Source of the DNA: Eledone cirrhosa | Lineage: Eukaryota | NCBI GenBank assembly: GCA_964016885.1 | Contig: OZ024743.1 | Coordinates: 191,456,001-191,520,000 of the forward strand | Direction of reading: 5' to 3' | Length of the DNA: 64,000 bases | Part shown: positions 1 through 64,000 of the stretch, piece by piece | Position numbering within the stretch: position 1 is the stretch's first letter | Layout of the letters: each line of letters opens with the position of its first letter | Program-made: the position numbers and the translations under genes | Notes under the pieces: generated by a model | Seen by the model: the letters and a program-made list of their open reading frames with translations, nothing else | What the model was told of the DNA's origin: nothing | The model's database searches: none

Positions 1-784
1 TGCTGTGCATCTGCTGACATCAACATTTGGTCTACTTGACTGGACGCTCGATGAAATTCGAGCCATTGATGTTAAAGCCCGAAAAGTTCAAAAGTTCTAA
101 CCAGCAGCGAAAGTTTCCATATCAAAAGTAACATAGATCATCTCTACATAAAACGTAAACAGTGAAGCAAAGGATTAATCTCAGTCCAAACGGCATTTAA
201 GTGTCGCATCATATCCCTCTGACATCTGCGAATCACAACGTATAGAAGCACAGCTAGAGTACAAGTCTGTCTATACAAGGCAGATAGCATCATGAAAGTT
301 GGGAAGGAGCTCCTTGGCAAATACTCACTGCATGATAACCAAAGACACACAAGCAGGAAAATTGCACAGCAATACCACAATAAAACCATGGATGAAACAC
401 TGCAGGCTTATCAACAAAAAAATCATATATAGCTATGTTGTCAGAAACCCTCAAAATAAGCGTAATATAGGTAAGGAGTGTTGTCTATCTTGTGTAAAAA
501 TATGTAAAACATCTCAGAAACTCAGCATGTAATAACTGCATATACTCTTGTATAGATACAGAAACATGTACGTGTACACATATAGCTGAAAACACAGATC
601 AACACATGCAATAACATCCATACCTGCACACACACACACACGCGCGCACACGCACTCAAACAAACACACACAGACATATACAGATATACGTATTTACCTA
701 GCTGATGGTGTCTAAAGTCCAATGAAAAAGTCTTGTCTCTTTCTTAGAAACTGGTTCTCACTCTATTGGTGAAAATTCATAAAA
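1..784 (+). mobile_element. Degenerate, internally deleted R4/Dong-type LINE fragment (subfamily alpha) with 3' UTR
   Basis: Nucleotide similarity to 41650-42090 and 42475-42720. Ends in VKICKTSQKLSM* like the other copies. The 3' UTR is interrupted by a SINE and resumes as agaagaa(cata)n at about 1001. Confidence 0.85.
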
Positions 785-997
785 TAATGGTTTTTGATTT
801 AGGCACAAGCCTAACAATTTTAGGTGAGGTGAAACTCGATTAAATTGACCCCAGTGCGTATTTGGTGCTTCATTTTTAATCGACGCCGTAAGAATGAAAG
901 GCAAGGATAACCTTGGTGAGATTTGAACTCAAAACGTAAAGGTTCGTAACTGTATGCCACAAGGCAAGTTATCCGATGCTCTACCGTTTCTGCCAAG
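785..997 (-). mobile_element. tRNA-derived SINE (Deu/Nin-like core; most abundant family in the window)
   Basis: On the minus strand: A-box-like ggcagaaacggtagagc, B-box gagttcaaatc, core gcctttcattcttacggcgtcgattaaaa. Matches more than 10 other copies here. Confidence 0.85.
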
Positions 998-1007
998 CCT
1001 AGAAGAA

Positions 1008-1050
1008 CATACATACATACATACATACATACATACATACATACATACAT
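1008..1050. repeat. (CATA)n microsatellite between two Dong elements
   Basis: Perfect tetranucleotide array. Confidence 0.98.
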
Positions 1051-2400
1051 AAGGAGAGAACCAGAACTGAATACCTCAGAAGAGTAAAGAAAATATGGTC
1101 ATCAGAACTGTCAGCATACAACAAATACATTGCCCACAATACTTATGCTGTGCCAATTCTAACGCCAACATTTGGCCTGCTGAACTGGTCATTGCAAGAA
1201 ATAAGTGAGATGGATGTTAGAACTCGAAAACTTCTCAGTGTTACTGGGAACTTTAACATCAATGGTGATGTGGATAGGCTATACTTCTCACGCAAGGAAG
1301 GTGGCCGGGGTCTAACATCAATATTAACAACATATGAGACCCGGATAGTAACACTGAAGCAATACCTTCAACAGAGGAAAAAGGTTGGCAACCATCTTGC
1401 CCAGGTTTATGAGCATAAAAAAAAATATCATTAGAATAGCGACTGATCTGGAGGAGAGATATGGAATAAAGCCTGATATAAATCTCTCACCCAGAGAAAT
1501 CGGAAGATCCTATTCAATGTTCAAACAAGATAAAAAAATTGACCAATTTACAGAAACAGTTGTGCATGGATACTTGAGGCGTAAAACACAGACCATAGAG
1601 GGGATAAACCACTCAAAAAGCCTGGCATGGAGTTCCGACAAGTTTATGACATCACACCTTGAGGGATATCTCTATGCAATACAGGAACAAGAACTCCCTA
1701 CCAAATATCTGCTGCACAAAAGCGGAGGGCCAGCAGCTGACAATAAATGTAGGCTATGTAAAACAAAGATCGAGGATGTAAGCCACATTGTTGCCAGCTG
1801 CGAAAGAATGTCATCTCGCTACTACCTTCCCATGAGACACGGTGGGATAGCTAGAACCATCTGGAACGCACTTCGGAAAACAAAATTAACAACAAACGCG
1901 GAAGAATATATTGAGACAGATGGCACTAAGGAATACTGGTGGAACCTGAAAATAAAAACTGCCACCAAATTAAAGCACAACCGGCCTGATATTGTTGTTT
2001 GGGACCACACATTGAAAACGTGTTCTGTTGTGGAGATCAGCTGCCCACTTGATGTAAACGTTGTCAGAAAAATACAGGAGAAGGAGGACATCTACGGACG
2101 ATTGATGAGGAGTTTACAAATCCAGTATCCAAGATACACCTTTAGCTTCATACCCATCATTATTGGAGCTACGGGTTATATACTAACCGGCTTGGACCAA
2201 AGTATGACTGAACTTGGATTTGCGGACAAAAAGCGCAGCTCCCTAATTCATAGTCTACAAATGGCTGCGATAGCTGGCACCATCAAAATTTACAAAACAT
2301 TCTTGCGATTCAAGGAATGACAATTTCTTTTCTTTTACAACCTTGCCACCAGGAAGGTGGCCGGTCAAAAAAATATACTCGAAATTAAGAGAAAGAGAAA
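1051..2400 (+). mobile_element. 5'-truncated R4/Dong-type RLE non-LTR retrotransposon (subfamily beta)
   Basis: ORFs 1150-1434 and 1385-2320 carry the post-RT motif RLYFSRKEGGRGL, a CCHC knuckle and an RLE domain. Short 3' UTR is shared with 28395-28477 and 56885-56962. (CATA)n lies on both sides. Confidence 0.93.
1385..2320 (+). pseudogene. C-terminal part of Dong/R4 ORF: CCHC zinc knuckle plus restriction-like (PD-D/ExK) endonuclease
   Basis: CRLCKTKIEDVSHIVASC, RH, NRPDIVVWD..VVEISCP..KEDIY motifs. Frameshifted relative to 1150-1434. Confidence 0.92.
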
Positions 2401-2470
2401 ACATACATACATACATACATACATACATACATACATACATACATACATACATACATACATACATACATAC
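2401..2470. repeat. (CATA)n microsatellite
   Basis: Perfect array. Confidence 0.98.
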
Positions 2471-2816
2471 GCATGTCTGTGCACTTGTATGCAATCCAAC
2501 AACCGTATTTGATGTAAGACTTTCTTCACTGTCGATGCTGAAGCCGTATTTGCTGATGATGTTATTGCTATCTTGATAGGTTTTGTATTATAATATACAA
2601 ATATATCATGGAAATTAAAGAGTTACTGAAATAAATTAAAATACAACAAACCAATATAAATACAAAAGATGTTATTCTAAATCTAGCCCGCAGGAATATA
2701 ACAATTGATATATTATTTTATGTTCTTGTCTCCCACTTCTAGCTCACATTGCGAATAAAATGCAGATTGATAGTCACCCTATAATGAAAATGGACGAGCA
2801 TGCATTTAATGCACAC

Positions 2817-3090
<274 letters not shown>

Positions 3091-3449
3091 CAGATGCAGG
3101 CACAAGCACATATACACATAGGCATATACACACATAGTCACATACTTAAATACATTTAAATATGCCCACAGAAAAGCCCAGCAACACTTATACACGCACT
3201 ATACACTCGTGTACGAAGGTCATAAATCATCTCAGTACAAGTGCTTAAGAAACACACCCAACAGATTATATATGTTTCGATAAGTACTACATTTGTTGAT
3301 GTAGTCGTTTTTGGTGTAGTTGTTGTTAATGTAGTGGTTTATCTCTAGATCTGCCTGTATATAGGACCGATGTCTCCTTCTCTTTTCCAAGACTCTACAT
3401 ACCACGAAATTCGAGCAACCACGGCCTTGTTATTTTTCAGGAGTCACAA

Positions 3450-3489
<40 letters not shown>

Positions 3490-3641
3490 TGTAGAAGTAG
3501 CAGTAGTAGTAGTAGTAGTAGTAGTAGCAGTGGTGGTGGTGATCATCGTAGTCGTCGTTGTCGTAGTCGTGGTCGTGGTTGTAGTCGTAGTCGTAGTAGT
3601 GGTAGTAGTAGTCGTAGTGGTAGTAGTAATTGTCGAAATAG

Positions 3642-3674
<33 letters not shown>

Positions 3675-3709
3675 AGAGCTTCCAACAGTATATATATATA
3701 TATATAAAC

Positions 3710-3744
<35 letters not shown>
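3450..3744. repeat. (AGT)n/(GTC)n degenerate trinucleotide array followed by (TA)n
   Basis: Direct reading. Confidence 0.95.
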
Positions 3745-3747
<3 letters not shown>

Positions 3748-4010
3748 GGAAAAAATGAAACGAAATTTCATTTCCCACTCTTAGTACGGCTGTTACTTAA
3801 ATATAAGTATGTATACGTACATACATATATGTATACAGACGTACAGTAGTATGTATATATATATATACATACATGCACACATATATATATGTACGTATGG
3901 ATTCACCGAACATTTATTATAATGCTCAGTGTGTTTGTAAACAAACATCCCTTATTAAGCCGTAGCGTCTAGCAACCATCGTTGCTCGTTTGTTCAACAC
4001 TTACATAGGA

Positions 4011-4053
4011 ACGCTGTACTAGTTTCAAGCTTATTAGCTATCGTGAGCAACGT
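4011..4053 (-). ncRNA. Type I hammerhead ribozyme copy with mutated core (CUCACGA)
   Basis: Reverse complement of 4563-4605 with G-to-C in the CUGA turn. Confidence 0.7.
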
Positions 4054-4562
4054 ATACCTTCCTGCCAGATTGTTGAACGTATATACTTACCTTATGCATA
4101 TTAACGGCTGAGTAGCCCAATTTGCATATCGAGTGGGTTAATCGGTCGGGTGCACCGAAAACGATAAACGGAAAAAATGAAACGAAATTTCATTTCCCAC
4201 TCTTAGTACGGCTGTTACTTAAATATAAGTATGTACACGTACATACATATATGTATACAGACGTACAGTAGTATGTATATATATATACATACATGCACAC
4301 ATATATATATATGTACGTATGGATTCACCGAACATTTATTATAATGCTCGGTGTGTTTGTAAACAAACATCCCATATTAAGCCGTACTGTCTAGCAACCA
4401 TCGTTGCTCGTTTGTTCAACACAGTGTTCAACACAGTGTTCAACACAGTGTTTGTCAGTGGTGCACCCGGCCGATTAACCCACTCTATATGCAAATTGGG
4501 CTACTCAGACGTTAATATGCATAAGGTAAGTATATACGTTCAACAATCTGGCAGGAAGGTAT

Positions 4563-4605
4563 ACGTTGCTGACGATAGCTAATAAGCTTGAAACTAGTAC
4601 AGCGT
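4563..4605 (+). ncRNA. Type I minimal hammerhead ribozyme (family A)
   Basis: acgttg-CUGACGA-u-agcu-aaua-agcu-u-GAA-acuagu-A-cagcgu. Stem I acguug/cagcgu extends through agga/uccu past a bulge. Stem III is the palindrome ACUAGU. Predicted GUA cleavage site. Confidence 0.88.
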
Positions 4606-5162
4606 TCCTTTGTCAGTGTTGAACAAACGAGCAACGATGGTTGCTAGACACTACGGCTTAATACGGAATGTTTGTTTACAAACACACCGAGCATTATAAT
4701 AAATGTTCGGTGAATCCATACGTACATATATATATATATATGTGCATGTATGTATATATATACATACTACTGTACGTCTGTATACATATATGTATGTACG
4801 TGTACATACTTATATATATCTATATATATATATCACGCTCTTGACCTTAGGTTCTCTTATCGCTGTGGTCTTGTATTTGCTTACCTTAAGTTGCTCGCAT
4901 ATTGCTCGGTTTGTTGTTTTTTGCACTATTTTCTCTTTTCTTCTCTTTTCCCTTCTATTTTCCTTCCCTCCCTCCTCCGATTTCCCAATAAATTATCCAG
5001 TCATTGACGCTCTGGGTGGTAGATATCCTGCCTTTAAAGCGTGGAAGTATCCGAGACGCCCAGTAGACAACTGATGAGGAAAACTCCACCCCGTTCTTGC
5101 TTTCTTCTTATTCTCACTCCATTTTAAGCTACCTTAACTAGCAACTACACAGCCAATCCTAT

Positions 5163-5873
<711 letters not shown>

Positions 5874-5987
5874 ATGACCAAACACTACTGAAGTTAGATT
5901 CAGTTTGGAATTTATAAGAAGAGTTTCAAAGACCAAAACTTTTACTCTCAGTCACTTTATACACCCCGTCATATAGATAAATATATA

Positions 5988-6146
<159 letters not shown>

Positions 6147-6470
6147 TGTGGCTCAGTGGTTAGAGCGTTGTGCTTGCAATCATGAGATTATAAGTTCGAT
6201 TCCCGGACCGGATAATGCGTTACGTCCTAGAGGAAGACACTTTATTTCACGTTAATCCAGTTTACTTACCTGTAGAAATGAGTTGCTACGTCACAGTTAC
6301 CAAGCTGTATCGGCCATTGCCTTACACTTGGCATGTAGAGGGGAAATCGGTATGCATTGTCCACTGCTGGTCTTCCACAAACTAACTTGCTTGGACATGT
6401 ACCTCAGGGGCGGGGGGACTATCTAGGTACAAATTCCATTGTCATACGTAACCGAAGGGGGCCCGTCATT
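6147..6470 (+). mobile_element. tRNA-derived SINE (second family)
   Basis: A box tggctcagtgg, B box gttcgattccc, followed by a CORE-like body (gtcctagaggaagacactttatttcac). Confidence 0.8.
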
Positions 6471-6494
6471 TCAATCTATCTAATTTCTCACTCT

Positions 6495-6615
6495 TTTTTC
6501 TAATGAAGGACTAGCGCCCGAAACGTTAAGACCCTCTTCCTGCTATTTCAAGCGTTAACCTAATATATTCCTTCCAGATACTGTACCGATTGTGTTGTTA
6601 TTTCTGTTTACCCTT
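6495..6615 (+). mobile_element. Degenerate Penelope-type terminal repeat with hammerhead-like motif (family D)
   Basis: ctaatgaaggactagcgcccgaaacgtta. Homologous over about 120 bp to 57170-57290, where the core is intact CTGATGA. Confidence 0.55.
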
Positions 6616-6627
6616 CACATATATATA

Positions 6628-7542
6628 CGAGGTGTGTCAGAAATGTTCCAGGACTGATGTCACAAAAGATTTATTTCAAACCCAAACTTCACACTAAGAG
6701 TTTTCTCCTTCAAAGTAATCCCCCTGGAGTATGTGACTGTAATCTTAGCTCTCTGCAGCGATCAAACTTTTTTCTTCAAAATTGTATATACATGTGCTGT
6801 TTCAGGTCATCAAGCAATGAGCACAGAGCAACGAACAAACTTGAAGTTTCTGGTACGGTTGGGGAAAACTCCATCAGAAGCAGTGGGATTGATGCCGCAA
6901 GTGTATGGAGATGAGACGATGTCACGCTCACGTGCTTTTGAGTGGTGCAAGAGGTTTAAAGAAGGACGCGAGGACGTGGAAGATTACCCCAGGAGCGGAA
7001 AGCCCTCAACAACCAGGACTGAGGTCAACGTTGAGCGCATCAAGCAGATGGTGCGTAGCGATCGTCGGCTGACTGTTCGACTGATGGCAAATGAGCTGGG
7101 CATGAATCGGGACAGCGTCTGGAAGATTCTCACTGAAGATTTGGACATGCGGAAAGTCTGCGCGAAGATGGTGCCAAAACTGCTAAACGATGACCAGAAG
7201 GGTCGACGCATGCAAGTGTGCCAGGACATCCTCGAGCGTCTTGAAACCGAACTAGACTTGCTACGTACTGTCATCACCGGTGATGAGTCATGGATCTTCG
7301 ACTACGACCCGCAGGGGACTCGTTTTGGAGACGTGGACGACATCAAAAAGGCCGTGACGACGGAACTGCGGACGATCCCGGAAGAATCCTTCCAGGAGTG
7401 CATGCAAGCGTGGCGGAAAGGGATAGAAAAGTACATGAGACCCCAGGGGGATTACGTTGAAGGAGAAAACTCTTAGTGTGAAGTTTGGGTTTGAAATAGA
7501 TCTTTTGTGACATCAGTCCTGGAACTTTTCTGAAACTCCTCG
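6628..7542 (+). mobile_element. Mariner DNA transposon, internally deleted, with about 100-bp terminal inverted repeats and TA target duplication
   Basis: ta|cgaggtgtgtcagaaa at the left end and tttctgaaactcctcg|ta at the right. Inverted repeat 6628-6728 vs 7441-7542. Transposase ORF inside. Confidence 0.95.
6733..7476 (+). CDS. Mariner transposase with in-frame deletion of most of the DD34D catalytic domain (likely start ATG at 6817)
   Basis: HTH region (EWCKRFKEGRE..RSGKP), MVPKLL (WVPHEL motif) and TGDESW join directly to the C-terminal GTRF...QGDYVE. The HDNA and YSPDLAP motifs are absent. Confidence 0.85.
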   Translation: MTVILALCSDQTFFFKIVYTCAVSGHQAMSTEQRTNLKFLVRLGKTPSEAVGLMPQVYGDETMSRSRAFEWCKRFKEGREDVEDYPRSGKPSTTRTEVNVERIKQMVRSDRRLTVRLMANELGMNRDSVWKILTEDLDMRKVCAKMVPKLLNDDQKGRRMQVCQDILERLETELDLLRTVITGDESWIFDYDPQGTRFGDVDDIKKAVTTELRTIPEESFQECMQAWRKGIEKYMRPQGDYVEGENS

Positions 7543-7559
7543 TATATATATATATATAC

Positions 7560-7742
7560 AATATATTAACAAAAGGAAACTATATTTATAAAACCATATT
7601 TATTTCATTATACATATTTCAAGGGCCACCAAGGCAAATTATGGTGCGCTTTCATCAGATAAAATATAATATAGATAAGTTTTATAAATAAATATTGACA
7701 TACCCTGAAAAAATGCAACCATTCTGGTTGGAATCTCCTGGA
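7560..7742 (-). mobile_element. 3' terminal fragment of Penelope-like family 2
   Basis: Homologous to 44145-44315 and 46807-46978. Confidence 0.75.
7601..7666 (-). ncRNA. Type I minimal hammerhead ribozyme (family C)
   Basis: uauuuuau-CUGAUGA-aagcgcacca...ugguggcccuu-GAA-auauguau-A-augaaaua. Confidence 0.75.
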
Positions 7743-7864
7743 TATATATATACTGTAATAATAATAAATTTGAAGACTAAAATCCAAAGAGGGCTCGATA
7801 AGGATAAATATATATCAAATATATAAGAACCGTAGAGCAAATATTTATTAGAATAACAGATTAA

Positions 7865-7915
7865 AGTTTAAGCAAAGAATCGCTGCTTTCACCCTTAACG
7901 TGATCTTCAGAAACT
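7865..7915 (-). ncRNA. Type I hammerhead ribozyme (family B)
   Basis: aguuu-CUGAAGA-ucacguuaagggu-GAA-agcag..uugcu-U-aaacu. Other copies (9827-9873, 46564-46610) restore stem II ccc/ggg but have mutated cores. Confidence 0.65.
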
Positions 7916-8221
7916 AACAAAGTCAATCTGTAAACGCAGAAGTGGATATTTCAAAAAACGTTGCAACCGGGGGAAGACAGGAAGACGATACTTTGGTTCG
8001 TGGAAACGTTTGCTGGCAAAGAATGGGAAAAAACGAATATAATACGTCATTAATAGGAGCGGTGAAAAACAATTACGCGCAAAGACAGAACCACGTTTAT
8101 GGTATAAAAGAGGTCGTAGACTAATGTTCTCTTAGGTGGTTCATAGAGACGTTCTCTGGCAATGAACGAAAGAAACGAAGATAATACGTCATATGTGGAG
8201 CGTGGAGAACAATAGCACGCA

Positions 8222-8853
8222 TTTGTTGGTATAACCCACCATATAATATGGAGGTGGCCACACCATTAGCTAAGTTCTTTCTTTCCCTTATTACGAAACA
8301 TTTTCCCCCTACACATAAATATAGTAACATTTTTAATAGAAATACTATTAAAATTTCTTACTCTACGACTCCTAACCTTGCACATAACATCACAGCTTCA
8401 AATTTAGCTAAACTACCTAGCCGTAGGAACACGTGCAACCCTGTAGTTAGTACCTACTGTAATTGTAGGAATCGGGTTGATTGCCCCCTATCTGGGAAAT
8501 GCCTCTCTAGTAACATTGTCTACAAATGTAAGGTTGTAACACCCACGTCCCGTAGGGCCTACATAGGGTTAACCGCCAATAGATTCAAGCAGCGTCTTTA
8601 CATGCATACCCATTCTTTTCGTTACCCTCTAAGAAGGAATATGACAACCACACCCAATATAAGTTACACTGGGAGATCCTAGCTAGGGCTAGATCGTATA
8701 ACGGAAATAAAAGACCATGTGACCTCTGCGCCGCTGAGGCCCTGGAAATACTCTACGCCACAGACCACATCTTAAACAAAAAATCTGAGTCAATTTCGGC
8801 TTGTAAACATAAATTGCACAAAACTTTCCTGTATTACAGCCCCACGTTATAGC
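8222..8853 (+). pseudogene. Penelope linker plus GIY-YIG endonuclease fragment
   Basis: HFPPTHKYSNIFNRNTIKISYS, CNC....CPLSGKCL..NIVYKC..AYIGLT..FKQRLYMH. After a break the sequence continues as CDLC..E....LNKKSE..SACKH. Confidence 0.88.
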
Positions 8854-9277
8854 CTAACGGATAGTACGATCTTTACATGGATATTTTACGTCTTGATTTG
8901 GGAGTTAAGTATATGTTTTGTTTATACCATTACTTATTTGCATAGGTAAGTATATATTACCCGTATGTTTTGTGAAGGTACGTATACCTTCTCGTACGTA
9001 TATTTGATTGTTTATGTTATGGCGTATAATTTAATATATTCTGGTACATATGGTTTGGCTATGTGTATACGGGAGTTTTGCGTCTGTGTGAGTATGCAGG
9101 TTCGTACGTATGTAGGGTATATATGTGGGGTATATAGGGTTTATATGTGTACTTCATGTTTTGGTTGACTTACGTCTCCGAACATTCGTGTATTTACATG
9201 TAGGTATGTGTGTGCGCTTGTTATATACGTATTTATTTATATACGTTTATATAATTATTTATTTATTTGTATACATG

Positions 9278-9316
<39 letters not shown>

Positions 9317-10594
9317 TTATATGTGCGTGGTTTTGTATACCTATGGCAAGTGTTTTGCGTATACTTGTGTATGTACGTATTTGTTTGCGTGTATGTATTT
9401 ATTTATTTCTATTACTTCTGTATTGTATTTATTTACTTTGTTCTTAACTCTGTAGCGGAGATTCATTCGGTCTCCTAGTTAGAAATTTAGTCTACGACTT
9501 CTGCTATACCATTTACGTGGTTTTGTCTTTGCGTGCTATTGTTCTCCACGATCCACATATGACGTATTATCTTCGTTTTTTTCGTTCATTGCCAGAGAAC
9601 GTCTCTATGAACCACCTAAGAGAACATTAGTCTACGACCTCTTTTATACCATAAACGTGGTTCTGTCTTTGCGTGTAATTGTTTTTCACCGCTCCTATTA
9701 ATGACGTATTATATTCGTTTTTTCCCGTTCTTTGCCAGCGAACGTTTCCACGAACCAAAGTATCGTCTTCCTGTCTTCCTCCGGTTGCAACGTTTTTTGA
9801 GATGCATGAAATCCGTTATATATATTTCAGAAGATCCCGTTAAGGGTGAAAGCAGCGATTCTTTGCTTAAACTTTAATCTGTTATTTTAATAAATATATA
9901 TACTGTATATATATATCAACTTTGTCTCTCATCCTTTCGAAGTCTATAAAAAGAAGTAGCAGTCTAGTACTGTGGTCGTTCCTTCCTCTATATCTCTTTT
10001 CTTCCTCTCTCTCAGTTTCTCTGGAAGAAATCTGCTATACTCAAGCCTGGAGAAGGATGAGCTCCGCCAGGTTTAGAATACCAAATAAGCGCCGGTTATC
10101 AATACTGCGACCTTACGACACTATCCGGGTCATGTTATCATACCATATATACATACTTCACCTGTGTGTGTGTGTATGTGTGTGTGTGTGTATGTATGTG
10201 TGTGTGTGTGTTATCACTCTTTGTAAATGAAATTGGGTAAGTGTGCCTGAGAAATAATCGACTAGTTTACGCTAATTCAATAGGTTAGCAATTCCGTCCT
10301 TTGAACGACATGACTACTGATCGTAGAAAATCACGGAGATCCGCTTACTTTTACCATAAAATGTCATTCTACAACCGACACTATAATCTAAGGAATATTT
10401 AAAATGAAAGCTGTTCGAACAAGTTTAAACCTGTGCTTAGAAGCAGTGAAACTGTAATTAGTACGTTTATAGAAATCCGATGTACATGGACACGGATAAA
10501 ACTATAGACCTCATACAAATCAACTCACTATCTTACTAGACATATTAAAGTAGAATCGATTCAGTACGCTTAGTTTGAAAAGGTAAATAAAATT

Positions 10595-10597
<3 letters not shown>

Positions 10598-10658
<61 letters not shown>

Positions 10659-10704
10659 ACTCTCTCCCTCTCTCTTTCTCTCTCTCTTTCTCTCTCTATG
10701 TATC

Positions 10705-10783
<79 letters not shown>

Positions 10784-10804
10784 GTCTATCTGTTCATCTA
10801 TCTC

Positions 10805-10838
<34 letters not shown>
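10598..10838. repeat. (CT)n(TA)n microsatellite
   Basis: Direct reading. Confidence 0.95.
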
Positions 10839-10839
<1 letters not shown>

Positions 10840-11514
10840 CACAACGACTGATCTTCTACAAACTTTAAATCAAAGATTTGATTCTGAGAAGTCATTAAGC
10901 CGGTATGAGTGAAAAGTTATTTATTTGAACTAGTGTTGCAGTGATTTTTAAAAATTCAAGATCTCACCAATCACAAATCTTTTTACAGTAAACTGCTTAT
11001 CGTCTTATATTGCCATTAATGGCATCTTGATACTTAATCTACTGAAAGTCCATCATTAAACCAAATTTTGAAAAGCTATTATTATTTATAGCGACTGATT
11101 TTCGGCGTTTGGATTCCTTCGATTCAAATTCAGAGAAGCGTCTCGATAAATCATATTCTTGTTTACTTCGGGCTTTAATCGCAAGCTTTAATGTAGAACT
11201 CTTTAATTTGAACAGTAGTGGTACGGTGTTTGATACTCCATAGCTGACGCTGGTCACTTTTGTCTGACGATATGGTTATTTTACCCGATTTTCTAAAGTT
11301 TATAGCGATCGACTTTTCTTACAGTTATTTTCTCCGTTTCAATTCCCATATATATATATATTATACACACACATACACACACATATGTATATATATATAT
11401 TTATGCGTGTGTATATATATATATATACATACATATATATATGTATGTATACATATATATATGTATGTATGTAAATATGTATGTATACATATATATATAT
11501 ATATACACATACAG

Positions 11515-11551
<37 letters not shown>

Positions 11552-11689
11552 CATACATAATTTATTTATTCATAAGATAACTGCAACTTCTTTACAGAAA
11601 ACGGCCATCTCTTCAACGAATTCCTTGCTATTATGAACCACCGCTAACTGCAGGCTGCTGGTGAGTTTGATAAATAAACAGGTTTTTGT

Positions 11690-12442
<753 letters not shown>

Positions 12443-13392
12443 GGGAGAGGTGTATTCGTCCCAATACAAATGACCATAATGAAAATAGTAGAGCACTATA
12501 AAAATTGCTTTAAACAATCGGCTAAAATACACTTTGAGACAGTAAATCAAGTAGACCTTGACGCTCAGAAGGAATTGAAACCTACATTTCTGAAGAGCCG
12601 GTGGTCACTATCTTTTTAGAAGATTTTAAGCTTGTAGCTAGAATGGAAAGAAACAATATAACCCACTTGCTCGGCATTCTAGCGATGCGTGGATCGATTC
12701 GTCGGAGGCACCTCTGTCCACTTTTTCGTGCTCCAGAGATACTTATTCACTATTATACACACATATCACTATACATATAAACACACACGCGCACGTATGC
12801 ATCCATATGGCGTGCATATGTAAAATACGTATGTAATATAAAGACTGTGCTTTTGCTTAAATTTTAAGTGATGTATTCATCAAATAAATGTTCCGCTTTC
12901 CGATATCAAGTTTAAGCAAATATGTAAAACCGACGTGAAAATTTTCAATAATATAATTTAAGTTAAAATTAAAATGAATAGGAGTACAAAACTGTGAATA
13001 TATCGTTTAAAACATTATTAAGCACAGCGGACATGAAGCAATAAATTTATGTTAAAAGGTTTAGAGCGAACTAAATTTGAAAGACAGGAAGGAAAGGTGA
13101 ATGTATGTGTGTATTTTTGTGTATGTTTTAGAAATTTGTTCATGGAAATAGAATATATATATACTTAGATATATGTAAAAATATTAATAAGTAAAGGAAA
13201 GAAATATTTATTATACTCGTATGTAAATGAAAATTTAGCAGGTCACAAATAACTGCATCTTGCTGAAGTGTACACATATATTCAAATCTCGCGTACATAG
13301 CTTTATAAATACGGACATACACAAATCTAAAATCACATTTGCATACACATATATAAATAAACACATATACAAATAAGTTATGAATACATATT

Positions 13393-13650
13393 TACGAGGG
13401 TAATCCCAAAAGTAAAGTCTCCAAAGCGATGGGGACGCAGAGAAACTGTTTGTGCAGCTGTTGGCAACACTGTTGTGATTGGTGCTTCCTTCACTCCCAA
13501 ACAAGCATGCGCGCGCTTCGCTGGGATGCTCAATCTTGGCTTGGCAGCCGTTGAGAATGGAGCTTCCGTCCGTTGAACGCTACCGCCAATTGCGAATTTC
13601 GCGCAGTTATTATATAGAGGGCAATCCCAAAAGTAAGGTTTCCTTCCGAG
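13393..13650 (+). mobile_element. Mariner-like terminal fragments (two direct copies of a TIR-like end)
   Basis: tacgagggtaatcccaaaagtaaagtctcc at 13393 and tagagggcaatcccaaaagtaaggtttcc at about 13615 resemble mariner ta-cgaggg ends. Confidence 0.5.
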
Positions 13651-14386
13651 GAAAACATGCGTAATCGTATATAAGAGAAAGTTGCAGCATATATGTAGTT
13701 TTATCGAATTTTAAGGGGACAGGGGAAAGTAAATCAGATTGTATTAGAGGGGTAAAGCGTCATGTATTTAGTTTTATCGATTATTTCCGTAATTGTTGGT
13801 GAGTTTGAATGAAATAAATAGTCGTTGACCTTAGTTAGACCATTTGCAACATTCTTAGAGACTTTGAGTCGAATCGGTTTGAAATTGTGCAAATGTATAA
13901 ACATGGAAAATGCACACACACACAACAACAATCTGCCTTTTATAGATAATGATATATATATATATATATATATATACTGCAAGTTTTAAACTTAGATCAT
14001 CCAGTGTCAGTGAGGAGTTCAAGTCACTATGGCATGTCTTGGTTCCTAAAATGCCAGTGGCTGCCAATTCATTACAAAAACTGGGATTTGGTTAAATAAA
14101 GCAATGAGTCCAGAATGTTCTTCCAGGGCCACGAGATTAAAAATACTGATCAAATGAATGAGCTTCAAATGTTATCTTACTAGAGACAAATGAGTTAAAG
14201 CATTAAGAAAACAGCGCAAACGTTTTGTAGACTGCACACATCATTAAAAACAGCCGCTGTTCTTACTTCTTCCTCTAGCTATGCTACAGACATATATCTA
14301 ACCTATAATAAAGTAAGGAGTGCGGGACTGCGTGTGTTTTGTTTCTTTTAATCCAGTTAATAAAATAAGTTGGATTGTTTTGAATA

Positions 14387-14456
14387 AATAATTGTTTCTA
14401 CTTTAGGCACAAGGCCAGCAATTAACCAGTACATTACTGGTACTTTATTTTATCGA
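14387..14456 (-). mobile_element. SINE 3' fragment (main family)
   Basis: aataattgtttctactttaggcacaaggccagcaatt...ttttatcga. Confidence 0.85.
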
Positions 14457-17400
14457 ATGAATGAATATTACATAATTTATCTACTAAATTTCGTAGCTGT
14501 TGATTAAATATATTTTATTGTTTATTTAAAGATTCACTTCTTTAAAATGTTCAAATGTCAACACTTCCTGTTAGCGATCGCTTAAATAAACATTCATATA
14601 TTTCCGTCACTATTTTTTTCCTAATGCAGTTTATATATAATATCGTCTTTTTTTAATGTATCATGGATTACGTTACTGATTACATAAGAGAGTGTAACGC
14701 AGTCTTCGTTCAATTTCTGTGTATATTGTCAATTATGATTTTATTTGATGTATCGTATATACATGCATATTTTATTTTGTTTGATGATTCATATATACAT
14801 GCATATTTTATTTTATTAAATAATGTTACAAATGGGAGTGAAAATATGAACACATATGATATATAGAAAGCATATAAATAAATCTACAGTAGAATAACAT
14901 AACAAATATGTTTTAAATATATAACATAAATAACATTACAAATGCTTAGATAACATTATAAATTGCTCACGATTCTGTCAGAAGGATATATTCCTTTAAT
15001 GTTGCAATATTAAAGAAAATGTAAAGGAAGGGGTGAATAACCGAACCACCACCAGAGCAAAAGACAGCAGCGAGGAGTACTGGGCAACCTCTCTAATGAT
15101 TTTTAAGGCAAGCCAGCACACTTGCAGTGTTACCTCGGGTGATGGCGAGGCTAATATCATTATACACACTACACATGCTAGCAGAAAACCACCCGAAAGG
15201 TGATTGTTCTGCTAGTATAAACAAACAAATTTTATTATTCAACTAATCTTGTTTTAAAACTTCAATCGAAAATAAAACAAATATGAATAAATAATTTTAA
15301 ATATATATTTTTGGGAAAAGGTGGAAAGAAAGATAGGAGTGTGGGGGGAGTGATGAAGATAGCAGATGTATAAATAATTCTTACTTGAATGCTGTGCAAT
15401 TAAACATGCTACGATTCATGCCTCTGCTTATTTCTTAGGTCGGAAATGTAATCACACGATACATATTGAGGTTTTACCCTTTACATTAAAGTTCAATAAC
15501 AGGTACAGCTAGATTGTTGCTTCTCAACAATGATGCACATTTCTATGCAGTGAAAATGTGTTTCAGTACGTCATTCAATACATCACTAGCTGTTTTAAAT
15601 ACTAGAATTTTTGTTCAACACGCTGACGCGTATGTGTATATATAAGAGCCTATGGGTATGTACATATGCATACATTTATATGTGTGAGTATATAGATATA
15701 AACGCGCAAACAAGTCTTTGTGTATTTGTGTAACTTACAAAAATACACAAAGACACACATATATTCACACAAACCCTTACATGCATATATTTCCACAAAC
15801 ACACACACATACACTCACACACAGCGTAGCTAATGGAACGCCAGTCACTGTTTTGCTATAGTTTTCTTTTACCAACCCCTTCCTTTCTTTTACGTACATG
15901 CATTCACACATTGTGTGACGGACGGAAGTCGATCAAATTTATATATAAATTGTTACCACAATACTGGTTTGTATTTATTTTTCTTGATTTATTCTTAAAT
16001 TGAGTCTAGCAAACCCTATTGTCTGTAGTTAGTATTCTTTTCACCTTAGCGATTCTGGTCCATTTCGATTTGAACACATATATGTATATGTCTGTGTTTG
16101 TTTTTCTTTTTTGTTCAGTTATACTATACGGCTCGGAAAAACCTCTTTCCTAGAGCTAATTTACTGTAATGAGACTATTTTGAGTTTCTAACTCAATACA
16201 TGCCTTTGATATATATTTATATATAGATTTAAATTCATACCATTAACTCACTTGAATTATTTCTCTTAGCTCACGATTTTCTAATGACAAGTCATATATT
16301 TCTATCAATCAATCAACTATATTCACTCATATAACTAAATTTGCGCCTGCGTTACATACCTTTGTTTAACATAGTTCACCTTTGTTGAATAATGAAGAAA
16401 CATTTACCTGTCTGTTCGACCTGCCAGCTATAGCAGCCATATTCTCTCAAATCACACCGCATAGTCTTGGAAAAGGCAAGGACATGTTGAATTGGGTAGT
16501 CTTAAGTTACAAATAAAATTACAATTAAGTGGGTTCAGCAAAATACAGAGATTCTTGTCCAATTCACAATGCTGCAACAGCAGCATTGTGAATTGACTGG
16601 CCAACAAAGGTGAGAATATTATCAATCTCTCACTTTCAAATGTAAAAGCGCATTCTTTTATAAGGTTATATATACACTGTGTTCGAAAAGAAAAAGACGG
16701 GATGGTCTAGGCTTGAATGTGTTTAATCATAGGGTTTGTTCAATCAATGCTGTCATAATACTAATTGACTATCATAAAAACAAACCTTATTAAAAAAACT
16801 GTTATTGGTTGGCAAATATATATCAGAGATGGACACAGATAAAAACGTATTCTTTTCCAGTAGGATGCGTACGAAATTCAGCCGTTAACTGGCGGATGTC
16901 TAATAGACAAAAACACCAGTAATTCACAAACGTTGTCTATATGAACTCGTAACCATCTTCTCTATGTATGTGAGTTTTCTTTTATGGACACTTTGTATGA
17001 TTGTAAGTATGTGCTCATGTATCACCGTGTGTATATGTTTTTAAAGACAAGAATCATATATAAAGATCGTTATTTTAAAACGGATTATAACTAGAGATTT
17101 TATTATAGTCTCTAAGTGACATTTCAAGAGACAATTTAAAATTGCCAGTCATACTTGTAAATTTGAAGAGGCAAGTTTACATTATTTTATAGAATTAAAA
17201 TAATCTTGTAAGTATTCCAATCATTATAAATCAAAAATAGATACAAACGTTAAGTGATTTGATTTTCTATTTCATTCGTTAATGTGAATTCAACTCACCG
17301 ACACATTATAAAGTATATAGTAACTACACTGTTTATTTACATTACAGTAATCGAAACAAATGGAGTGTAGATTGGAAACTAAGTTTTCTGGAATTTAATT

Positions 17401-19663
17401 TGTACTTTATGTATTCAGGCTAGCAAGCACACACATATATATGTGTGTCTGTCTGTTTGCGTGTGTGTGTCTCTGTGTCTGTGTGCGTGCGTGTATATAT
17501 GTGTGTGTTGATGTATGTGTGTCGAACATTTATTCTCAAGTGTACACTACTGTCTGGTCACACGAAACATCCATAAGGTGTTTACGTCTGAAAGAGATAA
17601 CAGAATATATTGTCTCCGTCAAAACCGATGAGAATCTAATTAGAGTCGATAGCGTCACCGTTATGTTTAGAGAGTTTGTTGTTTTGTCTCATTGCGTTCG
17701 GTATTTAATTGCACAAATAATTCTACAGTGCAACTAAATAAAATTAAAAGATCGCATTTATCAATTAATATGTGTTGCCCGTCTATGATTTTTATTTAGA
17801 ATGTTGTATAAGGACATGAATGTATTTGTGTGTATGGTTGCACTTGTATGTACTCTCCTAACGATTCTTAAGTAAGATAGGCACGATGTCTAGATAAAAG
17901 ACCAATATATTTTACTGAAATTTAGATCTCATCTGTATGTGTGTAGTGCTTCAGAAAGCATTGCTATTTTAACTGTCTTGCTTACCAACTGAGATTAAAG
18001 AACACGCAGTAGAATTTGTTGTATTTACCATCGATGCCAGCCTTTTATATTTACTACATACACTTCTGGTAAATTAACCAAAAATGTTATTTATTATTTA
18101 TAGTTATGAATGAGAATTAACTAGCCAACGAAATTATCTTCATGTGGTTGTCAAGTAGTACCTTACTGTTGTAAATAGGGCACGCTTGCAAATTCAATTC
18201 GAGGTACACTATTCTTGGAACAGAAACAAAATGGATGGTGATACATTCAATTCATTGGGATCAACAGCCGTGAGAACGGACAAAATATCAATAGAAGTTG
18301 TAGATAGGAAAACCACTTTTCAATGATATTTCTTTCATTGATTGTGATGAAATATTCACACATTTTATATATTGCGATTACTTTATATTTTCGTCACAAT
18401 TTTCATTGTTGCTGTTATGTTTTTACCTGACGACAGATATAATTAAGTAAACAAATGATCAAATCATATTTGAGAGATTAGTGTATACAAGTCTATATTG
18501 TCTAACGTATCATTTCTTTTTTCAATACGACAGTAAGATAGACTACTGTTCGAAAGAAATTTCTTTGCTGTGTCTAGCAGGTTTAGCGAACACGCAGAAT
18601 CCTCTCTGTTGTCTAGTTTGGTTTCTTGTTTATATTTAGTAGAATTTTTATTAGAACATTCCATTAATATTTATTTCTTATTTAATTCTATATCACTAAT
18701 ATTATTTACTCTTTCATCAAAGCAGTTCAGATGATGTTCTGTTGCAACCAAGGGCGACTATTGTTCTAGAATGTCGCTATCATATCGCTACTAGGTAACA
18801 GAGTTTTGTTTTCATCTATCTATCATTAACACATATAATCTTAACTTTGTTTTTGTTATAACTAATTCAATCTAATTCCATTTTGTTATGTCTGAGATTG
18901 AAATTCTTCACACATTCAACATTTGACACTTAGTATGCTATCAACAACACAATCAAGTTACTGTTGGATTTTGATATATTTTGCTGATGTTGTTGTCGTC
19001 TACCCTCGGGTCAGCGATTATCCACAAGATCTATGATAAAAGAAGTTACAATCATGACCATCCTATCTTATTCCTATGCATAGTGTATGTAGGATATTAT
19101 CCGATATGCCCCTCATTTTTATGATTGAAAAATGCGATTTGATGGTGATTTAGCTGTTATATTAGCAGCCTAAACAGGCCATGTAAAGACTCTCACGTTG
19201 TCTCAAGATAAAGTTGTAATCCTGCAAGGTACATATAAGAATGGTTCAAAGGTGTATCACCTTGTTCAGACGCATTTTATGTATCTGTGTAGTAAGGCTG
19301 CTCGATAAACTGTTTCCATAATACTATTACTTCCAACAATATGCCGAAACAATAAATAAGTGCTGGGTGAAATGATCCCGTTACCATTTACTAAAGTGTT
19401 GTGATGAGAATACCTTGATGCAATAATGTTAATAGTAACTACATGGTCTGATCGTATGTGTATAATGGGCCACTGACTATAGAGTTAATGTGATTCTACC
19501 AATATGATCGGTATATAAACTGAGAATTACTCGGACTCAATTATTGAAAATCCAGGCAGATGCACATGAAAGCTTGATATGGCGGAATTATATACGAAAC
19601 AGAGAGTAAGTAATAGTGAGAGAAAACGAAGTAATTCCGCTTGCGAATGAGGTGCGCTGTATT

Positions 19664-19830
19664 CATAATGGCTTCTAATTTAGGCACAAGGCTAATACTT
19701 TTGTGGGAGGAGAAAATCGATTAAATTGACATCAGTGCGTTACTGGTATTTTATTTTATCAACCCCATAAGGATGAATGGCAAATCAAGCCTCAGCGGGA
19801 TTTGAACACAGAACTTAAATAACCTTAACT
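19664..19830 (-). mobile_element. SINE (main family), 5'-truncated
   Basis: Core ttttatcaaccccataaggatgaatggcaaa and B-box complement gatttgaac. Confidence 0.8.
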
Positions 19831-21819
19831 ACAGGGTGATTTATAAGTGGCCGGGAAGTATCATTTGAAATGTAAATGTTGCACTACCAGGTTACGTATA
19901 ATTCAGCCGGGATATACTAAACGGGTTCAGGAAAAATTTTAAGTCAGAAAATATGGAAATGTATCTAAATACCATAATTAAATTTTTCCGCTGTTTTACC
20001 TTTAAAACCACTCACTACCATTATTTCCAGCCTCCAACGTTTGGAGTACGGGAGACAATTCTGTGTTGGCTCACTTGACAATTTTAATTAAGTCAGTAAG
20101 GAGTGTCCATCTCTGATATATATTTACTGACCAATGACAGCTTTGTAAATACATCTTGTAGTTATTTTTGTAGTTATTTAGTGTCATTACAGCACCGATT
20201 AATTAGACCCTATGGTTAAATTCATCCCTGCATTCTTCATGCATACCCTTTTTGCCATTACAGACGCTGGGTGATCGCTCAGAAACGTCTCACAGTAAGA
20301 CGTTACAAATCCTAAGACAGGGTGAGAAGGAGAGAGAGAAAGACAGAGAGAATTAAACATTTGACTTCGGTGTGATTTGAATTAAACATTTGACTTTGCT
20401 GAGAGTCGGAACAGATACCTCAAAGGCATTCTACCTAACACCCCTGAAAATTCACCGTCATCCAAAAAAGCATCAGAATTAACTTCATAAAACACTTCAC
20501 TATTCATTTAATTCCTGACGATATTTTTATATCTATAATATTATTATGTTTGTAAGAATGTGGATTCGCTTGTTACGCTTTTAAAAACCTTAACGATAGG
20601 ATGAAATCAAAGCCATGTTCAAAATCATAGCATAATGAAACATGTGTTATGTTTAAAACAAGCTTAACTAGGAGAGGAAATCGAAGATATAATCGAAATT
20701 TTTAACATAATAGAAGAATAATGTGAAGATCTACAAATTTTAGGTATCAAAATAGAAATAAGAACATATACAAGACCAGCTAGTTATTATGAATGAATCA
20801 GTTTCTAAGTATTTCGAACTGAATTAAGCACCGCTGTGAGACAGTGAAACAAGCTCATTTTTTCATCCCGATCTCAAACTGGTGATTATTACGACTAATA
20901 TCACTTAAATAGTTTTTCTTTTGTCGCTACTGTTGGTTCAGTACGTTCGCTTTTACGATGAATTTGTTGCTATCGTTATTGCGACTTTTGTTTTATTATA
21001 TAATGATAATACAGCTTTATTTTCTGTTATCAACATTTAAACCAGACGTACAAAAGAGTATCATTATCGTGACAGGCCCAAAGAAATATCAATAAAGAAA
21101 TGAAATCACGTGTTGTAGCGTGATCAGTATCTAACATATGGTCTTTTCCAAAGACACTTATCACTTTGCTTTTGTGCATTCAGTCAACTTTACCGATTCT
21201 ACTTAAAGGAATATCTGTTTTTCTAACCTGCTTGCCAACCAGAACATTAAATATTCGGGACGATACGGCGAGATGATAAGGTCTTGACGAAGTTGGCAAG
21301 CATTGTTTCTTAGCAACTCTTTCAAAATGTCTGATAAGTGGGGAAAATGAAGTTTTTATCAGGAAATGGAAATGCATCAAAGCGGAGAGAAGAAAAATGA
21401 ATTTTTAATATATTCATCTCGGTTCTTCTTAAGAAATTCAATACGGTTTCTTACAAAGCGGAAAATTACGATAGATCAATAAATACTGGTGGCTGGAAGC
21501 AAGCAACAGGTGTGGCTCTTCAGAGAAATGGTATTTTTCTCGGTGCAGATAACGAGATTCACGAAGTTTTGAGTAGATCTTGATAAATTCATTCGTTGGA
21601 TCTTGGCGGCGGTGCCATTAAAAACTATAGTTACATGAAAGACATTCCCAAGTCTGGTTGTGATATCGTTTTATTGTTTATTATAAATCGATATATTTTC
21701 TTTTTTTCATTTTTTTTTTCTTTTTTCATTTTTATATTAGCCTCATGGCTTGGTTGTATACAATTGTAGTATCATTTGTAACAGTCCTTCTTATTCAACC
21801 TCTTATAAAACTCTGATTC

Positions 21820-22013
21820 CCCCTTCTCTCTATCTCTCTCTTTCAATGTATATCTCTCCCTCTCTCTATAAATACACACACATCCGCACACATATATATG
21901 TGTGTATATTTATATATATATATAGAGAGAGAGAGAGAGAAAGGGAGATAAATATATATATGATATATCTATATATGTTTGTGCGTGTATTTATATATAT
22001 ATATATATACACA

Positions 22014-22102
<89 letters not shown>

Positions 22103-22368
22103 CTAGCGTTCTGTTGTACTATTTATTTACTATCTAAAATATCTTTCAACTTATTTATTGATCGATTTATTGATTGGCCGATCAAGATAATTATACGAAG
22201 ATTAAACTTTACGTTGCTTTATATCTTTACTGCATTCTTTCTACATTTTATATTTGCATTTGTTCCGCTGGTTCTGAATGAATGTAAATATACTGTCTCG
22301 TCAATAGACATATATGGAGCAACAAAAGAATGCATCGCAAATAATCACACACGCACACACTCAGATGG

Positions 22369-22430
<62 letters not shown>

Positions 22431-22453
22431 ATAATACTGAATTTGAAAACTAT

Positions 22454-22520
<67 letters not shown>

Positions 22521-22555
22521 CACACATATATATATATACACACACACATACATAC
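21820..22555. repeat. Cluster of CT/GA/CA/TA microsatellites
   Basis: Direct reading. Confidence 0.9.
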
Positions 22556-24124
22556 ACTCCAACAGCATTCTAATCAAAGATTGTATGCATTTTTGAGAGA
22601 CACACTTTATATATAAAGTAAATGGCTATACATATGCAAATATAAACTAAATACAAAATATACCAGTTCGACAGGAAAAAGACTACATCCGATATTAGTT
22701 GCCAAGACATGCTAATGGTTACACCATCTAACCACCCCTACCTTGGTTTCCACTTTATAGTTGTATATTATATTATACTGTTCTATTTATTGAGAAGTTT
22801 ACTTAGCAGCTGTTGAAATATTTATTGCAAGAAATACATTTCCCCGTTGATCACGTGCCAGCCTGCCAAATGACGGTGAACGGTTCAAATTATATCGTTG
22901 GTGTTGCGTCGTATCTATAGTGAAGCCACTTAACTCCTATTGACCAAGCCCGTCGTTATTATTCTTGTCAGTGGTGATATTGTTGTTGTAATAGTTTAGC
23001 CCCGTGTCAACTCTGGTTGAGGAGATATGTGATCAAAATCATTTCAGCCAAGTCCATCGGTCTTTCCTTTTCAGACGTAGAGCATTTAGAAATATATTAT
23101 ACAATATGATCATGATTTAATTTTAATTAAGATTGCGAGATGTGGTTAGCGGACAGACAATTGGTTGTTTTTTTGTTTTTGTTTTGTTTTTTATTTGGGG
23201 TGGGGGTGGGGGGGGGGTTAGGTTGAGCATTGACGTAGACGTAAACTGGTCGTAAACTGAGTACTATGTGAGTAATGTACATAGCTATATCTGGGCGTTG
23301 CATTCAATTTCTTCCACGAGTGTATTGCGAGAGACTAAGAAAGAATACAAACTATTTTCGCATCTCTTGAACACTTAACATTTTGAAAATAGGTTATAAT
23401 CATGAAACACATTCTAGGTTATTGTTATTTCAGAAGGATTTATTATTTCCTTGTTGTTGATAGAAGCAACTATACCAAATCCTAGTATACAGGATAAATT
23501 TACCTCTATAAATTACAAACTTCCCAGCCCTGAAACATTGTAGTGTATTAGCATTGTAGGTGTATTTCCATGCCTCAATTTCCAATGCATGCTCCCACCT
23601 ATATTTAAAACAAATTTTGATGCACGTTTCCTAGATAATATTTTTTTAATAACCTAATGATGTGCCTAAGCTTAGAAAATAACATGAAAATCCATTGCCT
23701 AAAGGCAGTCAAGATTATAGAGCGGTATATAGTATTGTCCTCCTATATTCAGCATTTTAGATTAACCATGATCGACATTACCATTTAACCTTTCAATACG
23801 AAAAATTATGTCTCAGAAATGTGCTGCCATTCATTTAAATTTGCAGGCATTTCCTAAGGACCAGGTATTGTTGTTAAATTTGAGAACAGATTCAGACTAA
23901 CACTCACAAATGTTGAACACAAAGAAGCATCCCTGGGTGACACTTTAACAATTCCGCACATCTATCAATCTGGATTTGGATTTTAACTTACTGGGCTTAA
24001 AAGGAAGGACAGAGTTGACCTCGGTGGTATTTGAATTGAGAGCGTAGTGATCCAGAGCAAATGCCACATGTTTTTCCCATGCTCTTAAGGTATAGCCAAT
24101 CCACTGTCATTCAGCAACAATAGA

Positions 24125-24218
24125 AAGAAGAAGAAGAAGAAGAAGAAGAAGAAGAAGAAGAAGAAGAAGAAGAAGAAGAAGAAGAAGAAGAAGAAGAAGA
24201 AGAAGAAGAAGAAGAAGA
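24125..24218. repeat. (AAG)n microsatellite
   Basis: Perfect array. Confidence 0.98.
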
Positions 24219-24617
24219 CGTCAATGACATCAACAAAAATCCATTATAAGGATGAGCTGAGAAGAAATGATACGATGACTAGAAAAGATGGTGATGGACG
24301 AATGGGTGTTATCGATTACATTGGAATGCATGCTTCCATTTACCGATATCACTTCAGCCATATGATCAATCATCACAACAGTGATAACACAGAAGAAACT
24401 TACGTAAACATACACCGGAAATAAGTAAGAGTATGGTAGTGGATGGAAAAAGTGGTAAGCACATACAAACAGACACACATACGTATCCAAATACATTTTT
24501 GCCATATACGATCAACTCAGATACATTCACACTGAAGTACGCTGACGGATAGCCATACATACCACATTTGCTTGTGTATGGCCGCACACACACACATATA
24601 CAAACACACACACAATT

Positions 24618-24649
<32 letters not shown>

Positions 24650-24688
24650 CATACATACATACATACATACATACATACATACATACAT

Positions 24689-25291
24689 GGAGGCTGCCAA
24701 CTCGTTTTCGAGTGCGGCCACTACTTTATATCCATGTAGGAGAACCCCTACCGATGCGCTGAACGAGTGTGACTTTTTAGTCCAGCCAGCGACTTGAAAA
24801 CTCTGGTACAAACACTACACTTGTGACAATTATTGACACATAGAGCTGGGCCCATGGTACCATGTGACGACAAGTGCAGAGAGATCTCCAGATACAAAGC
24901 AATGTCTGTGCCGTGAAGCTTTTATAGTGAGCAAAGGCACTGCACAAAGCCAGTCCCACTCTCTTAACCAAGATGATATTTACCAAAAAGAAGAACAAGT
25001 CAACATCATTGGATACCATCAGGGTTGCAGGTCTTATATCAGAGTTTTCATTCTCCTAGAATTTTGACAAAGGCTAAGGGGTCATCTCTCCCGGTGATTT
25101 TGGATGGCCATTGACTCTTACGAGCTCCTTTGCCCTTTGACAGGTTTTGTTTTTAGTCCTGCAGGATGTTCAAAGTCACCCTCCTCACCAAGAAACCTTG
25201 GTGGGGTTGCCAGTTTAGTCGCCAACGACCCGACCATGAGACAGGTTGTACTGAGATACTTGTTACCAGTAGCACCAACTGGTGACCTGAC
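24689..25291 (-). mobile_element. Full-length non-autonomous bipartite RTE-derived element (type B, about 600 bp) with (ATGT)n tail
   Basis: Four copies in the window. Contains the RTE 5'UTR-like motif ctaggagaa(g)gaaaactctga, a remnant encoding CSVCTRVFKSLAGLKSHTRSAHR*, and a 3' hairpin actcg-aaaa-cgagt. Confidence 0.85.
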
Positions 25292-25317
25292 ATACATACA
25301 TACATACATACATACAT

Positions 25318-25635
25318 GGTGGCTGCCAACTCGTTTTCGAGTACGGCCACTACTTTATATCCATGTAGGAGAACCCCTACTGATGCGCTGAACGAGTGTG
25401 ACTTTTTAGTCCAGCCAGCGACTTGAAAGCTCTGGTACAAACACTACACTTGTGACAATTATTGACACATAGTGCTGGGCCCATGGTACCATGTGACGAC
25501 AAATGCAGAGAGATCTCCAGATATAAAGCAATGCCTGTGCCGTGAAGCTTTTATAGTGAGCAAAGGCACTGCACAAAGCCAGTCCCACTCTCTTAACCAA
25601 GATGATATTTACCAAAAAGAAGAACAAGTCAACAT
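25318..25635 (-). mobile_element. 5'-truncated type B RTE-derived element
   Basis: Near-identical to 24689-25005. (CATA)n on both sides. Confidence 0.88.
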
Positions 25636-25717
25636 ACATACATACATACATACATACATACATACATACATACATACATACATACATACATAAATACATA
25701 CATACATACATACATAC

Positions 25718-27820
25718 TTGGGGTGTGCTGAACAACTCCTAATCAACAAAACTGTGATGTCGGAAGTTTCGAAAACTTAGGAGGAATATGGCTACAGTCT
25801 GGCTGGACTACAGGAAAGCTTTCGATTCTTTTCCCCACTCTTGCATGATAGAGGCCCTCTGACTTACTAAACTCCCATACATTATTATCAGAGCCATAGA
25901 GAAGCTGTCTTCTTCTTGGGCTACTATCCTAAAGTTAAAGATAGAGAAGGAAGACTATTTTCACTGATAAAATAGAATATCACAGGGGTATATTTCAAGG
26001 AGATAGTCTCTCTGTGATATTATTTATCCTGTCATTAAAACCCCTTGTCCTTTCTGCTCAAGAAATGTGAAGGATACATCATTGGATCACAGGAGGACAA
26101 AAATACGAACCTAACCCATAATTTCTTTGTGGATGATCTGAAACTATATGCCAAGAACATAGATGGGATGAAGAAAAATCTTGACCTGGTTACAACATTC
26201 TCAAAGGATATATGAATGGAGTTTGGCCAAGATAAGTGTTCATATATGACTGTAAAGCGGGGACAAACTACAAACTAATCTGGCAACATTGTCATCAATG
26301 GCCTAACTGTTTCATCTGATAAGAACTTCTACAGACAACTGGGGATAGATGAGAACATATCATATAATGCTATCTGTAATAAGGAACGCGTAACCAGGGA
26401 ATACTACACCCGATTAAGAAAGATCTGGTCATCGGAACTCTCTGCGCACAATAAAACAGTAGGTCACAATGTGTTTGCTGTGCCTGTCCTAACACCAACG
26501 TTTGTAATACTCAATTGGATGATAGACGAAGTTCGAGCAATTGATGTTAGAACTCGAAAAATACTAAACAAGACCGGAAACTTACACATCTATAGAGACA
26601 TAGACCGCCTTTACTTGAAACGTAAACAGGAGGCAGAGGCCTAACATCAGTCCAGACAGCATTTGAATGTCGCATCATATCACTCCGACAACATCTACGA
26701 ACCTCGAAGCGTAGGAGCCCGTCTCTCGAGCAAGTCTATCTGCATGAAACAAATAAGATCATGAGAGTTGGGAAGGAACTCCTTGAGAGATATTCCCTGT
26801 GCGATAATCAAAAACTCACACCCAGGAATGTCGCTCAGCAGTATCGCAGTGAATCCATGGATGAAAAACTGCATGCCTATCAGCAAAAAATCATGCATGC
26901 ATATGTTGCCAGGAAGCTCCAGAGTGAGAGTAATATAGATAAAGAAAGTAGTCTATCTTGGACCAACAACCGCTATATTGGCTCCCACTTTGAAGGATAC
27001 GCTTTTGCAATCCAAGAACAGGAAATAAACACGAAATACCTGATTCACAAAAGCGATAGGTATGCAGGCAAAACACCTAGATGTGACAACAAGTGCAGAC
27101 TCTGCAGAGTTAACATCGAAGATATCACCCATGTCATAAGCAGCTGTCCAAAGATGTCATCGCGGTACTATCTACCTATGAGGCATGATGTAGTGGCCAA
27201 AACACTGTACAATGCAATCCGTAGAAAAGATAGCCTCGATAATAAACACATTAAAACCTACAGCAATGTAGAAGAGATACATATACATAATATGACCAGA
27301 TATAATGATATGGGACAGGGAAAAAAAGACATGCACAGTAGTCGAAGTTAGCTGCCCAGCAGATTCCAATATAATATCAAAGATTAGCGGAAAGGAGAAT
27401 ATTTATGCAGAACTAATGAGAAATCTGCAGATACTCCACTCTGACTATACCTTCAGATTTATGCCTGTGATTATTGGGGTACTGGGATATGTTAGTAACT
27501 GCCTCAATACAAATCTTGAGAATCTGGGCTTCACAGAAACAGAAAGAACACGACTAGTTAGGAAATTGCAAGTACAATCCAAGTGGAACAGTAAAAATAT
27601 GTAAAACATTCCATACAAAGCGTATGCACATGCACACATATAACTCAAAACATCCACATCCACACATACAATAACATCCATAGCTACGTATGCAAGCAGA
27701 CATGCATACATATCTACCTAGTTGATGTGTAAATTCCAATGAGAGTGTCTTGTAACTATGTTAGAAACCGGCTCTCTCTCTCTATTGGCAAACATTTGTG
27801 AAATTATAAAACCAGAAGAA
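25718..27820 (+). mobile_element. 5'-truncated, frameshifted R4/Dong LINE (subfamily alpha)
   Basis: RT motifs (WLDYRKAFDS, GIFQGDSLS, FVDDLKLY), CRLCRVNIEDITHVISSC, RLE remnant, and a 3' UTR ending aaaccagaagaa(cata)n. Confidence 0.92.
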
Positions 27821-27890
27821 CATACATACATACATACATACATACATACATACATACATACATACATACATACATACATACATACATACA

Positions 27891-28025
27891 TTGAAAACGT
27901 GTTCTGTTTTGGAGACCAGCTGCCCACTTGATGTAAATTCCAATGAGAGTGTCGTGTAACTATGTTAGATACCGGCTCTCTCTCTCTATTGGCAAACATT
28001 TCTAAAATTATAAAACTAGAAGAAC
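27891..28025 (+). repeat. Chimeric Dong-beta/Dong-alpha unit from local tandem duplication
   Basis: The first about 45 bp equal the start of the 28088 beta copy and the rest equals the alpha 3' UTR. Joined at ttgatgtaaa. Confidence 0.8.
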
Positions 28026-28087
28026 ATACATACATACATACATACATACATACATACATACATACATACATACATACATACATACAT

Positions 28088-28477
28088 TGAAAACGTGTTC
28101 TGTTGTGGAGATCAGCTGCCCACTTGATGTAAACGTTGTCAGAAAAATACAGGAGAAGGAGGACATCTACGGACTATTGATGAGGAGTTTACAAATCCAG
28201 TATCCAAGATACACCTTTAGCTTCATACCCATCATTATTGGAGCTACAGGTTATATACCAACCCGCTTGGACCAAAGTATGACTGAACTTGGATTTGCGG
28301 ACAAAAAGCGCAGCTCCCTAATTCATAGTCTACAAATGGCTGCGATAGCTGGCACCTTCAAAATTTGCAAAACATTCTTGCGATTCAAGGGATGACAATT
28401 TCTTTTCTTTTACAACCTTGCCACCAGGAAGGTGGCCGGTCAAAAAAAATATACTCGAAATTAAGAGAAAGAGATAA
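28088..28477 (+). mobile_element. Heavily 5'-truncated Dong LINE (subfamily beta)
   Basis: Near-identical to 2012-2400. (CATA)n on both sides. Confidence 0.92.
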
Positions 28478-28723
28478 CATACATACATACATACATACAT
28501 ACATACATACATACATACATACATACATACATACATACATACATACATACGCACGCACGCACGCACACACGCAAACACAGAGATTTGCATATGTATTTAC
28601 ATAGTTGATGTCTAGATTCCTGTGAAGGAGTCTTATTTCTATGTTAGAAACCGACACTCCATAGGTGAAAATTTATAAAATAATGACTTCTTGTATAGGC
28701 ACAAAGCCAGGAAGATTTATAAA

Positions 28724-28910
28724 ATAATTGTTTCCACTTTTGGCACAAAGCCAGCAATTACCCAGTGCATTACTGGTACTTTATTTTATCGACCCCGTAA
28801 GGATGAAAGGCAAAGTTAACCTCGGCGGGATTTGAACACAGAATGGCAAGGGCCGTAGCTCTATGCGTCAAAGCATGGCGTCCGACGTTCTACCGACACT
28901 GCCAATCCAC
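28724..28910 (-). mobile_element. SINE (main family) with TSD atttataaaataat
   Basis: Full core. Direct repeat at about 28714 and 28911. Confidence 0.88.
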
Positions 28911-28936
28911 ATTTATAAAATAATATAACCATATAT

Positions 28937-28980
28937 GATGGCTGCCCCCTCGTTATCGAGTATGGCCATTGCACGAGAAG
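28937..28980 (-). mobile_element. 3' terminus of type C RTE-related element
   Basis: Reverse complement ctcgtgcaatggccatactcgataacgagggggcagccatc matches 61654-61692. Confidence 0.85.
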
Positions 28981-29076
28981 AAAAAAAAAAATAAAAAAAT
29001 AAATAAATAAAAGATAAAATAAAATAAAATAAAATAATAATAATAGTAATAATAATAAATTAAAAAAAAAAAAAAG

Positions 29077-29147
<71 letters not shown>

Positions 29148-29150
29148 CAT

Positions 29151-29760
29151 GGTGGTTGCCAACTCGTTTTCGAGTACGGCCACTACTTTATATCCATGTA
29201 GGAGAACCCCTACCGATGCGCTGAACGAGTGTGACTTTTTAGTCCAGCCAGCGACTTGAAAACTCTGGTACAAACACTACACTTGTGACAATTATTGACA
29301 CATAGTGCTGGGCCCATGGTACCATGTGATGACAAGTGCAGAGAGATCTCCAGATATAAAGCAATGCCTGTGCCGTGAAGCTTTTATAGTGAGCAAAGGC
29401 ACTGCACAAAGCCAGTCCCACTCTCTTAACCAAGATGATATTTACCAAAAGGAAGAACAAGTCCACATCATTGGATACCATCAGGGTTGCAGGTTGTTAT
29501 ATCAGAGTTTTCCTTCTCCTAGAATTCTGCCTTGACAAAGGCTAAGGGGCCATCTCTCCCAGTGATTTTAGATGGCCATTGACTCTTAAGAGCTCCTTTG
29601 CCCTTTGACAGGTTTTGTTTTTAGTCCTGCAGGATGTCCAAAGTCACCCTCCTCACCAAGAAACCTTGGTGGAGTTGCCAGTTTAGTCACCTACGACCCG
29701 ACCATGGGACAGGTTGTACTGGGATACATGTTGCCAGTAGCACCAACTGGTGACCTGACA
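29151..29760 (-). mobile_element. Full-length type B bipartite RTE-derived element
   Basis: Aligns end to end with 24689-25291. Confidence 0.88.
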
Positions 29761-29936
29761 CATATACATATATACATATATACATACATATATACATACA
29801 AACATACATACACATACACACACACATATACACACACATACATTAATAACAATAATAATAATAATAATAATAACGACAACAACAATAATAATATACATAT
29901 TCATATATATATACACACACGCGCACGCACATAAGC

Positions 29937-29968
<32 letters not shown>

Positions 29969-29976
29969 GATAGCAA

Positions 29977-32900
29977 CTAACAGTGCTGCGATCGAATGTG
30001 GCTTTTTAGCCCAGCCAATGATCTAAAGTGTATTGCACAGAGTCGGCAACCAAAACATTCACTGGGAATAGTCGGCTGTGGTTGGAGTTCGTGTACTTTT
30101 GCATGTCGCTTGAGCCCTCCTGCTGATTTACATTCTCTACCACATGTTTGGCAAGCATGATGAGTAGCATCTCCAACAGCAGCCTGGTAGTCAACCACTG
30201 GTCTTACTTTATGACTGCGAAGATGACTTTCGAGTCCAGCTTTGCTTAGGCAGAGTCTCGCACAGACGCTGCATGTCAGCACCATAGGAGGACCCTCGCC
30301 GTCTGGAAGTACATCAGCAATGCCCTTCCTCACATCCCGCTTTACTTTGTCGTGTGCGATTCGAGATGCCACAAAGGCAACTTTTCCCTCATATACAGTC
30401 TTTCTCCATTTATTACGATCAGCAGCAAAAATTTCCCATGTATCAGCAGAGATGTTAGCGTCTTTCAGAGAGGCTTTCGAGGAATCCTTATACCTCTTTT
30501 TTGGTTTATGTGGCGGTCGTTTTCCTTTAACCAACTCTCCATAGAAGAGTTGTTTGGGTATTCTAGAATCCTTCATCCTGGCAAGGTGACCACTCCAACG
30601 GAGTCGTTGCTTAAGCACAAGAGCTTCTATACTGTCACTCATAGAGCTTTCCAAAATCTCGACATCACTGATGTGGTCCATCCAGTGAACGCCATGGATC
30701 CGTCTGAGACACATCTGATGGAAACGCTCCAATTGCTTAAGGTGGTGTCGATATGTGACCCAGGTCTCGCAGGCATAAAGAAGACAAGAGAGTACACATG
30801 CCCTGTACACCCTTACCTTTGTCCTCCTGCATATGTCTCGCCGACCCAGAGTCGCCTTTCTAGCTTTTCGAAAGCATCACTTGCTTTCCTAATCCTAAGT
30901 GAGATTTCACTGTCAAGGTTGCCGTATCGATTGACAGTGCTTCCCAGGTAGACAAACTGATCAACCACTCCAAGGCGTTTGCCATACACATAGATGTTTG
31001 GTTCAGTGTACTGCTTACTAGGGGCAGGTTGGTACATGACGACAGTTTTCTTGAGACTGACAGTCAAACCCAGGGCAGTGCAAGCGTCAGAAAATGCATT
31101 CAAAATGTGCTGCATATCACTCTCTGTGTGCGCTACAAGATCGCAATCATCTGCATACAAGAGGTCTCTTATGATTGATGTAAACACATTTGTCTTCGCA
31201 GCAAAGCGCCTGATGTTAAATATGCTGCCTGAGGTTCGATATCGGATGTAAACACCATGCTCGCAATTCCTGAATGCAATACAGAAAACCATTGCAAAGT
31301 ATATGGCAAACAGGGTCGGTGCTGGAATATCCCCCTGTTTCACTCCATTTTTTACTGAGATAGGCTCCGACATGTTACCTCCGACATTAACCCAAGCCTT
31401 CATGTCGTCATGGAAAGACCTAACTAAAGCAAGGAACTTATCAGGGCAACCATGTTTCTGGAGAACCTTCCATAATGCATCTCTGTTGACAGTATCGAAA
31501 GCCTTTGTCAGATCGACAAGAACCTGATACAGATCCAAGCCTTGTTCAATGCATTTCTCCTGGAGCTGTCTAGCTGAGAAGATCATATCAGTAGTGCCGC
31601 GTCCAGTACGAAAACCAGATTGACTTTCAGGAAGAACACAATCTGCAATGTGTGTCAGCAGACGGTCCAGAAGCACCCTACATAAAACTTTCCCTACGAC
31701 AGAAAGCAATGATATACCTCTGTAGTTCCCACAATCATTCCTGTTACCCTTTCCCTTGTACAAGACCACCATTATTGCATCTCTCCAGTCCTCTGGTACG
31801 GATTCATTAGCCCATATCCTTCCAAACAAAGAGTGCAGATGTTGCAGGAGTCTCTCACCACCATATTGTAGGAGCTCAGCATGTATGCTATCCATACCTG
31901 GAGATCTTCTACTGTTCAGTTTCGAAATAGCCACTGCAACCTCCACAAGCGTCGGAGGTTCTGCGAGAGCTACTTTCACAGGACTTTCTGGAATGAGATT
32001 GAGGAAATCTTCACTGACGACAGACGGCTTATTCAAAAGTTCATCAAAGTGCTCTCGCCACCTTCGTAGAATTCCCTGTGAGTCACGAAGAAGTTCTTTG
32101 CCATCCTTGCTGCGAAGCGGTGTCACCAGGGAAGAAGACGGTCCATAAACCTCACGCAAGAGACTGTACAACAGCTTTGTGTTATTGGAATCAGACGCAG
32201 TTTGTATCTCACCAGCCTTCTCACTCCACCACTGATCATTCATCTGAGAAAGACTCCGCCTAACACGTGATTTTACATCCCTGAGCTCCTCATGCAACGT
32301 ATTCCTCTCCTGTGGTTTTGCCGTCAAGTAACGTGACAGAGCACGCCTCTTATCAGCCAACAAGTCTTCTATATGTACATCATTCTCATTAAACCAGTCC
32401 TGATGTTTTCTCTGCACCAATCCCAGAACACGCCTGCCTACATCATAAACCGACTTTTTAAGGGTCGGCCAATCCTCACCAAGATCTGCAGCCTGCATCT
32501 CTTCTTCCAATGTCCTCTTCACATTTTTATCCTTAAGACGAGCAGCATTCAATCTTTTGGGCAGGGTAACACCAGGAGCCCGGATTTTACGTTTGGTGAT
32601 TAGTTTCACTTTTGCGCGTAACAGGCGGTGGTCCGTCCAGCACTCAGCTCCACGAAAAACACGAACACACTGCACATCCTGTCTGTCACGCATCCTGACT
32701 AGGACGTAGTCCAAAAGATTCCATTCCTTAGATGCAGGATGCATCCATGTGGTCTTGAATTTGTTCTTTTGTTGGAACATGGTGTTGGTAACACACAGAT
32801 CCAGATCCTCACACATCTGCAGCAGGAGCATACCATTGCTGTTACACCTTCCCACCCATGCCTTCCGATTACATTCCATGTGTTAAAATCCCTACCCACT

Positions 32901-33400
32901 CTAGCATTAAAGTCACCAAGCACGATGACTTTGTCTGCCTGAGGGATATTTCTTAGAACACCTTTCAAGGCATGGTAAAAGGACAGTTTTTCTTCATCGA
33001 CAGAATTCATAGTTGGAGCATACACACTCACCGGGGTAGCATATCTTATTTGTCCAGCGGAACTCTCATGGACATAAGACGCTCACTAATCCCTACTGGG
33101 AATTCTTCTAATTTATTCACAAGTACAGTCTTAACAGCAAATCCTACCCCAGCCTCTCTTCTGGTTCCTTCATCTTTTCCTTTCCAGAAGAATGTATATT
33201 CTCCACAAAATTCCGTAAGATGACCATCTCCAGATAACCTCGTCTCAGACAAAGCCACGATGTCAAGATCGTAACGTCGAAGCTCCTTTGCAACAAGAGC
33301 GGTCCTTCGTTCAGGACGCTCCAAGGAATCCCTGTCAAGCAGCGTCCGTACGTTCCAGCAGCCAAGACTAAATGTCTTGTTTGGCTCTATTACAATGGCA
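29977..33400 (-). pseudogene. RTE/BovB-clade LINE ORF (APE endonuclease, reverse transcriptase, three C2H2 fingers), frameshifted
   Basis: WNVRTL, ALSETR, GDFNARVG, TDHRL (APE). DLTKAFDTV, GVKQG, LLYADD (RT). LRWSGHLARM. C-terminal CxxC..GL.SH.R.H three times. Confidence 0.95.
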
Positions 33401-33856
33401 CGATGACGAGCGGGCCCAGGCTGTGATAACTTGGGGCCCCTGCCCTTATTGCCAATGATCTTTTTTTGTTCCAGAACCTAAATTGCCAATTATCTCTTTT
33501 ACATTGTTCTGGAACATCATTGAATTTGAAAAAAAAAAAAAAGTAATAATAATTATAGTAATAATAATAATAATAATAATGATTTCATTTATTAGCCACA
33601 AGGGCCGACATGTAGGGGACAATACAAAGACAGGGACAGTGGGGTTCACAATAAGGTCGAGTAAAAGTGCACAATGGCAAAACTAATTTAACAATGAAAA
33701 TATAAAAATATAAAATAAACTATACAAAATATAACAAAATAAATTCCCCGATAGGGGGTGGACGACCCTGGGGTGATTCGGGTACCACACCAATCCTGAA
33801 CCACCCTGCGCTTCTAGGGCACCCAGGAGAGCACCCCTCTCCTCAAGTTAGCTAGC

Positions 33857-36800
33857 CTATAGGCGCATGGTCAGAGTAGGCCCATTCACACGAGCCATTC
33901 TCGCCACATTCACCCACCTTTTAGCAAATGTACTGGGGGGCAGCACTTCTCTCTCCACCCTCACCCTCCTTTCCAGGTGAAACTTGAAGAAGTTGATGAG
34001 AGATTGACCGAAGAGAAAAGTGTCTGTCTTTAGTCCTTTCAACCTGGTCCACCATATAATCTCTTTCGCAACTGCCACCAGACAGAGGAAAATGTCCTGC
34101 TCTTCCTGACCTAAGGAAGGCGGCGGCTCGATCTTCACTATGGACTCGGCCGATAACCGGATTCGTTCCACACGCGACAGTAGCTGTTCGACATAACTCC
34201 ACAAGTCAGTAATGCACGGACATTTGACAAGTGCGTGCAGAACGGTTTCGTCGTTCTGTGCTCATCTTGGGCAGGTCCGTCTGACAGCACTTCCGTGCCT
34301 GTAGAGTTTATCCCGAACCGGCAGTGCCCCCCGGTAGCACTGCCAAGCGAGGGATTTCTGGAAATTGTCCATCGTCCCCGGCTCAAAAGTCCTCCGGTAC
34401 AGACTGGTCAGTTCGACTTCGTCGAGGCCCAAAGCTTCTCCGAGTGCGTCATCGCACTTGCCCACCACTAATCCTCTATAGAACTCGAGAGTGGAAGTTC
34501 CACTGATCGCATTGCCCGCTTGGTAGAGGGCAGTGAGTGCCTGGCAACATTCCAGGTGCCAGTCACCCAGTCTCGGTCTCTTCTTGACCCAGGACTGCAG
34601 CTCAGTCAAAGAAATGAGCTGCGGAAAGGCCCGTCTGATAAACGGCGACCATACCTGTTCACCATTGAGACAGAATATCTGGAGATGTCGCAGCCTCAAC
34701 GCATGTCTGCGCATCATTAGCCACGGCATGCCCAGCCCTCCGCGTAGAGGGTGCTGGCAGCAGATGGACCGCCTCACCAACGGAACTTGTCCCCTCCACA
34801 AGAATTTGAAGAGGAGCCGTTCCAACTTGACGAGGCGCGGACGGGGGCAAGGCACGACGGTTAGGAGGTAATAGATGACGGACGCGATGTACGCATTCGC
34901 TACCTCCGCGCGACCTTTCAGTGATAGCTTCCTCCCAGCCCATTTTTAGGTGAGACTGGCTACTCTGCTCGTTACCTCGTCACAATTCTTTTCCACCTGG
35001 AGGTCTGGTCCGAACCAAACCCCAAGCAACTTTACTGGTCCGTCCGTCCAGCGCCCCACGACGCTGTTGGACGGCATGGGCTTGCCTTTCCAGGTTCCGA
35101 GCTGCAAGCCCACCGACTTTTCCGGGTTAAGTTTGGCTCCTGTCAACCTTTCATATTCCTTCAATAAGGTGCCGCCCACCTCGATTTCTGAGGTGTTCGA
35201 CACCATCACGGTGATGTCGTCCGCATAAGCCGACACCGCCTTTCCACGTCCCGGTTCGAGCGGGATGCCCTGCAACAGCTCCAGCTTCCGCAGTAAGGGA
35301 AGAGAGAGGGCACCCTTGACGGACCAATCGGGAGAGCCGAAATGGTTCCGAGAGGTGGCCATTAACCTTGACCACCGAGCGTGTGCCGCTGTGCATTGCA
35401 ACGATCCAGCTTCTAAAGACAGGGCCGAAGCCAGCTGCTTTGAGGACAAAATCCAGATACCGATGGTCGACCCTATCGAATGCTTTCGATTGATCTAAAT
35501 TGATGAGTGCCCCACCGAAGCCAGGTTTACACCCTACCCTCTCTATGATGTATCGCATGAGGTGGAGATTGTCGTGTATGGACCTGGCTGGGATTGCGCA
35601 GGTTTGCGCCTCCCCAACCAAATCCTCGACGACAAGCGCCAATCTCTTTGCTAACACCTTGGCCAAAATCTTAAACTCTGTTTTGAGCAGAGTTATGGGC
35701 CTGAAGTTGTCTAATGTATCCCTCTTGTTCTCGTCTTTCCTTATCAGCGTCACCACTCCCCTGCTCACAGAACTGGGAATACTCCCATTCTGCTGCCAGT
35801 TACAGTAGAGTGCTTCGAGGAGTTCGGAGAACAAGTCTGGCATATTTACGTAAAGCTCGTAGGGCAGGCCATCCAAACCGGGTGACTTGCGCCTCATGCA
35901 GCCGACAAGGGCGTCCTGAATTTCGGCTGAAGTAATCGGCCTTTCGCAGCGCTCAGCGTCGACCGTCGAGATGCGCGGCAAGCCGTCAAGGTAGGGACTG
36001 AAATCCGCTACTCTCTCTGACTCGCCACTCTCCCCGAACAACCGAGCAAAGTGCTGGCGAAAGGCCTCACACATCCGCTTGGAATCGCTTATCTCGTGTC
36101 CGTCTCGGTCCGCCAAAGACCGAATTGTGGTTTTATTACCACGCTGCGCCTCCGCCACGCGGGCCGATCGAACAGCTTTAGTTCCCTCGTTTCTCAGCGC
36201 ACGCGCCTTAGCTCTGACAATGCAACCTTCGTGTTTGGCATTGAAGAAATGGTCTAATGCCATTCTCGCCGCTAGCACGTCAGTTGCGATGCCACTACAA
36301 ATAGCCTCGTCTAACTTATCTACCAGCTCCCCCTCCTTTCTATTTTTCTCTAACGCTAGTTCTTTGCTGAACTCTATCGAAGTTACTCTAATCTCTCTTT
36401 TGAGAGCCCCCCACCATCTGTTGTTGATGATCCCTCCTGTCAACTTTTCCTTAACTAACTTATTGACTCGGTCCCTGTAAGCCTTACGTGCCGGAAATGA
36501 CATGTTCAGCTTCCGGTAACCCGGTCCTAACCTACGCGTTTTATTTAGGTCGACCGTACAGATCACAAATTTGTGATCTGAATAGGCGACCGTTTTAAAA
36601 AGTGGACAGCCCACACTATTTCTGTCTATGTTCCTAATGAAGATTCTGTCTATATACGATCTAGATGACCCCATTCGGTTGGTCCATGTCCATACTGGCA
36701 CATTGGGGAAATCTAGTCAGACAGTTGGAACTGGCTGAGTAGGTGCTTGAGGCTTTTGCACCCCCCGTTCCTATCGGCTACTCCCACACAATCCCAGCGT

Positions 36801-37243
36801 GCGTCTAAGATGCCATTCCAGTCCCCCGCTAACAGTAAAGGGCGAGACGTACCCAGAAAGGTCTCCAGGCGCCTAAAGAAGTCAGGTCGTCCGGCCCCTG
36901 TAGGGGCGTAGACGACCAGCAGTCTAAAGGCACCACCTTTGCTACTGCTCACATCCAAGACCACCAACTTACCGTCCGGGTCCCGGAAGATCGACCTTAC
37001 CTCGAGATCCAGTCCTTTCCTAAACAGCACTGCCACCCCACCCCCCATTCCCGGCCTGCTAACAGATGCGAAGATCTGATAGTCGTCGAAAATGGGGGCT
37101 AGTGCACGCGTGTCGGAAATTCTGGTCTCGCTTACGGCAATCACATCCATTTCCAGCGACCGGAGGTCGTTGAGCAGGCGACCCTGCTTCCAGGGTGACC
37201 CCAGGACGCGAACATTTAAACTTCCTACTCTTAATATGGCCAT
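33857..37243 (-). pseudogene. Tx1/L1 ORF2 (APE, RT, C-terminal CCHC), disrupted by stops and frameshifts
   Basis: SLNVR, SETR, GDWN, SYIDR, SDHK; LDQSKAFDRVDH, RQGCPLS, AYADD; CPR....ETVLHALVKC. Confidence 0.93.
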
Positions 37244-37252
37244 ATTGGTAAG

Positions 37253-38467
37253 CTAAGAGAGAGAGAGGGAAGGTTTACTTACCTCCCGGGTCTTGTGAAG
37301 GTCGGGTGGTTCGACCTCCATGGTTGGTGGGGTTTCTTTTGGGAACCCCTTTAAAAGTCTTGATGTGGGTTTCACTTTCGGGTTTCCCACGTCTTGAGGA
37401 AAGCTCTCTCGAATTTCTTTGAAAGAATTGAGTGACATTCGGACCAGAAGCAAATCTTCTGGCACGCAAAATGTGCTCATTTCAAAAATCTCCCCCTCTG
37501 TTTGAATGTCCTCGCTTCGCGCTAAGAGGACCATCAGTTTATCGTTGGCCCTTCTGACAAGTACGAAGTTTTTAACATTTTCTTGGTGTGGTTTTATTTG
37601 TTTTCGTTTTGGTGAAGGTGGTGGCGATGGTTTTGGTGGTGTTGTTTTGGGTATGTCTATGTTTGTTGTAGGTGTGGTGTCTGCAATTTCAGGTATTTGT
37701 GTGTTTATTTGTACTTGTGTTTGTTTAGGTTGTTTGCGTTTCGGGGATTGTGGAGGTGGTGTCGATGTTGCTGATGGTGCTGATGTTATTGGGGAAGTGT
37801 CTGCGTTAGTGGTGTCTGTATTTTTTGTTGTGTGTGTTTTTGTGTTTTGTTGGGGCTTTTTTTTTGTGAGTTTTCTCTGTTTTTTTGCACTTTTGGGTTT
37901 TCCTTCATCTTCGCTGCTGGACGACAAAGGGTCTGTGTCTGTGAGTGTCTCTGTGTCTGTGTGTGCGTTTATTTTATTTTTTTGTCTATGTATATACATA
38001 GTTGGGGGGGTAGGGGGAGTGGGAGAGCTTTCCCCGTTTTCTCCTTGGATTGGTTTTGGTGTTGGTGGTGATCCGGCTGCTTTTGATATTGGTGTCCGTG
38101 TTTTTGTTGATGTTGTTTTTGGTGGTGGTGGTGGTGGTGGTGCAGCTTTCCGTGCTGACACTGGCGTTGGCAACAAAGGAGGTTTGCGACCCCCTGCATT
38201 TTTGCGCTGAGGGCAGAAGGCTTGAAGATGCGTGGCTTCCCCGCAAACGAAGCAGCGTGGCCTTCTTCCGTCAATCATTAGTTGGATTGTTGTCCCGTCC
38301 TGCAGGCGGGGAGAATCTGGGATGTTATTTATATCCTCCGGTTTCATTTGGAGAAGAATCTCCAAATCCATTCCGGACCAGTCTTCTCTCTCTGTCCTTT
38401 TGATGTCCAGGAGGGTGGTGTCTGTCCCCTCCTCGATTACGCATCCCAGCAGCCACCATATGTTCAT
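37253..38467 (-). CDS. Tx1 ORF1 (gag-like CCHC knuckle plus Pro/Thr/Lys-rich region), N-terminally truncated
   Basis: CFVCGEATHLQAFC. 404-aa open frame ending 9 nt before the ORF2 ATG. Confidence 0.85.
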   Translation of the reverse strand: MNIWWLLGCVIEEGTDTTLLDIKRTEREDWSGMDLEILLQMKPEDINNIPDSPRLQDGTTIQLMIDGRRPRCFVCGEATHLQAFCPQRKNAGGRKPPLLPTPVSARKAAPPPPPPPKTTSTKTRTPISKAAGSPPTPKPIQGENGESSPTPPTPPTMYIHRQKNKINAHTDTETLTDTDPLSSSSEDEGKPKSAKKQRKLTKKKPQQNTKTHTTKNTDTTNADTSPITSAPSATSTPPPQSPKRKQPKQTQVQINTQIPEIADTTPTTNIDIPKTTPPKPSPPPSPKRKQIKPHQENVKNFVLVRRANDKLMVLLARSEDIQTEGEIFEMSTFCVPEDLLLVRMSLNSFKEIRESFPQDVGNPKVKPTSRLLKGFPKETPPTMEVEPPDLHKTREVSKPSLSLS

Positions 38468-38488
38468 TCCTTAATAATAATAATAATA

Positions 38489-38793
38489 GTACACTATTAA
38501 TGATTATTAATGCACTCGTGCAATGCCTGTGCGTGACGAATATTTTTTAAGTGAGGAAAGACTGTGCACTGAGCCAATCCCACTCTCTGAGCGACAGTAG
38601 CTATAACCCGAAAAGAAGAAAAGATCAAGATCATCGGTAACTACTGAGCCGCAGGTTTTATATCGGAGTTAACCCAGTTTCCTGAGATGCCTTCTCCTAG
38701 AAGAATGCCCTGACAAGGGCTAGGGGTCCTTCACTCCCAGTGGTTTAACTGCGCGATCGGGCATCCAGCCCGATTATTTCTATGTCCCCGCGC
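38489..38793 (-). mobile_element. 5' part (RTE 5'UTR-like) of type C element
   Basis: Reverse complement aligns with 61354-61640. Confidence 0.88.
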
Positions 38794-38920
38794 AAAAAAA
38801 AACAAAAAAAAACTCACTTATTGACACTCATACGTACGACATACACACACACGCATACATATGCGCGCACACAGCAACACATACATACAAACAAACACAC
38901 ACACGCTACTCTACTCACTT

Positions 38921-38960
<40 letters not shown>

Positions 38961-39035
38961 TACCGTCATTACTGATACAAGATTACAAGATATATATAAC
39001 CATATATACATACATATATACATACATAGATAGAC

Positions 39036-42000
39036 AGTCAACGCGATAAGTCGCATATTTAGGCTTGGGAGACTATTTATTAAATTTAAGATGAATACTA
39101 TCTCCGACAGTAATGCCACAACTACAGCCAGGTTGAATAACTGGTTATTCTTCTAACTATCCCTTCAGAAGACACCTTTTATTCGAATTCGTAGAGATAT
39201 CCGACTAAATACATAATTCATTTTACAAGGATTTGCTACAAACAGCATGACTGAACACAAAATCAACAAAAAAATTAAGGAAGTATCGAAGACAAATAAC
39301 AAGGAAGGTAATCAAACTTTATTCAGTTGTAGCTACAGAAGAAACCGAAATTATAAATCGCGTTTCTCTTGGAGTTGCGAACTTAATAATGATTTATTTA
39401 ATTGTTATAAAATGGCAAAAAACAATCCCTCCATTGGCTATATGAATAGAATGAAGCTACACTGGGACGAAATGCACCCAGAGCTAAATTATTTCACAGC
39501 GAAACAATTACGTCAACAAGCGACGTTTGTTGAACGTAAAAATAAGATAAATATTATTAATTGTAAGTCCCCCACAACAAACATGGAATCAACAACACGT
39601 GCTACAGATTGCCATGCTACTAGACTTCCTAGCAGCCAGGTCGAACAGCGCCTTGAAACAACTATGTCTGTAAGAAACTTGACACCACCTGTACCATCTA
39701 AGTCTACCTCGAATGCTGGGGAAAACACTATCGATAATAATAATAATAATCGAATAAATGTGATACCACGTATACCATCCGAGTCTACCTCGACTTTGTG
39801 GAAAACACTATCGATAATGATAATCAAAAGCATAAACAATTGAAAATTTCCCTCAACGAAATCTTCCAGACAGAAATTAACTCATTTATAAATATCTCTC
39901 GTGCTGAACGTGTTAAAATGACAATGGTGAATAAAAAACCAAATAATGAAATACTATGTGTTATTGACGAAATAGGGGATGAATATTTATGACGGATAAA
40001 AACCCCAACGTTTTAGCAAATCAACGCCTTAGCAATGACAGTGAAGCATTATCTTGGTGATAGTAGAGATATTAACAAGAACAAAACACCACCAAAAATA
40101 CCATCATATATAACTAAAATAGAAAAAAAGAGTGCTGTCATACGAAAAAACATAGGACATGTGACAATGCTCCTTACATGCAAACAAACACAAAAAAACC
40201 TCACTCCTCACCAACAAAGATTGAAAAATAAAATAGAGACGATGTTTGGTAACAGTAGAACCAGAACTCTCCAATATAAGCTGATCACCCTCAAACAAGG
40301 ATTGAAAGCTGTTAGCGAAAAACGCCGATACCTGAAGAAGGTAGATGAGAGAAAAGTGCTTAATAAAAGATTCAGACGAAACGAAACATCAGTCTATAGA
40401 GGTATGAAGGGCAAAATAATAAGTGTCACTGAGGCCCCATCCCAGAAAGACATAGATTACTTTTGGAGAAAAATATGGGGTGAAAAGAAGAATTTCAACC
40501 AAGATGCAGTGTGGCTAAGAGAAATCCGAAAGAACTATTGCTCCTACACTACAACAAAAACATACGAAATAAGTGAGGGTACCCTTGTGATAGGAAAACT
40601 CCAAGATAAGAAAACACCAGGAAGAGACATGATTGTCGGCTACTGGTACAAAAAACTAATATTCTATCGGAGGTATCTTACCAACAAGTTATTAAGGGAG
40701 ATAAACGTTTACCAGAATGCTTGACATTAGCACAAAAGTTACTGGTCCCCAAGAACAAAGACACCCACTTGGCAAAAAAATGCCAGAACCTGATGTATAA
40801 GATGTATACAGCCTGCCTGAACCTATTCCTCCAAGATCACTGTGAAAATAATAACATCATCACAGATGAACAAGCAGCTGGAAAGAAAGGGGTTTGGGGA
40901 TGTGCTGAACAACTCCTAATCAACAAAACTGCGATGTCGGAGGTGCGACAACTTAGGAGGAATATGACTACAGTCTGGCTGGACTACGGGAAAGCTTCCG
41001 ATTCTGTTCCCCACTCTTGGATGATAGAGGCCCTCCAACCAGCTAAAGTCCCAGACATTATTGTCAGAGCCATAGAGAGGTTGTCTTATTCTTGGACTAC
41101 TATCCTAAGGTTAAAGACAGGTAGGGAGGACTCTATTTTCACTGATAAAATAAAATATTGCAGGGGTATATTTCAGGGGACAGTCTCTATGTGATATTGT
41201 TCATCTTGTCATTAAACCCCTTGTCCTTTCTGCTCAAGAAATGTGAGGGATACATCATTAGCTCACAGGAGGACAGAAATACGAACCTAACCCATAATTT
41301 GTGTGGACGACCTGAAACTCTATGCCAAGAACATGGATGGGATGAAGAAAAATCTTGACCTGGTTACAACGTTCTCAAAGGATATAGGAATGGAGTTTGG
41401 CCAAGATAAATGCTCTTACATGACTGTAAAGCGGGGAAAAACAACAATCCAATCTAGCAACATTGTCATCAATGGTCTAACTGTTTCACCGATATCTGAT
41501 GTGGACTGCTACAGATACCTGGGGATAGATGAGAACATATCCTATAATGATATCTGTAATAAAGAACGCGTAACCAGGGAATACTACACCCGAGTAAGAA
41601 AGATCTGGTCATCGGAACTCTCTGCGCAAAACAAAACAGTGGCTTACAATGTGTTTGTTGTGCCTATCCTAACACCAACGTTTAGAATACTCAATTGGAC
41701 GATAGAAGAAATCCGAGCAGTTGATGTTGGAACTCGAAAAATACTGAACAACACCGGAAACTTCCACATCAACAGTACACATAGACCGCCTTTACTTGAA
41801 TCGTAAACAGGGAGGCAGAGGCCTAACATCAGTCCAGACAACATTTGAATGTCGCATCATATCTCTCCGACAACATCTACGAACCTCGAAGCGTAGGAGC
41901 CCGTTTCTCGAGCAAGTCTATCTGCATGAAACAGATAAGATCATGTGAGTTGGGAAGGAACTCATTGAGAGATATTCCCTGTGCGATAATCAAAAGCTCA

Positions 42001-42729
42001 CACCCATGGATGTCGCTCAGCAGTATCGCAGTGAATCCATGGATGAAAAACTGCATGCCTATCAGCAAAAAATCATGCATGGATATGTTGCCAGGAAGCT
42101 CCAGAGTGAGATTAATATGAAAGAGTACTGGTGGAATGTTCCAGTAAAAACCCAAATAAAATGCAGCATAACAGACCAGATATTATGATATGGGACAGGG
42201 AGAAGAAAACATGCACAGTAGTAGAAATTAGCTGTCCAGCAGATGCCAACATAATATCAAAGATTAGTGAAAAGGAGAATATTTATGCAGAACTGATGAG
42301 AAATCTGCAGATACTCTACCCTGATTACACCTTCAGATTTTTGCCTGTGATTATTGGGGCACTTGGATATGTTAGTAACTGCCTCAATACAAATCTTGAG
42401 AAGCTAGGCTTCACAGGAATAGAAAGAACACATCTAGTTAGGAGATTACAAGTACAATCCATTAATGGAACAGTAAAAATATGTAAAACATTCCAAAGAT
42501 TTTGCATCTAATAACTGCATATACACATGTACAGATACAAAGCATATACACATGCACATATACAACTCAAAACATCCACACATACAATAACATCCATATC
42601 TACACATGCAGACATACATATCTACCTAGTTGATGTTGTGTAAATTCCAATGAGAGAGTCTTGTGTCTATGTTAGAAACCGACTCTCTCTCTATTGGTAA
42701 AACTTTGTGAAATTATAAAACCAGAAGAA
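39036..42729 (+). mobile_element. Near full-length R4/Dong LINE (subfamily alpha), decayed, with internal deletion of the CCHC region
   Basis: ORF pieces 39247-42511: N-terminal W....N..L..CY.....GYM.RM...W...HP, RT motifs and the RPDIMIWD..EISCP RLE. 3' UTR followed by (CATA)n. Degenerate CATA repeats upstream. Confidence 0.93.
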
Positions 42730-42782
42730 CATACATACATAGTACATACATACATACATACATACATACATACATACATACA

Positions 42783-42812
<30 letters not shown>
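42730..42812. repeat. (CATA)n microsatellite
   Basis: Direct reading. Confidence 0.97.
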
Positions 42813-42815
<3 letters not shown>

Positions 42816-44184
42816 GCAAGCGCGTATGTCGGTGTTCCGTATATATGTATCTGTATGAAGAATTTATATGAATATAAAGCCCCTAACTCGAAACGCCTAT
42901 ATTCAAACAATACACAAAAGTCACTAACACACACGTGGAGAAACACACGCACACACACACTTGCAAAAGTATACACATATACGCACATCTACAAACACAC
43001 AAAACACCTCAGGCATAAACATTCACACACACACATAGGTGCACACATAAAATATATACAATATATATATACACACATAAAATATATAGACACATAAAAC
43101 ACAAAAGAATTCCGACACACGTGAGAATGCACCTGCAGACACACACACAAACGTACACACTCGGGCACACACAAACAAAGCAAAATTGACACAGACACGC
43201 ATGTGGAAATACACATACTCACACTCATGGTAATAATACACACACTCTTTCAAAAACACACATGCACATACACACAAAAACCACACTCATAAATATGCAC
43301 ACACGCTCATACACATAAAAACGCACACATACTCATACATAAACATATATACAGTTACGTGCACAAACATGCACACAAAAAAAACCAAAAAGACAAAAGA
43401 ATTCCCAGACACACACACAAAATAATATAAAAGACTCACAGATGCGCACGTATAAAACACTCACAGACACACAGACGGAAGCTATACCGCACAGCCATGA
43501 AATTCACCCCATCAGCGCACACATAGCCACACCTTTGGGAAACCTGAGTTTTCCACCTCGGCCTGCACTCCCGAATGCCGGACCACACACCTAATACCCC
43601 CAACTTTCTTAAAAACTTTCGTCTATACTCAGATGTTCCAACCTGTTCTCTCCTTCCGAACTCTCCATGTCTTGAAGAAGGACTTAGGTCCGAAGCGCCG
43701 AATCCTCCTCTGCATCCTCCTACGTGTAATACTAAATTTTGTGTTTTTGCATATCAGTGTTTCTGTTGTCATTTTTAAGAAAACCATTCGGATATACACA
43801 CATAGACATACCTATACATAAACACTCAAAGACACACACTTACCTGCACACACATTCACACAAAAACAAAAAAAGAATTTTGAGACACACAGCAAACGCA
43901 CACAGATACACAAACAATATAAAAGACTTACAGACACACACGTGTACACGCAAACACATAGACAGAAGCAATACTGCATACCTAAGAAATTCAGCCCATC
44001 GGCACACACATAACGACACTCATAATTCACATTGACTCTCTATCTGGGCCCACAGTACCGAACGCCAGACCACTTTTTTCTGACTATATTGATACTTTGT
44101 TGTTTTCGATTTACTTTTCTTCTCTCTATATATATATATTCAATGATATTAAATAAAAGGAAACTATATTTATAAAACCATATT

Positions 44185-44245
44185 TATTCTATTATATATA
44201 TTTCAAGGGTACCAAAACTTTGGTACGCTTTCATCAGATAAAATA
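44185..44245 (-). ncRNA. Type I minimal hammerhead ribozyme (family C)
   Basis: uauuuuau-CUGAUGA-aagc-guaccaaa-gu-uuugguac-ccuu-GAA-auauauau-A-auagaaua. Palindromic stem III. Confidence 0.85.
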
Positions 44246-44685
44246 CAAAGTTTGTTTTATAAATTTTGACATAACCAAGAAAAAAGATACCTTACCGGTT
44301 CAAGTTTTCCTTGGATAGTGAAGGGATAAGAGAAGAAAGTCAGATATTTCAAATTATTAAGATGAGTATGCAAATGAGGTTGATGTATAGGGCTGAAAAA
44401 AAAGTTATTTTAGACGCTATGCAGAATTTAAATAATTAGGATATATGTATGTATGAGTAGGAAGAAGAAAAAGGAAGAAGAGCTTGTATGTACGTTAATT
44501 TAAAAGGAATTAACAATTTGGGGGAATGGTGGAATATGATTCCAGAATTTAAATTTATTTAGCTATATTATGAGTTAAATATTGTATATATAATCAATTA
44601 GATTATATGAAGAATTATGGTTGTAAGTATATTTTATCTTATTACATTACAATAGGTTATAAGTATATAAATATCTATATAGATT

Positions 44686-44872
44686 AATAATTGTTTCTAC
44701 TTTAGGCACAAGGCCAGCAATTACCCAGTGTATTACTGGTACTTTATTTTATCGACCCCGTAAGGATGAAAGGCAAAGTCAACCTCGGCGGGATTTGAAC
44801 TCAGATCGTAAACGGACGTAACTATGCTGGAAAGCATGGCGTCCGACTCTCTACCGATACTGCCAATCTACC
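44686..44872 (-). mobile_element. SINE (main family) inserted in the Penelope element, TSD tatatagattaataattgt
   Basis: Full SINE with a direct repeat on both sides. Confidence 0.9.
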
Positions 44873-45742
44873 ATGTATATAGATTAATAATTGTGCATGT
44901 ATAAGTATTATAGAAATAGAAATAATTTACAATTATTAGTTGTTTACATTTCTAATATGAATTACGAAAGATGTTGATTTTGCATTTTACATTTTACATT
45001 TAAAAAAACAGGTGGTTCAAGTTGTGAGAGGAGAACAATATGTAGATTCGAATATTTTTGTTCCAACATTGAAAATGTTTTCAGAATATTGTTAATATAG
45101 CGAAGTTATATAGTTTATCGTACATATTACATTATATCATGTTTATATTTGCATGATTGAAAAGGGAAAGATAACTCCAATCTTGTTTGTTAACCGTTAA
45201 ATTTGATGAATGATTTACTCAGAAAATATATAGAGAAAATTATATATTATTTTGTGTGAGGTTAATTATTTTAGTCGAAGATGTGTGAAACTTTGAAGAT
45301 CAAAAGGAGAGGAAAAACGTAATGTGCATTTCGAAGAACTATCGTAAAGAGGATAAATTTTCTGAATGTCAATTAAAGCATCTACATCTAAAAAAATATA
45401 TTTAGAGGGGTATCATTGGGAAAATAATAATGTCAATAGTAAAAAGTATTAAAAAATATATATATAAAAATTAATGTCAAAAGGTAAAAATAGTAGAAAT
45501 ATAAAAAAATTAAGAAGGAAGTCTATTTAAAAGAATTTACATTTAAATTTAAATTAAATTTTTAAAGAAAATAGGATCATTTTGAAGGTATATAAGATAT
45601 AGTCAAGTGTAATGAATATCATAAATTAAAAATACTTCTAAAAGTGGAATTTTGGCGATGTCTGCAAGAAGAAAATAGTTCTGTTTTAAGATTAATAGAA
45701 TTTTGACAGTTAATTATATAAAAAATGTCCTCGATACACAAG

Positions 45743-46204
45743 TTACGGAATCTTGAGAAAGCCATATTTCGGTATGCAGATGCTTTCGAAATCGTTCCCC
45801 AAGATATTGTTGTCTTTTAAGTTCCAAATTAAATGTGAAAGTGAAGTGGAAGATTTTTTATTGGATCTCTTAAATGTATGTTTATGGTTATACCAGCGTT
45901 CTTTGAATTTTGTAGAAGTGACACCAATATAGTTAAATACTTTGTCTCTAGATCTAACTGTGCATTTATAAATTACGTTTTTGTCTAAGCAATCATTTTG
46001 TAAAGGGCAGTTTGATTTAATTCTACAGTTACATTTTCTGGAGTTGTTCGGAACGGTACTATTATTCTGAATATTGTTGTTAGAAATATTGTTGTTAGAA
46101 ATACTGTGGTTAGAAATATTATTATTGCTATTTTGGTTAGTTTGGTTAGGGTTTAAATTTAAGTTTCTATTATTAATTCTATTTATATTTTGTGCTATGT
46201 TCAT
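45743..46204 (-). pseudogene. Penelope GIY-YIG endonuclease fragment with Asn-rich linker
   Basis: CNCRIKSNCPLQNDCL..NVIYKC...NYIGVT..FKERWYNHKH. Confidence 0.88.
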
Positions 46205-46556
46205 AGTAGTAAAGTAGGATAGTTTTATAGTGTGTCTGTTAAAAAGAGAGTAGTATCTGTGGGCTTTAGGAAAACATTTATCTAGTGCTTTAAAGAATAG
46301 CTTTGCTAAAGGTGTTTTAACGCTTAATGAGAAAGGGGGAGAGTACCAAATAATATTTCTAGTTATAGTTTTTTTGTTTGGTGTTTAAGTCAAATTGTTT
46401 ATTATTATTATAATTAATTCTAGGATGATTTGTCATGTATTGTTATCTATGTATTTAATTTTATTCGAGTATCCTGCTCTATATAAAGCTTCATTGTAAT
46501 ATTCTGCCTTATCATCAAAAATATTTTTATTAGCAGAGATGCATGAAATCCGTTAT

Positions 46557-46735
46557 ATATATTTCCGAAGATCCCGTTAAGGGTGAAAACAGCGATTCTT
46601 TGCTTAAACTTTAATCTGTTATTTTAATAAATATTTGCTCTAAGGTTCTTATATATTTGATATATATTTATCCTTATCGAGCCGTCTTTGGATTTTAGTC
46701 TTCAAATTTATTATTGTTACTATATATATATATAT
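46557..46735 (+). mobile_element. Penelope family 1 terminal fragment in inverted orientation
   Basis: Reverse complement of 7755-7910. Contains a mutated family B hammerhead. Confidence 0.8.
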
Positions 46736-46796
46736 ATATATAAGCAAATAAATGTGTACAACTGATTCAGAGCACTCGATAGATTTTTTGGATTAT

Positions 46797-47240
46797 AATA
46801 TTCAATGATATTAAATAAATGGAAACTATATTTATAAAACCATATTTATTCTATTATATATATTTCAAGGGTATAAAAACTTTGGTACGCTTTCATCAGA
46901 TATGATATAAAGTTTGTTTTATAAATGTTGACATAACCAAGAAAAGAGATACCTTACCGGTTCAAGTTTTCCTTGGATAGTGAAGGGATAAGAGGAAAAA
47001 AGTCAGATATTTCAAATTATTAAGATGAGTATGCAAATGAGGTTGACGTATAGGGCTGAAAAAACCTTATCATAAAAAATATTTTTATTAGTAGAGGTGC
47101 GTGAAATCCGTTGTTGGACTCTAATCATCCTAGAAATATTAAAAATACTATTGGCAATAGCCTCCAACAACGGATTTCACGCATCTCTGCTAATAAAAAT
47201 ATGTTTGATGATAAGGCAGAATATTACAAGGAAGCTGTTA
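46797..47240. mobile_element. Second Penelope family 2 insertion: terminal repeat (-) with hammerhead at 46847-46907, plus an inverted thumb/linker coding fragment (+)
   Basis: Direct repeat of 44136-44405. 47111-47235 encodes SNHPRNIKNTIGNSLQQRISRISANKNMFDDKAEYYKEA. Confidence 0.8.
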
Positions 47241-47865
47241 TACTTGGGGAGGGTCATATTGTTGTAATAATATTGCCAAAAATAATAAAAGAACACAATC
47301 ACAGATAAAATAAAAATGTCGTAGACAACAGGAGGAAACATAATAGTATCACTGATTTTAGTCTTAATAATAATGAATATTAAAACTCTACATCGGTACT
47401 GAGTACACCTCTCTCTAATTATTATTAAGGCTAAAAGGTTAGACTCGTTAATCTGGAGTTTCGCTCGTTTGTCACAGGGTCATCAGGCAAGACTCACTTT
47501 TTAGCTTTAATAATAATGAATATATATATATATTAGCTTCTGCCGGGCCCCGCCTGGTGGTGTTAGCTGCCAGTATGTTTTTTCATAGCTATGGCTTTCT
47601 AAATGTTTATTTATAAACATACCGTATTTCTTTAGAAATACGAAATTCAAATACATATATATATATATATGAGGGTGCATGTATGCATCCATGCAAGCAT
47701 GTATGTACATCCGTGTTGCTTAAGATGCACTGGAGAGATTTGAAATTTGTAATGTGATCCTCCAAACACCAATGAGAGTCGGTCACTGTAAATAATAGTT
47801 GAGAAAGTCAGTAAAGCGCGTATTTTGGGTTTTTTTCTCAAGTATTATCTATAATTATCGACTAG

Positions 47866-48262
47866 GAGTGACAGTGTCGGTAGAGCGTCAGACACCATGC
47901 TTTGCAACATAGAGTTATGACCCTTTACATTCTGAGTTCAAATATCACCGATATTAACTTTGCCTTTCATCCTTACGGAATCGATAAAATAAAGCACCAG
48001 TAATGCACTGGAGTAATTGCTGGCCTTGTGCCAAAAGTAGAAACAATTATTATAGATATTCGGGCGATGGATTAGCAGTATCGGTAGAACGTCGGAGAAC
48101 ATGCTTTGCGGCATAGAGTTACAGCCCTTTGTGTTCTGAGTTCAAATCCCACCGAGGTTAGTTTTGCCTTTCATCCTTACGGGGTCGATAAAATAAAGTA
48201 CCAGTAATACACTGGGATAATTGCTGGCCTTGTGCCATAAAGTAGAAACAATTATTATAGAT
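47866..48262 (+). mobile_element. Tandem pair of main-family SINEs
   Basis: Two consecutive copies, each with ggtaga(g/a)cgtc, gagttcaaat and gcctttcatccttacgg..tcgataaaa. Confidence 0.9.
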
Positions 48263-48404
48263 ATTTGCGTTGGAACTACAAATCTATGTATATCCTATCA
48301 GAAAAGTAAATTATGGTATATATTACTTTCCAATAACATCCACCTCATAATTCGATAGCTGTGGTCATACAAGCGCATTTCATATGTTTGTGTGTCTGCG
48401 CGGA

Positions 48405-48456
<52 letters not shown>

Positions 48457-49380
48457 TACGAGAGAGGTGAAGAGGAAGAGAGAGAGTAAGAGAAAGGTGA
48501 AGAGAGAGAGTAAGAGAAAGGTGAAGAGAGAGAGTAAGATGCAGGTGAGGAGAGAGAGGTAGAGAAACCAGTCTCGGGTTTTATATGAGTTGAATAAGTT
48601 TGACAGTCATTACCTTCACCACTATAACGACAATCACTATCATCTTCATTATGTCCAACAGTAGTAAAATATCTGAAAGAATGAACGAAAAACTTATTTA
48701 TTTATTTAAATGCTTATTTATTTTGTTTCGACATTTACAGCAACTCATGACTTTGGTCGTTTGCTTAAAGGTTAATTGAAAAGTGGCAGAAAGTGAACAT
48801 CTCAATAATGTAAAAGCAGTCTGTCTTCGGAGTTGCATGTAAATCTAAGTATCTTGTGGCAGAGATATCACGCAAATATGTCGGAAGGAATTCCTGCTAA
48901 ACATGTGAGGGCGCAGCTATTTAATCCGATTCGATGTCACGGAGAAGTCACAGAGAATTTGACTTGACATTCCAAATCCTCAAAGCTCACTTCACCGTCT
49001 TATTTTTCTTCTTTCTACATATTACCTTTCCTCTCCTCATCACCACCACCTCACTTCTCACACACACCAAATAAAAACAGAATAGATTTGGAATTGGTTT
49101 TGGATTTGATTTGAGATACTTAAACTCTCTAAAAGGTTGATAGCTTTTAAATGGTGTTATTGCACGAAATTATTATAGTAACTAGCAGAGTATTTAGGAA
49201 GGCGAATATTTGATGCCGCACATTTAGCTACTTACAGTGAGGTTATTACCTGAATAGAAGAATCGAAATTGACACCAATTGTCTTGTTTGTAATATAAAG
49301 CTGAGAAAATATTTTGTTAGAACACGACAGTATATTAACAGAAACGGGAACTTATCTGTCTAATTGGCTTGTGTTATTTG

Positions 49381-49562
49381 ATTCAGTATCGGTAGAGGGT
49401 CGGACGCCATGCTTTCCAGCATAGTTACGTCCCTTTACAATCTGAGTTCAAATCCCGCCGAGGTTGACTTTGCCTTTCATCCTTACAGGGTCGATAAAAT
49501 AAAGTACCAGTAATGCACTGGGTAATTGCTGGCCTTGTGCCTAAAGTAGAAACAGTTATTTG
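49381..49562 (+). mobile_element. SINE (main family)
   Basis: Near-consensus copy. Confidence 0.9.
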
Positions 49563-50144
49563 ATTATATCTCATTATATTCTGAGTTCAAATTCTGCCAG
49601 TGTTGACTTCAATCATTTATTCGTTTGGGCACAGTAAAATCGGGGGCAGATGCTGTTATTGAAGCTGTTATCGTTGTTGTTATTGTTTAACCAGAGGTAA
49701 ATTCTTCTGTAAAATATTTATGATCAAGGAAGTGGGGGGAGCTCTTTAGTATCATATGATATGTGTTCGTTCTGTTTTGTTAAGAATGTATGATATAATT
49801 TGATGGAGATTAAGTTGTTTTTTTTTAGCAGGAAAGATGACCACGTAGAGTGGAGAATCATAGCTTGGCTCGTATGTAGGCCTGTCACTAGACTTTGGTG
49901 GTCAGGATGTAGATCGCTTCACAAAATTATGGCTGGATACTCTAATTCGCATTAATTTTAAGGCGGAGCTTCAGAATTAAGAATACCACTGAATATTCTA
50001 AAACAGAGGTGCACCATTGAAAGGTAGAAATGCAGAGCGATCTATTGACCCACTTCTTTCACGATGGGTTCACTTGTAAGAACTTAAGTTCGACTTAACA
50101 CCACTCTACTATGCTCAAAAATATTTGAAATCGTTATACTGTTA

Positions 50145-50585
50145 ATATTGGTATCTGATTTAAGCACAAGGCCAACAATTTGGGCGGGTGGGAAAGTCTA
50201 TTAAATTGACCCAAGTGCATTACTGATACTTTATTTTATCGACCCCGTAAAGATAAAAAGCAAAGCTAACTTCGGCAAGATTTGAACTCAGATAGTAAAG
50301 TGGTGTAACTCTATGCCATAAATGATATTGTCTGATGTTTTACCGATTCTGCCAATCTACCGCCCTGTTTAAACTGTTAATATTGGTCCCTAAAAGAAGT
50401 ACAAGGGGTGGGGAGTATAGTCGCTTATAACGTCTCCTGTATTTCAGAGATACGTTTTTGTTATCGATCTCAACACAAGGTAAATTTAACCTCATTTCGG
50501 ATGTGAACACAGAACGTAAATACAATAACTAAATACCGCAGAGTATTTTATCGGACGCTCAAACGATTATGCTAATTCACTACTC
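50145..50585 (-). mobile_element. Main-family SINE (TSD ctgttaatattggt) followed by an older related SINE
   Basis: Core and B-box complements. Direct repeat at about 50139 and 50373. Confidence 0.78.
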
Positions 50586-50792
50586 TTGTTATGTTAGTAA
50601 TACTATATAGGTGTCTAACCATACACACAAATACGCACACATACATTCACACAAACACACACATATATATATATATATATACATATACACGCACACACAA
50701 ACATACACGCATGCGCGAGATAGAGAAAAATGGAATTCTTAAACGCTTGAGATTTATTTCTCTCCCCACTCAAGATTTTAAATGACTGTGAC

Positions 50793-50832
<40 letters not shown>

Positions 50833-51049
50833 TGTGTGTGTGTGTTTCGTATTTGCTTTTCATCTGAAAATAACATATACGAAAACATTCATTTCCTTTC
50901 ATTCACCAACTGTCTGCTTTAGTGCATCTTCTATCCTGTTACTTGTATTGTCCATGTCAAATTTAAAATCATACTAAGTTTTTCGTAAGGGGAGCCTATG
51001 TCTACGACGTGCCATATATTCTACTGTTACTTGTACAATTTTGGGGGTT

Positions 51050-51450
51050 CGTAAATTAGGAACAAGGCAATCAATATATGCAGAGTGTAAGTCTATCAAA
51101 TTGACCACAGAAAACTGAAAGTATAGTTGACCTTGGCTGAATTTAAATTCAGAACGTAAAACGACGGAATTAATAATGGTTTCTTATATAGGCACAATGC
51201 CAGTAATTGGGGGAGGGGAAAGTCGATTAAATCGAACCCAGTGCGTGACTGGTACTTTATTTTATCGACTCCGTAAGGATGAAAGCCAAAGTTAACCTCG
51301 GCGGGATTTGAACTCAGACCGTAAAGGACTGTAACTCTATGCTGCAAAGCATAGTGCTCGATTCTCTCCTGATACTACCAATTCACCGCCCTGACGGAAC
51401 TAATAATTTAAGGCATTTGTCCGACGCTCTATAAATTCTACCAGTCCACC
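51050..51450 (-). mobile_element. SINE nested in an older SINE (TSD gacggaa(t/c)taataat)
   Basis: Young copy 51171-51391 splits an older copy whose halves flank it. Confidence 0.78.
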
Positions 51451-52260
51451 TCTCTAATTTTAATGATGTTTCTAATAAACAAGTGAAGTGATAAACAAAA
51501 TTGTATTTCATGATTGTATTTTCTACTTGAATACTGATATAATTTCTGTTCAGCTAAGTTCAATTTTTTGGGGGGCAAGATATATTTCTTGCTAAGTGTA
51601 GCTAAAACAATGCAGAACACTTATGTAAATACCTACATGGTTTTAATTTTTTCAAATAACTATTGACTATTTCAACTTGGATTTTTATTCTATTCATATA
51701 TGGAAATCGACTAAATCGCCTATGTCTTTCTTACAAATCTAATGATATAGTGTCAAGGTAAGAAATCAAAATTTCTTCCAGAGGCAAATATTTTAGTTGC
51801 GCAAATTTGATCGAAAAGTGAATTAAACTGGTGCTGTGACCTCCGTAACTTTAGCAAAATATTATTGGCTTAAATCACGAATTTAAACTAGCTCAATTTT
51901 CCATGTCGATGTTTACTTGTTATTCAAGTTTACTCGAAATTGTTGTTTAATATTGAAAGAATAGTAAAGGTGTCGGAGAGCAAAATCTGAAGCCATGCAG
52001 ACAAGCTCCTTTATGGTATATAGATCGTTATCTTATGTTTTGATTTTAATTTAAAATCGTGCTTGAGATTGGATTCGCACTTCCTCCGTCAGAGACTGAT
52101 AAAATAGTGAGTGGTGAACTTGGAGTTATATATCTATATATATTCCTTGAAAACGTAAGAAACTCGGGTGCAGAATATCGATGTAAATATAGTTGGTTGT
52201 TATAAATAGTTTAGAAAATCGGATATAGACCATTTGTCGGCGGAAAAACTGATTAACGAT

Positions 52261-52330
52261 GCTTACGTGGAATCGAACCTCACATTTCTCAGATACCATA
52301 TGACTGCTCTAACCGTTGAGCTAAACAGCA
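52261..52330 (-). mobile_element. tRNA-like head (pseudo-tRNA or SINE head)
   Basis: tagctcaacggttagagc (A box) and ggttcgattcc (B box). Acceptor and anticodon stems are imperfect. Confidence 0.55.
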
Positions 52331-53667
52331 CTGGCAACAGTCATCACCTATATTAAAAAGCTACATCAAATAGCTTTGAAATGTAAATAACATTGTATGT
52401 AAAGTTCTACCTTTCAAAGCTCTGGGGAATTATGATGTGTAAAGAATATGTAGGAAATTGAGACGCAGAACATAACTGTAATTACAGCTGGTTGCTATCA
52501 ATAACTTAGAAAATCGGATAAAAAAAACCTTCATTGACGGAGAAAATATGGCCAACGGTCGCTAAGAAGTAAAGAGCTATTAGATAATATAGCACTTAAT
52601 ACACTCGCTAGACAAAATTCCGGAAGGTCATGATTTGTATGTGTTTGATCATAGGGTTGTTCGATGAGGATATAACATTGATTTTTAATAGCTTTCAAAT
52701 TGTTTTACTGATGTGGTGTATTTCGTTGAAAATATGTTGTTTTATCCTAAAATCTATCTTCATTGAACAGCCCTATGATAAAAACCATTCAAATCGTGAC
52801 TTTCCCGAATTTTGTCTAGCCAGTGTATCCAGTGCTACGTTATTGAAAGTGTCTTTCCATTTCTAACATATTAAGGTATCGTTTTATGGAGTTTTGGCTA
52901 CTAATTCCTGTAAACTGAGCGCCCCTTTAGAGGCTTTCTATGTTAAATCTACGGTAGTCTTATTTATGACCTCTGACAAACAGTCCAATTCAATACTTTA
53001 CATATACAATAATTTCTCTCTGAATCTTCCAGCTGTTCTTCCTTATACTTACTTAGTTTAGAGTTTAGTGTTTTGTGACATCAAAAATGATTTTTTATCT
53101 AAATTCTCTGTTTTATTTCTTTGTTTAATGTATTGTCTAGATTACATTTCATAACTACAAGAATAAGTGAAATATCTTTCCACAGAAATAAAATTTTATT
53201 TTTCAAGTTAAACCACCTCCACCTGTTTCACGATAGTGTTACATTATCTTGATTGTGTTACTTCAACTCCTTGCAATGAGTTAGCAATTTAAATACTGAC
53301 ACATACATCCGGGGATTAGAATGCCACGTATTATTTTAATATCACTTGGTTGGGTACCTTTGAAGTAATCTACTTTCAATTTCATTAACTACATCCAGCT
53401 TTAGTTGCGAAGATCATATATTGATATATTCATATTGACAGGTATGCCATTCAGCTCCAACTTTGCTCTCTACCTGTTACAATATATCAATACAAATATC
53501 TTGTTGGTTGTTAAAGATATTTCATTTATTATCTGTTCTTTTAAAACAAGGACTAAAAGAGAATGAGTATGTTGTTGTATACTACAAGCTTCAGAGATAC
53601 TACTAATGCTTGAGTTTATGTTGCTATTAGCAGTGAAGTATATCACTATTTATTTGTGTTTTATTTA

Positions 53668-53888
53668 CAGCGTCGTGGGTTGGTAGAATCGTTAGAGCGT
53701 CAGACAGAATGATTTTCAGTATTAAATTACGTATCTTTACGATTAGAGTTCAAAGACAACCGCGGCCAACATCGCTTTTCATCCTTCTGGAGTCGATAAA
53801 ATAAAGTACAAGTCAAGTACTGGGATCCATATAATCGACTTTCCCTCTCCCTTCAAATTGTTGGCTTTTGGTAATATTAGAAACCATC
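53668..53888 (+). mobile_element. Diverged main-family-related SINE
   Basis: ggtagaatcgttagagcgtc, gagttcaaag, cttttcatccttctggagtcgataaaa. Confidence 0.8.
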
Positions 53889-54605
53889 TGTGAACTGTAC
53901 TTTCTTTACGGCAATATTCAACTTGAGTTGAAGAGGTGAAATAGTGTCTACTTAAATTTACTTGGCAACGAGTTCAGTGCCTGAATTCGTATACAGTTCC
54001 ATGTCAAAAACATTGCTTCATTTTAGTCATGGAATAGTCATCGTCGAAACCGACGCAGGATATTTTGTTTTTGTTGTTTATTTTAAATCTGTGTATGCAT
54101 ATAATAACAACATTCCCACTTTTCTGTGAACGCTGTTTTCGTGTCTTCTTATTCCATTTTAATGAGACTATAGTCACGATTCGGAATTCACTTGTCTTGT
54201 CTATTATATATTTTACGCGTTAATGATATTTTGCGCGTTAATGATATTTTGCGTCGATGATATAAGTAAAGACAGTTGCATAATAAATTGCTTTGTTTTT
54301 GTTTTGTATTGTTTTGTGTTTCTTTTTGCTTTTTTTTTGTTTGCTTTTTACTAATGTAGTTTCATCTTTGTATGTCTGCATGTGTTCTGATATGGGGGAT
54401 TTAAGAATGTGTGTGTACGTGTGTATGAGTGCATGTATGTATGTGTGTCTGTGTGTGTGGGGAGGGGGGTATGTATGTATGTGTGTGTGGGGGGTGTATT
54501 TCTTTAAGAGAGACAGAATGAGAGAAAGTAAACAAGAAAGTAAGAGAAACATTTTTAGGTAAGTCTTTCTCTTGATACATTTTTGTTTGCTTTATCCTTT
54601 TGTTT

Positions 54606-54642
<37 letters not shown>

Positions 54643-54815
54643 TATATATATATATATGTATGATGGAAGGTATAAACCCTAATGCGACGCCTAGTGGTTT
54701 CGGTTTGCATTCGGCAAGCCTTTCCAGAGGTGTACAGACTCGGCACCACAGACTTTATATATATGTGCCCCAGCATGGCCTCAACCGGAAAAAGAATATA
54801 TACCTGTGTGTGTGC

Positions 54816-54903
<88 letters not shown>

Positions 54904-54965
54904 CAAATAGTTTTATCCCCCGTACATGGCTAAATACAATAAATGTAATCTGATTGTTTCGAATA

Positions 54966-55065
54966 TTAATAATTGTTTCTACTTTTTGGCACAAAGCCAG
55001 CAATTACGCAATGCGTTACTGGTACTTTATTTTATCGACCCCGTAAGGATGAAAGACAAAGTTAG
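54966..55065 (-). mobile_element. SINE 3' fragment
   Basis: Core and tail match. Confidence 0.82.
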
Positions 55066-55373
55066 TTAGATTCGTTTGCAATCATGCAAGCAGCCTCTTT
55101 AAGCCATGTCAGTAGATGACCTTATCATTCTTGCTCTTGTGTTGGCATATAAATATATATATATATATATATAAATATATATGCACCCACCTTTTAATAA
55201 CTATTATTCCATTTTACAATCAATATTGAGTACATTAGATGTAGGCATCATTTGACCAATGTTATAAGAGTGACATTTGGTAGACGGTTCCACAAAAGAG
55301 ATTGACAATATCAGTAAAGGTCCTTAAAAAGAAAAGTATTACTCGGGGCGAGTAAGATATGCGTATGGGGGAG

Positions 55374-55436
<63 letters not shown>

Positions 55437-55744
55437 CGCGCGCGTGCGTGTGTATACAAACACTCACAAACTTCACCTTCAAATTCGCCATTACCAACGT
55501 CGATTTAGTCATCATCAGTCATAATTTCGTCATCACCAACTTTCTCGTCAATGAAATATGGAATTTTTTTTTTATTATTATGAAAAGTGAGACCTTGACA
55601 TTAGTTATTGCTTCTTACATATTTGTAAAAGAATATAAATATGTTTAAGTTTTTCAAAGGTTTACAAACTTTGTATAAATAAATTGTTTCGCCCTACATT
55701 ACCGTAAATATACATACATTTAAAACTACACGTTATACTGTATA

Positions 55745-55962
55745 CAACACTACAAAGACAAAAACAAATACCATCATATAATACAAAACATACACATCCG
55801 CATATACAATAACATCCATACCTGCAGACACATGCAGACATGCAGACATATCTACCTAGGTGATGTTGTGTAAATTCCAATGAGAGAGTCTTGTGTCTAT
55901 GTTAGAAACCGACTCTCTCTCTCTCTAGTGGTAAAATTTATAAAATTATAAAACCAGAAGAA
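55745..55962 (+). mobile_element. Dong-alpha 3' UTR fragment
   Basis: Matches 42530-42729. Followed by CATA repeats. Confidence 0.85.
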
Positions 55963-56098
55963 CATACAAACATACAAAATACATACATACACACTCATAC
56001 ATGTATGCATGCATAAATACATACATACATACATACATACATACATACATACATACATACATACATACATACATACATACATACATACATACATACAT

Positions 56099-56531
56099 GG
56101 TGGCTGCCAACTCGTTTTCGAGTACGGCCACTACTTTATATCCATGTAGGAGAACCCCTACCGATGCGCTGAACGACTGTGACTTTTTAGTCCAGCCAGG
56201 GACTTGAAAACTCTGGTACAAACACTACACTTGTGACAATTATTGACACATAGTGCTGGGCCCATGGTACCATGTGACGACAAGTGCAGAGAGATCTCCA
56301 GATATAAAGCAATGCCTGTGCCGTGAAGCTTTTATAGTGAGCAAAGGCACTGCACAAAGCCAGTCCCACTCTCTTAACCAAGATGATATTTACCAAAAAG
56401 AAGAACAAGTCAACATCATTGGATACCATCAGGGTTGCAGGTGTTATATCAGAGTTTTCCTTCTCCTAGAATTCTGCCTTGACAAAGGCTAAGGGGTCAT
56501 CTCTCCCATACAAAGGCTAAGGGGTCATCTC
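56099..56531 (-). mobile_element. 5'-truncated type B RTE-derived element with a 21-bp duplication at its truncation point
   Basis: Aligns with 29151-29560. caaaggctaaggggtcatctc occurs twice. Confidence 0.88.
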
Positions 56532-56564
56532 ATACATACATACATACATACATACATACATACA

Positions 56565-56594
<30 letters not shown>

Positions 56595-56595
<1 letters not shown>

Positions 56596-56963
56596 TCAGC
56601 TGCCCACTTGATGTCAACGTTAAAAGAAAAATACAGAACATCGTCGGACCATTGATGAGGAGTTTACAGATCCGGTATCCAAGATACATCTTCAGCTCCA
56701 TACCCATTATTATTGGAGCTACAGGTTATATACCAACCCGCTTGGACCAAAGTATAACTGAACTTGGATTTGTGAGCAAAGAGCGCACCTCCCAAATTAA
56801 AAGAGTACAAATTCATAGAGTACAAATGGCCACAATATCTGTCACCTTCAAAATTTGCAAAACATTCTTGCGATTCAAGGAATGACAATTTCTTTTCTTT
56901 TACAACCTTGCCACCAGGAAGGTGGCCGGTCAAAAATGTACTCGAAATTAAGAGAAAGAGAAA
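56595..56963 (+). mobile_element. Dong-beta 3' fragment
   Basis: Matches 2036-2400. Preceded by (CATA)n. Confidence 0.88.
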
Positions 56964-57169
56964 TATATTTACAATTTCTACCTAATACATTGATATGGGT
57001 TGATGTAAATAATAGGTAAATTGGTTCATATGTAATTATAAATATAGGGTTAACGGAACACTCACGTACGTTTTCTTCAACATGTTTTTTTCCATTTCTT
57101 CCTCATGTTACTTTCTATTTAACTAGTTAACTCCTTTAACTTTCTATTTGTTTTTTTCATTTCTTATTC

Positions 57170-57290
57170 TATGTTCTGATGAAAGACTAGCATCCGAAAC
57201 ATTAATACATTTTTCCCTTATATCAAACATTAAACTAATATATATCTTCATTGTACTGTATCTATAGCTGTGTTTCTTCAATTTACTTTT
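57170..57290 (+). mobile_element. Degenerate Penelope-type terminal repeat with hammerhead-like motif (family D)
   Basis: ctgatgaaagactagcatccgaaacatta. Homolog of 6495-6615. Confidence 0.55.
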
Positions 57291-58246
57291 CACATACAAA
57301 CAAACATACACACGCACAGTCAACTCAAATTTGGGAAAATGAGAACATCTATATTATCAGTGTGACCTATTCGTGTATTACCAGCTGTTTCGTAGATTTT
57401 ACTACGTCTAAACTCTCTCAGATGCTTTTAGATGCATATTTGAAACAACCGAAGTAGTTAAACATGTGTATGTCAATGAAACACCTGGCAATGAATAACT
57501 GATCAAAAGAGGCCTCACACTGGGATCAATCCAAAAGCATATAGTTTAGAAGTGGATTTCTCATTCATACTATCACGCTTGCGACTGCTCTTGTAATACT
57601 TTTAAGTGATTTCATTTTCTTTTCTGTGTTCAAGTACTTTTATTAGCTTTTTTAATACGCCCTGTTTTTTTAGTCTTTTAACGCTAAAACATCTGTATTT
57701 CTTTCATGAGGATGGCGTCGCTAAATGGTGTAATTTATAAAGAATATTATTACTAAGAATTCCATCAGTAAAAAGGCACCGACTATTTTAGGGGTATTTT
57801 AAGGATTAAATCTTAAAATTTAGTGTAACAAAACTAAATACTGATATTGTTCTACTGTAGATAAAGGTTCATATCTCGATTAGATCTTCTGATAACTAAT
57901 ATATGTAATTTAACACTATGTCCTTATCATCAACTACTGTTATTATAATCCTGCAATATACATTAATGAGTTGGCTAGTTATAAGTAATTATGAATCACT
58001 ACCTCCTTACGGACAACTGACGCTGTACACTAAGTCCGACCACAGAAGAGCCAAACACCCACTGTCATCGCCTCCATCTCCCTCGCCCAAACCCATCTCA
58101 TTCTATTATGAGCAAATGGAGTCCCATGTGCTGGCCGCCCCACAGCCCCAGCAGACAGAATGGAGAAGGCGTTTCCCCGGAGGATGGTAAGAGAGATACA
58201 CCGTGTTCTCTAAAACAAATTTCGATTACAAGTTGCGGCAGTGTAT

Positions 58247-58595
58247 CATAATAATTGTTTCTACTATTGGCACAGGGCCAGCAATTACCCAGTGCACTAC
58301 TGGTACTTTATTTTATTGACCCCGTAAGGATGAAAGGCAAAGTTACTCTCGGCGGGATTTGAACTCAGATAATAAAGGCGCGTAACTCTATGCTGCAAAA
58401 CATGGCGTCCGACACTCTACCGATACTGCCACCAATCCACATAATAATTGTTTCTACTTTTTTCACAAGGCCAGCAATTACCCAGTGCATTACTGGTACT
58501 TTATTTTATCGACCCCGTAAGTATGAAAGCCAAAGTCAACCTCGGCGGGATTTGAACTCAGATCGTTAAGGGACGTAACTATCCACATAATAATG
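58247..58595 (-). mobile_element. Tandem pair of main-family SINEs
   Basis: Two consecutive near-consensus copies. Confidence 0.9.
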
Positions 58596-60469
58596 ATTGA
58601 GCAGAGGAAATCTGTAAATTCTTTCTCTATATTCCTTTTAATCGTTACATCTAGCTGTCATAATTATTACAATCATTATAAAAGTGATAAGTTTTCATTT
58701 GAAAATGAGTGGTGAAAACTTTGTATTGCCAAACAAAACTTGATCTATTATTAATAGTATGTTCCAATAAACCAAACCTCCACTGGAGATTTGCCGGATT
58801 CACACAATTCGTTTTACTCATGTCCAAGAACGTGATAATGTCGTTTGTGAAAATCGTGACATTTTTCAGGTCTCCACTGTCAATTGTCTCAGCAAAACAA
58901 TTATAAAACAGTTATTTTGTTTTATATCGTCTATTTTTCTAGAAATAAAAATCTTGTAATTCTGTGAGAAACAATATATTGATTTATTAGTCTTGTCTAT
59001 CCATCTTTTGCGCATCGAACGTTTAGTTTCGAAACAGTGCAGACTAAATAACTTTCTCATGCAAAAACTTATTTCGTTTCGCTGTAAAGAAATCTGGAGT
59101 TAAAAGCCAAACTTAACGAGGGAATGTATGGGATAACTTAATTCCTTAAGTGGACTTCAAATAGAAAGTAGAACGAGTAAACAAATATATGAATTGACGC
59201 AGCAATCCTATTTACTTGTTCAGCCCCAATTTCATATATTGCTATGAGAAATATTATTTAATCCTATTAAATATTCTAGGTGACCAATGAGGTAGGAAAA
59301 ATTAGCCAAGTTGCGGACAATGTGCAACCATGTGAGTATGTATGTGTTTATACATGTGAGTATGTATGTGTTTATTTATAACTGGTATGAATCAATGTTT
59401 TGAATTGTATCATTCTGTATTAAATACATTACTTAACTTAGCCAGTCGATAAAAATGAGATCGATAAAATATTACCAGATTGAAATGATGACTTGAGTTG
59501 ATATGATCGACTAAACGATTGAAGGTAGTGATCCAGCATAGCTGCAGTCCAATGACGGAAATCTGAAAAATAATAAAACAATAAATGAAATAGAAAAAAT
59601 AGACTTATGATAAATTTCAGTAAATTGGATTATGGGGTGTTTTTTTTTTATCATCCAACTTATAATGTCCTAAAAAATTGTGAGAGGAAATGTAGGTTAC
59701 AACAGAAAAAGAAAATATTTACACTACATTATGTAGAGCATAATTATATTTTTTCAATTGATGCCTTCTTCCAGGTATTTTAAGTTTCACAAATACTCGA
59801 TTTATCAGGCAGCTATGCTGGACTAAAATGAAGGATAAACGATAATTTAATTCAAGATAACACCAAGACCCTCAGTATATGGTTGCCAGAGACTATGCAT
59901 GTCACACGAAAAATTAAATTCATTTTCAATTATAAGTTTGATACTTCCCAAAGAACATAGTTTTCACTTGTTTGTTATAAATAATATATATTTTCCCACA
60001 GATTTTAGAGCCCTATAAATGAGCTGAAATCACAAAGCTGAAACGTGAGAGAAATATGATGCCTTCACTGAGAAAATACAATGATACCGGGGAAAAAGCG
60101 TCTAATAGAGAAAAGTGAAGGCAGATACAATGTAAAGTATACATGTTTGGAAAAGTCACTAACAACGTGCTCACAGATCCTACAGTAAAAATTGAAAACT
60201 GGATCAAGTACAGTCCTCTCTCCTTAATAAAGCTATATACCATTCAATGGTGGATTAGTGTCCGAAATGGACATAAAATTATTATGTAGTGTGTGGTAAC
60301 CAATGAATTAAAGAAATCCTGGTGCTGTCGTTAATTAGAACTTGTTTGGCGTTATAGTCCAGTGTGGCCGTATGATAGATCGAACATTTGTGAAATTTAA
60401 AGATTTTAACAGTAACGGCAGCTGATATAATTCCAATAACTGAATTATATAATATACACGCGCACGCGC

Positions 60470-60504
<35 letters not shown>

Positions 60505-61121
60505 GGTGGGTGTGTGTGTGTGTGTGTGTGTGTGTATTGTTTACTAAAATACGAATAATTACATTATTTCGTCACCGGTAATATCATGTGTTCGAACTGA
60601 TGGTATCAAAGGCTGACGATGATGTTGTTCAAATTAATCGAAGACAACTTCCGGCTGCTAAATTAAAAAACAACCTTAGATTAGAAGAGGAACAATCTTT
60701 AATTGATTACTTCAATGCTTAATTCGGTGAGAGGAGATTATTAATGAAAACTGATAAGAGAAAATGAGCAGCAAGCAAAGACGAAAGACACAGAAAGAAA
60801 AAGCGAGTGAGAAGGAGGTAGACGGAGAGCAAACATGATGAAGAGAAAAGAACACAAATATATTAAAGAAACATTCACATTCACACATGCGAACACTCAC
60901 ATACATACAAGCACACTGACACACACATGCACATACACCTACACGCATACTCATACCTGCATATATATATGTGCGTGTGTGTGTGTGTATATACATAGGC
61001 ATATATATATATATATATATAAAAATATATATATATATATATATTTTATATGAATACGTACGTTTGTGTGTGTGTATGTATGTATGCATGTATGTATATA
61101 TGTATATTTACATGTATGTAT

Positions 61122-61311
61122 GTCGAGTCACTCTTGAGTGTTACTGGTAACATGTAACCCAGTACAATCTGTCGCATGGTCGGATGGTCGGCGACAAAAC
61201 CAGCAACCTCACCAAGTTTACTTGGTGAGGGGGGGGTTGGACATCCTGTAAGACAAAAAAAAACAAATCCTGACAAACGGCGGAAGAACTCATGAGTCAA
61301 CAGCCATCCAA

Positions 61312-61349
<38 letters not shown>

Positions 61350-61730
61350 ATACGCACGGGGACATAGAAATAATTGGGCTGGATACCCGACCGCGCGGTA
61401 AACCACTGGGAGAGAAGGACCCCTAGGCTTTGTCAGGGCATTCTTCTGGGAGAAGGCAACTCAGGAAACTGGGATAACTCCAACATAAAACCCGCGGCTC
61501 AGTAGTTACCGATGATGTTGGTCTTTTCTTCTTCTCGGGTTACCGCTACTGTCGCTCAGAGATTGGGATTGGCTCAGTGCACACTTTGAAAAAAAATCTC
61601 CACGCACAGACATTGCACGATAGCATTAATTGATAATTATTAATAATGTTATATCGTGCAATGGCCATATCGATAACGAGGGGGCAGCCATCATGTATGT
61701 ATGTATGTATGTATGTAAGTATGTATGCAT
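61122..61730 (+). mobile_element. Full-length non-autonomous RTE-related element (type C) with internal (TG)n and (ATGT)n tail
   Basis: Head, middle and 3' end are homologous to type B. No ORF remnant. Flanked by ATGT repeats. Confidence 0.85.
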
Positions 61731-62050
61731 GTTTCTTTGGAATAGAGACTTCTGGCGGTGCCGTAGGAAAGCTGTAGTAAAATGCAGCATTTCTTTAAAT
61801 ATGGCGGAGCCAATCCCCACTCCAGATTACATCGTAGCCGAATCCTTCCAGAGAAGGAGAGAGACTGTGTGTATGTGCTATGGAAAATAAAGGAGAAAGA
61901 GATATAGACGGATTATTAATCTGCCCCAGTACTGGACTGGTACTTCTTCTTTGACCTAGGCCTGATTTGAACTTAGAGCGCAAGATGTCGAAACGAATAC
62001 TGCAAAGCAATCTCTCCAACTTACTAACAGCTCTGCCATTTCCCACCAAA

Positions 62051-62192
62051 TACAAGGGCTGGTTGAAACGTTTATAGGCTGGTGTATTATTACTTTCCAG
62101 GGCCTATGTTGAAAAATAAATCTCATTGGGTCGTTCCATGAGAGTATCTTGGTTAGCCTATGAACTTTTCGGCCTACATTTTAGCCGACATT
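62051..62192. mobile_element. Mariner-type MITE remnant
   Basis: Imperfect inverted ends: ggttgaaacgtttataggctg and tagcctatgaacttttcggcc. Confidence 0.45.
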
Positions 62193-63519
62193 CATATCTG
62201 TGTGTGTGTGTGGGGGGGGGGGGGGGGGGGGGTTATAACAAAACTATAGGTTTTTGTAAATGATTGCATATGATTTTATCTTAGTAACAGTAACATATTC
62301 ATGAACAATTTATATGTCTTGTCATTTTAAGATCTTGCAATTGCGGTTAGAGTTTGCCTATTAAGTTGTTTTATGACTGAAACATGTTTGTAATAATCCC
62401 CGTACTAATACGCAAGCCAACCCTACAATTTTAACCATAATTATTTGTTCTCAACGCTAAAGATATAGTTTTATTTAATTTCAGTTTCATAGTTTATTAC
62501 ATAGAACCCGCTTTATTTTGTTGTTGTAGCGTTTCTGGGTATATTTGTATAGTCATTTCATGGGTGGATGCATGTGTGCTATTCCCTAGTTCTATCTCCC
62601 TGTATTATTCTCTGTATCACTAATTCTTCTCAATGCGTTCCTGTTTCTTACAACATTTTGTACGTGAAATATAATCGTACATAGTTCGCTTTCTGTTCCT
62701 CTTAGACATAAAGAGAAAGCGTGTATAAGTGATATATGGTCATTTATTCATTAGTCACTCTGTCCGTTGGTTCTTCTTACTTTATCTAGATTTATATCTA
62801 TATCTCTTGCCTTCTCTCTTTCTCTCTAGTAGTTACCTCTTCTCTCTCTCTACCTCTCTATCTTTCAGTCCCTCTCATTCTCTTTCTTCCCGATTCATAT
62901 CTTAGTGTTAAAAGTACTTAACTCTTTACCTCAATAGCTCTTCGTAAAACTTTTCAAATTGCAAAGCTCTGCTTCAACGCATTTAATATACTTATACCAG
63001 ATATGTCAGACGAGGAAAATGGGTGCTATTGCTTGCAATCATTTCAGCTAGAGATGGTCATTAAAAGAAATTGAATGATCTACAACTTTACTTGATTGTT
63101 CTAGAGTGCTGTTGTTTTCAATAGTTTAAATGCTACTCGGTTTCCTTTCTATATCATGTAGTAAAGTAGGACGTGCTAAATGGAAAATAATTAGTGGAAT
63201 TAAGATGCTGGAAACCCTTCGGACACATCAAGCAGCTTTAATGATATTTCGATTCGATATCAACAATGGTGAAGCATCAAGCAGTAACTTGAGAAAATAT
63301 GCATTGTTAAAATCTATAAAACTTTCTTTTAAAATGTTATTAGTACTTTCGTCTTATATGTTTATACGTGAACACAATAACACACGCGCACACACAAACA
63401 CACCGATACACACATCGATACACACACAGACACAGAGACATCCACATACACACGCAAACACATACACATATACACATAAAAGCACTCGTACACACACATG
63501 CCTACATGACTTATGTATG

Positions 63520-63882
<363 letters not shown>

Positions 63883-64000
63883 AAGGTACTACTATATGCT
63901 GGCGTATGTATCTGCTCACGCAAGCATAGACCACTATGGTATCATTTCCATACATTGTAAATCTATACATCAAAGACTTCCGTTTGGTTAATGAACATGA

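Follow-up and report, generated by a model that had tools for sequence, protein, structure and literature searches.

What brings RLE-type Dong-like LINEs and RTE-derived elements to the same CATA/ATGT microsatellite arrays, in opposite orientations, is the question raised by a 64-kb window of the Eledone cirrhosa genome (the window is the whole stretch of DNA analysed, and its first base is position 1). The DNA is repeat-rich with a GC content of 37%, and its mix of repeats (Dong-R4, RTE, Tx1, and Mariner) resembles the octopus landscapes presented in the accessible parts of two publications (PMC8967140, PMC13282606). The order of arrays and elements that a preliminary description gave for the main island held base by base from 24620 to 28550, and the island runs further right than first noted, to about 29843. 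The features of the island, together with the RTE LINE that follows it, are these:

24620-24688, + strand, (CATA)n array on the tail side of B1
24689-25289, - strand, B1, full-length type B copy
25290-25317, + strand, (CATA)7 array shared by the 5' side of B1 and the tail side of B2
25318-25631, - strand, B2, 5'-truncated type B copy
25632-25717, + strand, (CATA)n array between the 5' ends of B2 and Dong-alpha
25718-27819, + strand, Dong-alpha, 5'-truncated, with decayed RT, CCHC knuckle, and RLE
27820-27891, + strand, (CATA)n array at the 3' end of Dong-alpha
27892-28023, + strand, 132-bp piece, central part of a 196-bp tandem duplication
28024-28087, + strand, duplicated (CATA)n array on the 5' side of Dong-beta
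28088-28476, + strand, Dong-beta, 5'-truncated (RLE end and 3' UTR)
28477-28550, + strand, (CATA)n array at the 3' end of Dong-beta
28571-28930, + strand, old remnant of a Dong-alpha 3' UTR with a SINE inside (approximate boundaries)
28937-28976, - strand, 40-bp 3' fragment of type A, without a clear array
29151-29758, - strand, B3, full-length type B copy
29969-33480, - strand, decayed autonomous-type RTE LINE (APE, RT, and three C-terminal C2H2 fingers)

B1 has a 5-bp deletion of its own near 25064 and Dong-alpha an internal deletion near 27234-27296, and microhomology with the array is found at the 5' junctions of both B2 (4 nt, ATGT) and the Dong-beta copy at 28088 (ACAT). The 132-bp piece consists of 46 nt of Dong-beta and 92 nt of the Dong-alpha 3' end, which meet in a TGATG..TAAA microhomology, and its Dong-beta part begins at the truncation point of the next Dong-beta copy. 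It had been listed as a chimera landing between arrays, which proved mistaken: a separate insertion was rejected in favor of a local tandem duplication with its break in the shared TGATG..TAAA word. Further right, the SINE in the old Dong remnant occupies 28685-28910 and is flanked by a 14-bp target duplication (28671-28684 and 28911-28924). A/TA runs lie between the type A fragment and B3, which has on its tail side 11 bp of CATA followed by (TA)n and on its 5' side a degenerate CATA/TA/CA mosaic (29760-29843).

The identity of the elements on the + strand is given by their architecture, which upholds the label of RLE-type Dong-like LINE. Dong-alpha and Dong-beta, about 48-49% identical, both encode an RT, a CCHC knuckle, and a PD..E..K nuclease, as read from motifs in the alignment. 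The single ORF contains a non-LTR RT of the RLE group and matches RVT_1 of Pfam, and a match to zf-RVT (E 1.6e-5) falls below Pfam's cut-off. In the PDB, a full-length relative, P0001, matched only R2 proteins (E 3e-28 to 4e-14), and a 320-aa piece of Dong-beta gave chance hits only. No zinc finger or Myb motif was found in the aligned Dong N-termini, nor did Pfam report one in P0001 or in the relative L005; the lack of such a motif separates R4 from R2, NeSL, HERO, and CRE. The architecture fits R4/Dong and is the basis of the name used here; the tree of these elements contains no named R4, Dong, or Rex6 reference. A microsatellite target with an array on both sides was also found, the target being CATA, not TAA. 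An HDV-like ribozyme has been described at the 5' end of members of the R4/Dong lineage (PMC3774820, in the part available); the Dong-alpha 5' end at 39030-39330 had no ribozyme match in Rfam and a fold z-score of -1.8. Folds of the 5' ends were weak (z -0.8 to -1.8), with a z-score of -2.9 for the 5' end of the type A copy A1.

The elements on the opposite strand consist of a 5' UTR-like part, the end of an ORF (the last C2H2 finger and the stop), and a 3' UTR of ~55 nt. In type B, the last 230 bases comprise the short 3' UTR and, ahead of it, the end of an RTE-type ORF with its final C2H2 finger and stop, which bears out the earlier label of RTE-derived. This end matches the ORF end of the window's RTE at 55.6% over 27 aa (E 5e-4). 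In a search with the C-terminus, RTE-type C-termini made up four of 132 hits and two of the four best single matches, the remaining hits being mostly general finger proteins, and the search with the 57-aa end did not find the parent LINE or autonomous partner. The 5' part, which is shared at about 75% with the RTE-derived sister family, type A, presumably resembles the 5' UTR of an RTE LINE; the window's autonomous RTE is without its own 5' UTR. Type B contains no ORF and no tRNA and has no significant Rfam hit, and so lacks both coding capacity and a tRNA, 5S, or 7SL head; a focused Rfam scan of its 5' ends found no ribozyme, and the 150 of 208 Rfam matches listed for the whole window were only microsatellite look-alikes. 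ATGT forms the end of all four type B copies and of A1, and type B is flanked by array on both sides, where a target duplication cannot be delimited. Judged by its sequence, type B fits a non-autonomous bipartite derivative of an RTE. The family is very abundant, with more than 100,000 reads matched in each RAD run, most of them 95-99% alike, and an exact 22-base pattern from it had no match in metagenome, genome, and viral collections.

Arrays and elements of these families meet again elsewhere in the window, at the following positions:

1-1006, old Dong-alpha interrupted by a SINE
1007-1051, + strand, array
1052-2400, + strand, Dong-beta
2401-2470, + strand, array
39033-42728, + strand, near full-length Dong-alpha with degenerate CATA at its 5' end, followed by an array at 42729-42812
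55745-55962, + strand, 3' fragment of Dong-alpha without a clear 5' array, followed by an array to 56098
56099-56530, - strand, B4, type B copy
56531-56594, head-to-head array between B4 and Dong-beta
56595-56963, + strand, Dong-beta without a 3' array (8 of 16 bases)
61124-61692, + strand, A1, type A copy (island 61124-61717), with ATGT runs of 12 bp and 25 bp on its two sides

The pattern of the main island had been said to recur at 1-2470 and 55745-56963. Arrays with Dong copies do recur at both, but the former holds Dong copies and a SINE and no RTE-derived element; the Dong island at 39033-42812 is likewise without RTE. Among the five islands of the window, only that of A1 has the opposite polarity, and a window-wide strand bias was rejected given four islands of one polarity and one of the other. 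The strand rules had been worded strictly. CATA is never on the wrong strand of a Dong copy, yet the copy at 56595-56963 lacks the 3' array and that at 55745 a clear 5' array, so that not every copy shows it. For the RTE-derived copies with a clear array the rule stood unchanged, with ATGT on the sense strand and no wrong-strand case. None of the eight ends of four other RTE-derived pieces (the RTE at 29969-33480 and the fragments at 28937, 38491, and 12139) has an ATGT array, and the tail of the window's autonomous RTE is (TG)n instead of ATGT. Given these four arrayless pieces, and B3 in its TA/CATA mosaic, the array preference on the RTE side is loose or family-limited, which counts against the reading that RTE-derived elements home to arrays.

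Whether such adjacency exceeds chance was judged from the 16 bases beside each element end, at least 14 of which had to agree with the array for a match, a threshold passed by 1.5% of window positions. This scoring did not include the old Dong remnant (28571-28930). The 3' array is weak evidence because the tail travels with its element, which makes the 5' side the real test. Arrays were matched by five of six 5' flanks of Dong and three of four of type B (16, 16, 13, and 16 of 16 bases), that is, eight of ten in all, versus none of 25 control 5' flanks. On the 3' side the matches were five of seven for Dong, with a sixth scoring 13, and four of four for type B; no match was found at the 50 ends of the 25 control elements, whose boundaries were taken from BLAST ends and are hence approximate. 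No scored element end in the window has an array on the wrong strand. The Fisher p of 7e-7 for the 5' ends, calculated with 29 comparison rows (four of them RTE-derived), is more favorable than the evidence warrants because the eight matching ends occupy just six arrays, and the sample is one window with five islands and six independent 5' arrays. From the side of the arrays, a Dong, type B, or type A end adjoins 12 of the 13 merged CATA/ATGT arrays of at least 24 bp in the window, one of the eight shorter ones, and none of the 34 long AC/GT/AT arrays, by an element list that left out the autonomous RTE end, which does adjoin a (TG)n run. Moreover, the arrays at 25632-25717 and 56531-56594 each sit head-to-head between two 5' ends and therefore can be the tail of neither neighbor, which means that both families land in arrays.

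These observations bear on an explanation without homing, in which elements accumulate passively in tolerated repeat-rich DNA and arrays recombine with each other, bringing together elements that carry tails. Such accumulation has been described for Waldo-A/B (PMC3812793, in the part available), and the 196-bp duplication shows that local rearrangement occurs here. The adjacency is, however, base-precise and free of wrong-strand cases, the long dinucleotide arrays are unused, and arrays between two 5' ends cannot derive from tails; passive accumulation is largely refuted by these data and we regard it as very unlikely. The association of Dong and type B with CATA arrays is real and non-random, and the claim of a shared landing site with a strand rule has stood, with arrays at the 5' ends of both families. 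The further claim that this accounts for the abundance of microsatellites is applicable to CATA and leaves most of the microsatellites here uncovered: CATA/ATGT makes up 736 of 4529 perfect-array bases in the window (16% of perfect microsatellite bases). Unoccupied CATA/ATGT arrays are 15 bp or shorter, bar one imperfect 27-bp run, and long ones are almost all occupied. This shortness of nearly all free arrays fits a lengthening of arrays by insertion, and no empty site was seen.

The preliminary description also put the events in order: first, RTE tails create or extend ATGT arrays (at unspecific sites, in the form considered here), and these afterwards become targets of Dong. The formation of new microsatellites by RTE tails has been reported (PMC2887409, in the part available), and the ATGT ends of the four type B copies and A1 and the abundance of type B agree with this order. 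The type A fragment at 28937-28976, which has a non-array 5' flank and adjoins the old Dong remnant, would fit it as well, but the junction at 28930-28976 is decayed. None of the four type B copies in the window, on the other hand, shows the founder signature of a non-array 5' flank; an array borders the 5' end of each of them, and type B is therefore a lander too, not only a builder. Two islands combine Dong and arrays without RTE, and the Dong relative L005 shares this target, on a 4.1-kb contig that contains no RTE. Relative ages point the same way. Type B copies have 2-5 private differences from the majority in 314 bases, whereas divergence is 8.2% among the Dong-alpha copies and 2.2% and about 9% for Dong-beta, the last value being that of the copy at 56595; at 55745-56963 the least diverged piece is B4, which lies between two older Dong copies. 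Type B copies thus look younger than most neighboring Dong copies, with the proviso that subfamily structure can distort such ages, and if anything Dong-alpha came first. Construction of the arrays by RTE tails with Dong as the follower was accordingly not borne out, and we consider it unlikely.

Landing of type B in arrays was also sought in reads of other individuals. The test used four of 16 listed runs, the two raw ones being from one study and two other individuals; it covered 24 of 1178 loose-end rows, 12 of them from raw reads, and skipped the array at 25283-25327, so that full-length 5' ends were invisible to it. Three of the raw rows reflect a restriction end, three reflect the 5-bp deletion private to B1, and six were informative. 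In three of the six informative rows listed, (TACA)n directly follows the 5' truncation of type B (agreement 0.75-0.81), in the orientation of type B and with ACA or CA microhomology with the array. The truncation point at 25243 is represented by 657 and 773 reads (some 5-6% of the depth there) and that at 25021 by 447 reads (about 13%); these piles could be few loci. Of the remaining informative rows, two at 25094 are mixed A-rich/CATA and one, at 25238, continues into non-array sequence. TACA is likewise reached in a contig row (25063).

For the Dong side, 45 loci of relatives were collected and flanks were read for 16, nine of which are close relatives. Seven of the nine are bordered by a tetranucleotide array on at least one side, (ACTT)n in six, with AAT also at the truncated 5' end of one of them (L004), and (ACAT)n in the seventh, L005; the other two have none. 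The ACTT loci all belong to a single contig series and hence are not independent. Genome contigs yielded two distant relatives, and viral contigs none. The distant full-length relative L005 (43-48% amino-acid identity) groups with Dong-beta (99/98) at an identity of only 48%; (ACAT)n lies on either side of it, and its 3' junction phase, A|ACATAC, is that of Dong in the window. Because so distant a relative is flanked by (ACAT)n on both sides, the preference for a tetramer, or for CATA, looks intrinsic to the Dong lineage.

We therefore favor the explanation that Dong and type B share (CATA)n arrays in opposite orientations, each homing to them independently, which is probably correct. Target-primed reverse transcription sets which strand is nicked first. 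Insertion of Dong on the + strand would need a first nick on the ATGT strand, presumably made by its own restriction-like endonuclease, and type B on the - strand would need a nicked CATA strand, with which the (AUGU)n end of its RNA could pair as a guide while an autonomous RTE partner would do the copying. A tolerant match of the tail is suggested by the TA/CATA mosaic at the B3 site. With each insertion an array would be split in two, and the arrays would grow by duplication, tail, and slippage, so that islands might feed themselves; neither family would need the other, but each would gain targets from it. In other RLE elements the endonuclease guides the element to its target (PMC4640811), and RTE tails have been suggested to anneal to their target (PMC6007223), according to the available parts of these sources. 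It is conceivable, though very unlikely in our estimation, that type B instead rides on Dong, the RTE reverse transcriptase priming at Dong-made nicks or breaks in CATA arrays. Type B would need a 3' end on the CATA strand, where the second nick of Dong would cut, B2 and B4 directly adjoin Dong copies, and RTE sites are reported to be not sequence-specific (PMC2887409, in the part available). The flanks of A1 and B3, however, are array-like although neither copy adjoins a Dong end, and tail pairing alone accounts for the strand rule. The specificity on the RTE side might come from tail pairing, from the three C-terminal zinc fingers of the parent RTE, or from Dong-made nicks. Independent homing can be extended to the view that an RTE-clade family is a true genome-wide microsatellite homer, sharing its target with RLE-type Dong from the opposite strand in a cross-clade feedback that builds most long CATA arrays; we offer this tentatively, as a possibility that is rather doubtful at present.

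Repeat-homing by Dong itself is already known. Dong of Bombyx mori, DongAg, and DongBg are (TAA)n-specific members of the R4 clade (PMC3812793, PMC2887409, PMC3774820); in the parts available, PMC3812793 lists Dong among APE elements and PMC3774820 places it in the R4 lineage, matching the architecture found here. As far as those parts describe them, they share with the present elements a single ORF with RT, CCHC, and RLE, no N-terminal finger, and a fixed orientation in a microsatellite, whereas the target here is CATA (ACTT in relatives), not TAA, and is shared by two families that are ~48% identical. Type B, for its part, is like RTESINE1/2, WALLSI3, and MAR4_MD (PMC5786205) in its ~600 bp with a non-coding 5' part and the extreme 3' end of an RTE, its microsatellite tail, and its very high copy number, but unlike them, so far as the available text goes, it has arrays on the 5' side too, that is, it lands in the repeat. 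With the microsatellite-generating RTEs of Lepidoptera (PMC2887409) and other RTE retroposons (PMC6007223) it shares a 3' microsatellite tail and a proposed tail-target pairing; in the accessible descriptions, those elements have the repeat only 3', inside the target duplication, and their sites are called not sequence-specific. Type B departs from that pattern of a 3' repeat with an unspecific 5' flank, both in the scores of its 5' flanks and in the (TACA)n beyond truncations in reads. Waldo at (ACAY)n, Mino at (AC)n, Kibi at (TC)n, Koshi at (TTC)n (PMC3812793), and Togen at (TG)n (PMC4640811) are microsatellite-homing non-LTR elements of other clades; the target of Waldo includes ACAT, and the accessible parts of these papers describe no sharing of a target by two clades from opposite strands. 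Octopus Dong-R4 and RTE elements are known, and a microsatellite 3' UTR has been noted for one RTE (PMC9115989, in the part available). Our search of the accessible literature found no account of a CATA- or ACTT-specific Dong, of repeat-homing by RTE elements, or of array sharing by RTE and Dong, which Repbase and subscription papers may hold; what is new here is the target, CATA, and the pairing of Dong with RTE.

These findings add CATA and ACTT to the targets of the Dong lineage and point to natural endonuclease variants with different four-base targets. They also suggest that an RTE tail can be a homing guide, not only a repeat seed, and put forward a testable account of how long CATA arrays arise. 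Insertions that lie within arrays are difficult to locate when reads are short. Little Dong activity was detected by a short-read screen of one octopus (PMC9115989), whereas a curated annotation of another counted 1129 recent Dong-R4 insertions (PMC13282606), a contrast that, on what is available of these reports, this difficulty might explain; the word "target" is absent from the main text of the latter. CATA markers developed from such genomes would often be multi-locus.

At the 5' junction of B4, a non-autonomous RTE-derived copy of type B, a small segment of B is duplicated (window 56509-56530) and joined via TGTATG, and this structure suggests a template jump through the array. Two small hairpin stems are kept at the 5' ends of types A and B while their loops vary (window 25200-25289, 29670-29758 and 61124-61215), and an Rfam scan matched these hairpins to no known ribozyme. 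The autonomous RTE is terminated by three C2H2 fingers (window 29977-30300), which might form a DNA-reading module common to the parent of type B.

The two units of the 196-bp tandem duplication in the main island differ at seven positions, six or seven of which are private to the middle segment (window 27892-28023), called a chimera in the preliminary description. These private differences look as if they came from an error-prone copying step or from poor assembly polishing. The SINE-interrupted Dong-alpha ends and other elements of the window are as follows.

770-1006, old Dong-alpha 3' end interrupted by a SINE
3745-5831, unknown repeat family, several direct and inverted copies, often adjoining (TA)n
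6628-7542, Mariner-type element with inverted ends, flanked by (TA)n runs
8185-8682, ORF remnant related to that at 45743-46384
28671-28924, old Dong-alpha 3' end interrupted by a SINE of the same family as at 770-1006
33584-38470, minus strand, two-ORF APE/RT LINE, bordered at each end by (TTA)n-like runs
45743-46384, ORF remnant related to that at 8185-8682

Both SINEs break the Dong-alpha 3' ends at roughly the same ATAAAA word, with a 14-bp target duplication around the one at 28671-28924, and the coincidence can be read either as a hot spot or as an old composite. The two-ORF LINE, which we take to be Tx1-like, is perhaps a further case of a tail matching its target. The related ORF remnants have a GIY-YIG-like look and presumably belong to Penelope; a Pfam search with them gave no match.

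Outside the window, (ACTT)n flanks were found on six Dong relatives (L001-L004, L008 and L010), several of which have ORFs of >1000 aa, and no description of ACTT as a Dong target was found in those portions of the literature that were searched. Two distant RLE elements (L015 and L016) have a 3' flank that resembles the 18S rRNA end, which would make them rDNA-targeting. Two further RLE retrotransposon relatives (L044 and L045) are located on a contig belonging to a Rubritalea (bacterial) MAG and are probably eukaryotic contamination.

Follow-up and report, generated by a model that had tools for sequence, protein, structure and literature searches.

We analyzed a stretch of 64,000 nucleotides of Eledone cirrhosa (contig OZ024743.1, positions 191,456,001 to 191,520,000), further called the window. 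It contains one copy of an RTE family, here named X, which carries two nested insertions. A type B short element lies inside the X copy, and further type B copies and one type C element were found outside it (Table 1). These elements carry a pair of clasp arms of 8-14 bases, of which one lies in the 5'UTR and the other directly before the 3' terminal hairpin. Three related non-LTR copies (RT, zf-RVT) with tetranucleotide microsatellite ends are located elsewhere in the window (1003-2400, 25718-27819 and 40017-42728), and a mariner-type transposase frame (Pfam HTH_48, HTH_32) flanked by inverted ends is present at 6619-7551. Frames at 8185-8682 and 45743-46384, the second one without a Pfam match, we take to be like Penelope-type GIY-YIG ends.

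Table 1. Family X copy, its nested insertions and the related short elements identified in the window
Feature	Positions	Strand	Basis
X-copy segment with the 5' arm and H1/H2	38472..38991	-	89-95% identity, uninterrupted copies L129 and L137
Predicted 5'UTR hairpins H1 and H2, just upstream of the X clasp	38548..38652 (approximate limits)	-	RNAalifold, five family consensuses
Family X 5' clasp arm, 11 nt, cattgcacgag	38515..38525	-	914 genome matches of arm plus flank
Nested LINE, presumably Tx1/L1-like, inserted into the X 5'UTR at its TAT tract, 4,888 nt	33584..38471	-	
Family X RTE ORF region: APE, RT, three C2H2 fingers; frameshifted	29977..33583	-	
Nested type B short element in the X microsatellite 3'UTR, 617 nt	29146..29762	-	
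Type B 5' clasp arm, 14 nt	29353..29366	-	
Type B 3' clasp arm	29181..29194	-	
Family X 3' clasp arm, ctcgtgcaatg	28967..28977	-	2,359 genome matches of arm plus flank
X 3' terminal hairpin with the beginning of the microsatellite tail, directly abutting the clasp	28930..28966	-	
Type C short element with a head, a 5'UTR core (97% like X), the clasp and the 3' hairpin	61122..61698	+	
Type C 5' clasp arm	61611..61622	+	
Type C 3' clasp arm	61652..61663	+	
Two more type B copies, in tandem	24679..25635	-	blastn
Type B copy, 5'-truncated, both arms present	56089..56508	-	

The initial annotation of this DNA had reported three pairs of arms, and we found all of them at their coordinates. The type C stem is formed by 12 Watson-Crick pairs and closes a loop of 29 nt. 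The type B stem has 14 pairs, including two G-U pairs of the sense strand, and closes a loop of 158 nt; the frame in this loop ends, as had been noted, with a C2H2 finger that resembles the one in the RTE ORF (compared by eye). The third pair, that of X, has 11 pairs and its arms lie 9,537 nt apart. Both of its arms had been described as changed compensatorily relative to type C. We observed such a change at one pair only (position 11, T-A in C and G-C in X), and the first ten pairs are the same.

The interval of 9.5 kb had also been regarded as a tolerated cargo loop, and this reading is not supported. The interval is the sum of 4,032 nt of RTE interior, the 4,888-nt LINE and the 617-nt type B element. 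Since the two nested insertions account for its length, 9.5 kb is not a loop size of the family. A cargo loop at the level of the family was rejected; the fetched X copies mostly have arms about 3.9 kb apart. Among the loops proper to a family, sizes run from 12 nt to about 3.9 kb. The nested LINE retains a remnant of ORF1, APE and RT in broken frames (Pfam Exo_endo_phos, RVT_1) and is missing from uninterrupted X copies; we take it to be Tx1/L1-like from its resemblance. Most likely, the 9.5 kb interval is not cargo but an ordinary RTE LINE split by this LINE and by a type B element.

Among the first 100 listed genome matches of each X arm we identified approximately 28 same-strand pairs, and 20 of them were fetched. 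The arms were 3,698-4,079 nt apart in 15 of these, 4,431-5,483 nt apart in three and about 9.6 kb apart in two. The ORF and 3'UTR aligned to the window copy in one block in 18 of the 20 (94-97%). Copy L137 contains one open frame of 1,181 codons. Family X has a single ORF, in which Pfam Exo_endo_phos is followed by RVT_1, and no second ORF, that is no ORF1, was found between the 5' arm and this ORF. Because of the open frame in L137 and the APE, RT and C2H2 domains in the pieces present in the window, X is, judged by its sequence, an autonomous RTE family. The 3' ends of both X and D consist of a short hairpin and a microsatellite tail, not poly(A). The arms thus flank the ORF in autonomous RTEs, which was expected from the initial annotation; this was seen in families X and D and in the metagenome elements described below. 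The motif before the arm resembles, by eye, those of RTE-3_AMi and RTE-1_PSi, and metagenome element L403 is close to both there. The homologue search gave no protein carrying an RTE element name.

The TAT tract of the X 5'UTR is a recurrent insertion site. It is occupied by the Tx1/L1-like LINE in the window and in L139, and by what is apparently one other element in L126 and L295. The X copies of L123-L134 and L141 have in common a long 5' extension (300-900 nt upstream of the 5' arm) that contains microsatellites and part of another short repeat. No B/C head was found in the fetched stretch of these copies, which looks like 5' switching. A short family in which X-type arms lie 10-40 nt from each other was also considered and rejected, as one fold-back copy was the only example. 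In this copy (L061, 1500-1560) the X 5' arm region is folded back perfectly and joined to nested-LINE-like sequence, and RTE ORF sequence precedes it.

Families B, C, D and E are amplified as units, and all four of these short families retain both arms. Genome-wide patterns gave at least 25,244 matches for B, at least 3,400 for C, 1,124 for the 3' end of D and 466 for E. Families D and E were recognised first from their 5' side, in the flanking DNA of fetched loci. We viewed 30 ends of D, of which 11 were located behind an ORF, 17 were short forms and two were neither. Both arms of D were found 3.4-3.8 kb apart around an ORF in three of 20 fetched loci. The short D is composed of the autonomous partner's 5'UTR up to the start codon and of the 3' end of this partner. 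Most of the 3' arm is retained in 49 of 51 shortened D variants, and one recurring form (29 of the 51) has both arms around a loop of 12 nt. For B, two positions at the end of the 5' arm were tested, and 53 of the 25,244 matches deviate at both.

An autonomous partner of B was not found with two exclusion patterns (53 and 379 matches), whose listed matches were short copies with mutations or deletions, and the 60 loci scanned contained no new ORF. The genome pattern search did not find an autonomous partner of E. At 76 ends the C-type 3' arm is present but the C loop is not, and most of the 20 that were fetched carry pieces of an X-like ORF; none of the 20 retained its own 5' arm within the fetched stretch. 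Older X-like ends, often with a short 3'UTR (L283-L302), carry the C-type 3' arm, which suggests that type C may be derived from an earlier subfamily of X.

B, C and D share a head of approximately 190 nt with long hairpins visible by eye (61122-61312, 29570-29762 and L182). One locus each of C, B, X and D was compared with Rfam (E<=1). This gave simple-repeat matches only, below threshold, and no ribozyme match for these four loci. Older and more decayed short families of the same build were noticed in L196 (minus strand, 1770-2150), L006 (minus strand, 1760-2100), L358 and L116.

Copies of the five families were extracted with anchors placed outside the arms (17 X, 71 C, 142 B, 28 short D, 3 long D and 17 E); the D and E copies had been collected with patterns that hold the 3' arm. 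We observed that in all five families the 5'UTR arm is complementary to the arm directly before the 3' hairpin. Cognate consensus arms paired at 57 of 60 cells, which was the best result of 120 permutations (mean 46.8). Changes on both sides between families were found at positions 4, 7, 8, 9, 10 and 11. When the partner was slid by 1-3 nt, the number of pairs fell from 43 of 45 to 9-21. The pairs at positions 2-11 that are not Watson-Crick (B3, B5, short D4, D11) are sense-strand G-U pairs; D has no pair at position 1. Since X and C are 97% alike, the comparison involves about four independent families. The covariation of the arms between families, which had been proposed from the window, was supported by this permutation of cognate and non-cognate ends. 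As the arms change in step, the RNA likely folds back on itself, with the two arms paired.

Shuffled sequences reached the 11-pair helix of X in 2 of 1,000 cases and the 9-pair helix of D in 15 of 1,000, and the tests across families are much stronger than these shuffles of single families. A chance match of 10 pairs to the D 3' end is present in the D ORF. Among rare variants of the arms, those that break a pair outnumbered those that keep it in C, short D and E, and the two were about equal in B; such variation within families is expected of dead copies. Of four contig sets aligned to type C, those of one run only gave coverage, and they carried no information on compensation. In the RNAalifold consensus H1 covaried strongly, with many changes on both sides, and the clasp was placed directly against the 3' hairpin. 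When a 3.7-kb D element was folded without constraints, the clasp was formed (9 of 10 pairs). For full-length X the minimum-energy fold lacked it (0 of 11 pairs; 5.2 kcal/mol above the optimum). Mean probabilities of the clasp pairs, calculated for up to 15 copies per family, were 0.88 for C, 0.60 for short D, 0.25 for E and 0.15 for B, and the folding programs do not recover the stem in X, B or E.

We searched the genome for the X 5' arm joined to the 3' hairpin within 60 nt and obtained nine matches. All of them were deletions of the whole ORF with no ORF behind the tail, and each was a single copy with its own junction. Each junction leaves the element 4-25 nt downstream of the 5' arm and re-enters it in the final few bases of the 3' arm, and these products have lost the greater part of the 3' arm. 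Five control positions of X gave one match (ORF start), none at three positions of the ORF interior and none in the upstream 5'UTR. Ends cut at the 3' point of the deletions numbered 84, of which 30 were classified: 15 were type C, 12 were plain truncations, two were local changes of the 3'UTR and one was among the nine deletions. Joins from the ORF interior to that cut point were absent from the 30 classified ends. Considering the AT-rich sequence at the junctions and the 12 plain truncations, microhomology may contribute to the junctions. The initial annotation had explained the bipartite forms by pairing of the 5' and 3' ends. The part of this explanation that concerns the origin of such forms agrees with deletions that break beside the stem, while the cargo slot of 9.5 kb is not retained.

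Further, an alignment of 44 homologues led to 80 metagenome loci, of which 22 near-full-length ones were examined. We kept 17 elements and dropped five in which one end was missing (L411, L414, L415, L433 and L444). The metagenome loci presumably come from eukaryotic hosts. In their RT regions the 17 elements are 50-61% identical to X. In an unanchored scan 1,434 of 100,000 permutations matched or exceeded the cognate ends, and the best helix was the clasp in 7 of the 17 elements. The anchor rule used the 5' side only and was written after the sequences were viewed, with its misses retained in the count. With this rule 16 of the 17 elements were scored (L405 was given no anchor), and cognate ends reached -14.8 kcal/mol vs -9.2 kcal/mol for non-cognate ends (0 of 200,000 permutations). 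The ten less related elements gave 1 of 200,000 permutations in the anchored test. The anchor was misplaced in L409 and L412, where a helix of 8 pairs was seen by eye at the homologous site, and the clasp was weak in L402, L408 and L417; together with L405, four of the 17 elements show a weak helix or none. The opposite strand paired as well or better in 12 of the 16 elements, therefore the strand is not settled by the metagenome set. In family D, and likewise in L403, L410, L418, L423 and L429, the 3' arm overlaps the stop codon or lies right next to it. A scan of prokaryote genomes gave 25 matches; the RTE-like ORFs in genome bins L482-L490 and L503 are probably eukaryotic contamination and were left out.

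In the part of the supplement of Kojima 2018 (PMC5786205) that we used, complementary ends of 9-10 pairs were found by eye in three published autonomous RTEs. These are RTE-3_AMi (282-291 with 3854-3863), RTE-1_PSi (177-185 with 3726-3734, with one both-side change vs RTE-3_AMi) and BovB (812-821 with 3797-3806). Stems at the junction were seen by eye in SINE-1_Pmo, SINE2_Gav, MonoRep87 and BOVA2 in the same material. The TS and Au-like SINEs, partners of plant RTEs, are described in the sections consulted of PMC6007223 and PMC3747384 as sharing only the 3' end, and the 5'UTRs of tobacco RTEs as variable in those of bioRxiv 10.1101/2022.11.04.512097. For these two reasons the clasp may be limited to a part of the RTE clade.

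The arms occupy corresponding sites at the two ends of the elements, they covary between families, and whole ORFs are deleted beside them. That the pairing is real and selected we consider highly probable. The function of the clasp is most likely recognition of the template, with the deletions as a by-product. The paired arms would build one composite structure from both ends of the RNA, and the RTE protein would use it to choose its template. The helix would form after ribosomes clear the RNA and would stack on the 3' hairpin. A protein that prefers RNAs with two ends would exclude the 5'-truncated copies, which are more numerous. Reverse transcriptase that starts from the tail would meet the clasp after about 40 nt and could sometimes jump there to the adjacent 5'UTR, by which the ORF would be deleted. 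Deletion products that keep both arms could then amplify and become bipartite short elements. We regard this sequence of events, namely recognition of the helix with its flanking hairpins, jumping of the reverse transcriptase and amplification of two-armed products, as rather probable.

A different function is possible, in which the clasp is selected for translation, export or stability through circularisation of the RNA from end to end, while bipartite elements are by-products of jumps and move without the clasp. The overlap of the 3' arm with the stop codon, or its close proximity to it, in D and several metagenome elements would suit such a function, deletions would cluster at the clasp with or without a later need for it, and plant RTE partner SINEs are apparently without a 5' piece in the accounts consulted. 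However, the non-coding short families retain both arms, recurrent arm variants in B and short D keep the pairing as G-U, and the only recurrent variant that breaks a pair, in C, falls at a CpG. The nine derivatives without the 3' arm are single copies, which also speaks against movement without the clasp, although this state is what most deletions would give anyway. We consider selection for translation, export or stability unlikely.

The arms could also be a scar at the level of DNA, that is an inverted copy made repeatedly by template switching or fold-back and without a function in RNA. One fold-back copy of the X 5' arm does exist, and both strands pair about equally well in the metagenome set. 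A scar would not explain, however, why the position is fixed across elements as distant from X as those of the metagenome set, why changes of single pairs are scattered in a conserved frame, and why the departures in this genome are G-U pairs of the sense strand; this origin seems very unlikely to us. Finally, complementarity could have arisen by chance and could be inflated by the choice of anchors and families. The metagenome anchor rule postdates the sight of the sequences, D and E copies were gathered with patterns including the 3' arm, and the D ORF shows that a match of 10 pairs to the D 3' end can occur by chance. On the other hand, D and E had been spotted from the 5' side, the anchor rule concerns this side only and its misses were counted, and even the unanchored test is passed at the frequency given above. 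Chance is thus an explanation to which we assign hardly any probability. For template recognition by a two-ended structure, which we prefer, a wider reading is plausible and is put forward tentatively. In animal RTEs generally, an end-to-end clasp may define the template, check that it is full-length, serve as the jump point from which SINEs arise and leave a slot free for a payload. The protein would then read a composite of the 5'UTR hairpins, the clasp and the 3' hairpin.

Bipartite RTE elements and RTE-mobilised SINEs are known, namely Bov-A/Bov-tA, RTESINE, WALLSI, AfroSINE and AviRTE SINEs (Kojima 2018, PMC5786205; Suh 2016, PMC4844689). Like the elements of the Bov-A type, B, C, D and E join a 5'UTR piece to a 3' end with a microsatellite tail. 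Internal deletion is described as occurring in few LINE groups "for unknown reasons" in the part of Kojima 2018 consulted (PMC5786205), and the accounts of bipartite RTE elements in the sections used of PMC5786205 and PMC4844689 concern the origin of the sequences, without pairing between the pieces. A 3' hairpin before the tail of RTE LINEs and Au-like SINEs is conserved, shows compensatory changes and was proposed as a recognition signal (Nishiyama and Ohshima 2018, PMC6007223, in the sections consulted). That hairpin is local, in contrast to the clasp, which adjoins it on the upstream side and has its partner strand in the 5'UTR, at a distance of 3.4-3.9 kb. RTE-2_OV of Octopus vulgaris (Petrosino 2022, PMC9115989), as described in the parts consulted, is similar to X in its single ORF with endonuclease, RT and a C2H2 finger, its UTRs of about 600 nt and its microsatellite-filled 3'UTR. 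The likeness is one of description, as no sequence matching X was found in the portion searched of the PMC9115989 supplement, and the text consulted there describes no RNA structure of RTE-2_OV. No report of 5'-3' pairing in RTEs was found in the sections consulted of PMC7245038, PMC8501958, PMC13708176, PMC4324840, PMC9115989, PMC4844689, PMC6007223, PMC3747384 and bioRxiv 10.1101/2022.11.04.512097. As far as these sections go, the bipartite elements and the 3' hairpin are already known, and the 5'-3' clasp is apparently undescribed.

If the proposed role is correct, it gives a concrete and mutable cause for the fact that RTEs, almost alone, repeatedly yield short elements made of the 5'UTR and the 3' end. 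With it, template recognition by stringent LINEs would reach beyond a local 3' hairpin to a structure made of both ends. Templates for gene writing with RTE-1_MD carry the payload between cognate 5' and 3' UTRs, and these UTRs were tuned by ancestral reconstruction and mutational screening (PMC13708176, in the sections consulted). A rule of pairing would tell which changes in UTRs must be made in pairs.

In flavivirus genomes and in Ty1 RNA the two ends are joined by 5'-3' cyclisation through a short long-range helix. The clasp is similar in that it would be an end-joining helix in a replicating RNA, although the classes of elements differ. Non-LTR elements are primed at the target DNA, therefore the clasp would serve the choice of template and not strand transfer.
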